Shown here: one piece after another, positions 1-32,000 of the stretch | Position numbering within the stretch: position 1 is the stretch's first letter | Layout: every line of letters begins with the position of its first letter | Assembly: GCF_000007185.1 (NCBI RefSeq) | Contig: NC_003551.1 | Coordinates: 270,001-302,000, forward strand | Length of the DNA stretch: 32,000 bases | DNA from: Methanopyrus kandleri AV19 | GTDB lineage: Archaea; JAADCQ01; Methanopyri; Methanopyrales; Methanopyraceae | Direction: 5' to 3' | Program-made: the position numbers and the translations under genes | The notes under the pieces: model-generated | Told to the model about the DNA's origin: nothing | Database searches by the model: none | What the model saw: the letters and a program-made list of their open reading frames with translations, nothing else

Positions 1-640
1 CATCTACCGCCAGATCGTATACTTAGCCCAGTAGCGTGTCTATTACAGTTCTTTTTCACAGCATTTGCAGCGTATCCCATGATTCTATTCCCTACAACTA
101 ATAGCTTACCTTATGTGTTGCCATTTACAGTAATCAATGTTTTAATCATTATTAAAGTCCGTAAATTACTTCCCTCTGTTCTTAGAGTAATGTGGATAAC
201 ATGTATAGTTACAATTCTAGCATTAGCTGTGGTTTCCGGAAGTATAGTCGGAGGACGTCTTTTAGTTGTAGTTCCATTACTAACAGCTATGAGTTTAGTT
301 CTACCAGCAGCAAATAGAAACTTATTAGCACTAGGAGCATTATTTGGATATTGTGCGCTAACTATTCATTGGTGGCTTGCAATCATAATACATGGAAATG
401 AAGGTATTAGTACACTACCGGTTTGGGTTCTAAAAGAACATTGGAATATATTCTATAAATCCCTTTGTAATAAAGACGTTATAGCCACTCTACCCGAAGG
501 CTTGCTCCCATTTACATGTACATGGAAACCACGTGAAGTTGCTTACGTAGTTCGAACGTTCCCTGAACCTTACACCTCTATACTGTTGACAGCCAAGGAG
601 GGTAGTGAGATATTACTATACGCACCTCCGGTGCGAGCTG
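1..640. other. low-GC tract at window edge (hand counts about 28-40% GC on 60-nt lines, versus about 60-70% in core genes)
   Basis: Direct base counting of lines 61-120 (24/60 GC) and 121-180 (17/60 GC). The tract covers the 5' half of ORF 79..1053. Confidence 0.7.
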
Positions 641-1053
641 AAAGAGGATACATTGTAAAGAAGTTGCCACCTCCGGGGCGCGTCTGGGTGGCCGGTAACC
701 GCGCTGGGTCACTCCGATGTAACGTCCTGATCGGAGCGGAACGGTACAACCGTCAGGTGATAATACACGTTAACGTGGTTAACTACAGTTGGGTACCTAT
801 ACCCACAATAAACATCAAAGGAAAGCTCCGGAAGAGGGCGATAGTGCTCTCAACACCGAAATCGAGCACGTTACCGGCTATCAATGTCCACCGTATTCCG
901 GAGGGTTTCCTTGTCAGGATCTCGTATTCGCACGGTGTGAGAGTTGTGAAGATAACGATCTCCGGGGCCAGATGGGTTGGTGATAAACTGGTGTTCCACG
1001 GATCTCTGAGGGACCTCATCGCGAACATACGAGTCACCGGCGACTTAGTCTGA
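79..1053 (+). CDS. hypothetical membrane protein (hydrophobic N-terminal about 110 aa, beta-rich C-terminal part)
   Basis: Longest ORF here. It has several hydrophobic helices (VINVLIIIKV, ILALAVVSGSIVGG, ALGALFGYCALTIHWWLAIII). The in-frame stop upstream is at 25-27. No family recognised, and base composition is atypical. Confidence 0.5.
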   Translation: MILFPTTNSLPYVLPFTVINVLIIIKVRKLLPSVLRVMWITCIVTILALAVVSGSIVGGRLLVVVPLLTAMSLVLPAANRNLLALGALFGYCALTIHWWLAIIIHGNEGISTLPVWVLKEHWNIFYKSLCNKDVIATLPEGLLPFTCTWKPREVAYVVRTFPEPYTSILLTAKEGSEILLYAPPVRAERGYIVKKLPPPGRVWVAGNRAGSLRCNVLIGAERYNRQVIIHVNVVNYSWVPIPTINIKGKLRKRAIVLSTPKSSTLPAINVHRIPEGFLVRISYSHGVRVVKITISGARWVGDKLVFHGSLRDLIANIRVTGDLV

Positions 1054-1206
1054 CGGTTGAGAGGGGAACTAGGTCGGGTAAGGCCCCTGTTCGTCATCGC
1101 GTAGCTCCGACGAAACCTCCCTCCTCATCCCCTCGAGTTCGTTCGGGGTGGAACGGTCGGGGAAGCCCAGGTACAGGTCATCAGGGACTCCCCCGGTACG
1201 GCCTCC

Positions 1207-2499
1207 TCATCCCGTGAGCCGATCGAGTGCCTCTTCGAAGGCTTCCTCGGTGCGTTCCAGGTCCGTCTCGGTGTGCGCGATGGACAGGAACCAGGCCTCG
1301 TAATTCGAGGCCGCGATCCATACGCCGTGCTCTAACAACTCCCTGTGGAACCGCTTGAACGCATCGTGGTCGGCCGAGTTTACGTCGGCGTAATCTCGGA
1401 CCTCTTCGATCCCGAAGTACACCTGGAACATGGACTCCACTCGGTTCACGACTCCTTCGATGCCACGGTCCTCGAGGCCGTCCTCCAGGGCGGAGGCCAA
1501 CCGCTCCGCCTTCGATGAGAGTTCGTCGTAGGGTCGTTCACGTTCGAGTACCTCGAGCGTCACCAGGCCCGCCGTAGCCGACACCGGGTTGCCGTTGAAC
1601 GTGCCGGCCTGGTATACTTTGCCCTCGGGTGCAACGCGCGACATGTACTCCTCCGGGCCTCCGAAGGCCCCTATCGGGAGCCCTCCTCCCAGGATCTTAC
1701 CCAGGCAGACGAGGTCCGCGTCGATACCGTAGTACTCCTGGGCACCACCCAACTCCAGTCGGAATCCCGTGATCACCTCGTCGAAGATCAGCAACCGCTC
1801 GGTCCCGTCGCAGTACTCGCGAAGTACTTTCAGGAACTCCTCGTCGGGGGGCACACAGCCGGCGTTACCCAGCACGGGTTCCACGATCACCGCACCGATC
1901 TCCTCGTCGAACCTCTCCACGGTCTCCACGAAAGCTTCGACGTCGTTGAACGGGCAGACGAGGGTGTTCTCCGCCACCGACTCCGGGATACCCGGTGAGT
2001 CGGGCGCCCCGAGCTCGGAGGCCCCGGATCCCGCCCGGACGAGCACCGCGTCGTGGGCTCCGTGGTAGCACCCTTCGAACTTCACGATCTTCTCACGGCC
2101 CGTGTACGCGCGGGCGAGCCGTATCGCGCTCATCGTCGCCTCGGTGCCGGTGTTCACCAATCTCACCTTCTCCACGTTCGGAACCAGCTCGACGACTTTC
2201 TCCGCGAGCTTCAGCTCGGGGAGCGTCGGTGTACCGTAGTGGAAGCCCTCCCGCACCCGCTCGACCACGGCCTCTACGACCTCGGGGTGGGCGTGTCCCA
2301 GTATTAACGGACCGAAGGCCAAGCAGTAGTCAATCAGGACGTGTCCGTCCACGGTGTACAGGCGCGAACCCTCGGCCCTTTCGACGTAGAACGGGTACGG
2401 ATCGAACCGTCGGACCGGACTGCTCACGCCGCCCGGCATCACTCGCTCGGCGCGCTTGAAGAGCTCGAGCGACTCGGGGAACTCGTCCTCGTAACCCAA
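1207..2499 (-). CDS. hemL: glutamate-1-semialdehyde 2,1-aminomutase
   Basis: 430 aa with the hallmark N-terminus ...RVMPGGVSSPVRRF... and class-III aminotransferase length and layout. Start codon is TTG. Confidence 0.93.
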   Translation of the reverse strand: MGYEDEFPESLELFKRAERVMPGGVSSPVRRFDPYPFYVERAEGSRLYTVDGHVLIDYCLAFGPLILGHAHPEVVEAVVERVREGFHYGTPTLPELKLAEKVVELVPNVEKVRLVNTGTEATMSAIRLARAYTGREKIVKFEGCYHGAHDAVLVRAGSGASELGAPDSPGIPESVAENTLVCPFNDVEAFVETVERFDEEIGAVIVEPVLGNAGCVPPDEEFLKVLREYCDGTERLLIFDEVITGFRLELGGAQEYYGIDADLVCLGKILGGGLPIGAFGGPEEYMSRVAPEGKVYQAGTFNGNPVSATAGLVTLEVLERERPYDELSSKAERLASALEDGLEDRGIEGVVNRVESMFQVYFGIEEVRDYADVNSADHDAFKRFHRELLEHGVWIAASNYEAWFLSIAHTETDLERTEEAFEEALDRLTG

Positions 2500-2614
2500 G
2501 CTGAGCCCCGATGGGGCATAGGAGCAGGTGCTTAATGAGTGCCTCGCGACTTGCTACGGTATGGAGGGAGTTCCGTGGGACGCCATTCGTTTCGAATTTC
2601 ATAACGATTCGGGT

Positions 2615-2692
<78 letters not shown>

Positions 2693-2722
2693 GCGCCCGT
2701 TCGGGCCACGATCGTCAGCATA

Positions 2723-2730
2723 CTTATATG
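2723..2730 (-). promoter_or_regulatory. candidate TATA box for tRNA-Thr
   Basis: CATATAAG on the minus strand, about 32-38 nt upstream of the mature tRNA 5' end, within otherwise GC-rich sequence. Confidence 0.4.
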
Positions 2731-2911
2731 TTGCGCTGCCGACCGGGCCCGATCGCTCGGTCCCTCGACTCGCTCTCCCGCACCGGTCGAACCGTCGGTA
2801 CCTACCGGGACGGCGGAAGGTGCTGGGGGTAGGAGCGGCACTCGTCCAACTCCGCGTCTCCGGGGACGGGACGAGGGACGGCGCACCACCTCCGGCCGAC
2901 CGGACGGGTCG

Positions 2912-3391
2912 CTATTCACCCTCCAGCTCCCGCAGCCGCCGGACCATCTTGACGGCGGCTTCTACGGCGCGCTTGGCGTAGTGAACGCGCTCCAGGGCCT
3001 CCATCCTGGTCATGCCCGGACCGGAGATACCTAACGCCACGGGCTTACCGTACTCGACCATCAGATCCTGTATCTTCCTGAACGCCTGTTGCGCGATAGC
3101 CTGGTCGTGGTCGGTGTCACCCTTGATGATCGCACCTAGGGTCACGACGGCGTCGATGTCGTCGCGCTCGAGGAGCTTCCTGACCGCCAACGGTACCTCG
3201 AAGGATCCGGGGACGAGGACGCGTTCGACGACCTTCGCCCCAAGATCCTTGGCGTGTTGGACCGCGAGCTCCTCCATCGCGTAGGTTATCTCCCGGTTGA
3301 ATTCCGTCACGACGAGACCCAGTCGTATCTCCGACACCTGACACACCCCGACGGCTCCGCGCTCCGACACGTCCAAAACCCCTACGGTCAC
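2912..3391 (-). CDS. ribH: 6,7-dimethyl-8-ribityllumazine synthase
   Basis: [13 protein letters not shown]...[14 protein letters not shown]...[16 protein letters not shown] is typical of archaeal RibH. The true start may be the internal GTG (VSEIRLG, about 3337). Confidence 0.88.
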
Positions 3392-3411
3392 CAGTCGGTG
3401 GGGGGACGGTA

Positions 3412-4092
3412 TTGGCCGAAGACGATAAGGTCTTTCGACGCGCCCGTGAGCGCCTGGTGGAGCGGTTGAAGTCCCTGGGTTACATTAGATCGAACCGCGT
3501 GGCCGAGGCCATGCTCAAGGTGCCGCGTCACGAGTTCGTTCCGGAGGATCTCCGCGATCGGGCCTACGTCGACTCGCCCTTACCCATCGGCAGGGGACAG
3601 ACCATCTCGGCCCCGCACATGGTGGCGATCATGACCGAGTTGCTCGACCCACGGCCCGGACACAAGGTGCTCGAGGTGGGGGCGGGTTCGGGGTACCACG
3701 CCGCCGTGGTAGCCGAACTGGTGAAACCCGACGGTCGTGTGATCACGGTCGAGAGGATCCCGGAGCTCGCGGACTTCGCCCGGAATAACCTGAAGAAAAC
3801 CGGATACGACCGTTTCGTGAAGGTGTTGGTGGGGGACGGGACCAAGGGCTACCCGCCCGAAGCCCCGTACGACCGTATTCTGGTGACGGCGGGCGCCCCG
3901 GACGTCCCGGAAAGCCTGCTGGAGCAGCTGAAACCGGGAGGGAAGATGGTCATTCCTGTGGGAGACCGGCACATGCAGGAGCTGTGGTTGGTGGAGAAGA
4001 CCGAGGACGGAGAGATCAGGCGTCGTCGGCACGGTGGATGCGCGTTCGTACCGCTCATAGGGGAGGAGGGGTTCCAGGAACCCGAATCTTGA
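3412..4092 (+). CDS. pcm: protein-L-isoaspartate O-methyltransferase
   Basis: PRHEFVP...[11 protein letters not shown]...[16 protein letters not shown]-binding motif, 226 aa. TTG start preceded by a GGGGGGA SD-like run. Confidence 0.92.
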
Positions 4093-4182
4093 CCCACTCT
4101 AGAGGATATGTACGACCCCGGGGATGAGGAGACCGGCAGGAGGAGACCGAGATGATCGAGGACCCCGATACCCGACCCGGGG

Positions 4183-4878
4183 GTGAAGACCATGGCTAAA
4201 GTCCCTGATCGCGTGCTGAACCGCTCCGAAGTCGCCCAGAACCCACACCGGGCCGTGGGCGAGTACGTCGAGGCCGTGGTGGTGCAGATCAAGGGAGATC
4301 AGGGTATCCAGCTGGAGCTCGGCCTACCGTTCGGCGTGTTCCTACCGGCCGGAGCGATCCGAGCGGCCCTAGACTGGCCCGAACCGGTGGATTTGGAGCT
4401 GCTATTCATACCCGGAGAAGAGCTGATCGTCAAACTCGAGGACCTGGATCTTAAGAACAAGGTAGCCCGTGTATGGATCCCGGACTTCGAGGTGGAACGG
4501 CTCCGAGTGAGGCTCGGAGAGAAGCCGCCTCGCCGCGTGATCGAGATCATGACCAGGGAGGAGTTCTTCGATCTGATCACCGAGGGTCTGAAAACCGCCG
4601 AGATACGGCCGTCCGACCACCGATCGTTCAGGTACCTGGAGCCAGGCGATACGCTCGTGTTCAAGAACTTCAAGGCCGGCACCATGCGCTGCATCGAGAC
4701 GGTGGTCAGGAACGTCGAGAAGGATCTCGACCCCAAGGAGGCCGCCGAGCGGTTCTATCAGGAGGCCGGATTCGAGAGCCCCGAGGAGTGTCTAGAGGGA
4801 CTTAAGGAGATGTACGACGGACTGCCCGAGAAGGTCGATGTAGCCGAGTTCGAGCCGGTGAGGGAGTGGGAAGAATGA
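4183..4878 (+). CDS. hypothetical protein with an ASCH-like C-terminal domain (possible S1/OB-like N-terminus)
   Basis: The C-terminal segment EEFFDLITEGLKTAEIRPSDHRSFRYLEPGDTLVF resembles the ASCH fold signature. Third-position GC bias is good. Confidence 0.6.
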   Translation: MKTMAKVPDRVLNRSEVAQNPHRAVGEYVEAVVVQIKGDQGIQLELGLPFGVFLPAGAIRAALDWPEPVDLELLFIPGEELIVKLEDLDLKNKVARVWIPDFEVERLRVRLGEKPPRRVIEIMTREEFFDLITEGLKTAEIRPSDHRSFRYLEPGDTLVFKNFKAGTMRCIETVVRNVEKDLDPKEAAERFYQEAGFESPEECLEGLKEMYDGLPEKVDVAEFEPVREWEE

Positions 4879-5285
4879 AGGAGGAGGTGGCGAAAAGGAT
4901 CGCATCGGAGGTAGCGCCCCGGGTCGACTCGAAGGTAGTGGACAGGATCTACGTGGCCGTACGTGAGGGTACCGAGGAAGACCCGGAACCCGTCGCGAAG
5001 CTCGTCGAGGAAGGAGAGGAAGTGTACGTGGTCTTCATCGGGCTCGAGGAGTCCGAGGACAGCGGTGCCGATAGAACCCTCGTGAATCCCAGGAACCTCG
5101 AAGCTATGACCGTCGATCTAATGGAGTGGGCGAAGGAGGAATTCGAGGATGTCCACGTGTTAATCGGCGGAGTATCCTTCGTCTGGAAGGGTGGCTCGTT
5201 CCGGGATCTCCTACGACGCTACGGTGAGGATCCGGACGACTTCACGGTGATCGAGGAGAAGGCCGTCGGTATTCCGCCCCGCTGA
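4875..5285 (+). CDS. hypothetical acidic protein
   Basis: The ATG overlaps the upstream stop (ATGA at 4875-4878), which suggests translational coupling. No family recognised. Confidence 0.6.
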   Translation: MKEEVAKRIASEVAPRVDSKVVDRIYVAVREGTEEDPEPVAKLVEEGEEVYVVFIGLEESEDSGADRTLVNPRNLEAMTVDLMEWAKEEFEDVHVLIGGVSFVWKGGSFRDLLRRYGEDPDDFTVIEEKAVGIPPR

Positions 5286-5403
5286 TCCGACGCCCGCCGG
5301 AGCTCCTCTAAGGGTATTAGGGAGTTGTCGCGCTTCACGTACTCTGAGCGCGTGGCTCTGGCTCTCCGCACGTCCGCGATACGTCGGCCACCACCTACGG
5401 TGT

Positions 5404-6201
5404 TCACAGATCGTAGGCGCGTCCGTCCCGGGCAGCGACGGTCTCAACGCCGGTCTCGTGCTCAATACGTCTCGCTTCGCGCCCGGGGCCTACCCTGAGC
5501 ATCTTCATTCCGAAATGGGTTATGAAAACTTTCCGAAGTTCGGGTGCTTCCGAAACTAGCTCTATCACGTCGTAGGTGCAAAGATGCCCTCTGATCCTGT
5601 CTGATCCCGGTCTCACGACGTTGACTATGGCGACGGTCACGTCCTCTATCACCTCAAAAAAATCTTCACGGAGTTCCGTGTCTCCGGTGTAGTAAATGGA
5701 GTCGTCCTCTGTTTCGAGACGGAACCCGATGCCGGTAGGATCCCCATGGGTAGTCGGTACCGCTTCGAGTGTTCCGGCCGGTAGGTCGATCTCGTCGCCA
5801 GGTTCGAGCGCCACGACTTCTTCCGGTAAGCTTCGGTGGTAAGCGCTGAGGACGGGACCGTAGTCACCGGAGTCATCGGAATACCCTTCCACCGCGGAAA
5901 CGGAACCCACGAACGTGCCGCGACGTTTAGTCCCGCCGCGTGTCATAGCCTCGACGAGCACCTCGGCTTCGGCGTAGTGATCGGGGTGTGAATGGGAGAC
6001 GAACACGGCGTCGACGGCCGTGGTGGGTCGCCGGGAGAGTCGGGTACTCAGGAGACATCCGGGCCCTGGGTCCACGTGGAGATGGAAGTCGGGAAATTCG
6101 AGACGAAAACCTCCGGTTCTGCGTTTCTGAGTGATCATAGCGAAACGTCCGCCGCCTGTACCGGCGAAGAACACTGTGGGGTTGTCCGTCCACCGGTTCA
6201 A
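5404..6201 (-). CDS. metallo-beta-lactamase fold hydrolase
   Basis: HSHPDH zinc-binding motif (VFVSHSHPDHY) with the expected downstream His/Asp residues. 265 aa. Confidence 0.85.
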   Translation of the reverse strand: MNRWTDNPTVFFAGTGGGRFAMITQKRRTGGFRLEFPDFHLHVDPGPGCLLSTRLSRRPTTAVDAVFVSHSHPDHYAEAEVLVEAMTRGGTKRRGTFVGSVSAVEGYSDDSGDYGPVLSAYHRSLPEEVVALEPGDEIDLPAGTLEAVPTTHGDPTGIGFRLETEDDSIYYTGDTELREDFFEVIEDVTVAIVNVVRPGSDRIRGHLCTYDVIELVSEAPELRKVFITHFGMKMLRVGPGREARRIEHETGVETVAARDGRAYDL

Positions 6202-7166
6202 CGTCTCGTTCGGCAGATTGAGTACCCCGTGATCACGGGCAGGTCCTTTCCATCTATCTTCATTACCCCGTCTTTCACCACCACCCTATCTCCCGGCTCC
6301 ACCTCCTCAGGATTACCTTCGACGGCCATGACGATCTCCTCACCGGGACCGGCGACCACGTCCCCCATGTGCCTGGCGTCGACGTCCTCCGCGAGCCTGA
6401 CGACGATCCGCCGCTCGGGGGGAACGTCCTCCACCCCTTTACCCTCTTCCTCGGTGCCGACCTCGACGACCTCGCCGACGACTCCTTCCTTCAAGATATC
6501 GTAACCTTCCCGGATATGCTTGAGCATCTCCTCGGCGAGTCGCCGTCTGTGCTCGCGGAGCCGTTCGATGTCCTCGTCGATGGCCTTCTGGAGGCGGGCT
6601 CGAGCCAGGGGGTCCGCCTTGCCCTTCACCTCGTACGCATCGTACTCGGAGCTCACGAGGATCGTACCGGAGGACACGTACTCGAAGAGGTCATCCAGGG
6701 CGTTCCGGAGGGATTCCAGGTCGGGTTTCCCTCCGAGCTCGGAGTTCACGAACTCGATCACCAGTTCCTTGACGACCTTGGGGCCTTCCACGATCAGGGC
6801 GGGGCCGCCGAAATTCTTGGAGAGGACCTTTTCCCCTTCAAGCTCAACGATAGCGTGGGCGCCGGGAGTCGCGTAAACGCGGCGCCTCCGAACGCCTTTG
6901 GCCGATCTCACGCCGACTTCTCCGGCCACTACCTCGTCGTTCACTTTCCAGACTTTCTTCCTATCGTCGTGGAACTCGAAGTAACCATCCTCGACGTCGA
7001 GATCTTTCAGGAACGATTCCAATTCTTCTTCGGTCCTTATCTCACCGGAGTACAGTTTTTCTTCCACTTTCCGCATCTTTTCCTCGTCCATACGAGCGAC
7101 TAGGGTGCGACGGTCCCCGGCCACGAGAGCACCGTCCGTCCCGGCGTAGGCCAGTACCAGGGTCAA
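6198..7166 (-). CDS. proteasome-beta-like Ntn-hydrolase homolog, probably DUF2121/connectase family
   Basis: The N-terminus M-T-LVLAYAGTDGALVAGDRR mimics a proteasome beta Thr1 start. Length is about 320 aa with an OB-like C-terminus. The family assignment is from memory of the methanogen connectase family. 4-nt overlap with the downstream MBL gene. Confidence 0.55.
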   Translation of the reverse strand: MTLVLAYAGTDGALVAGDRRTLVARMDEEKMRKVEEKLYSGEIRTEEELESFLKDLDVEDGYFEFHDDRKKVWKVNDEVVAGEVGVRSAKGVRRRRVYATPGAHAIVELEGEKVLSKNFGGPALIVEGPKVVKELVIEFVNSELGGKPDLESLRNALDDLFEYVSSGTILVSSEYDAYEVKGKADPLARARLQKAIDEDIERLREHRRRLAEEMLKHIREGYDILKEGVVGEVVEVGTEEEGKGVEDVPPERRIVVRLAEDVDARHMGDVVAGPGEEIVMAVEGNPEEVEPGDRVVVKDGVMKIDGKDLPVITGYSICRTRR

Positions 7167-7207
7167 CGCGTTCCCTCCCCGCGTTCGGTTGAGATTTCGA
7201 ATTAGTC

Positions 7208-8248
7208 TCAGGCGTATCGGTATATGCAGGCGTCAACGTTCTCCAGATGACGTTCGGCGGCACGTTTACACTCTCGCATAACACAGACCGGCGTGTAACC
7301 GAGGTCCGCTGAGTGGTATTGAGGCACGTGCTGGAGAAGCCGGTAAGGTATACGTTCGTCGATGGAAGCCAGAAACTCCGCGATTTTCTCTACCTCCTCG
7401 GGCGTAATGTACTCGGGCACTACTAGGGTGCTCGGGCGGAGGATCGGTGGATCTTCTCGCGCGAATTCCCGACCGATGATCTCGAGGTTCTTAAACGTGT
7501 ACTCAGGATCGGAGAAGGATAGGGCGTAGTATATCCGTGGGTCGTACGCCTTGACGTCCATGTTGAAACCTCCACCGGACTCGTAGCAGATCTCGGCGAT
7601 TCTGCGCATGAGTTTCGGTCTCAAGCTTCCGTTCGTTTCCAAGCACACGCGAACGCGGAGCTCCTCCCACTCACGTCCGATCTCTATAACCTGGTCGTAA
7701 TGGGGGGTGGGATCACCACCGAAGAAACATACGCACGTCACGTCCGGATCGGAGGCACGACGTTTCAAATCTTCGGCACTCAGCCGCTCACGTTCTACCC
7801 AGTGCTCGTAATTCTGGCAGAAGAAGCAGTGGTGGGTGCAGCCTCCATAGAATACGGCTAAGTTATACCGACCGCGCTCGGGCCCCCGTGTTTCCGTGTA
7901 CTTCGGGTACCCGCGGGAGGTGGCACCGGGGCAGACCCACGCTCCCACGCAGTTGGTGGGGTGGGGGTCCAAATACGCGCGGCCCGCGTGCTCACGGATT
8001 ATCTTACCGCCCTCGTTTCGAACGACGCCACAGTACCCGACCTTCCCTTCGGGTATCCTACACCGGTTCACGCAGGCGCCGCACTCGAGCCCCTCCGACG
8101 GCGGCTCCGGTGGGAGTCCAAGCTCTCTCCTCGCTTCAGCGTGCGCCTCTCGGAGGATCTCTCGGGCTTTATCCCAGCGGTTCAGGATACACTCCCTGCA
8201 CACGCGTAAAAATGAGGATGCGGGATCCCCGCAGAGTTCGCAGGTCAT
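7208..8248 (-). CDS. radical SAM enzyme (PflA-activase-like) with N-terminal Cys-rich region
   Basis: CX3CX2C motif GGCTHHCFFCQN, plus upstream Cys clusters (CELCG...CRECI, CGACVNRC). Confidence 0.85.
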   Translation of the reverse strand: MTCELCGDPASSFLRVCRECILNRWDKAREILREAHAEARRELGLPPEPPSEGLECGACVNRCRIPEGKVGYCGVVRNEGGKIIREHAGRAYLDPHPTNCVGAWVCPGATSRGYPKYTETRGPERGRYNLAVFYGGCTHHCFFCQNYEHWVERERLSAEDLKRRASDPDVTCVCFFGGDPTPHYDQVIEIGREWEELRVRVCLETNGSLRPKLMRRIAEICYESGGGFNMDVKAYDPRIYYALSFSDPEYTFKNLEIIGREFAREDPPILRPSTLVVPEYITPEEVEKIAEFLASIDERIPYRLLQHVPQYHSADLGYTPVCVMRECKRAAERHLENVDACIYRYA

Positions 8249-8508
8249 TCTTCTTCCTCCGTCAACACGTGTCCGACCAGCTTCACGTCGACGTTCACGC
8301 CCTCGAAGGCGGACTCGAGGGTGGCCTTGACCTGCTCCACGATCATCAGTGCGGAGGGACAGAACGGGTTAGTGGGCCGGACGACGACTTCGATGTTCTC
8401 CTCGTCGGCGTTCACCTCCTCGACGAGCCTCATCGAGACTATGTCGAGTCCCGTGTGTGGGTCTTTCACCTTCTTGAGCTCCTTTAACACTTCCTCTTCA
8501 GAGGGCAA
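8245..8508 (-). CDS. DUF59/MIP18-family Fe-S assembly-related protein
   Basis: VKDPHTGLDIVSMRLV...NPFCP motif, 87 aa. 4-nt overlap with the radical SAM gene. Confidence 0.8.
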   Translation of the reverse strand: MPSEEEVLKELKKVKDPHTGLDIVSMRLVEEVNADEENIEVVVRPTNPFCPSALMIVEQVKATLESAFEGVNVDVKLVGHVLTEEEE

Positions 8509-8514
8509 CTCGGT

Positions 8515-8946
8515 TCACCCCCGAGCCTTCCGGAGCACCTCTTTCGCGAACTTACGGGCTTTTTGAACATCTCGTTCGTCGGGGTGTCCTCTGGCGATCA
8601 AGGGTAAGAAAGGGTGCTCTCCCTTTACGGTCAGTTCTCCGATCACCTCTCCGCCGGCTCGTTCGATCTTCTCGCGCATCCATCGGATGGTTTTACCCGG
8701 GTGTAAGGAATACGTGCAGAACAGGGCGACTTTCACGTCGCTCCAGTCGTTGTTGCGCACGAAGTGACGAACCGGCTCCGCCGGTCGGAACGCGTGAACC
8801 GGAGTGCCGAGGAACGCGAGCTCGGCGTCCAAGCGTTCGTTGCCGCTGAGGATCTCGACGAGCGAGGCGTCCGTGGTCGAAGCGATCACTTGGGCGATCA
8901 GTCGCGTGTTTCCCGTCTCCGAAAAGAAGTATACTTTGCGTCTTAT
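8515..8946 (-). CDS. flavodoxin-like protein, probable non-canonical ATA start
   Basis: The flavodoxin phosphate-loop KVYFFSETGNTRL lies upstream of the first canonical start (GTG 8889). In frame upstream are only ATA (8946..8944) and then TGA (8955..8953). A perfect GGAGGTGA SD sits 6 nt before the ATA. Confidence 0.7.
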   Translation of the reverse strand: MRRKVYFFSETGNTRLIAQVIASTTDASLVEILSGNERLDAELAFLGTPVHAFRPAEPVRHFVRNNDWSDVKVALFCTYSLHPGKTIRWMREKIERAGGEVIGELTVKGEHPFLPLIARGHPDERDVQKARKFAKEVLRKARG

Positions 8947-8952
8947 GGCGGC

Positions 8953-8960
8953 TCACCTCC
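8953..8960 (-). promoter_or_regulatory. Shine-Dalgarno GGAGGTGA for the flavodoxin-like gene
   Basis: Minus strand reads GGAGGTGA-GCCGCC-ATA. Confidence 0.6.
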
Positions 8961-8975
8961 GCACGTGATCGGCGA

Positions 8976-10052
8976 TCACGGTTCCGGGTCAGGCATCTCG
9001 ACGACCCTTTCGAGCTCTAGGTAGAGTTTTTCCATCTCCTCTTGATACTCGGCCTTACCGAGCGCTACGGCGTCCATGCGTTCCTCCAGGTCTCTCGTAG
9101 TTTCCTCCGATACGAACCGCTCGTAGTGGGTACTGAGGTACTCGTAGACGGCCTCACCACGGGTCGTCGGGAATATCCACCTCCGTTGCGGTACCTCGTA
9201 CACGTACCCACGCCGGAACAGCTTCTCGACTATCTGCGCGTAGGTGCTAGGACGGCCGAGTCCCCGCTCTCGCATGTCTTCAACCAACTCCGATTGATCG
9301 TACGGGTACTCTTCATGCCGTTCCAGCACCTCCACGTCGCCTATTTCGAGCCGATCTCCCTCCTCCAGTTCCGGGGTCTCCCGGATGCCGTACGCCGGCA
9401 GGTCGTACTCCGTTAGGACCTTAGTGAAGCCCGGCTCGACGATCTCCAAAACTCCGCTGAGTTCGAGCTCCGCGACGGGCACTCCTTTGACTTCGACCTC
9501 CAGCACGGCCTCCTGGTAGAGGACCTTCGCGGGCTTCATCTGGCTGGCTACGAAACGTCGGAAGACGAGATCGTAAAGACGTAAATGGTGAGAAGTCAGC
9601 GTGACGGTGGTCTGAATCGCTCCCTCACGAACCATCGTCCGTAGCTCCTCGGCGTCGGCCGGTCTGGTGGGTCTTATACACTCGTGAGCACCTTCGACGT
9701 GCTCGGCCTCGGGTTCCCAGGTCCTCGGATTGTAGTCTTCGGGGTCGAAGTTAGCCCGGATGTAGTCCCGGGCTACGCGCTTGCCCTCCTCCGAGACCCT
9801 GGTAGAGTCGGTCCGGTGGTATGTGATGAGACCTCCCTCGAACAGGTCCTGGGCCAGCTGCATGACACGCTCGGACGACAGTCGAAGTCGTCGGGTAGCC
9901 GCCTGAAGCATGGTTCCGGTTTCGAAAGGTGGTTTAGGGTGTATTTCACGCTCCTCTCGCTCAACTCGGACGACCTCAGCCTTCGCTCCCCTCAGCGAAG
10001 TGTAGGTCGACTCGGCGACAGGTCTGTTCCGGATCCGGAGTGTCGCATTCAA
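8976..10052 (-). CDS. rgyA: reverse gyrase subunit A (stand-alone C-terminal part of the topoisomerase IA module, carries the catalytic Tyr)
   Basis: GLITYHRTDS active-site motif (Tyr codon 9821..9819) and topo-IA domain III/IV-like sequence. 358 aa, matching my recollection of the split M. kandleri enzyme. TTG start. Confidence 0.9.
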   Translation of the reverse strand: MNATLRIRNRPVAESTYTSLRGAKAEVVRVEREEREIHPKPPFETGTMLQAATRRLRLSSERVMQLAQDLFEGGLITYHRTDSTRVSEEGKRVARDYIRANFDPEDYNPRTWEPEAEHVEGAHECIRPTRPADAEELRTMVREGAIQTTVTLTSHHLRLYDLVFRRFVASQMKPAKVLYQEAVLEVEVKGVPVAELELSGVLEIVEPGFTKVLTEYDLPAYGIRETPELEEGDRLEIGDVEVLERHEEYPYDQSELVEDMRERGLGRPSTYAQIVEKLFRRGYVYEVPQRRWIFPTTRGEAVYEYLSTHYERFVSEETTRDLEERMDAVALGKAEYQEEMEKLYLELERVVEMPDPEP

Positions 10053-10503
10053 TTACGATCCCCCGGTCTCGCAGGGTTAGGGCGAGCGCCGAGGTGAATA
10101 TGGACTTTCGGGAGAACGGGCCCGGGTCGGGTGGATAGGGCATGGACACGTTGTACCGACGCTGATGCGAGATAGCCCCCGGAGGCACCCGTATAGTGGA
10201 GGGGACGGGGAGCTCCGACGGCCAGGGTATCCGGGTAGTGATCCGGTGAGGGGTGGGCTGATCGTGGCGAACGGCGGCGGACAGAATGGTAGTACACCTC
10301 AATCGCGTGGACAGGCACGGGTGATGAACGTCGGGGCTCGCGAGCATCACATCGACGGAAACACTGTGAAGTTCTTCGGGATCGAGCGGTGGGACGGTCA
10401 TGCTCCCGAAGTGCCAGTTCCTGTCGTGGCGGCATTCACCGCGCCGGGCGGGTCGGTAGATAACGTCGAGGAAGTCGGGAAGGAGGTACTGTCTAAAGGC
10501 CAA
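9976..10503 (-). CDS. hypothetical protein (end uncertain; overlaps the rgyA start by 77 nt as sequenced)
   Basis: Strong third-position G/C bias in this frame. The opposite-strand and alternative-frame ORFs are Arg/Gly/Pro-rich junk. No family recognised. Confidence 0.4.
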   Translation of the reverse strand: MAFRQYLLPDFLDVIYRPARRGECRHDRNWHFGSMTVPPLDPEELHSVSVDVMLASPDVHHPCLSTRLRCTTILSAAVRHDQPTPHRITTRIPWPSELPVPSTIRVPPGAISHQRRYNVSMPYPPDPGPFSRKSIFTSALALTLRDRGIVIECDTPDPEQTCRRVDLHFAEGSEG

Positions 10504-10560
10504 CGGTATCCCCGGTCCACCGCCCGCGCCCTCGGGTATTAACGGCCCGAAGATCGACTG

Positions 10561-11142
10561 TTATCCGCGACAGAAGTCCAGGTGCATCTTAGAGGGTGAC
10601 GGTCTCTCGTCCCCGTGGTATTTACCACTGGACTCCGCGTAGGTACGCTCCGCGGGGCTGGAGAGTCTGTGGAACACTATCTGCACCACCCGCATGCCGG
10701 GCCGCAGCTTGACGGGCATGGGGTTGAAGTTAACCAGTTCTAGCGTCAGCCGCCCACGCCATCCCGGATCCACGTATCCGGCCTCCACGTGGGCCTGTAT
10801 TCCGAGCCTGCCCAACGACGAGCGTCCGTGAAGGACCCCAGTTATGTCCGGTGCGTTGATCTCGATCCACTCGTGCGTGACGGCCAGCACGAGCTCGCCC
10901 GGGTTGATCACGAACTCCTCATCTTCGTCGATCACTATCCGCTCCGTGTTCTCACCGGCGTCGACCGTTGGATCTATGCAGGGCTTATGGAGTGTTTTGA
11001 ACACCACGAACTCGTTGCCTAAGCGCAGATCCAGACTGGCCGGTCCGAGGGCCTCCTCGAGGTACTCCTCCTCGAGGGGCTTCACGACGATATCGCCCTC
11101 TTCCAATGCCCGTTTGATATCTCGGTCCGAAAGTACCGTCAA
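10561..11142 (-). CDS. dcd: dCTP deaminase (possibly bifunctional dCTP deaminase/dUTPase as in other methanogens)
   Basis: (M)TVLSDRDIKRALEEG...LDLRLG...GRSSLGRLGI...GYVDPGWRGRLTLEL. I chose TTG 11142 because family members start at MxLSDxxI. The ORF track extends to 11310. Confidence 0.88.
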   Translation of the reverse strand: MTVLSDRDIKRALEEGDIVVKPLEEEYLEEALGPASLDLRLGNEFVVFKTLHKPCIDPTVDAGENTERIVIDEDEEFVINPGELVLAVTHEWIEINAPDITGVLHGRSSLGRLGIQAHVEAGYVDPGWRGRLTLELVNFNPMPVKLRPGMRVVQIVFHRLSSPAERTYAESSGKYHGDERPSPSKMHLDFCRG

Positions 11143-11157
11143 GGGGAGACCCCCAGG

Positions 11158-12030
11158 TTGGACCTGCGGATCGCACACGTTTCGGACCTCCATCTCGACG
11201 AATCCCGGGACAAGTCCGTACTGGAGGCGGCGATCGAGCGTGTCAAGGAACTTCATCCCGACGTCGTGGTGGTGTCCGGTGATATCGTGAAGGGGTGGCG
11301 TCCGAGACATTACGGTGAGACCGAGCGAATATTCCGGGCCCTGGATGTTGGCAAGCTACTGGCGGTCGTACCGGACAACCACGACGAGATGCGTGGGGGT
11401 GAGGTGGTTTTCAGGAAACACCCGTATTTTAGGAGAAAGTACAGGGAGTTCACCGTGAAAAGCCCCTCGTTCGGGGAGCTGTTGATGTACCCCATAATCC
11501 TAGAGGGAGACGGACTCTGCGTGATCGCGCTCGACTCCACCGAAGCGGACCGCAGTGACGGGGAGGTAGGGCTGGACCAGCTGCTCAGAGCCGAGGAGCT
11601 GATACGCGAGATCGAGCCGGAGTTCATCGTGCTCACGATGCATCACCACGTGACACCGTTCCCGGGCTTGATCGACGTGTCGACGGTCCTCGACGCCGGT
11701 AACCTCAGGGAGTTCTGCGTGGCCAACGGTGTGGACCTGGTGCTGGTGGGTCACAAACACATCCCTCGGGTCGACTACTTCGCCTCCAAAGAAGGAGGTT
11801 GTGCCGTCTCGCACGCGGGCACGCTGTGCCCGGAGGTCGCCCGTTATGTACCGCCGGCGTTCAACGTGGTGGACGTCGAGCGGGGGGAGGTAGTGGTGCA
11901 GGTCCTTGAGTACCGAGAAGGCGAGTTCAGCGAACCGAAGCTGATGGGACGTTTCAGGATCGAGGGGGAACATCTGCGTCCGGTAGAACTCGGGTACGAC
12001 CCATCCAAAGCTTGGATGAGGGGCTACTGA
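11158..12030 (+). CDS. calcineurin-like metallophosphoesterase
   Basis: N-terminal RIAHVSDLHLD, GDIV, and GHKH motifs. Confidence 0.85.
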   Translation: MDLRIAHVSDLHLDESRDKSVLEAAIERVKELHPDVVVVSGDIVKGWRPRHYGETERIFRALDVGKLLAVVPDNHDEMRGGEVVFRKHPYFRRKYREFTVKSPSFGELLMYPIILEGDGLCVIALDSTEADRSDGEVGLDQLLRAEELIREIEPEFIVLTMHHHVTPFPGLIDVSTVLDAGNLREFCVANGVDLVLVGHKHIPRVDYFASKEGGCAVSHAGTLCPEVARYVPPAFNVVDVERGEVVVQVLEYREGEFSEPKLMGRFRIEGEHLRPVELGYDPSKAWMRGY

Positions 12031-12554
12031 ACTTTAATCTCGCGTTCCTTGAGGTCGACCCAACCTCCGACCCTCGCGGCGGCCTCCACCATGGCCTTCA
12101 CTTCGCGCGGTGGGATCCCCGTTTCCTCACCGATCTCACGACACTCGTCGAACTCCGCCTTCACCGTGACTACCTCCCCCTCCTCGGTCTCCGCGATCTT
12201 GACGCTGACCCTCCATTCACGCTCACCGTACACCACCCGAACGTCCTCGAACCTGGAGGGTACGGAGTACACCCCGTCGGCGTCGAACCTGTCGACGCCC
12301 GTGGACCCGGTTAACACCATGATATCACGGGCGACGTCCTCCGCCACCCGGTCGGGATCCTCACCACCGTCCACTAAAACCACCAGGACGTGTCCGGGCC
12401 GGTTCTTCTTCGTCACACACGGGACCGCGTGACACGCGAGTACTTCCTCGCGCTCGATCAGCTTTTGAATCGCGTCGCCCAGCACCTCGCCGTCCCGATC
12501 GTCCAATACCGTAACCAGGAACATCAAGTGTGAAGGCTCGTAGTCCAACCCCAT
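12024..12554 (-). CDS. LarC-family (DUF111) C-terminal domain protein, stand-alone
   Basis: VLDDRDGEVLG..., KKNRPG, TGSTGVDRF, VKAEFDECREIGEETGIPPREV all match the C-terminal half of nickel-pincer cofactor LarC proteins. No N-terminal half is adjacent. Confidence 0.7.
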   Translation of the reverse strand: MGLDYEPSHLMFLVTVLDDRDGEVLGDAIQKLIEREEVLACHAVPCVTKKNRPGHVLVVLVDGGEDPDRVAEDVARDIMVLTGSTGVDRFDADGVYSVPSRFEDVRVVYGEREWRVSVKIAETEEGEVVTVKAEFDECREIGEETGIPPREVKAMVEAAARVGGWVDLKEREIKVQ

Positions 12555-12581
12555 TCAGGTGACCCCCGGGAGGATATCGTC

Positions 12582-13844
12582 ATGGACGAGTACCTCCGGT
12601 TCCTACAGATGCTGGTGTTATCGGCCGCGGTAGGGATGGTAGTGGGACTCGAGCGCGAGCACGCTCACATCGCGCGTCGGATCGCGGGCTTCAGGACGTT
12701 CACTTTAATCGGTGTGCTCGGAGGACTCACCGCGTACTTCTACGAGTTGGGATGCGTCCCCATAGCCACGGTGACGTCGGTGGGAGCCGCCGCGCTGGCC
12801 GTGACGATGTACGTCATGCGGGTGTACCAGCGTCGATTGTTGGGTATAGTCACACCGTTGGCGCTGCTGGCCACGTTCGCCGCGGGCGCGTTGGTCGGAA
12901 TGGAGAGGTTCAAGGAAGGGGCCACTCTAGCGATCGCGACGGCCGTAGTACTCCTCTCCCGGGCGAGGATCCATCCCGTCCTGAGGAGGTTGTCCGACAG
13001 GGACGTGTTGGACGCCCTAACGGTGTTCTCGCTGGCCGCACTGGTCTATCCGCTCTGCCCACCCGGTCCCGTGGACCCTTGGGGCGTTCTGAACCTGAGG
13101 AGGGTGTTGGAGATCGTCCTGCTGGTGCTCGCGGTGACGGCACTCGGGTACCTGGGAGTTCGGATGTCCGTCAGGGGAGGGGTACTGACGACGTCCTTGG
13201 TCGGGGGTTTCGTCAGCAGCTCCGCCACCACCGCGACCGTCGTGGCGAGGTTCAGAGAGCTTCCTTGGGTGCCCGCCGCCGTGGTGCCCGCCGCGACCTC
13301 CGTCGCGATCATACGCAACATGATCCTGGTCGCCGCCGTCTCGAGGAACCTAGCCGTGGTGAAGAAGGTGGCTTGCGTAGCGATCCCCGCGGCCATAGCC
13401 GGGTTCGCTGTCGCCGTCTACGAGTCGGGTCGCGCGGAAGTCGACGAGGAGGATCTCCGACGGGTCGTTCGAGGTCGGATGCGGTCTCCCCTCTCCCTGA
13501 AACCCGCGGTGAAGCTAGGTCTCCTCATCTCGGGATTCTCGATGACCCTGAAGATAGGACAGCTGTTCGCGGGGAAAGCCGGTCTGGTCGTCGGTGCCGT
13601 AGTCGGTTCGTTAGCCAGCAGCAACGCGATGAGCCTGAGCCTCGCCTATATGGTGAATTCAGGTACCCTCTCCTCCTCGACCGCGGGCATACTGATCGCA
13701 CTGTCCTCGCTGGAATCCATACTCGTGAAGTACCTATGGACGGCCGTGTTCGGTAAGAGGGAGGTCCTCGAGCGAACGTGGCGTACGCTCCTACCACCCA
13801 CGATCGCGGGGATAGCGGGGTTCGGGGTAGTGCTCGCGGGTTAG
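12582..13844 (+). CDS. MgtC/SapB-like N-terminal domain + DUF4010-type polytopic membrane protein
   Basis: VGLEREHA...AGFRTFTLIGVLGG signature. About 10 hydrophobic segments. Confidence 0.78.
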   Translation: MDEYLRFLQMLVLSAAVGMVVGLEREHAHIARRIAGFRTFTLIGVLGGLTAYFYELGCVPIATVTSVGAAALAVTMYVMRVYQRRLLGIVTPLALLATFAAGALVGMERFKEGATLAIATAVVLLSRARIHPVLRRLSDRDVLDALTVFSLAALVYPLCPPGPVDPWGVLNLRRVLEIVLLVLAVTALGYLGVRMSVRGGVLTTSLVGGFVSSSATTATVVARFRELPWVPAAVVPAATSVAIIRNMILVAAVSRNLAVVKKVACVAIPAAIAGFAVAVYESGRAEVDEEDLRRVVRGRMRSPLSLKPAVKLGLLISGFSMTLKIGQLFAGKAGLVVGAVVGSLASSNAMSLSLAYMVNSGTLSSSTAGILIALSSLESILVKYLWTAVFGKREVLERTWRTLLPPTIAGIAGFGVVLAG

Positions 13845-15190
13845 GTCAGCTTCTTCAACTTGGCCACGAAGAACCCGGTAGTACCGTGGACGTGCGGCCA
13901 CATCCGACCAGCTTCCAAACTCGACGAGACTCCGTCGACCCGTAAGGGCGGGTGTAAGAACTCGAACTCCGAGCGGACGTCTACGGGACGCAAGCGATCC
14001 CGCTTGATCGCCTCGGACACGACGAGCTCGTTCTCCTCGGGCGTGATAGTGCAGGTCGAGTACACAAGCACACCTCCCGGTTTGAGCAGTCGGGCCGCCG
14101 CGCGGATGAGCTGACGCTGCTTCAGTGCCAACTCTCGGATGTCTCGGGGTCCGATCTTCCACTTGACGTCGGGGTCGCTCCGGAGCGTTCCGAGGCTGGA
14201 GCACGGAGGGTCCAACAGCACCCGGTCGAACTTACCCACGTACCGCGGGTTCCTACCCAACCTGCGGACGTCCGCGCGCAGGACCTCGATGTTCTCGAAC
14301 ACCATCCGTTCCGCGAACCGTTCCAGCCTACGGAGTCGTACCCTGCTGACGTCGACGGCGAGGATCTCCGCTTCATCCTCCGTCAGCTGGGCTATGTGCG
14401 TGGTCTTACCGCCGGGTGCGGCACACAGGTCGGCGATCCTCTCCCCGGGTTGCGGGTTCAGTATCTCGGTCACCAGCGCCGCCGCCTCGTCCTGAGGTAC
14501 GATGTGTCCTTCCCGCCAGCACTCCAGCTCCTCCAGTCGCAGCGGTTGCCCCTTCTTCACCCGGATGCAGTAGTCGACGTACTCCCCGCGCTCCACCTCG
14601 AAGCCGTGCTCTTCGAACTCGCGGAGGACGTCCTCGACGTCCGCCGCGGTCGTGTTCACGCGGAACGTGTAGTACTCCGGCGGCTCGTTGTGTACCTCCA
14701 TGAGCTCCTTGAGTTCGTCCTCGTCGAGGAGGGCACCGAACTTCTCGACGAACCACCGTGGGTGGTGGTATTCGAGGCACAGCCGGTCGATCTCGTCCTC
14801 CGGCTCCGGCCGCTCGTACTCCTCCAGGTCCGCGACGACCCCGTGGACGCGGCGGTGGTTCAGTCCGAGCTCCTTGGCCGCCCGGGTCGCGGAGTCCGTC
14901 ACCGGTGCCGGGTGTTTACCCTCGTAGAGGACCTCGTTCGCGGCTACCATCACGAGGGCGCGCTCCAACGGTGGGAGCTCGGACCTCGAGACGTCCTCGA
15001 CCACGCGCTCGAGCGTCCCGTAGCGGCGGAGTACGTCGTACACCATGCTCCGCGTCACGGACTGCGTCTTGTCGTCGTACTCGGACAGCGTCTTCCTGAG
15101 AACGTACTGGATGGGGTACGACTTAGTCCTCATGACCTCGATCAGCGACTTCGCCGCCAGCGCGTAACACCGCGCCCAGAACTCCGTCAA
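13841..15190 (-). CDS. NOL1/NOP2/Sun-family RNA cytosine-C5 methyltransferase
   Basis: DLCAAPGGKT, LLDPPCSSLGT, VYSTCTITPEENE motifs. TTG start with GGGGGTGA SD overlapping the upstream stop. Confidence 0.92.
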   Translation of the reverse strand: MTEFWARCYALAAKSLIEVMRTKSYPIQYVLRKTLSEYDDKTQSVTRSMVYDVLRRYGTLERVVEDVSRSELPPLERALVMVAANEVLYEGKHPAPVTDSATRAAKELGLNHRRVHGVVADLEEYERPEPEDEIDRLCLEYHHPRWFVEKFGALLDEDELKELMEVHNEPPEYYTFRVNTTAADVEDVLREFEEHGFEVERGEYVDYCIRVKKGQPLRLEELECWREGHIVPQDEAAALVTEILNPQPGERIADLCAAPGGKTTHIAQLTEDEAEILAVDVSRVRLRRLERFAERMVFENIEVLRADVRRLGRNPRYVGKFDRVLLDPPCSSLGTLRSDPDVKWKIGPRDIRELALKQRQLIRAAARLLKPGGVLVYSTCTITPEENELVVSEAIKRDRLRPVDVRSEFEFLHPPLRVDGVSSSLEAGRMWPHVHGTTGFFVAKLKKLT

Positions 15191-15196
15191 CTCCCG

Positions 15197-15634
15197 TCAC
15201 CCCCGGACCACGATCGTGTTTCCGCCCCTCCTCTTCGCCTCCCGGAGCGCCTCGAGGGCACGACGGACCGCCGGCGACTCGGCCTCCCGGAACGAGCGGC
15301 GGTCGCTGGGCGCCGGACCCACGCCCACACCGAGGCTGATCGTGACCTCGCCTTTGAACTCTCTTTCGAAACGTCTACGTATCCGTTCACATTCTTCGAG
15401 TATTTCGTCTAAGAACGCGTCACCGCCTGGGATCTCGACGACGAACTCCTCGGTACCGCGCTCCCGGTCCGGTCCCTTGACGGCCACGGCGCCCGGAAAC
15501 TTCGTCAGAAACCGCTCAACCAGCTCCGTGAGAAGGCCTGTGGCGGGGTTAGGAGAGTACTCCGGCCAACCCCTCTCCTCGACCACCTCCCCGAACCGGT
15601 CCAGGTCGCCCGCCACGGCCACGCTCCTCAGCAC
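15197..15634 (-). CDS. minimal GGDEF-like nucleotidyl-cyclase (palm) domain protein, GTEEF variant
   Basis: The 146-aa core aligns by eye to the GGDEF domain: GDLDRFG (DxDxF), RGTEEFVVEIP (compare RYGGEEFVVIMP of PleD), VTISLGVG, ALREAKRRGGNTIVV. The ORF-track N-terminal extension to 16084 overlaps serA and is Arg/Gly junk. GTG 15634 lies 1 nt after the serA stop codon (15628-15630). Confidence 0.7.
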   Translation of the reverse strand: MLRSVAVAGDLDRFGEVVEERGWPEYSPNPATGLLTELVERFLTKFPGAVAVKGPDRERGTEEFVVEIPGGDAFLDEILEECERIRRRFEREFKGEVTISLGVGVGPAPSDRRSFREAESPAVRRALEALREAKRRGGNTIVVRG

Positions 15635-17196
15635 CTGACCAGCTCCACCCGGCGGACCGGTTCGACCTCGTCGATGGCCCGCAGGCACTCCTCGGGCGGC
15701 TCCTCGTCCATCCGTATGACCATGATCGCCTCGCCGCCGCGCTCCCGGCGTCCTACCTCCATCGCGGCCACGTTCACGCGGTGCTCGCCCAGGATTATCC
15801 CGACCTCCCCGATGACCCCCGGCCTGTCCACGTGCCACACGAAGAGCGTCGGACCGCTGAGCTTGAACCGTACCTCGTACCCGTTCACCGACGTCAGGTA
15901 CACCCGATCCTCGACCAGCTCGCCCCTGAGCGAGATCTCGTCCTCGTCCGAGCGGACGACCACCTCCACCTCTCCTCCCTCGAGCTCGTCCGAGACCGTG
16001 AACTCGAACTCGATCCCCCTCCGCTCGGCGACGTCTACAGCGTTGACCATGGTGACGGGCTCCGTCAACACTCGGTCCAGACACCCTTTCAGGACGGCCC
16101 GCTTCAGCGCCTCCTTTTCACGGTCCTCGAGCTCACCACCCACCTTAACCTGTACCCACCTCAGGCGCTCCTCGAGTACCTGGGCGGCGGCGTCGGCCAG
16201 CCTTTCACCGACCTCCATCAGCTCCCTCACGTCGTCCGGCACACCGGCCAACGGCAGGTTGACCACGTTCTCCGGGATCTCGCCCTTCAACACCCTCTCG
16301 ATCTCGCGGGCTACGATCAGACCCGCGGCCCGCTGCGCCTCGCCGGTCGAACCGCCGATGTGCGGCGTGAGGACCACGTTATCCAGCTCGTACAGCGGGT
16401 GGTCCTCACCGGGTGGCTCCTCGGCGAACACGTCGAGGGCGGCGCCCGCGATCCAGCCCTCCTTCAGCGCCTTGATCAGCGCCTCCTCGTCCACGATCTT
16501 ACCGCGCGCGCAGTTGACCAGGAACGCCGAGCTCTTCATCCGCTTCAGCTCCTCCTCGCCGATCATCCCCTCCGTCTCCTCGGTCAGGGGCACGTGGATC
16601 GAGACGACGTCAGCGCGCTCCAGCAGCTCCTCGAGCTCGTCGACGAGCTCCACCCCGAGCTCCTCCGCCACCTTCTCCGGTATGTACGGGTCGTACGCTG
16701 TCACCTCCATCTCGAACGCCTTCGCACGCTTGGCCACCTGCTGACCTATCCTACCCAGTCCTATGAGACCCAACGTCTTTCCGGCCAGCTCGACGCCCAT
16801 GAACCGCTTCCTGTCCCACTCCCCGCGGCGCACCGACCTGTCCGCCTGCGGTATCTTTCGGGCCAACGCCAGGATGAGACCCATCGTGTGCTCGGCTACC
16901 GAGATCGAGCTCGACTCGGGCGCGTTGACGACGATGATACCGCGTTCCGTCGCGGCCTTCACGTCGATGTTGTCGACGCCCACACCCGCCCGGGCGATGA
17001 CCTTGAGATTCTTAGCCTCCTCGATCAGCTCCCTCGTCACCCGCGTCCCGCTCCTCACCACCCAGGCGTCCGCGTCCCGCACGTGCTCACGGATCTCCTC
17101 CTCGTCGGCGTCCTCCAGCACGACGACCTCTCCGAGCTCCTCGAGCTTCCTCAGCGCGTCCTCGTGGATAGGGTCCGTAACCAGAATCTTGGCCAC
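15628..17196 (-). CDS. serA: D-3-phosphoglycerate dehydrogenase with C-terminal ACT domain
   Basis: KILVTDPI..., [12 protein letters not shown] motif, and the full-length long-form layout. GTG 17196 chosen because of the GGGGGTG SD. The ORF track extends to 17313. Confidence 0.92.
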
Positions 17197-17229
17197 GGAG
17201 ACACCCCCGGCCGGGCACGGATAGCCCCG

Positions 17230-17237
17230 AAAATATG
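17230..17237 (-). promoter_or_regulatory. candidate TATA box for serA
   Basis: CATATTTT on the minus strand, about 38 nt upstream of GTG 17196. Confidence 0.35.
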
Positions 17238-17325
17238 TTGACTGGGTCTCCTCCGGGGCCGGCCCCGTCGCCCCGATGGTGCCAACGGGTCCGCCAAGGT
17301 CGACGTGAAGCACCTGACGAGGCGC

Positions 17326-18045
17326 TCACTGTACGTGTCTCAGCTTCCAGCGTTCTAATTCGAGTTTCACGTCGGGGATCTCGTGTTTCCCGTCGAGGGA
17401 TTTCCTACGGTGACGGATCACCTTCCTCAAGTGAGCGGAGTAATGCGCGGGCCAGCCTCCGAGGGTTCTGATCGCGAAGGATTCGAGTCGATCGGGGAGT
17501 TCCTCTAACACGTCCCGGATCCTGGGTGATTCGGAGGGTCGGGCGTCGAACGTCAGCGCGAGCCCTCGTGCGAGTACTCGCCTTGCCCTCTTGTATGGGA
17601 GGTCCGAAACCCCGGTCAGGAGGGTCTTGAGTACCGAGCGGAGGTTGCGCATCAAGTGCCGGGCGAGCTCGAGGACCTCGTTCCGGTCCAGGGAGACGAG
17701 CCATTCGACGAACCGAACACTCTCGTTCTCGGGTTTGCCCAGATAAAGGGTCCTACCGTGCTTGAACTTCGAGTCCCTCCGCCACCTCGCGACGTAGTAC
17801 GGACCGCAGGTACTCCCGCTCACCGTCCGGTAGGTCACCTCGAGGCTCGGCTTCCTCTTCCTCCGATGGACTTCCCTCAGGACTCGGAGTGCCCGAATCC
17901 TCTCGACCGGGTCGGAGGGTATCGGGACGTGCGACTCGATCAACCCCGGTACGCGATCCAGGGTAGTGGCCCCAGATTGTATGGAGGCAGGGGAAAGGCA
18001 GCCTTCCAGGATAAAAGTCTTGCCGTTCGGAAGTCGTGACGTCAA
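17326..18045 (-). CDS. hypothetical basic protein with GPYYVARWR...YLGK motif
   Basis: ORF with coding bias and a TTG start. The motif is reminiscent of the GPYWY...YxGK element found in archaeal mobile-element-associated proteins (from memory, unverified). Confidence 0.55.
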   Translation of the reverse strand: MTSRLPNGKTFILEGCLSPASIQSGATTLDRVPGLIESHVPIPSDPVERIRALRVLREVHRRKRKPSLEVTYRTVSGSTCGPYYVARWRRDSKFKHGRTLYLGKPENESVRFVEWLVSLDRNEVLELARHLMRNLRSVLKTLLTGVSDLPYKRARRVLARGLALTFDARPSESPRIRDVLEELPDRLESFAIRTLGGWPAHYSAHLRKVIRHRRKSLDGKHEIPDVKLELERWKLRHVQ

Positions 18046-18088
18046 TCAGCTCCCTGCTACCATACAAGGTGGCGGGAGGTCGGGGGTG

Positions 18089-19126
18089 CTAGGCGTCGTT
18101 TCGACGGCCCGCCAGCGGCACAGGTAGTAGTGGCAGTACCCAGAACGGGATCTTCGACGTCCCGCTCTCCCCATTCCTCTCCGGGAACAGGAACTCGACG
18201 TTCGGGTGCTCGCCCATCACTTTCTGGAGCTCCTTCTCGCTAGCACCCTGGCTGTACATCCCGATCACCTTCTCGACGAACCGTACCAGCGGATCGTCGT
18301 GTGATAGTTGGAAGCCTACCCAGAGGGGTTCCGCGCCGGAACGCGTGCGCAGTAAGTCCCCGGAGAACCCCTCGATCCCCTCACCTGGCGGCGTACCCCA
18401 CCTCGCCCTTAGCTCGCGCAGCTTCGAGACCAGCTCCGAGTCCGTACTCTCCCGACGGTCGACGAGGATCCTACCCTTCCTGAGGTCGAACGTCGCGTCG
18501 ATGACGAGCGCCAGGTCCTCGACCCCCTCCGGGAACCCCAGGATCCTCATGACCACCCGATCCGAGTACACCTCGTACTCGACGTCCACCGGATCGAACG
18601 ATCCCAAACCCTCCTCGTCGACCACCCGACCCCCGGCGCTCAAAGTGAGAACGTACTCGCACCGCGCCGGAGCCCCTAGCGCGGGGACGTTGGTGACGTA
18701 CCCGAAGCTACACACGTGGTCCCCGACCACGACGTCCAAGCCCAAGTTCGCCGAGGAACCCTCCGTCAACGGGCACTGGTTCACGCTCGCGATCACCGCC
18801 GGACCCTCCAAACGCTCCTCCACAGCGACGGGCCTCCCGCACGTCAGCGGGAGTACCACCCGAACGCGTCCCGGTTCGACCGACTCCTGCACCCTCGAGA
18901 ACGCGAACAGGTTCTCCTTGGGTAGGTAGATCACGTACCCCGCCGACTCCGAGTACTGCACGACGTCCACGATCACGTGTGGGTCGTCTTTCCACTTGGG
19001 TAGGACCCGTTTCTGGAAGTACTCGTGTAGGAATTCCAGGTCCTTCGAGAGGCTACCCTGGATTAACGGTTCTCCTGAGGCCGGGGTTAGTGCTAGAACT
19101 AGTCCTAGGACGAGGTAGGGGAGCAA
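18089..19126 (-). CDS. exported orphan protein with signal peptide and C-terminal hydrophobic anchor
   Basis: N-terminal MLPYLVLGLVLALTPASG. C-terminal IPFWVLPLLPVPLAGRRNDA. Confidence 0.7.
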   Translation of the reverse strand: MLPYLVLGLVLALTPASGEPLIQGSLSKDLEFLHEYFQKRVLPKWKDDPHVIVDVVQYSESAGYVIYLPKENLFAFSRVQESVEPGRVRVVLPLTCGRPVAVEERLEGPAVIASVNQCPLTEGSSANLGLDVVVGDHVCSFGYVTNVPALGAPARCEYVLTLSAGGRVVDEEGLGSFDPVDVEYEVYSDRVVMRILGFPEGVEDLALVIDATFDLRKGRILVDRRESTDSELVSKLRELRARWGTPPGEGIEGFSGDLLRTRSGAEPLWVGFQLSHDDPLVRFVEKVIGMYSQGASEKELQKVMGEHPNVEFLFPERNGESGTSKIPFWVLPLLPVPLAGRRNDA

Positions 19127-19141
19127 TGCCTCCGACCCCCC

Positions 19142-19297
19142 TCAGGTTGGTAGTGGGATTAGACCGGCCAGTTGTACCGCGAGCGTGACGACCTGGGCTA
19201 ATATGCTCAGGAAGGTCCCCAGGGTCCCGAGGAGGGTCGGCTGTAGTACCGAGAGACCCGCGAGCGCGAGCCCCACGACCGCCCCGAGGATACGCAT
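19142..19297 (-). CDS. 51-aa two-helix membrane protein (absent from the ORF track)
   Basis: ATG preceded by AAGGAG 9 nt upstream. MRILGAVVGLALAGLSVLQPTLLGTLGTFLSILAQVVTLAVQLAGLIPLPT. Hand-alignable to the C-terminus of ORF 25669..26193. Confidence 0.55.
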   Translation of the reverse strand: MRILGAVVGLALAGLSVLQPTLLGTLGTFLSILAQVVTLAVQLAGLIPLPT

Positions 19298-19371
19298 ACG
19301 ATTGGTCTCCTTGGACCGAGATTGTACCTGGGGAGGACAATGATATTGGAGGGAGACGAGTGTTCACGATT

Positions 19372-20214
19372 CTAATACTCCCTCCTGATCCCTAGGAGTG
19401 ACAGTACCGCCGCGAGCGCCGGTAACAGCGGGTTCACGGGCATCTTCTCGTTCGCCCACGCTCGCGTCAAATCTTCGATCTTCGTCGCGTGATCGTCCAC
19501 GAGGTGACCGAACGTCCCATGGGTAAGCTCTTCATCTACGGTTTTCTTCTTCCCGTACGGGCAAGTTTGCATATAATCATGTTCAGCATTTTTCAGGGGC
19601 GTGTGTTTCACGTGCGCCTGGAAGGTGATGTGGTAATCGCCCTTCTTATCGTGAACGATTACATCACCGTCTATCGAGTAGAGGAAATCGACTACCCACT
19701 GGTTCGATAGTTGTTCCGCGTGCTCCACCTTAGCACTGGGCCGGAAGGTTATCCCCACGGTTTTCCCGTCGATCGTCCGCACGACCCTGAGCGGTTCCTC
19801 CGGCCCCCACGTGCCGTTGGCGCTCCTCAGCTCGATAGTTCGGCCGTTGAACTCGATGATGACACCCTGCCCGGGGATTACGCGTATGAAGACCCTCTCG
19901 TCCAACAACAGCTGGTTCTTGTAGCGTACGGTCATCTTCACGATGAACCTGTCCACGGTACGGCTGAGGTGGTTCTCACTGACCTTCGTCTCTCCGAGGG
20001 CATCACACCTACCGTCCCAACAACAACTCGCGATCACGTACCCCTGATCGTCGTACACCTCGACGCCTACGAGCAGGTCCTTGCACGCCTCGTAATCGCC
20101 GTCGACGTTCACTTTAGACGTCACGTCGGTCACGTGGTCCGCGGCCGCTCCCGTCGGGACCACACTCACCAGCGCGATCAACGGGCCCAGCACAAGGGGA
20201 AACCCGCACCTCAT
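19372..20214 (-). CDS. exported Cys-rich orphan protein with C-terminal anchor
   Basis: The signal peptide MRCGFPLVLGPLIALVSVVPTGAAA starts at ATG 20214, behind GGGGGAGGGAAG. C-terminal NPLLPALAAVLSLLGIRREY. The ORF track extends to 20289. Confidence 0.7.
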   Translation of the reverse strand: MRCGFPLVLGPLIALVSVVPTGAAADHVTDVTSKVNVDGDYEACKDLLVGVEVYDDQGYVIASCCWDGRCDALGETKVSENHLSRTVDRFIVKMTVRYKNQLLLDERVFIRVIPGQGVIIEFNGRTIELRSANGTWGPEEPLRVVRTIDGKTVGITFRPSAKVEHAEQLSNQWVVDFLYSIDGDVIVHDKKGDYHITFQAHVKHTPLKNAEHDYMQTCPYGKKKTVDEELTHGTFGHLVDDHATKIEDLTRAWANEKMPVNPLLPALAAVLSLLGIRREY

Positions 20215-20660
20215 CTTCCCTCCCCCGTCAAGCGGGCCCATCGGCCGCACGCGCGGGCTGTCGTACCGGTCTTTTCGATAAGACATCATGGGTTATATCA
20301 CGTTTTAGATCGTTCCCAACCCGGGTTCCACACTTACGGCTTCCCGTCGGGCACCTGAGCGGGCGTCGCCGTCCCGATCGGATGATCCCCGAGTCCCGCT
20401 ACCGAAGCTCTCGCCGCCCCGTCGGACCGCGTCATTGTGATCACCTTCCTACCGGGCGAGGGACGCGTCCTCGTCCCCAGTACCGTAAACCGGGATCCCC
20501 GACTCCTGCGCCGTCTGACCGGGTTCGAGTGCGAAGCCCGCCCGTCCGGGTGAGCGTGCTAGGGATGTCCCTCGGGGCGCGACCACTGTACGTGCGTTAC
20601 GACCGTGTGAGAGGATTCCTCACCGTCGCCCCGACGTCGGGATGGCGAATTTGAGAAACC

Positions 20661-20702
20661 GTAATAGTATATAGGAAACGAATACGTCTGACATTTTAAT
20701 TC
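20661..20702. promoter_or_regulatory. AT-rich patch with TATA-like elements in the divergent spacer
   Basis: GTAATAGTATATAGG and CATTTTAATTC form the only AT-rich island in the 1.1 kb spacer. Direction is unknown. Confidence 0.3.
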
Positions 20703-20809
20703 GCGGCACGTTCGCGAAGGTCACACTCGGGACGCGGGGACGGCACTCGACCGGTTCCTCATCTCGGGGGCGACTCATCGGGCCGAAACCCTCCCCGAAG
20801 GAGCAACGC

Positions 20810-21202
20810 GTGGAATCCGTTTACACGTTCACGCTCTCCCTGTTCGGATGCCTCGACGTGACCTCGGTGGTGGGTCCCAGGCTCATGAAGGACTACGGGA
20901 AGAACCTGGCGGGGGAGTCTTTCCTCAACCGCTGTTGGAATCCGGGGTGTTCTTCAACTGCTCGAAGAGGAGTGCAAGTGGGTGGATCCGGACGAAGGGC
21001 TCGTGGAGTTGTATCGTCAGACCCACCCCAAGGGCGATCCCGCGGACGCCGAGCACGCAGCCGTCTGCCTACGAACCAAAACGGTATTGATCACCCTAGA
21101 CATTTCTCGGAGGTGGCGAGGGAGCTGAGGGGAGAAAGTTTAGCACTGAAACGGCGGACGCCGTTCGACTTCGAGTTCGATGTGCTCGAATGTAGAGGTT
21201 AA
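20810..21202 (+). pseudogene. possible decayed small gene whose coding signal jumps between frames
   Basis: AAGGAG sits 7 nt before GTG 20810. Coding-like segments are ESVYTFTLSLFGCLDV...ESFLNRCWNPG (frame A), VLQLLEEECKWVDPDEGLVELYRQTHPKGDPADAEHAAVCL (frame C), and IDHPRHFSEVARELRGESLALKRRTPFDFEFDVLE (frame A). Confidence 0.3.
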
Positions 21203-21416
21203 GGTTTAGGAGTAACGCTAGGCATGCTCTGAGGTTCGAGCTCTACCCATCAGAGCACCTCCGGGCAACCACGCAGGTACCATCTCAACACCGAATTCCA
21301 TTTCCGGTGCAGACCTTATGATGTGTTAATGCGTTTACGAATGCAGGAACCCTCCTACCGACTGGTGAGAACCCATCCCCATTCTCGACGTGACATCTTC
21401 CGAGGGGTCCGAAGCC

Positions 21417-22477
21417 ATGGTCCCGGCACCGCTCGCCCTCGTCCTCTCCACCCTCCTGACGGTTCAACCCGCGAACTCCCTACAATGGAAGGATTGCCCC
21501 TGGATCCAACTTGGACGCCTCTCCTGTGCTACGCAAGGACTAGCTGTGGATTACCCGTACGACCTGGCCGGAGACCACCTGCTGTTGGTCTCACCCCTTT
21601 GGCCGGAGGGTGATCACTACCGCGTGATCTTGGCGGCGTACGGGGTCGAGGAACTCCCGCTGCCCCTCGGGACGAGGGTTCACCGAGTGTTCGTGCCCTC
21701 CGAAGTCCGGCGGGTGCCCTGGAAGCTGTGGGAACAGATACCCGAGAGTCCGAGGCCGGCGACCTTCGGACCGTGGTCCGAGGTCCGGTATTCCCTGAGG
21801 GAATGGGGGTGTCCCCAGGGGTACGTGTTCGATCCGGACGAGTGGGATTGGAGCGAACTCCAATCCTCGCTCGAGCTGGCCGTCCTGCTCGAGCCCGAGC
21901 GGACCGTGGACGGTGTCTTCGCCGTCGAGGCGAGCCTGCCCGTGAGGGAGGACCGGATCGGGAAAGAGCGTTGGATCAGGCTCGCCCTGACCCCGGGCCG
22001 TTGGCTGGTACTGCTCGGTTGGACCGAGGATTTCGACGTGCGCACGCCGTGCAGGACGCTCTTCCGGGGGGCGCGCCCTACGACGAGGCCGAGTACGGGC
22101 TGGACGGCGTGAAACTCCGCTTCTGGGTCGCCGAGTACCTGTTGGACCTGGGAGGGCGGGCGAGGATACCACCGAGCGAGTACTACTCGAGCGTGGCGGG
22201 GTTGTTCGACTTCTTGAATGAGTTACCCGGTGGGTGGGAGTTCCGGCCCGGGTTACAGCACGAGCACCGGTTGTACTACGGGTACGGGGTACTGCTCGAG
22301 GTGCGGGCGGACCGATCGTTGATCGTCGAGTTCAAGGCGCCCGAAGCGGGAAAACGCTTCAGATCGGCCGATACCGTGGACCAGTGGTTCCTTTCAAGCC
22401 GATACATCGCCCGCCACAGCCACCTCCTGGAACCCCTGCGCAAAATCCTCAGAGGTTCGAGACCTGACGGAACGTAG
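21417..22477 (+). pseudogene. exported orphan protein, paralog of 24271..25311, interrupted by a frameshift in a G6 run
   Basis: Signal peptide MVPAPLALVLSTLLTVQPANS. ORFs 21390..22112 and 21728..22477 join at 22066-22071. One extra G would give TLFRGGAPYDEAEYGLDG, colinear with TVFRGRVPYNEVKYDLDG in the paralog. Confidence 0.65.
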
Positions 22478-22595
22478 GTTTCCTCCCGCTATTTCCCGCC
22501 GTCCCAACCCCGTCGCGCGGCGCGTCGACGACCGGTCATGTCCGCCTTCGCTTCAAAGTGTTAACAGTCCGTCCACGCCTCGAGATTTCCAAGAA

Positions 22596-22605
22596 CTTTA
22601 TTTTT
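22596..22605 (+). promoter_or_regulatory. candidate TATA box (CTTTATTTTT) for the transglutaminase-like gene
   Basis: About 36 nt upstream of ATG 22637. Confidence 0.4.
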
Positions 22606-22636
22606 CCACCAGAAAAGTGGGTTGGGTAGCATCGGG

Positions 22637-24210
22637 ATGAAGGTGAAAAGGGTGAGGATCGTCCCGGCCCTCACCCTCGGTGTTCTGGTCTTCGTGCCGA
22701 CCGGTGTCGATGCTCAATGCGGAGCCGAAGTGGTTTCAGTGGGTCGAGGGTTGTGATTGGGCTAAGTACCTCGCAACGCGGGATACACCGATCGTGGACT
22801 GGACAGGTGAGTTGATCGGCGAGAACTGGCGCGCGAACTGGGTCAGGGCCGCCAAGTACATACTATATTGCGCACCGTACAAAGGCGATTCCGTGGAGAA
22901 GGTAAGGCAAGCCTGGTACGGGAGCATCACGCTCGAAGGCCACGTACCCGACAAAGGCGCGCCCGCCAAGTTCGGAGAGGTAGACTGGAGCGACAAGAGA
23001 CCGGACATGCGTTACATTGGTCTCGCGTTTGACTACTTCGACCCTGTGTTCGACTTCCTCCACGTGCCGGAGGATCTGAGGAGAACCATGAGAAGGCTAG
23101 CCGAGCTGATGGTAGGGCTCGGAAAAGTTTCGGAGCGAGAGTACGCCGAGTCGATACTCAAAGATGAGTATATGCCTCCCAGGAGCGGGGAGCCCTCCAG
23201 GAGCAGGGAGTACGAGATACGTAACGGGCAGTACTGGTTACCTGGGGAGTGGTGTTGGATAACCCTGAACGGCACCTCGCTTTATGGTAAGGTAGCGAAA
23301 TCCCCGGCCCAACCGTTTCCGAACGCCGGTGAGGCTGAGAGGAAACTCATGAACAACAACCCGATGTTCCAGGCAGCCGTCCGACTAGCGTACTGGGTGG
23401 CCACGCACATACCGTTCATCGGGTGGTTCAACTGGTTCCCCCTCGCCGGGTACTGTGGCCACCTCAGCCCGATGTACTACGAGGGGCCGGCGGCGCCACT
23501 ACTCTTCCCGGATGAGGGTTGGGTGTGCACGGACCACGCAGTGCTCACGGTAGCCCTTTACCGGGCCGCGGGGATCCCGGGGTACGTCGGCGGTGAACTC
23601 GAACCGTTTGGAGATCACTCATGGACGGCCGTACGACGAAGGTAGCGGTTGGCACGAGATCTTCATCGACCCAACCGGGCCCATGATGCACAAACCTTGG
23701 AAGATCCGGGACAGCGTGGTACTAGTACCGAAACACAAACCGATGAACGACGATGAGTACGCTTGTGCGTCATCCCAGCGCCCGTACGACATGCTCAGTG
23801 AGGCCGTCCGCGACGCGATCTCACGGTTCGTTAGTCCGGAGACTATGGAAAGGTTGAAAATCGCTTGGGACGGGCTTAAGGGATTGAGTATAGGGTTGAT
23901 GATGGAGAGGTTCATCTACACGAACTTCCTCACGGCGCAGGGTGTATCTAAGCTCATTGACAAGCTGTTCTTCGGCGGGAATCTTGAGTTCGAGATCGGG
24001 AACTGGTTTGACAGAGTCCGCAGGTTCCCAGGATGGGACGCGAGTGAAGACGGCGTAGAACGACGGTGGCGTGCTTTCAAGAGCGAGTGGGCGAGGTGGA
24101 GAGTCAAGGAGAGGGAGCCCAAGAAGAGCCCGACGATCTGGGTGATCATCCTAGCGGGCTCACTCGCCCCGCTGGCTTGGTTCCGGGGCGCACGGGGGGT
24201 GATCCGGTGA
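22637..24210 (+). pseudogene. secreted transglutaminase-fold Cys-His-Asp protein with C-terminal anchor; two frame interruptions
   Basis: The signal peptide MKVKRVRIVPALTLGVLVFVPTGVDA is in frame 2 and the body from 22680 is in frame 0. Core motifs are GWVCTDHAVLTVALYRAAGIP (Cys 23526-28) and GDHSWTA (His 23616-18). After a +1 shift at about 23628-23632 comes YDEGSGWHEIFIDPTG (Asp 23668-70). C-terminal SPTIWVIILAGSLAPLAWFRGARGVIR. Confidence 0.7.
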
Positions 24211-24270
24211 TCCTCCTCGTCCTCACCGCTCTCCTAACCCTCCCATACGACGTGACGGCCCCTTTTACCC

Positions 24271-25311
24271 GTGGAAGCACCGTGGGTGATGGATCCAGAG
24301 CTTTACCAAAGCCATACCGTACAGTTCGAAGGTAGTGGTATCCCGCCCGCGAGACCGTCGGACCCCAACGCGTTCCAGGCCGATCGTTTCCTACTCGTGG
24401 CACCGCTCTGGAACGAGGAAGGGCGTCACCGCGTGATCATCGGTGCGTACCGTACCGAGACGGTACCTCTACCCGAGGACGCTAAGGTGTGCCGAGTACT
24501 GGTGCCGGATCGCGTGGAGGTCGTAGAAACGGATAACCCGTTCTCGGACGAGCGAGGGGATCCCGCCTGGGGAATTCTCAGTGCTCCAAGACACTTCAAG
24601 AAGCCCGTTCCGACGGGACCCTGGCACGAGGTGAAGTACACTTTGGAGGAGCATGATGGCATTCTGCTCATCAGGCCCGAGCGGACCGCGGACGACATCT
24701 TCGCCGCCGAGGCGGACTTACCCACGCGCGACGGGTGGGTCAGGATCGCCCTAACACCGGGGAACTGGTTGGTGTTACTGGGATGGTCCAAGGAGTTCAA
24801 CCTACTGACGGTCGACGGCAAGACCGTTTTCCGGGGACGAGTGCCCTACAACGAGGTCAAGTACGATCTGGATGGTGTAAGCATGGTCTTTTGGTACTGC
24901 GGATACGCAATCGACTTGAAGGGTTACAAATGGTTCAAAGACGTTTTCAACTCTGGGACATCTCGGGAATGCTGGCTTATGTTACATTACATAGATAATT
25001 TGGTGTCATCAAAAAGTAATAAAGCCAGCACGGACATTCTTAACTTTCATCCTTTGTTGCAATATAAGATAGGAATTCTATATGGACCAGGGATAATTTT
25101 GAGAATTAATACTAGAAATCCGATAATTATCGAGTTTAAAGCGCCGAAACCTAGGGATTACATTAAGTATGGATATAAAGAATTTTACTCAGATAAGTAT
25201 TGGAGTAATTCCCTAAGTCCATTAGAAGTTATTGTAAGTCAGATATTGTACGGTGTAATATGTCCAGTAATAACTCCGCCGATCCTATTAATACACAGAA
25301 GGCGTCGCTAG
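24271..25311 (+). CDS. orphan surface protein (paralog of 21417..22477) with C-terminal anchor; 3' third encoded in low-GC DNA
   Basis: About half the residues are identical to the paralog in hand-aligned blocks (FLLVAPLW, RVIIGAY, VPLP, IALTPGNWLVLLGW, IIEFKAP). C-terminal CPVITPPILLIHRRRR. A likely signal peptide is out of frame upstream (GTG 24207). Confidence 0.7.
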   Translation: MEAPWVMDPELYQSHTVQFEGSGIPPARPSDPNAFQADRFLLVAPLWNEEGRHRVIIGAYRTETVPLPEDAKVCRVLVPDRVEVVETDNPFSDERGDPAWGILSAPRHFKKPVPTGPWHEVKYTLEEHDGILLIRPERTADDIFAAEADLPTRDGWVRIALTPGNWLVLLGWSKEFNLLTVDGKTVFRGRVPYNEVKYDLDGVSMVFWYCGYAIDLKGYKWFKDVFNSGTSRECWLMLHYIDNLVSSKSNKASTDILNFHPLLQYKIGILYGPGIILRINTRNPIIIEFKAPKPRDYIKYGYKEFYSDKYWSNSLSPLEVIVSQILYGVICPVITPPILLIHRRRR

Positions 25312-25630
25312 AGACGGGGGTGCGAAGTGATGTTACGACTAGCGTTAACTACGGATATAGTAGCCCTTACGGTAGTTTTAGGTACCCACGCTTCCCCCGT
25401 TGATGACTGCATTAAGCTACATAACAATACACTCTCTAGGGTCGATGAAATTCATAATAAGCTGAATAATTTGTTAAATAAACTGGAAGAGTGTGAGAAA
25501 AAGAACGTTGACCTATCGAGTGAAAAGCATGATATACGTTTGTCCTTGAAGTACCTTGAGGAAGCTAAAGAAGTACTCTCTAGGGATAGAAGTAACTTAG
25601 AATAGTCGAAATCTAAGTATAATTCTATTA
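24960..25630. other. low-GC tract (about 28-35% GC by hand count) spanning the 3' end of one gene, the spacer, and the 5' end of the next
   Basis: Lines 24961, 25021, 25081 and 25561 count 20, 21, 17 and 20 G+C per 60 nt. Flanking lines are 50-65% or higher. Confidence 0.8.
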
Positions 25631-26193
25631 AGGATGGTGATCGAAAGGAGCGTCTTCTGGCGGAGATCATGGACGGTAGCAGCGGTCTCAGCATGTGTTT
25701 TCACCTCGTCCATGAGATCGGTAGGAAGTTGGATGATGTGGAGGATATCGTTGACGACGCGATCAGGTTGTGTGATGAGTTCTTGCAGGATAAGTTGGAC
25801 GTTGACGAGTTTAAGAAGAGATTGGATGATATGCTGACGCGCGGTGGGGGTATCGTGGGGAACTCGGGGGACGTGAAGGACGCGGCCTACTCGATCGAGC
25901 AGGCGGTCGAGGCCACCGTCGCTCGGGTGAGCGATCTACTGGAGAAGTGGTCCAGGGAGGACGAGTCGAAGGCTCGGTACGAGCGGTTGAAGGATAAGCT
26001 CGAGGGGCTACGCGGGTGGGTGTTCGGCGGTCTGGCACTCTCGCTGCTCGCAGGCGTCCTAGTACAACTGGCACCGCAGGAGGCCAAGACGACACTGTTG
26101 CAGGCGTTGAGCGCGATCACCCAGGTACTCGCGGTAGTACTACAGCTGGTCCAGGTGCTCCACGGGCTGCTACCGGTACCGATCTCGGCCTGA
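25330..26193 (+). pseudogene. signal/anchor + long coiled-coil + C-terminal membrane hairpin protein, interrupted by one in-frame TAG
   Basis: ORFs 25327..25605 and 25669..26193 are in the same frame and are separated only by TAG 25603-25605. GGGGGTG SD lies 7 nt before ATG 25330. Confidence 0.6.
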
Positions 26194-26407
26194 AACCGCC
26201 CACGCTCCCCTCACTTTCCCGTTAACCGCCGTGAGGGCTCGGACGTCCCCTATGGGATGCCCGATCCACACCGACCGAGCGTCACGCGGACACCCGACGG
26301 AGGTCACGTCGGAAGCGGAATCTCCGTACGAGATCCGGCCGAGCGGTTGCGTCTTCCGCATACGAGCACTGATAAGCCTTCCCATCGCCCCCGTCCCGAC
26401 AACCCGA

Positions 26408-26416
26408 TTTATAATA
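26408..26416 (+). promoter_or_regulatory. TATA box TTTATAATA for the polyferredoxin gene
   Basis: Strong archaeal TATA consensus about 50 nt upstream of ATG 26467. A GGGGGA SD-like run lies in between. Confidence 0.5.
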
Positions 26417-26466
26417 GCCGGCGTCGGAACAACGAGACGAACGCGATTTACTTGGGGGAAACACAC

Positions 26467-27540
26467 ATGGCGGAGGTCAGGCTCGAGCCCGTGAAGGAGG
26501 TGTCCCCGCCGCTGCTGCGCGTGGTCAGGAAGGGCGTCGAGGAGAGGGAACTCGTGATTAACACGTCCAAATGCGCCGCCTGCGGGATCTGCGAGGCGGC
26601 CTGCCCCGTGGGCGCCATCTCCGTGGCACCGCCGTCCGCCGTCGTGCGCAAGGGAGAGGACCCGATCGACGTCGACGAGAGCAAGTGCGTCCTCTGCGGA
26701 ATCTGCGCCTTCGTGTGCCCGTACGACGTCATCCAGCTGCTCGTCAACGGGAAGCCCATGACCGAGGCCGGGCTGCCCAATCTTCCGAAGTCGGTGGAGG
26801 TGGACGAGGAGGAGTGCGTGTACTGCTCCCTGTGCGCCGACACCTGCCCGCAGGAGGCCATCACGGTCGAGCGCGAGGTCCCGACGCCCGGTGATCTCGT
26901 GATGGGAGAGATCGAGATCGACGAGGAGAAGTGTATCTACTGTAAGGCCTGCGAGGAGGCGTGCCCGGCCGACGCCATCACGGTCGAGCGACCGAAGCCC
27001 AGCGCCGCGGATCCCGAGCCCGAGTTCACCATCGAGGTCGACGAGGACAAGTGCGTGTACTGCGGTGTGTGCATGAGGACGTGCCCGGTGGACGCGATCA
27101 AGGTCGGCTGTATGGTCTGCTACGGTACCACCCGCGGCGAGATCCCGGCGAAGGGCGAGGTCGACGGGTCCGTCGACGTCGACCCGAGCTCCTGCGTGTA
27201 CTGCGGGTGGTGCGGCTTCGTCTGCCCGGTAGACGCCATCGAGGTGATCAAGCCGTACGAGGGCACCCTTGAGGTCGACGACGAGGAGTGCGTCGGCTGC
27301 GGACTGTGCGTCGAGGTGTGCCCGTGCGGCGCGCTGGAGTTCGAGAAGGGCGGCAAGGCCGGCAAGACCAAGATCGTGGCGCACCCGGAGACCTGCGCCT
27401 ACTGCGGAGCGTGCGCCCGGGCGTGTCCGGTGAACGCCATCACCGTCGTCCGTGAGGGCGTCACGGCGATGCCGGAGCTGCCCACCAAGGCCTGGAAGAA
27501 GGCCCTGGACCGCGTCCTAGGTCCCGTGGAGAAGGAGTAG
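26467..27540 (+). CDS. polyferredoxin with eight [4Fe-4S] CX2CX2CX3CP motifs (FwdF/MvhB-like)
   Basis: Eight motifs counted, e.g. CAACGICEAACP, CVLCGICAFVCP, CVYCSLCADTCP, CIYCKACEEACP, CVYCGVCMRTCP, CVYCGWCGFVCP, CVGCGLCVEVCP, CAYCGACARACP. ATG 26467 chosen over the longer track ORF. Confidence 0.92.
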   Translation: MAEVRLEPVKEVSPPLLRVVRKGVEERELVINTSKCAACGICEAACPVGAISVAPPSAVVRKGEDPIDVDESKCVLCGICAFVCPYDVIQLLVNGKPMTEAGLPNLPKSVEVDEEECVYCSLCADTCPQEAITVEREVPTPGDLVMGEIEIDEEKCIYCKACEEACPADAITVERPKPSAADPEPEFTIEVDEDKCVYCGVCMRTCPVDAIKVGCMVCYGTTRGEIPAKGEVDGSVDVDPSSCVYCGWCGFVCPVDAIEVIKPYEGTLEVDDEECVGCGLCVEVCPCGALEFEKGGKAGKTKIVAHPETCAYCGACARACPVNAITVVREGVTAMPELPTKAWKKALDRVLGPVEKE

Positions 27541-27653
27541 CTTCCCTCCCGTCCGACCTGATTCCTTCCGCGGTGAGTAGGGATAGAAACGGAGTCGAAG
27601 AACTCGAGAACGGCTTACCGTGAAACGGAAACGGTACGGGCCGAACCGCGGGC

Positions 27654-28406
27654 CTACTTCCCGGGCTCGACCCCGACGCGTTCCCTCACGGTCGACTCCA
27701 CCAGCTCGCTTTCACGCACGACACTGTAGAGGGCCCGCCATCCACCGCCCTCGTTCCACCACGTCTCGAACTCGCCCCCGAGCTTCTCCGACAGCCACGC
27801 GCAGAGACAGAGTCCGAGCAGCCGGGCTCCACGTCCGTCGTACGCCCGCTGAAGCGCCTCGGACAACTGTTCCGCGCGATCGTCGTAACGGTCGACCAGG
27901 TACTCACCTACGTCGTCCAGTACGGCCAGGGAGACCAGCGTCCGGACGGCGGGATGGTGGGTCAGATCGAGGACGGACGACGACAGCTCCTCGGTGTTCG
28001 CACCCCACACCACCAGCGTCAGCTCGGGCGTCAGGACCGGGAAGCCGATCGTGCACCGACCCCTCGTCAGACTCCGTAGCGTCCTGAGAGCGGGCGACGA
28101 CGGTTCCGCGTCCCCGAGCACTTGATCCAGCGCGTCCTCCGGACATTCCACACCCTTGACCCTTCTCACGGACACCCGGGCTACTGACGCCAAACGCGCC
28201 ACGGCTCGACCGATCGGCCACACCTCGTCGGGCCTCCTGATCCTGACCCGTCCCTTGGAGCGACGCTCCCTGATTATGTCCCAGGCACGGACTACCGCGC
28301 CGTCCACGACCTCGTCGGGGACGCCGAAGACGCGTTTGACGTACTTACCATCGAACGACGCCTCGGTCAAATCCGGACCCCCGATCCGTACCTCCGTCTG
28401 TTCCAA
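27654..28406 (-). CDS. hypothetical protein, overlaps the 3' end of the ParA-like gene by 40 nt
   Basis: Coding bias present, 250 aa, no family recognised. Confidence 0.55.
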   Translation of the reverse strand: MEQTEVRIGGPDLTEASFDGKYVKRVFGVPDEVVDGAVVRAWDIIRERRSKGRVRIRRPDEVWPIGRAVARLASVARVSVRRVKGVECPEDALDQVLGDAEPSSPALRTLRSLTRGRCTIGFPVLTPELTLVVWGANTEELSSSVLDLTHHPAVRTLVSLAVLDDVGEYLVDRYDDRAEQLSEALQRAYDGRGARLLGLCLCAWLSEKLGGEFETWWNEGGGWRALYSVVRESELVESTVRERVGVEPGK

Positions 28407-29494
28407 TCCGCCCGGATGTGCCGGGCCACCTCGCGGAAGTACCCCGAGTGCCTCTTGTCGGGACGCGCCCGGACCGGGATCCCGAGGGCCGATGCGAACC
28501 GGATGACGGGGCGCTCGGGGATCTTGACGACCTCGTCCTTGTTGAGGGGGATCTTGTTGAGGATCCTGTTTAGAACTCCGTCGAAGAACTTGGCCTCCCG
28601 GGTCAGGCCGTCCGGTGGGACCCTGTTCACCACCGCGAGCCTCGTCACGTAAAGCTTGCAGAATAAGGACAGTTGCCTCACGTTCTCGGGGTCCACGACG
28701 GGGATCACCAAATCGACCTGCGTGAGGATACCCGCGAAAGTGTCGGAAGCCGCGTTCATCGGGGGAGTGTCGACGACGCCCAACGGTGGCGAGCTCAAGT
28801 ACTCGCGGAGCTTCGAGTCCAGGGACCCACGGTCCTCTAGGTACTGAAACAGCAGCTCGTTCGCCGCCGCCAGCAAACGCCTGAGCGGTTTAACCCGTCT
28901 AATCCGGATGTTTTTAGGCACCGCCAGGAGTGCCGGGGCGAAGGACGCGTCGCTGTCGACCAGCCCGTAGCTACCGAACGACCCGTTAACGCCATCGACC
29001 GGGACGGGCTCGTCCGGATCGTACTCGACCACCTGAACGTCCAGCTCCGGTATGGGACTGTGCAGCGATCGGAGCCGGAACGGCCCGTCCTCGAACATCT
29101 TCTTGAGCGTCCTACCGCCTTCGTCGCTCCGGCCCTGGGGATCCAAGTCGAAGAACACCACGGGCCGGCGGGGCACCCCGTCGAAACCCTGGTAGTAACG
29201 TGCGAACTCGAGGCCGACGTTGAACGCAACCGTGGACTTGCCGGTACCTCCCTTGTAGGCCGTGAACCCCACTAGGAACGGCGCCGCGGGCTCCCGGGAG
29301 GGCAACCCGCATCCCCCGCGAGCTCGAGGCATAGGGCCGGTAACCGGTGTTAGAAGCACTTGACCGCTACCGTTCTCATCCGGCGTTAACGGTAAGTCGA
29401 CGGATAGGACCGGGCACTCCCGCCCCGGCGGTGTGACTTTCGGCGGAATGTCGGTGTAACTTGAGGTTACGCTTTGGTTGCGTTTGAGTTTCAA
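28367..29494 (-). CDS. ParA/MinD-family P-loop ATPase (start uncertain; ATG 29332 is an alternative)
   Basis: Deviant Walker A KGGTGKST, DLDPQG, and Walker B-like VVDTPP. Confidence 0.85.
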   Translation of the reverse strand: MKLKRNQSVTSSYTDIPPKVTPPGRECPVLSVDLPLTPDENGSGQVLLTPVTGPMPRARGGCGLPSREPAAPFLVGFTAYKGGTGKSTVAFNVGLEFARYYQGFDGVPRRPVVFFDLDPQGRSDEGGRTLKKMFEDGPFRLRSLHSPIPELDVQVVEYDPDEPVPVDGVNGSFGSYGLVDSDASFAPALLAVPKNIRIRRVKPLRRLLAAANELLFQYLEDRGSLDSKLREYLSSPPLGVVDTPPMNAASDTFAGILTQVDLVIPVVDPENVRQLSLFCKLYVTRLAVVNRVPPDGLTREAKFFDGVLNRILNKIPLNKDEVVKIPERPVIRFASALGIPVRARPDKRHSGYFREVARHIRADWNRRRYGSGVRI

Positions 29495-29529
29495 ATCGTA
29501 TTGTTATGGGTTACGTAACAATTTCAAAG

Positions 29530-29603
29530 TGGGCCCGCCGGGATTTGAACCCGGGACCACCGGCTCGTCAGGCCGGCGTTCTGCCGGGCTGAACTGCGGG
29601 CCC
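29530..29603 (-). tRNA. tRNA-Val (anticodon GAC), no encoded CCA, C at position 8
   Basis: Hand-folded: GGGCCCG/CGGGCCC acceptor, GTTC/GAAC D stem, CCGGC-CTGACGA-GCCGG anticodon arm, CCGGG-TTCAAAT-CCCGG T arm. Confidence 0.88.
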
Positions 29604-29622
29604 GTCCCCGCCACAGTTGAGG

Positions 29623-31078
29623 TCACTTCTCCCGGTATTTGAGTCTTATGCCCCGGACGGAGCCTCCGAGCGCCTTCAGCGCCCTCTCCGTCCTCTCGGC
29701 CTTGGCCCGGGAGTAGGCGAACCCCACGTCGCTCAGGAACCGCATCACGTCCTCCCGACCGCAGATGAAGAGGCGTTCCGTCACCCTCACCTTACCGTCC
29801 TCCGTCGTGTAACACCGCTCCCGGTTCAGGCCCCATCTACAGCCCGCGACCTCCTCCAACATCTCACCGATCTCGGTCATGAAGAGGTGCAGGGAACCCA
29901 GGTACACGGCCGACTTCGCCTGGGTCAGGCCGATCGCGTACCGACCGTCGGACCCCGTCAGCCATCCGTCCGCCCCGAAGAGACCGGCGAGGAACTCGGC
30001 CTTGACGCCGGGAGGCGCGCGCAGGATCCACCCGGGTACCCCGTAGACGCGCTCGACCTTCGGGCTTCGGGGCATCCCGAGGAGCTCCAGGTAGCGGGCG
30101 AAGGCGCGCGAGTGCACGTGGAGCTCGACCATGTCCTTCGTGTCCCACCGTCTGAGACCCGTCCCGACGCCGAGCGTGGCGAGGTCGTCGGCGAGGTCAC
30201 GGAGACCCTCGGGTTCGCCGGCGAAAGTCAGCCGCAGTTGTCCGTCGATCTCGTGGAGGCTACCGTCGCCGAGGGCGTACCCGAGCACGCGGGCGAGGAG
30301 CGGGATCTTGTGGTCGTCGAGCGCGATCGGGAGGAGACCGCGGCGTCGGAGGTAGGTCCCCTGTCGGTCCGGGAGCCCGGGATCCCGGAGGACGGGTTCA
30401 GGCGGGTCGGAGACCGGTTCGGCCCGGAGTCGCTCGATCCGATGGTCCAGTCGGGTCCCGAGACGGTGGGCCTCGCGCCGCTTGCGGGTGTGGTACGGGA
30501 ACCCGACGTCGGTGAGGAACCCGTGGACGTGGGTGTCCCCGTCGATATGGAGATGGGTGCGGAGGTACTCGCGTCCGGAGGGGCCGGTGGCGACGGCGTG
30601 GACCCCGAGGGTCACCAGGAGGTCCAGGACGTCCCGCATGAAGGCCGCGAGCCCGTCCCGGTGGCGGGCGGGTGAGGTCATCGTCAGGGTGACGCGCGGC
30701 GTGGTCGGGGGAGCTGTCGGCGATGGAGGCCCGGGCGTCGAAGAGACCGGAGAGGTAGGCGGCCTTGAGGTGGGTCGGGACGCGGTGAACGGCGTCGGGA
30801 ACCCTCGGTCCGGTCTCGCGTCGGGGGCCGAGGGGGAGGCCGAGCCGGAGGAGCTCGTCGGCGACAGTCTTGGAGTCGATCTTGAGGGCTCGGGGTTCCG
30901 TCTGGTGGGCGATGTCCAGGGCGCGGAGGTCCCGTCGTAGTCCCTCGAGGGCTCCGGGGTCCACGGCGATGCGCACGCGGCGGACGGTGGTGTTCCGGTC
31001 CCGACGGCGGTACTCGGTGATGGAGCCGCGGGCGGAGACGTAACCCAACACGCGAAACAGTTCGGGGTTGTGTTCCAT
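29623..31078 (-). pseudogene. free-standing LAGLIDADG-family protein with four LAGLIDADG-type motifs, one frameshift
   Basis: Motifs are LFRVLGYVSARGSI, YLSGLFDARASI, LARVLGYALGDGSL and FLAGLFGADGWL. ORFs 30398..31078 and 29623..30681 join at the GCCGCGCG repeat (plus strand 30691-30700). Confidence 0.72.
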
Positions 31079-31350
31079 TCCGATGATGCCCGAGCAGTCG
31101 TTCGAGTACCAATGGGTTACCGTGTACGTTCTCGGTTTGCGATAGAAATCATACCGTGCTCGGTGTCAGTGTTAACGTGATGGTGGACGTTTACTTCATT
31201 CCGGAACGTTATCACATCCCGATTCGGGCGTGGTGTGAGCCGTCCGTACTCGGGGGGCGTGAGAAGAGCACTAGTGGCCGCGATTGTCCTGACCACGGAG
31301 GAAGAGCTCGGAGAAACCGACTAAACACCACCGCGACCGGCCGCGGTCCC

Positions 31351-31835
31351 TCACGGGCCCGACCAGGACCGCCCGAACGCGTTCCAGGCCCAAGCCTCAC
31401 CCGGCCGTACCCGACGTAGCACGTCGCCCACCCGTTCCCCGCAGAGCAGCGCCGTCCTCGCGCCCACCACGCGCCAGTCCCGACCCAGCACATCCAGCCG
31501 GGGCGTAGCTACTCCAGGACCCCCGAGCGATGCCAGCTCCTCCACGACCCAGCCCGCATCACCGTCCGACAACCGAACCCCGGACTCCCCGACAGTGCCC
31601 GCCGAACCCCCTCAGCGACCACCTCAGCCCGGGTCTCGTCCAACAGCAGCACGACCGGGTCGTTTCCCACCTGCTCCACCAACAGGCTCGCCGGGGACAG
31701 CTCCATCCCGAGCAACCGATCCGACTCAGGCTCCAGCGCCTGCAGCACCGCATCCAGCACCAGCCAGGCCCCGCCCGGCACCTTTCCGTACGCCTCCACC
31801 AGCGTCGGCTCCAAGTGCACGCGGGTCAAAAACAC
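31351..31835 (-). pseudogene. hypothetical protein, apparently frameshifted
   Basis: Coding-like ORFs 31509..31835 and 31351..31572 overlap in different frames. The junction region contains the G-runs TCGGGGAG and CCGGGGTT. Confidence 0.35.
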
Positions 31836-32000
31836 CTGAGGTCACCCTGAGCCCCCCACCCGGCCCGACTAATAAGCACCCACATTCACGTCCGAGCCGC
31901 GGGCCGGCAGGCGTTTCCGAATCACATAATCAGATTTCCTAAAAGCGGCCCGCGAGCGCCCGCACCCCCACACCGGCAGCCTGATCCCCCCACCGGCCGC

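Follow-up and report, generated by a model that had tools for sequence, protein, structure and literature searches.

What does a stand-alone GGDEF-like palm domain do in an archaeal cell when it is encoded between a metabolic dehydrogenase and an RNA methyltransferase? This question is raised by a small gene in the 32,000-nucleotide stretch of DNA analysed here, which we call the window (GC content 61.4%). Conventional GGDEF signalling is regarded in the literature as essentially missing from archaea. Two archaeal proteins, MK0296 of Methanopyrus kandleri (Q8TYK1) and APE1864 of Aeropyrum pernix, were described as truncated GGDEF sequences and excluded from a census of diguanylate cyclases (Galperin 2005, PMC1183210). 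Anantharaman, Iyer and Aravind (2010) took MK0296 as the type member of a small family of archaeal enzymes. From the retention of three acidic residues they predicted activity, and the lack of attached signalling domains made a signalling role unlikely in their view. The same authors placed the palms of Thg1, GGDEF and Cas10 in one clade and proposed that some GGDEF domains may be RNA nucleotidyltransferases. Members of the family already carry database labels such as 'GGDEF domain-containing protein' or 'nucleotidyl cyclase domain-containing protein', and no experimental study of any of them was found in the full-text literature.

The gene of the window is almost certainly MK0296 or its exact equivalent; the named co-members of the protein's 90% identity cluster are Methanopyrus proteins. 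Since the family has been in print since 2005 and 2010, our finding is a rediscovery of a published, biochemically uncharacterised family, and the novelty implied by a preliminary description of this DNA does not hold. What is new here is a structural model, the invariant WxxYxPNxxT and GTEE elements, a wider distribution, and the neighbourhoods with phosphoesterases, the TATA-binding protein (TBP) and serA.

Gene organisation

The palm-domain gene (15634..15197, minus strand) starts with GTG and encodes 145 amino acids followed by a TGA stop. The preliminary description had placed the ORF correctly at 15197-15634 but left the minus strand unstated, and its length of 146 aa has to be read as 145 codons plus the stop. 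All the motifs it listed, DLDRF, RGTEEFVVEIP, VTISLGVG and REAKRRGGNTIVV, are found in the translation. Homologues of 135-167 aa share the start position of the ORF.

Three genes follow one another head to tail on the minus strand. The first is serA (15628..17196, minus strand), which encodes a D-3-phosphoglycerate dehydrogenase with an ACT domain, 522 aa long from a likely GTG start at 17196. Its orthologues in Methanopyri also measure 522 aa, and Pfam recognises 2-Hacid_dh, 2-Hacid_dh_C, PGDH_inter and ACT. The palm gene comes second, and the third gene (13841..15190, minus strand, TTG start) encodes an RNA m5C methyltransferase of the RsmB/F (NOL1/NOP2/Sun) type with a NusB-like N-terminus (Pfam Methyltr_RsmB-F, E 7.9e-59, together with the RsmF-B ferredoxin-like domain and NusB). 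Directly upstream of serA lies a gene of the DUF1678 family, which we take to be specific to Methanopyrus.

The junctions are tight. The GTG of the palm gene (15634-15632) is situated upstream of the serA TGA (15630-15628), and the minus strand reads GTGCTGA, which amounts to an overlap of 7 nt, whereas the ORF had been described as beginning 1 nt after the serA stop codon. At the other end, 6 nt separate the palm-gene TGA from the TTG of the methyltransferase at 15190 (junction GGGGGTGACGGGAGTTG), in agreement with the earlier account of a 6-nt gap.

Relationship to GGDEF domains and modelled fold

Searched as a single sequence, MK0296 stays below the thresholds of the GGDEF families, with 15.3 bits (E 0.017) against a cut-off of 23.8 for Pfam GGDEF (PF00990) and 17.8 bits (E 0.002) against 37.4 for the NCBIfam GGDEF model TIGR00254. 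Further sub-threshold Pfam matches are GGDEF_GdpP (E 0.021), Cas10-Cmr2_palm2 (E 0.066) and GCH_III (E 0.28). All of the sub-threshold Pfam and NCBIfam matches fall within the nucleotide-cyclase palm clan, GGDEF being the best, and the closest PDB sequence is the GGDEF domain of SadC (E 0.013).

Family profiles gave a clearer picture. A profile of 33 sequences matched only 42 of 1.84 billion representative proteins, among them one canonical bacterial GAF-GGDEF protein that covered nearly the full profile (E 6e-4). Aligned with this protein by hhalign, a 47-member family alignment reached 96.8% probability (E 2.5e-10) over 126 columns. When PDB sequences were searched with the family profile (hmmsearch), only diguanylate cyclases appeared at E <= 1e-3, the best being 3ign (E 1.6e-6). 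The AlphaFold2 model built from the family alignment (pLDDT 92, pTM 0.87) is a beta-alpha-alpha-beta-beta-alpha-beta-alpha-beta palm with the secondary-structure elements in GGDEF order. A Foldseek search of the PDB with this model returned GGDEF domains, including those of DosC, PleD and WspR, in the top 17 places (TM 0.55-0.66, E about 1e-6 to 2e-5), followed by Cas10/Csm1 palms (2e-5), class III adenylyl cyclase (6e-5) and the Panoptes mCpol OptS (9pd0; 2e-4).

Because profile, hhalign, PDB and Foldseek results agree, the assignment to the GGDEF fold can be regarded as secure, with no relative nearer than GGDEF: MK0296 is a true but divergent homologue of the bacterial GGDEF palm domain. 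The check proposed in the preliminary description, placement by profile and structure, thus gave the GGDEF fold and no unrelated one, and its picture of a minimal stand-alone GGDEF-type palm without the N-terminal helix is borne out, the protein having no sensor domain either. Among the relatives it suggested, the Cas10 palm and mCpol stand behind GGDEF, as do class III cyclases, while GTP cyclohydrolase III proved the weakest of all.

The similarity to GGDEF_GdpP, as good as that to GGDEF itself, and the weak match to GCH_III bear on the enzymatic class. MK0296 might bind an NTP and hydrolyse it, after the example of GdpP/YybT with its ATPase GGDEF domain, or open its ring in the manner of GTP cyclohydrolase III with its GGDN palm. 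ATPase activity has been reported for the YybT GGDEF domain, and a lone monomer with no module for dimerisation would suit a hydrolase better than a cyclase. However, E62 and E63 are both kept where GTP cyclohydrolase III has GGDN, the latter enzyme consists of two domains and about 250 aa, and both the PDB profile search and Foldseek rank active diguanylate cyclases first and not GdpP or GTP cyclohydrolase III. We consider a hydrolase quite improbable.

Conserved residues and the predicted active site

Conservation was assessed in an alignment of 47 diverse members from several phyla, with 28-90% identity to MK0296. Nine residues are invariant in all 47 sequences (D10, D12, N29, T32, G54, G60, T61, E62 and K134), and L11, F14, G22, Y26, P28 and E63 are nearly so, with Y26, P28 and E63 each conserved to at least 90%. 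W23 is invariant in the 33 closest members, and G137 and G138 are invariant in close members.

These residues gather in four elements. The predicted metal-binding aspartates belong to D10-L-D12-R-F14 (15593..15607, minus strand) at the end of strand beta1, which aligns with the DxDxF motif of GGDEF domains. W23-x-x-Y26-x-P28-N29-x-x-T32 (15539..15568, minus strand) is a conserved family-specific loop and helix start and is predicted to form the base pocket. On the beta2-beta3 hairpin the GG(D/E)EF signature is absent; R59-G60-T61-E62-E63 (15446..15460, minus strand) takes its place and aligns with GGEE of diguanylate cyclases, the fifth signature position after G-T-E-E varying between F, V and A. 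Finally, A133-K134-R-R-G137-G138-N139 (AKRRGGN; 15218..15238, minus strand) is the counterpart of the phosphate-binding AKxxGRN motif of GGDEF domains.

The core of a GGDEF domain is retained in the strand-1 aspartates, the acidic hairpin pair E62/E63 and Lys134. D10, D12 and E62 are invariant and E63 nearly so, and the metal ligands accordingly hold among orthologues, the point on which the preliminary description had let its reading stand or fall. The loss of the guanine-contacting Asn and Asp that it noted is likewise seen in the HMMER and hhalign alignments, where Val18 occupies the column of the guanine-reading Asn of FKxxND and the invariant Asn29 that of the Asp of 'GD'. The second Gly of the signature, normally required for cyclase activity, is replaced by the invariant Thr61, the Arg of AKxxGRN is Gly in MK0296, and the RxxD inhibitory I-site is absent from the family. 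Intact metal ligands combined with altered guanine-reading residues point to an active palm enzyme of the two-metal type, its base pocket having been remodelled.

The opposite reading, a catalytically dead, truncated GGDEF remnant with a purely binding or structural role, would agree with the treatment of MK0296 and APE1864 as truncated sequences outside the cyclase census (Galperin 2005, PMC1183210), with the non-canonical GTEE and with scores under the Pfam threshold. It is nevertheless very improbable. The metal ligands and Lys134 stay unchanged in members from Methanopyri, Thermoproteota, Theionarchaea and Asgard archaea at 30-50% identity, the model is a complete palm lacking only helix alpha0, and activity was predicted by Anantharaman et al. 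(2010).

Distribution

With each GTDB species represented by one genome, a scan detected 71 loci, every one of them archaeal. They belong to Methanopyri, Pyrodictiaceae, Desulfurococcaceae, Acidilobaceae, Hyperthermus, Thermodiscus, Staphylothermus, Thermosphaera, Nezhaarchaeales, a Geoarchaeota MAG, a Thermococci MAG and Theionarchaea. A second sub-branch of the family, with a canonical-looking 'SIGV' strand 4, comprises 79 clusters at 90% identity, and its source names include Odinarchaeota, Heimdallarchaeota, Hodarchaeales, Promethearchaeia and other Asgard archaea. Degenerate-DNA pattern scans of a metagenome collection gave no match. The reach of the family into Desulfurococcales, Nezhaarchaeales, Theionarchaea and several Asgard lineages is new. 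The MK0296 gene is a real, conserved, protein-coding, archaea-specific GGDEF homologue under purifying selection.

Members are almost all stand-alone proteins of 113-197 aa. The exception is one fusion protein (P0067) with a real, RNase M5-like Toprim domain, a singleton on one 6.4-kb contig. No Toprim gene was found near the family in other loci, and the fusion was set aside as a functional lead.

Genomic context

For the survey of context, the ORFs of about 85 loci were clustered and representatives annotated. In Methanopyri, serA overlaps the palm gene by 4-7 nt at all seven loci. The linkage is absent from the about 75 loci outside Methanopyri, and we rejected it as a general functional clue; the co-expression with core metabolism suggested in the preliminary description does not generalise. 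The 3' neighbour varies even within Methanopyri, being the RsmB/F methyltransferase in the window and its close relatives and a Na/Ca exchanger in a more distant MAG. The methyltransferase adjacency that had been pointed out is therefore not conserved there; it recurs in two Nezhaarchaeales-type loci, in which the RsmB/F gene directly adjoins the palm gene in divergent orientation.

In Pyrodictiaceae, the palm gene is monocistronic and divergent from gdhA, with FeoB downstream. A 342-aa 2-hydroxyacid dehydrogenase is encoded two genes upstream, with gdhA between, and may be a remnant of common ancestry with the serA arrangement or a coincidence. Genes for FolE, for a weakly TGT-like protein and for a radical-SAM enzyme are also found downstream, and QueD/PTPS genes occur near the palm gene at loci L003 and L036. 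On these neighbours, together with an arcTGT overlap in an Asgard locus, a pterin or 7-deazaguanine link was considered and rejected, the 'HMPTM' radical-SAM protein being the tetraether lipid synthase Tes and the rest being lineage-restricted.

Phosphoesterases of two kinds recur beside the palm gene. A PHP phosphoesterase of 186-211 aa with intact metal motifs is encoded directly adjacent on the same strand at six loci of three lineages, namely in three of the five Asgard loci examined, both Theionarchaea loci and one Thermococci MAG, and in the latter two lineages it is translationally coupled. Few PDB structures match it, a 5'-3' exoribonuclease among them. In Desulfurococcales, a TIGR00024 'SbcD-related' metallophosphoesterase, related to the ligase-associated nuclease PdeM, is encoded within 1-3 genes at 28 loci despite several rearrangements. 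No phosphoesterase is found nearby in Methanopyri or Pyrodictiaceae. The association was noticed post hoc and in Desulfurococcales may partly reflect inherited synteny. TBP is encoded within 1-3 genes of the palm gene, in either orientation and with gaps of 105-300 nt, at 33 loci of Desulfurococcaceae and Acidilobaceae, and in one Asgard locus (L079) arcTGT overlaps the palm gene.

These neighbours invite a reading in which MK0296 is a Thg1-like or terminal nucleotidyltransferase that would extend, adenylylate or guanylylate the ends of tRNA or rRNA in the course of processing or repair, with the neighbouring phosphoesterases healing the ends. Such a role would follow the proposal of RNA nucleotidyltransferase GGDEFs within a clade uniting Thg1, GGDEF and Cas10 palms (Anantharaman et al. 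2010), and it would accommodate the RsmB/F genes adjoining the palm gene in Methanopyrus and the Nezhaarchaeales-type loci, the arcTGT overlap, the single Toprim fusion, the exoribonuclease-like PHP partner and the relationship of the TIGR00024 enzyme to PdeM. Yet every RNA-related neighbour is lineage-restricted, and the fusion is a singleton. With only about 145 aa, the protein lacks an extension for binding nucleic acids like the C-terminal 'fingers' of Thg1, and no Thg1 structure occurs in the Foldseek top 50. The net charge is near neutral and depends on the member; pI ranges inconsistently from 4.9 to 9.7 (median 7.7) and was discarded as a sign of nucleic-acid binding. Taken together, action on RNA ends is the main rival of the function favoured below and appears somewhat unlikely.

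The same survey bears on defence. A minimal polymerase related to mCpol of Panoptes or derived from Cas10 and signalling to an immune effector would match MK0296 in size, and the Foldseek matches to OptS and Cas10 palms and the sub-threshold Cas10-Cmr2_palm2 score would fit such an origin. However, the survey of about 85 loci brought up no genes for CRISPR, CARF, effectors or mobile elements; the neighbours there are housekeeping genes (serA, gdhA, TBP and tRNA enzymes). Because of this missing context a defence role is unlikely; with the vertical conservation of the family within orders, and with GGDEF outscoring Cas10 and mCpol in every comparison, we regard it as extremely improbable.

Proposed function

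We favour, with a probability of about 0.45, a reading in which MK0296 condenses NTPs by two-metal catalysis, probably as a homodimer and with a specificity other than guanine, to a linear or cyclic di- or oligonucleotide, and in which the phosphoesterase partner provides turnover. The enzyme would join the 3'-OH of one NTP to the alpha-phosphate of another. Its active form would most likely be a homodimer, as in GGDEF and mCpol enzymes, and its base specificity would be unlike that of canonical c-di-GMP synthases, the WxxYxPNxxT element having been gained at the predicted base pocket. In other lineages the product would plausibly be turned over by the PHP enzyme (Asgard archaea, Theionarchaea and one Thermococci MAG) or, in Desulfurococcales, by the TIGR00024 metallophosphoesterase. 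In Methanopyri, the palm gene is probably translationally coupled to serA and transcribed as serA-MK0296-rsmB. From this coupling and the probable shared transcript we infer a constitutive housekeeping gene and not one of sensor-gated signalling or defence.

Several observations speak against NTP condensation. The second signature Gly is an invariant Thr, the phosphate-binding Arg is a Gly, and MK0296 lacks any helix or domain for dimerisation. No receptor or effector that would respond to a nucleotide product is apparent, the phosphoesterase is missing from the vicinity in Methanopyri and Pyrodictiaceae, and TBP, RsmB/F, TgtA and the singleton Toprim fit RNA or information processing equally well.

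A bolder extension of the condensation model can be formulated. The MK0296 family and its recurrent phosphoesterase might be the synthase and the degrader of a native archaeal housekeeping system of nucleotide messengers or oligonucleotides, with a product other than c-di-GMP. This we consider unlikely; if true, it would amount to an archaeal counterpart of bacterial cyclic-dinucleotide signalling, common to Asgard archaea, TACK archaea and Methanopyri.

The family is of interest as the closest archaeal relative of the GGDEF domain, with an intact catalytic core, carried by hyperthermophilic Thermoproteota, Methanopyri and several Asgard lineages. With the present analysis it gains a candidate partner enzyme, and its range extends across the Asgard archaea. 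If a nucleotide product is made, archaea would possess a nucleotide metabolite or messenger that has gone unrecognised; if the family acts on RNA ends, it would be the link, postulated but missing so far, between the palms of Thg1, Cas10 and GGDEF. The decisive assay is simple, because the protein is small, thermostable and present in cultured organisms (Methanopyrus, Pyrodictium, Aeropyrum).

Comparison with known systems

The GTP cyclohydrolase III enzymes (ArfA, PF05165, GGDN) are likewise archaeal members of the palm clade, and ArfA acts on a purine NTP. MK0296 differs by GTEE in place of GGDN and by its single domain of about 145 aa as against about 250 aa. Its score against PF05165 is 10.9 bits, below the cut-off of 21.3, and covers profile positions 165-238 only, which places it outside that family.

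With mCpol (OptS of Panoptes) and palm 2 of Cas10, MK0296 has the palm clade in common, and with mCpol also the small palm-only architecture; condensation of NTPs is presumed for both. MK0296 is set apart by GTEE instead of GGDD, by a similarity weaker than that to GGDEF and sub-threshold for Cas10-Cmr2_palm2, and by a housekeeping context free of CARF, effector and CRISPR neighbours in about 85 loci. It does not belong to the mCpol/Cas10 palms.

The bacterial GGDEF cyclases (PleD, WspR, DosC) share with MK0296 the fold, the order of elements, DxDxF, the acidic pair of the hairpin and AKxxG-N. In contrast to them, MK0296 is without helix alpha0, a sensor or dimerisation domain, the beta-hairpin insert and the RxxD I-site. 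It carries G-T-E-E instead of G-G-[DE]-E-F and has Val and Asn for the guanine-reading Asn and Asp; its base loop is longer by 2 residues, and an insert of 6 residues precedes the hairpin. Moreover, its family is confined to archaea, and its sequence scores under the Pfam gathering threshold.

The MK0296-type family of Anantharaman et al. (2010), of which APE1864 is another member, is where the protein of the window belongs. It is archaeal and stand-alone, keeps the three acidic residues and has no fusion to a signalling domain. It is almost certainly the very protein after which that family was named, and there is no difference in kind between the two.

Genes flanking the palm gene in the window

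The mechanically called open reading frame of serA, the D-3-phosphoglycerate dehydrogenase gene upstream of the palm gene, runs 39 codons (17197-17313, - strand) beyond the start supported by orthologues. The latter start gives a protein of 522 aa beginning VAKILVTD and is preceded by an ATATTTT element and a Shine-Dalgarno-like GGGGGTG motif. Immediately upstream of serA lies a 239-aa DUF1678 ORF (17329-18045, -; E 2e-102), and for a 345-aa ORF (18092-19126, -) Pfam gives nothing at E <= 1e-3. Downstream of the RsmB/F-type methyltransferase gene, a 176-aa ORF (12027-12554, -) aligns to just the C-terminal third of nickel-insertion (LarC-type) proteins and adjoins a divergent gene for an MgtC/DUF4010 membrane protein (12582-13841, +). 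Rfam or ARAGORN matches in the window are limited to tRNA-Thr(TGT) (2615-2692, -) and tRNA-Val(GAC) (29529-29603, -).

Neighbourhoods and fusion of MK0296-type genes in other archaea

In Desulfurococcaceae and Acidilobaceae, two genes lie no farther than 1-3 genes from the palm gene: at 33 loci the one encoding TATA-binding protein, at 28 loci one for a TIGR00024 'SbcD-related' metallophosphoesterase (examples of this neighbourhood are L019:4257-5048, +, and L065:5214-5810, -). Their closeness to the palm gene survives inversions and reshuffling across loci L016-L078; it may reflect functional linkage or merely a slowly evolving region.

At six loci, three from Asgard archaea, two from Theionarchaea and one from a Thermococci MAG, the MK0296-type gene is directly adjoined on the same strand by a small PHP-family phosphoesterase gene (L082:5502-6137, L083:2531-3106, L080:6203-6763, L075:5396-6001, L077:5396-6001 and L070:5381-6007, all +). 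These phosphoesterases are 186-211 aa long and retain every metal-binding motif in intact form. The window lacks a homologue, as do the Desulfurococcales and Methanopyri loci. On a single metagenomic contig of 6.4 kb, a Toprim domain of RNase M5-like type, recognised by Pfam at E 6e-7, is fused to an MK0296-type palm carrying RGTEQ, where MK0296 has RGTEE. This 292-aa protein (P0067) is a singleton, no further such fusion being found among 5.8 billion clusters.

TgtA and a possible TGT-like gene near palm genes

On the Asgard contig L079 the gene for the archaeosine tRNA-guanine transglycosylase TgtA (3422-5008, +) overlaps the palm gene start by 8 nt, and MTAP (5558-6388, +) comes next, an arrangement absent from two other Asgard loci. 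A 380-aa Pyrodictiaceae protein (L005:6467-7612, -), with orthologues in 12 Pyrodictiaceae loci, yields zero Pfam matches; it carries a DSGGYQ-like motif and matches TgtA weakly (E 2e-4). Its neighbours are a 273-aa radical-SAM protein, a DUF89 phosphatase, a pyrophosphatase and FolE, and the whole group may represent a TGT-like or 7-deazaguanine gene cluster that has yet to be characterised.

Follow-up and report, generated by a model that had tools for sequence, protein, structure and literature searches.

Organization of the locus

Between serA and the polyferredoxin gene of Methanopyrus kandleri AV19 lies a locus of ~9 kb, the MK0303-MK0306 region, which we analysed within a contiguous stretch of 32,000 nucleotides (the window; Table 1). 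Exact matches of its products are the AV19 proteins MK0304, MK0305 and AAM01520/AAM01523. A preliminary description of this DNA placed two divergent gene strings here, and the ORF listing of the window agrees with its coordinates and arrangement: the minus-strand string runs G4, E51, G2 and G1 (gaps of 74, 15 and 43 nt) and the plus-strand string A, B, C and D. The spacer from which they diverge returned nothing from Rfam even at E<=1, holds no tRNA and is unlike the related loci of other genomes. All four genes of the minus arm are intact, whereas all four of the plus arm carry lesions. Spurious long ORFs are frequent across the GC-rich window.

Table 1. Genes and other features of the AV19 locus, in window positions.
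Feature	Position	Strand	Size or GC	Description
G1, DUF1678 protein	17326..18045	-		PF07913, E 1.9e-102, profile positions 1-196 of 196
G2	18089..19126	-	345 aa	Intact orphan; signal peptide; short Pro/Leu-rich hydrophobic C-terminal tail, then RR
E51	19142..19297	-	51 aa	Membrane peptide, two hydrophobic helices; annotated gene in TPA assembly
G4	19372..20214	-	280 aa	Intact orphan; signal peptide and C-terminal membrane anchor
Divergent spacer	20215..21416		1.2 kb	No gene, RNA or conserved element detected
A, pseudogene	21417..22477	+		A/C family; signal peptide; no C-terminal anchor
B, pseudogene	22637..24210	+		Transglutaminase-like Cys-His-Asp enzyme; signal peptide, C-terminal anchor
C (MK0305)	24207..25311	+		A/C family; body ORF 24271..25311 open; C-terminal anchor
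Low-GC patch	24860..25640 (about)		GC 0.32-0.46	3' half of C, C-D junction, 5' third of D
D	25330..26193	+		Secreted coiled-coil protein, two C-terminal membrane helices; in-frame TAG at 25603..25605

Signal peptides and anchors were judged in all locus products by a simple hydropathy scan alone, which placed N-terminal hydrophobic segments in A, B, C, D, G2 and G4, and C-terminal ones in B, C, D (two), G2 (weak) and G4. The proposal that the locus encodes exported or anchored proteins is in keeping with the scan for these products but fails for G1, which has no hydrophobic segment. Likewise, the statement that nothing here belongs to a recognised family except for the transglutaminase fold holds for most products but not for G1; the transglutaminase domain of B and the DUF1678 of G1 (PF07913) are the only matches to described families. 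In seven of the eight products no curated C-terminal sorting-domain model of NCBIfam was matched at E<=1, and D matched no such model, giving coiled-coil chance matches only. Families A/C, B and D found nothing in NCBIfam, PHROGs or PADLOC beyond chance matches of this kind, one of which (D to JetA, E 8e-4) is the sole match of the locus to the PADLOC defence models.

Genes of the minus arm

DUF1678 is a Methanopyrus-specific family with no known function, and G1 matches its model end to end. The full-length match and the basic composition of the protein (K+R 47, D+E 27) rule out its earlier listing as an exported orphan; it is probably cytoplasmic and nucleic-acid binding, possibly as a regulator or a passenger. 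Homologues of G1 lie near a G2 homologue in one metagenomic locus (L005) and adjoin a Prim-Pol gene in another (L003), a recurrence of DUF1678 alongside the module and alongside Prim-Pol that is newly observed here. G2 is 66-68% identical to its homologue in L005 and matched nothing in Pfam, NCBIfam, PHROGs, PADLOC or the PDB. The G4 homologue in L002/L016 is 69-72% identical and agrees better with a start at 20214 than at 20289; L018 and L022 hold further copies, there followed by a multi-pass membrane protein of 464 aa.

Genes of the plus arm

A and C were correctly recognised at the outset as paralogs (32% identity over 343 aa, E 7e-50). Relatives of this A/C family number 11 by word index, and 22 when 1.84 billion representative proteins are searched exhaustively by profile. 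The AlphaFold model of C is confident (pLDDT 81, pTM 0.82) and has no fold match in the PDB or BFVD (best TM in BFVD 0.17). The modelled ectodomain is beta-rich and its fold is unrecognised; no Ig-domain family of Pfam was matched, and there is just a weak profile echo to PKD repeats. The frame of A is lost at TTCCGGGGGGCGCGCCC, in a G run at 22066..22071, and one additional G gives a product of 353 aa whose alignment with C and the homologues extends across FRG(G/R)APYDE. The run is G6 in the window and G5 in other assemblies; compared with GGGCGCGCGCCC in the homologue, the G5 allele has lost one CG unit. In C, whose GTG start overlaps the stop of B, an extra C in the run 24259..24262 splits the body from the signal peptide (24207..24260), which in homologues P0003 and P0005 runs unbroken into ALLPVEAPW.

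For B, the ORF 22680..23645 matches PF01841 with 25.5 bits (cutoff 23; E 1.7e-5), and homologues P0012-P0015 carry a precomputed assignment to the same family. The catalytic motifs are GWxCxDHA, HxWTA and FIDP. Alignment to the intact 456-aa homologue P0013, with C297, H327 and D345 invariant, covers both lesions of the AV19 gene: an extra base near 22715, past the signal peptide, and a frameshift with a small deletion near 23631, between the catalytic His and Asp, which breaks the one-polypeptide Cys-His-Asp triad. Judged by these matches, the B family qualifies as a member of the transglutaminase-like superfamily (PF01841), and its AV19 copy is a pseudogene, annotated as an MK0303-type 'predicted cysteine protease of the transglutaminase-like superfamily' plus MK0304. 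The family comprises four clusters in 5.8 billion. Its motifs align weakly with a solved protein-glutamine gamma-glutamyltransferase, beyond which sequence searches of the PDB gave no relative; PHROGs likewise gave no match for B, and its AlphaFold model is unreliable (pLDDT 33). Of six copies examined four are damaged (window, L007, L003 and L011), which could mean that B is not central but can be dispensed with or does harm. B stands directly upstream of an A/C gene, in the same direction, in each of its five distinct contexts (the window, L007, L003, L011 and L021).

The orthologue of D (P0033) is intact, 288 aa long and 64% identical, and because it has Trp at the TAG position the lesion of D is a TGG>TAG change. 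The D family comprises two clusters. A second proposed paralog pair, E51 with the C-terminus of D, is plausible but weak: the Smith-Waterman score of 60 was reached by 0 of 2000 composition-preserving shuffles (32+-6), whereas the score of E51 against the orthologue of D is only 45, equalled by 58 of 2000. E51 may thus be paralogous to the C-terminal hairpin of D.

Lesions and purifying selection

Contigs L001, L008 and L009, obtained from the same strain in other sequencing runs, are 99.99% identical to the window and repeat every one of its lesions, the sole difference being G5 in place of G6 at 22066-71. Alignments with intact homologues run across each plus-arm lesion. A, B and D, interrupted by frameshifts or a stop, are therefore not the open reading frames for which they had been taken, and the term 'decayed' fits the plus arm, whose lesions are repeated in three assemblies, but not the intact minus arm. 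Orthologues in Methanopyrus-like metagenome-assembled genomes (MAGs) gave dN/dS values of ~0.1-0.5 overall (G1 0.37, G2 0.31, G4 0.24, D 0.08-0.15, C 0.19-0.30), and the flanking core genes gave 0.15-0.24. As the orthologues are under purifying selection, the locus genes are real and not random ORFs, and what these sequences indicate is a real module that is dying in the AV19 strain.

It is scarcely credible that we are dealing with chance ORFs in GC-rich DNA, or with sequencing errors in an old reference. Such a reading could draw on the abundance of long spurious ORFs in the window and on the one homopolymer that differs from the newer assemblies, but the orthologues are 64-72% identical with dN/dS far below 1, the A/C family has a confident AlphaFold model, and the remaining lesions recur in three other assemblies. 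The lesions, the dN/dS values and the model each contradict it.

Very improbable, too, is that the interruptions are regulatory, arising through phase variation, programmed frameshifting or stop read-through at a contingency locus for surface variation. The lesion of A does sit in a G run of assembly-dependent length (G6 vs G5) and that of C in a C4 run, and 170-350 codons stay open downstream of the lesions. However, the frame of A needs G7 or G4, which neither observed length restores; the lesions of B fall outside repeats, and one deletes residues between the catalytic His and Asp; in D the codon of a conserved Trp has simply changed from TGG to TAG; and homologues are damaged at other positions, in part by deletions. 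Apart from the run length in A, the alleles are identical in all three other assemblies. M. kandleri is not known to have pyrrolysine machinery, which counts against stop read-through.

Base composition

The locus genes have a GC3 of 0.72-0.82, against 0.89-0.93 for serA and the polyferredoxin gene; this and the plus-arm lesions bear out the original impression that the locus differs from its core neighbours in composition and integrity. In regions equivalent to the low-GC patch of C and D the GC of homologues falls only to 0.54-0.57, and dS is saturated solely within the patch. A similar low-GC island in L021 holds intact B and A/C genes. We interpret the patch as a putative recombination tract from a low-GC donor, but low-GC patches, and a Prim-Pol gene beside one cassette, would be explained no less well by an origin from a mobile element.

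Variability among relatives

The comparison genomes are MAGs and metagenome contigs from two or three samples, with strains KOL6 and SNP6 not among them, and words such as 'always' or 'recurring' therefore rest on few independent lineages. Within this set the module families co-cluster at chromosomal sites that differ from genome to genome. The order is A/C, a 545-aa protein, G2 and DUF1678 in L005; D, B, A/C and A/C in L011/L010; and B, C-like and A-like in L003/L007, while in L002/L016/L018 A/C genes occur together with G4 and the 464-aa membrane protein. The block is variable in synteny, a point that the preliminary description had proposed to check: the syntenic interval between serA and polyferredoxin in MAG JAMOPO01 holds one A/C gene alone; L010 carries D and B where L005 has none; and of the near-identical strains L021 and L002, whose aIF5B genes are 99.9% identical, one has a 3.9-kb cassette that the other lacks, lost or gained between the A/C paralogs at its edges. 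The families are also lineage-restricted and undescribed, as had been supposed (22 relatives of A/C, four clusters of B, two of D).

Is the locus an integrated element?

An unlikely, though not negligible, explanation is that the block is an eroded integrated plasmid or provirus that has lost its replication and integration genes from AV19. A/C, B, D, G2 and G4 would then be envelope, adsorption or lysis proteins, B being a PeiW-like wall-cutting enzyme and the DUF1678 product a DNA-binding protein. The gene set does occupy varying chromosomal sites across genomes, pseudogenes are numerous, GC3 lies below that of the flanking core genes, and low-GC patches occur in this high-GC genome, in the window and in L021. 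In L003 a gene for a 1270-aa Prim-Pol sits between a DUF1678 gene and a cassette of B remnant, C-like and A-like genes, and known methanogen-phage pseudomurein lysins have a transglutaminase fold (PMC4592898).

Against this, searches of Pfam, NCBIfam and PHROGs found no integrase, recombinase or replication protein in the block and no capsid or packaging gene in the window. No flanking direct repeats were found; the sole direct repeat spanning the borders is 17 nt at 88%, which is at chance level and not att-like, and while one of its arms lies at the polyferredoxin border, its partner falls within G4 rather than at serA. The nearest tRNAs (2615..2692 and 29529..29603) lie outside the block, so that its borders lack a tRNA, and six related loci contain none at all. 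Searches with the A/C family of IMG/VR, of phage and plasmid collections (tblastn) and of BFVD gave no relatives. The Prim-Pol of L003 has no match in the window by tblastn, and the ends of L003 have no overlap that would indicate a circle. B itself has a signal peptide and membrane anchor where PeiW and PeiP have pseudomurein-binding repeats, and in a relative a lone A/C gene sits between the core genes serA and polyferredoxin. The suggestion of a decayed integrated element consequently finds no footing in the window, which offered no integrase or replication gene, att-like repeat, adjacent tRNA or virus or plasmid relatives of the A/C family. Hints of an element, namely the Prim-Pol of L003 beside its cassette and low-GC patches, come from other genomes only.

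Relation to known systems

A role in cross-linking and recycling pseudomurein has been postulated for extracellular transglutaminase-type enzymes, and PeiW and PeiP, phage lysins with the transglutaminase fold, cut pseudomurein at its Ala-epsilon-Lys isopeptide bond (PMC10117817, PMC4592898). B resembles these lysins in its Cys-His-Asp core, its pseudomurein-walled host and its predicted orientation towards the wall. In contrast to the phage-encoded enzymes, which join N-terminal pseudomurein-binding repeats to a C-terminal transglutaminase-fold domain, B has no such repeats (Pfam at E<=1 gave Transglut_core only); its other parts are a signal peptide, ~250 unrecognised N-terminal residues and a membrane anchor at the C-terminus.

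Like the 'dark matter islands' of archaea and the hypervariable module of Ig-domain genes in Thermococcales (PMC4158269, PMC8416519), the locus is a cluster of narrowly distributed, fast-turnover genes for secreted or membrane proteins that vary between close strains. Those clusters share no protein families with the locus and have another gene architecture, and neither paper mentions Methanopyrus genes. At the C-terminus of most locus products a short hydrophobic stretch rich in Pro and Leu leads into a cluster of Arg residues (e.g. LLPVPLAGRR, LPPLPLARRRR, ILLIHRRRR), which recalls archaeosortase/PGF-CTERM signals; in these tails, however, the Pro motif comes after the hydrophobic stretch and not before it, and they may be ordinary tail anchors.

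In bacteria, the transglutaminase-like cysteine proteinase LapG controls the surface adhesin LapA. Here too an extracytoplasmic transglutaminase-fold enzyme is encoded beside an anchored surface protein that would be a candidate for cleavage or attachment by it, and LapG/LapA would be the best analogy for the constant B-then-A/C pair, although it speaks to mechanism and not to membership: the locus is not known to be related in sequence to LapG, LapD or LapA, to have a c-di-GMP partner or to encode an RTX adhesin.

A proposed variable envelope module

The explanation that we put forward, with about an even chance of being correct, is that AV19 carries here its copy of an envelope module that varies and recombines, is confined to Methanopyrus and its few known relatives, and has become partly pseudogenised in this strain. 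Its products would be exported, held at the membrane and facing the pseudomurein wall. The recurring parts would be one or more A/C proteins, each a beta-rich ectodomain with signal peptide and C-terminal anchor; the membrane-anchored extracytoplasmic transglutaminase-like enzyme B, encoded directly upstream of an A/C gene; the coiled-coil protein D, anchored by two helices; G2 and G4, two unrelated anchored proteins; and the basic DUF1678 protein. Gene content shifts through recombination among A/C paralogs and import of low-GC DNA. That these parts form a 'system', as the preliminary description worded it, is unproven, the support being the conserved B-then-A/C pair and the co-clustering.

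Although speculative, intact B would be expected to act on amide or isopeptide bonds outside the membrane, either processing or cross-linking its co-transcribed A/C partner, or trimming or cross-linking pseudomurein peptides and so attaching or releasing proteins of the A/C type. The turnover of the module may reflect diversifying pressure on the surface from viruses, neighbours or attachment. For AV19 itself this would make it a variable envelope locus that is half dead, not a new machine in working order, and only the products of the minus arm would be expected to contribute to its envelope.

Layout and composition of the locus

In AV19 two gene strings point away from a 1.2-kb spacer, with serA on one side and the polyferredoxin gene on the other, as the divergent layout had first been read. 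ORFs of the window are identical to AAM01520.1, MK0304, MK0305 (gene C) and AAM01523.1, AAM01520.1 being annotated as a 'predicted cysteine protease of the transglutaminase-like superfamily'.

Genes of the divergent locus and its flanks (window coordinates)
Feature	Position	Strand	Remark
serA	15628..17313	minus	flanking core gene
G1	17326..18045	minus	DUF1678
G2	18089..19126	minus	
E51 (51-aa ORF)	19142..19297	minus	
G4	19372..20214	minus	
A	21417..22477	plus	
B	22637..24210	plus	transglutaminase-like
C	24207..25311	plus	
D	25330..26193	plus	
Polyferredoxin gene	26257..27540	plus	flanking core gene

The proposal that the block differs in composition from its surroundings was borne out: the locus genes have a GC3 of 0.72-0.82 versus 0.89-0.93 for the flanking core genes, and a patch of about 0.8 kb at 24860..25640 descends to a GC of 0.32-0.46. 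A non-coding RNA or tRNA in the spacer or elsewhere in the locus was rejected, as Rfam gave nothing at gathering scores (nor at E<=1 for the spacer) and ARAGORN gave nothing either; the spacer also holds nothing conserved with related loci, and the only tandem repeat is a 2-copy 21-mer within G1. At 24207..24210 the sequence GTGA joins the TGA stop of B to the GTG start of the signal peptide of C, and because the same 4-nt overlap of B with an A/C-family gene (the family of paralogs A and C and their relatives) recurs in the related contig L021, translational coupling of the two genes in the intact ancestor is suggested.

A second AT-rich orphan patch lies at the start of the window (1..1053), where the first ~600 bases have a GC of 0.33-0.47 and a plus-strand ORF (79..1053, 324 aa) encodes several hydrophobic helices; this ORF had no Pfam match and no homologue in any related locus compared.

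Predicted export, C-terminal tails and paralogy

The preliminary description held that most products are exported or anchored, and by hydropathy this stands for A, B, C, D, G2 and G4, each of which has an N-terminal hydrophobic segment with a plausible signal-peptidase site, but not for G1, which is basic and lacks any hydrophobic segment. C-terminal hydrophobic segments are present in B, C, D (two helices) and G4 and weakly in G2, while the E51 product consists of two hydrophobic helices. It was also thought that no product besides the transglutaminase fold belongs to a recognised family; this holds for the others but not for G1, which matched the Methanopyrus-specific family DUF1678 over its full length (E 2e-102).

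The paralogy of A and C is clear, with an identity of 32% across 343 aa (E 7e-50). The second proposed pair, E51 and the C-terminal hairpin of D, fared less well: within the window its score of 60 exceeds composition (shuffles 32+-6, 0/2000 as high), but against the D orthologue the resemblance of E51 is only marginal.

A common tail, in which a short hydrophobic stretch rich in Pro and Leu, frequently with LPxP at its end, precedes an Arg cluster, recurs in otherwise unrelated families of the window and its homologues (A/C members, G2, G4, B, D and E51). Such tails may serve as ordinary tail anchors or as a sorting signal not yet recognised; none matched the curated C-terminal sorting models of NCBIfam. 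Remote homology between the A/C, G2 and G4 families was discarded on hhalign probabilities of <3%.

The plus arm is dead in AV19

As had been proposed, the locus differs from its flanks in integrity, and our data show that the difference is confined to one arm: all four plus-strand genes are damaged, whereas those on the minus strand, also four, can be aligned with homologues over their whole length or have simply an open frame. The frame of A changes at TTCCGGGGGGCGCGCCC, and one additional G gives back a 353-aa protein whose alignment continues across the family motif FRG(R/G)APYDE; since its homologues read GGGCGCGCGCCC at this site, the lesion is attributed to slippage in a G/CG run. B carries two lesions. 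One is an extra base at about 22715, right behind the signal peptide; the other, at about 23631, combines a frameshift and a small deletion and falls between two invariant residues of the Cys-His-Asp triad, His327 and Asp345. Both are spanned by the alignment with P0013, an intact homologue of 456 aa. In C an extra C in the run 24259..24262 shifts the frame between the signal peptide and a body of 346 codons that is otherwise open, the two being contiguous in homologues. Finally, D is interrupted at 25603..25605 by a TAG in place of the Trp codon of its intact 288-aa orthologue (64% identity).

These lesions are not errors of the old reference, because all of them recur, at 99.99% identity to the window, in contigs of the same strain that come from two further sequencing runs and a third-party assembly. 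The sole indel is in A, where the window has G6 (22066..22071) and ERR9765747, ERR9765777 and TPA DUJS01000004 have G5; the 8.1-kb and 1.4-kb Logan contigs differ from the window in nothing else. Either the reference contains a homopolymer error here or culture stocks vary at this run. Phase variation or recoding, by which the interruptions would be regulatory, is unlikely. Neither observed length of the G run puts A in frame, on which ground phase variation at that run was rejected; the lesions differ in kind, and D has a simple TGG>TAG change. For AV19 itself the result is sobering, as half of the locus is dead.

Narrow families under constraint

Beyond DUF1678 in G1, searches of the products against Pfam, NCBIfam, PHROGs, PADLOC and PDB sequences returned only PF01841 for B (25.5 bits, cutoff 23) and coiled-coil noise for D, whose matches to Rad50, SMC, JetA and an endolysin PHROG were rejected as compositional. 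The A/C, B and D families are extremely narrow. With an A/C profile the word index gave 11 clusters, and 1.84 billion representatives, searched exhaustively, gave 22 proteins; B has 4 clusters and D has 2. Protein searches detected no AV19 A/C paralogs other than A and C themselves. Wherever flanks can be judged the carriers are Methanopyrus-like; in the MAG JAMOPO01, for example, serA, rsmB and polyferredoxin are syntenic with those of AV19 and 85%, 81% and 79% identical, respectively.

Between orthologue pairs dN/dS was 0.31 for G2, 0.24 for G4, 0.08-0.15 for D, 0.19-0.30 for C, 0.46 for the C-terminal part of B and 0.37 for G1, neighbouring core genes giving 0.15-0.24. By these values the gene families are functional, and their AV19 copies on the plus arm died recently.

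The structural check proposed earlier was informative for C, whose AlphaFold model (built with nine family members) is confident (pLDDT 81, pTM 0.82) and mainly of beta structure, helices occurring in an insert and at the C-terminus. Foldseek found no relative of it in the PDB or among predicted viral structures (all TM scores <=0.20), making A/C a confidently modelled protein without a detectable structural relative. The model of B (pLDDT 33) was unusable. Taken with the dN/dS values and the lesions shared by other assemblies, the C model excludes chance ORFs or sequencing error as an account of the locus.

Two further resemblances were dismissed. A profile match of A/C to a 3015-aa PKD-repeat protein comprised 16 weak repeats of one ~55-residue stretch and is at most a hint of an Ig-like sandwich. 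Residues ~140-170 of G4 (VRTIDGKTVGITFRPSAKVE) weakly resemble the ubiquitin N-terminal hairpin, with low E-values only for polyubiquitin chains; this 27-residue likeness is inflated by repetition and was put down to chance.

Cassettes vary among relatives

The block is variable, as had been suspected, and was not found intact and syntenic in all relatives: the corresponding polyferredoxin-serA site of JAMOPO01 (contigs L004/L006) holds a single A/C gene in opposite orientation. There and in relatives the other families are grouped elsewhere, between homoserine dehydrogenase and aIF5B. L005 carries A/C, a 545-aa exported protein, G2 (66%) and DUF1678; L010/L011 carry D, B (frameshifted at residue about 73), two A/C genes and a homologue of the 545-aa protein; L002/L016/L018/L022 carry A/C with G4 (53-72%) and then a 464-aa multi-pass protein; and L003 and L007 carry B (degraded by different lesions), a C-like and an A-like gene, a 1270-aa Prim-Pol protein and DUF1678 being encoded upstream of the cassette in L003. 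B occurs in five distinct contexts, and in each it is immediately upstream of, and co-directional with, an A/C gene.

Exchange is visible even between near-identical strains. The aIF5B genes of L002 and L021 are 99.9% identical, yet the contigs differ by a 3.9-kb segment running from the 3' end of one A/C gene through the 464-aa gene and G4 to the 5' end of another, and in place of the two A/C genes of L002, L021 has a single hybrid one, the signature of recombination between paralogs. L021 also contains a 2.7-kb island (1500-4200) with a GC of 0.30-0.47 in a background of 0.66-0.70, encoding intact B (425 aa) and A/C (387 aa) and mirroring the low-GC patch across the C-D junction of AV19. Within this B gene, itself mosaic, GC falls from 5' to 3'.

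It is possible that the locus is a decayed integrated element, a reading that fits the Prim-Pol neighbour, the low-GC imports and the shifting chromosomal location; against it, integrase, replication and structural virus genes are all missing from the window, as are att-like repeats and a tRNA target, and the A/C family is absent from every virus and plasmid resource searched. Nor does the window hold remnants of the Prim-Pol, 545-aa or 464-aa genes. Of the envelope system or decayed element first envisaged, what stands is a variable set of undescribed families with a decayed plus arm.

The 545-aa protein (L005:11502-13139; homologues in L011 and L015), a recurring module member absent from the window, has a signal peptide, a hydrophobic C-terminal half and no Pfam match, and by eye its EExxxR-like and HxxxN-like motifs are reminiscent of CPBP/CAAX intramembrane proteases. 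A CRISPR-like array directly follows the A-like gene of L003 (10820-11646), with others at L007:4117-4927, L020:3558-4101 and L022:11934-12145; the 36-nt repeat is CTTGCATTAACCCGCAGTTAATACGGGTAATGAAAC, and the spacers, unusually long (46-71 nt) and differing between contigs, had no match in the window or any related locus compared. On L004 (5062-8253, equivalent to L006), three formate-dehydrogenase genes (fdhA split into two ORFs, plus fdhB) lie between the polyferredoxin gene and homologues of window 27654..29494, where AV19 has nothing. That gene and 29623..30681 are fast-evolving (48% and 38% identity to the MAG) and without Pfam matches, and the one with a product of 375 aa has a GGTGKS P-loop. 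Just beyond tRNA-Val (29529..29603), and separated by it from those two genes, a protein with a LAGLIDADG_3 domain is encoded (66% identity to the MAG).

A possible role at the pseudomurein wall

Our data show a locus of Methanopyrales-restricted gene families for exported, anchored proteins that cluster together and vary in content, position and integrity. Because the B-then-A/C pair is constant, we propose that the anchored transglutaminase-like protein would have the A/C protein as its substrate or partner at the wall. A part in the cross-linking and recycling of pseudomurein has been postulated for transglutaminase-type enzymes (PMC10117817), and phage lysins of the transglutaminase fold cut pseudomurein isopeptide bonds (PMC4592898); from these precedents B might serve to attach surface proteins or to release them, or might remodel the wall locally. 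Evidence against a central role is that four of the six B copies examined are broken; the intact orthologues are P0013 and the one at L021:3137-4414.

A bolder version, which we regard as a long shot, is that the pair forms a wall-attachment/release system peculiar to pseudomurein archaea, in which B would make or break isopeptide links between A/C-type surface proteins and the stem peptides of pseudomurein, the fold of the A/C ectodomain would be without solved or viral counterpart, and lineages would exchange cassettes by way of low-GC mobile DNA to vary the cell surface. Such a system would be a functional counterpart of sortase or LapG.

A literature search found no mention of MK0300-MK0306, and the published SNP6/KOL6 Methanopyrus strain comparison with its supplements does not list this region. 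The kind of locus is familiar, a variable island encoding lineage-specific secreted proteins, or archaeal 'dark matter'; its undescribed parts are the families, the pairing of enzyme and partner, and the cassette dynamics. The locus shows surface-gene turnover in a hyperthermophile at strain resolution, with paralog-mediated cassette loss or gain, low-GC imports and rapid pseudogenisation, a pattern that fits diversifying pressure on the surface. For pseudomurein cross-links, where enzymes of this type have so far only been postulated, an anchored extracytoplasmic B always paired with one surface-protein family offers a concrete, testable candidate for protein attachment or release and for making or trimming isopeptide cross-links. 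Although weakened by the decay of the AV19 copy, the locus may provide a useful lead on pseudomurein-associated surface biology.

Follow-up and report, generated by a model that had tools for sequence, protein, structure and literature searches.

A transglutaminase-like gene split over three reading frames in the pseudomurein-walled archaeon Methanopyrus kandleri AV19

For the cross-linking of pseudomurein, which takes place outside the cell, an enzyme is still being sought, and exported transglutaminase-like proteins are the published candidates. In M. kandleri AV19, a gene of this kind lies at positions 22637-24210 (+ strand) of the window, i.e., the whole stretch of 32,000 nucleotides analyzed here, and its reading frame is interrupted twice. 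First-pass annotation had proposed a secreted transglutaminase-fold Cys–His–Asp enzyme, possibly derived from a provirus, that could cut or form cross-links in the wall. Does AV19 make such an enzyme from this locus, and where did the gene come from? Our analysis indicates that the locus is very probably a young pseudogene in AV19, belonging to a small family of exported transglutaminase-like Cys–His–Asp proteins seen so far only in Methanopyri.

One gene in three reading frames

Two frameshifts, at ~22715 and ~23631 and each of the +1 type, distribute the gene among three reading frames. Its elements are as follows:

22597..22605, + strand: TTTATTTTT, a possible archaeal TATA-like box ~35 nt 5' of the ATG, as read from the sequence
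22637..22714, + strand: segment A, comprising the start codon and a Sec-type signal peptide, MKVKRVRIVPALTLGVLVFVPTGVDA, alignable to those of P0002 and P0062, two intact homologues
22712..22725, + strand: frameshift 1, +1 type (gain of one base or loss of two), at the ...VDA / (N)AEPKWFQW junction; no homopolymer; single frame in intact orthologues
22716..23630, + strand: segment B, MK0303 (AAM01520.1 / WP_148679447.1), comprising an N-terminal domain under strong conservation and the beginning of the transglutaminase core
23517-23540, + strand: GWVCTDHA, Cys codon 23526-23528
23562-23579, + strand: RAAGIP
23613-23630, + strand: DHSWTA, His codon 23616-23618
23628..23634, + strand: frameshift 2, +1 type, at the ...HSWTA / YDEGSGW junction
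23632..24210, + strand: segment C, MK0304 (AAM01521.1 / WP_148679448.1, 'uncharacterized'), catalytic Asp, fast-evolving C-terminal region, membrane anchor, basic tail and stop
23647-23679, + strand: GWHEIFIDPTG, Asp codon 23668-23670
24127-24183, + strand: C-terminal hydrophobic anchor SPTIWVIILAGSLAPLAWF, followed by the basic tail and the stop at 24208-24210

The signal peptide, the four core motifs and the C-terminal anchor were all found where the first-pass annotation had placed them. The frame opened by the ATG at 22637 ends after 39 codons at a TGA (22754-22756). When both shifts are repaired in silico, 523 codons are read without a further stop, giving a protein of 523 aa, and the frame-specific GC3 tracks the identical frame order across the gene with its periodicity intact. 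Frameshift 2 fits an out-of-frame deletion, because the 'VFV' of the homologues is missing at precisely that site. A sigma-70 scan was also run on the region, a model not applicable to archaeal promoters.

MK0303, MK0304 and the unannotated 5' leader are thus three pieces of one disrupted gene. This corrects the existing annotation, on record since 2002, as in GenBank and RefSeq MK0303 and MK0304 each appear as an ordinary protein, the former under the name 'Predicted cysteine protease of the transglutaminase-like superfamily'.

Fold, catalytic triad and topology

A profile search of the repaired protein against Pfam PF01841 gave 25.5 bits (E = 1.7e-5), above the curated gathering cut-off of 23, and the homologues P0002, P0014, P0016, P0018 and the L009 protein scored 36-56 bits. 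The residues C297, H327 and D344, in the order Cys–His–Asp, are invariant in the family alignments A1 and A2; in the superfamily alignment A3 (31 sequences) this still holds for Cys and His, and at least 90% of the sequences have the Asp. The AlphaFold model of the core domain, built from the 31-sequence alignment (pLDDT 74.7, pTM 0.72), has a helix that begins at the Cys, followed by the strands bearing His and Asp. Its top PDB matches in Foldseek were 3isr, TgpA (6g49), 4xz7, TglA (9crn) and factor XIIIa, with probabilities of 0.97-1.00 and marginal E-values of ~1e-3. A PDB sequence search with the family profile returned TgpA only (E = 0.66), and an NCBIfam scan of the repaired protein returned no family.

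The full-length AlphaFold model, based on 7 sequences, was unusable (pLDDT 42), and the N- and C-terminal domains are accordingly left without a usable structure. For neither the N-terminal domain (~200 aa) nor the C-terminal region (~150 aa) were relatives detected outside the family in Pfam, NCBIfam, PDB and homologue searches. The gene nevertheless encodes a transglutaminase-fold Cys–His–Asp protein, with a family match well beyond chance, and the transglutaminase core recognized by its motifs in the first-pass annotation is borne out by both the profile score and the invariant triad. In AV19 this triad is split, with Cys and His in the MK0303 frame, Asp in the MK0304 frame and the signal peptide in the third frame. 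The transglutaminase-like superfamily itself corresponds to Pfam PF01841 (Makarova, Aravind and Koonin 1999).

Kyte-Doolittle analysis of the repaired 523-aa protein revealed only two segments passing the threshold, residues 3-26 and 497-518. An N-terminal Sec-type signal peptide and a C-terminal anchor as the only hydrophobic segments agree with the exported, membrane-anchored topology proposed earlier, and the catalytic domain is predicted to lie outside the membrane. The periplasmic domain of TgpA from P. aeruginosa (6g49) and a putative cysteine protease of Cytophaga hutchinsonii (3isr) share the canonical triad order and the layout of a Cys-bearing helix followed by strands; identity to TgpA is 27% over the aligned core. 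TgpA is a multi-span membrane protein, whereas the AV19 protein has a single C-terminal anchor and is encoded by a frameshifted copy. The catalytic domain of TgpA is located outside the cytoplasmic membrane (PMC3507681), a placement like that predicted for the AV19 gene product.

Lesions in the gene and its neighbors

The frameshifts could be sequencing or assembly errors of the 2002 Sanger genome, the organism itself carrying an intact gene. One base in the cluster does differ from other assemblies, since a poly-G run at 22066-22071, upstream of the gene, reads G6 in the window and G5 in four other assemblies; either the reference is imperfect here or the run is variable. Against this explanation, four separately assembled contigs (three Logan assemblies and the MAG DUJS01), which may go back to repeat sequencing of one strain and not to natural variation, are 100% identical to the window over 22401-24400, both frameshift sites included, and neither site is a homopolymer. 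The frameshifts are therefore present in the DNA, and the error explanation, to which we assign only a minimal probability, is largely refuted.

Intact orthologues were found in P0002 (456 aa) and the L009 protein (425 aa), and both P0002/L008 and L009 maintain a single reading frame through the two AV19 frameshift sites. Other alleles are disrupted in ways that differ from AV19 in kind and position: L005 carries a C-to-T nonsense mutation relative to the 99%-identical intact L009, L006 an additional A within an A-run, L007 a frameshift, and L014 several small indels. Between AV19 and L008, the N-terminal block retains 94% identity at the protein level and 63% at third codon positions, with a dN/dS of ~0.25. 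The low dN/dS, the conserved N-terminal block, the lack of further stops and the intact GC3 periodicity indicate that the inactivation is recent and followed a long period of constraint. Whole-protein relatives were found only in Methanopyri-type loci; no whole-protein orthologue was found outside them, and so none in the Methanobacteriales, which make the same polymer. A scan of genome contigs returned two MAG loci, AV19 not being among them.

The adjacent genes of the cluster are:

21390..22477, + strand: upstream paralogue of MK0305, unknown family, hydrophobic signal-peptide-like N-terminus, frameshift at the poly-G run 22066-22071
24271..25311, + strand: MK0305, from the same unknown family and intact; a basic tail follows its hydrophobic C-terminal stretch
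25327..26193, + strand: gene whose 3' part is MK0306; its charged, helix-rich product looks coiled-coil-like by eye and has a hydrophobic region at the C-terminus

In Methanopyri loci, MK0305 is the partner conserved downstream of the transglutaminase-like gene, and homologues of the coiled-coil-like gene adjoin it in L006, L008, L015 and L017. Pfam assigned no family to the MK0305-family proteins or to the L006 homologue of the coiled-coil-like gene. In AV19, the latter contains an in-frame TAG (25603-25605) at a position occupied by Trp in the L006 homologue. With the poly-G frameshift upstream and this TAG in place of Trp, two neighbors are also broken, and the whole cluster is decaying in AV19. 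As read from the sequence, either G4 or G7 at the poly-G run would restore the frame of the upstream paralogue.

A further possibility is that the gene remains functional in AV19, the 523-aa protein arising through transcriptional slippage or through programmed +1 frameshifting of the ribosome at both sites. Such recoding would be in keeping with the shared +1 type and direction of the two shifts, with the coding periodicity kept by three otherwise clean segments whose repaired reading lacks a stop codon, and with the promoter-like TATA element that is still in place; at site 2, moreover, the zero frame reads GTA CGA CGA AGG TAG, where the run of Arg codons before the stop could in principle stall the ribosome. 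A programmed frameshift is, however, normally conserved in orthologues, and L008 and L009 are single-framed at both sites, while L005, L006, L007 and L014 are disrupted elsewhere and by other kinds of lesion. In addition, the two sites share no slippery motif, only the trivial 5-mer CGAAG, and the neighboring genes were broken by unrelated lesions, one a nonsense mutation and the other a poly-G frameshift. Recoding is thus considered very unlikely, and the AV19 locus is most probably a fairly ordinary young pseudogene whose pieces had already been annotated. The first-pass annotation was right about the presence of two frameshifts, but its treatment of them as something to be repaired did not hold, as the evidence points to real lesions.

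Frameshift 1 of AV19 and a frameshift of L014 both lie just 3' of the signal peptide. As a sign of recoding this coincidence was rejected, since the two shifts run in opposite directions and a rough estimate of ~0.16, given the many lesions of L014, makes it not significant. A literature search on pseudogenes or frameshifts in M. kandleri returned nothing relevant.

Viral origin and role in the pseudomurein wall

The kinship with the Pei enzymes suggested at first pass would make the gene the remnant of a provirus lysin, i.e., a pseudomurein endoisopeptidase of the C71 type. PeiW and PeiP (MEROPS C71, PF12386), from the Methanothermobacter proviruses psiM100 and psiM2, do come from a host lineage with pseudomurein and share the Cys–His–Asp fold of the papain/transglutaminase superfamily (PMC2989375), and a low-GC patch that adjoins the AV19 gene suggests a mosaic or accessory locus. 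The resemblance ends at the superfamily level. Neither the repaired protein nor five homologues matched PF12386 (Peptidase_C71) at E <= 1, with PeiW as a positive control at 295.9 bits; pseudomurein-binding repeats (PMBR, PF09373), of which PeiW has four ahead of its catalytic domain (130.5 bits), were likewise not matched; and hhalign of A1 against PeiW gave E = 0.13 and a probability of 0.4% over 30 columns. In contrast to PeiW, the AV19 gene is chromosomal and encodes a signal peptide and a membrane anchor, a host-type mode of export.

The genomic context also speaks against a provirus. A tblastn search of 50,697 phage records and a scan of IMG/VR contigs yielded no relatives, and the cluster genes had no PHROG matches. 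In several Methanopyri MAGs the same cluster lies on the chromosome in syntenic order, its surroundings include housekeeping genes, with SerA, RsmB and a polyferredoxin among the neighbors, and no tRNA or att-like repeats flank it. The proposed provirus origin accordingly found no support, and of the suggested Pei kinship only the shared superfamily fold stands; that the gene is a C71-type lysin remnant appears highly improbable.

For the intact form, represented by P0002 and the L009 protein, the following activity can be proposed. The protein would be exported by the Sec pathway, lose its signal peptide and be tethered to the exterior of the membrane by its C-terminal helix and basic tail, presenting a highly conserved N-terminal domain, the transglutaminase core and a variable C-terminal region. 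By the established chemistry of this superfamily, the nucleophile would be the Cys at the helix start, attacking a peptide or isopeptide carbonyl, or the side chain of Gln, to form a thioester, with the His as base and the Asp orienting the His. Either water (for a peptidase or isopeptidase) or an amine (for a transamidase) could then resolve the acyl-enzyme. Since the catalytic domain would face the wall, it would most likely act on a component of the envelope, with pseudomurein stem peptides or surface proteins as the substrate. The family thus probably encodes an extracellular thiol peptidase or transamidase, for which a role in the pseudomurein wall is plausible from the topology. In AV19, translation would end after 39 codons, and MK0303 and MK0304 lack a signal peptide. 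Given the truncated 5' frame, the signal-less remaining ORFs and the split triad, no active ecto-enzyme is expected, and the MK0303–MK0304 locus most probably yields no such enzyme in AV19.

Could the ancestral intact enzyme have cross-linked pseudomurein in Methanopyri as a transamidase, alone or as one of several, instead of acting as a hydrolase or protein modifier? A role in pseudomurein cross-linking has already been published for exported transglutaminases in general, which are the candidates in a group of producers with no known PBP-type transpeptidase (PMC2812497, PMC10117817, PMC11915815). The predicted placement of the catalytic domain outside the membrane and the restriction of the family, so far, to Methanopyri are consistent with this idea. 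On the other hand, AV19 has a pseudomurein wall despite its broken gene, alleles were inactivated repeatedly in relatives, and no recognized wall-biosynthesis gene adjoins the gene in the loci examined; the lack of a whole-protein orthologue in Methanobacteriales, with the same polymer, and of pseudomurein-binding repeats also weighs against it. The identity as a cross-linking transamidase is therefore regarded as doubtful. As AV19 builds its wall with the gene broken, the gene is dispensable and cannot be the essential cross-linker, a small negative result for one Methanopyri-specific exported transglutaminase-like gene in the type strain.

The cross-linkers proposed by Leahy et al. (2010), by Subedi et al. 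(2021) and, as orthogroup OG0000044, by Lupo et al. (2025) likewise combine PF01841 with a Sec signal peptide in pseudomurein-producing methanogens. Two members of OG0000044 from Methanopyrus sp. KOL6 also lack PMB repeats; many others, unlike the AV19 gene, carry PMB repeats and glycosidase-like domains. Moreover, the AV19 copy is broken, and its close relatives were found in Methanopyri loci only and not throughout the pseudomurein producers. The supplementary tables of Lupo et al. (2025) contain none of the accessions WP_148679447, AAM01520 and MK0303, and AV19 was outside the ten genomes of that study. Judging solely by the two KOL6 members of OG0000044, we infer that AV19 may have other, intact transglutaminase-like genes. 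The intact orthologues of 456 and 425 aa, together with the conserved partner genes, are the right material for tests on sacculi, and an assay for cleavage of the epsilon-Ala-Lys isopeptide bond of pseudomurein exists (PMC4592898).

A more speculative proposal, to which we attach a low probability, is that the transglutaminase-like gene, its coiled-coil membrane partner of the MK0306 family and the exported proteins of the MK0305 family form a Methanopyri-specific module for envelope remodeling, repeatedly mutated off as a dispensable or contingency function. If so, the module might act on pseudomurein peptides, trimming or cross-linking them, or might link surface proteins to the wall, and its switching off would perhaps occur under viral or environmental pressure. 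In a bolder version of this proposal, AV19 would still express the transglutaminase-like gene by recoding at the two sites.

A single gene split by two frameshifts

In M. kandleri AV19, the transglutaminase-like gene at 22637-24210 (+) is laid out as three overlapping open reading frames:

From ATG 22637, + strand: frame A, a leader encoding MKVKRVRIVPALTLGVLVFVPTGVDA, then out of frame to TGA 22754-22756
22680-23645 (open), + strand: frame B, with GWVCTDHA (Cys codon 23526-23528), RAAGIP and DHSWTA (His codon 23616-23618)
23593-24210 (open), + strand: frame C, carrying GWHEIFIDPTG (Asp codon 23668-23670)
24127-24183, + strand: 3' end of frame C, encoding SPTIWVIILAGSLAPLAWF, then a basic tail

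With one base taken out at ~22715 and another at ~23631 in silico, the frames join into a single stop-free reading of 523 residues, of which only 3-26 and 497-518 are strongly hydrophobic. The frame order is mirrored by third-position GC content, so all three segments still resemble coding DNA. The triad motifs, N-terminal signal, C-terminal anchor and two frameshifts described in the first-pass annotation were all confirmed in every detail.

Frame B proved 100% identical to a Methanopyrus kandleri protein. Exact look-up identified frame B as AAM01520.1 (WP_148679447.1), a 'Predicted cysteine protease of the transglutaminase-like superfamily', corresponding to MK0303 by a locus tag deduced from the neighbours' numbering, and frame C as AAM01521.1 (MK0304; WP_148679448.1), an 'Uncharacterized protein'. 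The fold assignment is ~24 years old, and neither it nor the idea of an exported transglutaminase acting in pseudomurein cross-linking is new. The database records found list MK0303 and MK0304 as separate proteins, with no hint of one gene with an unannotated leader; recognising them as fragments of a single frameshifted gene is new.

Origin of the frameshifts and state of the cluster

Sequencing error is a very unlikely source of the frameshifts, because three Logan run assemblies (ERR9765742, ERR9765746, ERR9765749) and the MAG contig DUJS01000004.1 are 100% identical to the window over 22401-24400, both sites included, and neither site lies in a homopolymer. Over up to 6.9 kb they depart from the window solely at 22066-22071, where a G-run of the upstream gene is G6 in the window and G5 in the others. 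Since the contigs are identical, they may all represent one and the same strain.

Two intact orthologues, P0002 of locus L008 (456 aa) and a 425-aa protein from locus L009, run in a single frame through both positions. At the second site, TAVFVYD in homologues stands against TA/YD in AV19, which fits an out-of-frame deletion. Other relatives are broken elsewhere: L005, 99% identical to L009, carries a C-to-T change that turns Gln298 into a stop, and on long contigs its 90% cluster includes forms of 425 aa as well as forms of 297 or 272 aa; L006 has one extra A in an A-run, and L007 is broken by a frameshift. The L014 locus has at least four frame changes from one- and two-base indels; P0014, its product, resembles the AV19 protein most closely (63% identical in a family alignment). 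A programmed frameshift is very unlikely, as orthologues would be expected to conserve such a shift and the breaks in relatives differ. Judged from these sequences, the lesion pattern looks like repeated, independent loss, and repeated inactivation is a new feature of the family. The dN/dS against L008 is ~0.25, a long-term signal of purifying selection. The AV19 copy has no lesions other than the two shifts and is therefore a recently broken copy, a young pseudogene. That it belongs to an on/off envelope-remodelling module, or is recoded in AV19, we regard as quite improbable.

The gene belongs to a short gene cluster found repeatedly among Methanopyri MAGs and metagenome contigs; that it has conserved partner genes is likewise new. 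In L006, L009, L005 and L014 it is followed by a gene of the MK0305 family; in L006, L008, L015 and L017 an MK0306-family gene, encoding a coiled-coil membrane protein, adjoins. The L017 contig, whose homoserine dehydrogenase is 80% identical to its Methanopyrus sp. counterpart (next best ~51%), belongs to a relative of Methanopyrus. Of the four cluster genes, three carry lesions in AV19 (the list also gives MK0305, and MK0306 as annotated):

22066-22071: upstream MK0305 paralogue, broken at a poly-G run
22637-24210, + strand: transglutaminase-like gene, two frameshifts
24271-25311: MK0305, next gene downstream
25327-26193: coiled-coil membrane protein gene, in-frame TAG at 25603-25605, Trp in the L006 homologue
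25669-26193: MK0306, after MK0305

The 3' part of the coiled-coil gene alone is annotated as MK0306; newer records add a 91-aa 5' ORF. Elsewhere in the window, the larger ORFs scanned (a subset of genes) matched Pfam domains at full length. A module that has become dispensable would be expected to show such damage across several functionally linked neighbours.

By reading of the sequence, the poly-G run would be in frame as G4 or G7, and neither as G6 nor as G5; the tract may be prone to slippage, or the reference may be in error. In the distant loci L015 (7771-8625) and L017 (6195-6854 and 9681-10754), the gene again sits beside a coiled-coil homologue, at 28-30% identity, and in L017 another PF01841 gene lies a few kb away. 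Upstream of the cluster by a few kb, both AV19 (17326-18045, -) and L014 (124-657, -) encode a DUF1678 protein (PF07913, E = 2e-102); the wider region is therefore partly syntenic. Sharp low-GC patches occur in the cluster (window 24800-25800, 32-47%; L009 6200-8200, 29-45%; surroundings ~60%) and span different genes in the two lineages, which suggests mosaic or recombined segments.

Fold, family and relationship to the Pei enzymes

The repaired protein scored 25.5 bits against PF01841 (Transglut_core; cut-off 23), relatives reached 36-56 bits, and an NCBIfam scan of the repaired protein gave no match. Cys297, His327 and Asp344 are invariant across the family. AlphaFold modelled the full-length protein poorly (pLDDT 42). 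From a 31-sequence alignment it gave an acceptable model of the core domain (pLDDT 74.7, pTM 0.72), with a helix beginning at the Cys and the strands bearing His and Asp coming after. This core model's best matches among solved structures were transglutaminase-like 3isr, TgpA 6g49, 4xz7, TglA 9crn and factor XIIIa; arylamine N-acetyltransferases ranked next in the fold search, with E-values of only ~1e-3. Together, the profile score, invariant triad, core model and fold matches make membership of the transglutaminase-like superfamily well supported, and the fold and topology proposed earlier, with hydrophobic segments at both termini, hold.

Among 1.84 billion representative proteins searched with a profile, only 11 had E < 1e-10; the general superfamily came next, at E ~1e-6 to 1e-4, matched over the core alone. 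The family is thus far tiny and found only in Methanopyri, which is also new. Scanning species-representative genomes picked up two MAG loci and missed M. kandleri, though both search patterns occur in the window; a masked stretch or a different representative genome may account for this.

The N-terminal block WAKYLATRDTPIVDWTGELIGENWRANW.RAAKYILYCAPYKGDSV.KVRQAWYGSITLEGHVP (window 22760-22970, protein residues ~42-111) shares 94% of residues with L008 over 70 codons, versus only 63% of third codon positions, and is more constrained than the alignment interval containing the catalytic core (pN 0.15 vs 0.28). It could be a binding module.

Kinship with the proviral pseudomurein endoisopeptidases (Pei), also put forward in the first-pass annotation, was not borne out. 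With PeiW from prophage psiM100 as positive control (Peptidase_C71, 296 bits; pseudomurein-binding repeat, 130 bits), neither model matched the M. kandleri protein or five relatives at E <= 1, and profile comparison with PeiW aligned 30 columns around the Cys at a probability of 0.4%. No relative of the protein was found in 50,697 phage records or by a pattern-seeded search of IMG/VR contigs, and the cluster genes had no match in PHROG. The link to Pei is therefore confined to the superfamily fold, a commonality already in the literature (PMC2989375), and a Pei-type enzyme was rejected. The suggested provirus origin found no support either: besides the lack of viral relatives in these searches, the genes around the cluster include those for phosphoglycerate dehydrogenase, an RsmB-type methyltransferase, a polyferredoxin and the DUF1678 protein, the closest tRNA genes lie at 2615-2692 and 29529-29603, and no att-like repeats flank it.

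Possible wall role and other features of the window

Beyond the demonstrated domain family, invariant triad, export and anchoring signals and conserved partners, a mechanism may be proposed from established papain-fold and transglutaminase enzymes. With help from the His-Asp pair, the Cys thiolate would attack a Gln carboxamide or the carbonyl of a peptide or isopeptide bond, forming a thioester for water or an amine to resolve. The topology points to an envelope substrate, which may or may not be pseudomurein. Exported transglutaminases have been proposed as pseudomurein cross-linkers (PMC2812497; PMC10117817; PMC11915815, orthogroup OG0000044); OG0000044 includes two Methanopyrus sp. KOL6 proteins, and the accessions of the present gene are absent from the tables of that study (PMC11915815). 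An essential wall role of the family is argued against by several observations: AV19 keeps its pseudomurein wall though the gene is broken, the family is without pseudomurein-binding repeats, no whole-protein orthologue was found outside these Methanopyri-type loci, and no recognised wall-biosynthesis gene adjoins in the loci examined.

Elsewhere, a second low-GC stretch covers window 1-1000 (GC 0.438), over an ORF at 79-1053. A 352-aa ORF with a LAGLIDADG_3 domain (29623-30681, -; E = 4e-11) lies opposite a same-length antisense ORF (29617-30675, +) and adjoins tRNA-Val (29529-29603); the neighbouring 1-kb bin 30001-31000 is very GC-rich (0.717). This ORF may be a homing endonuclease or intein-related gene.
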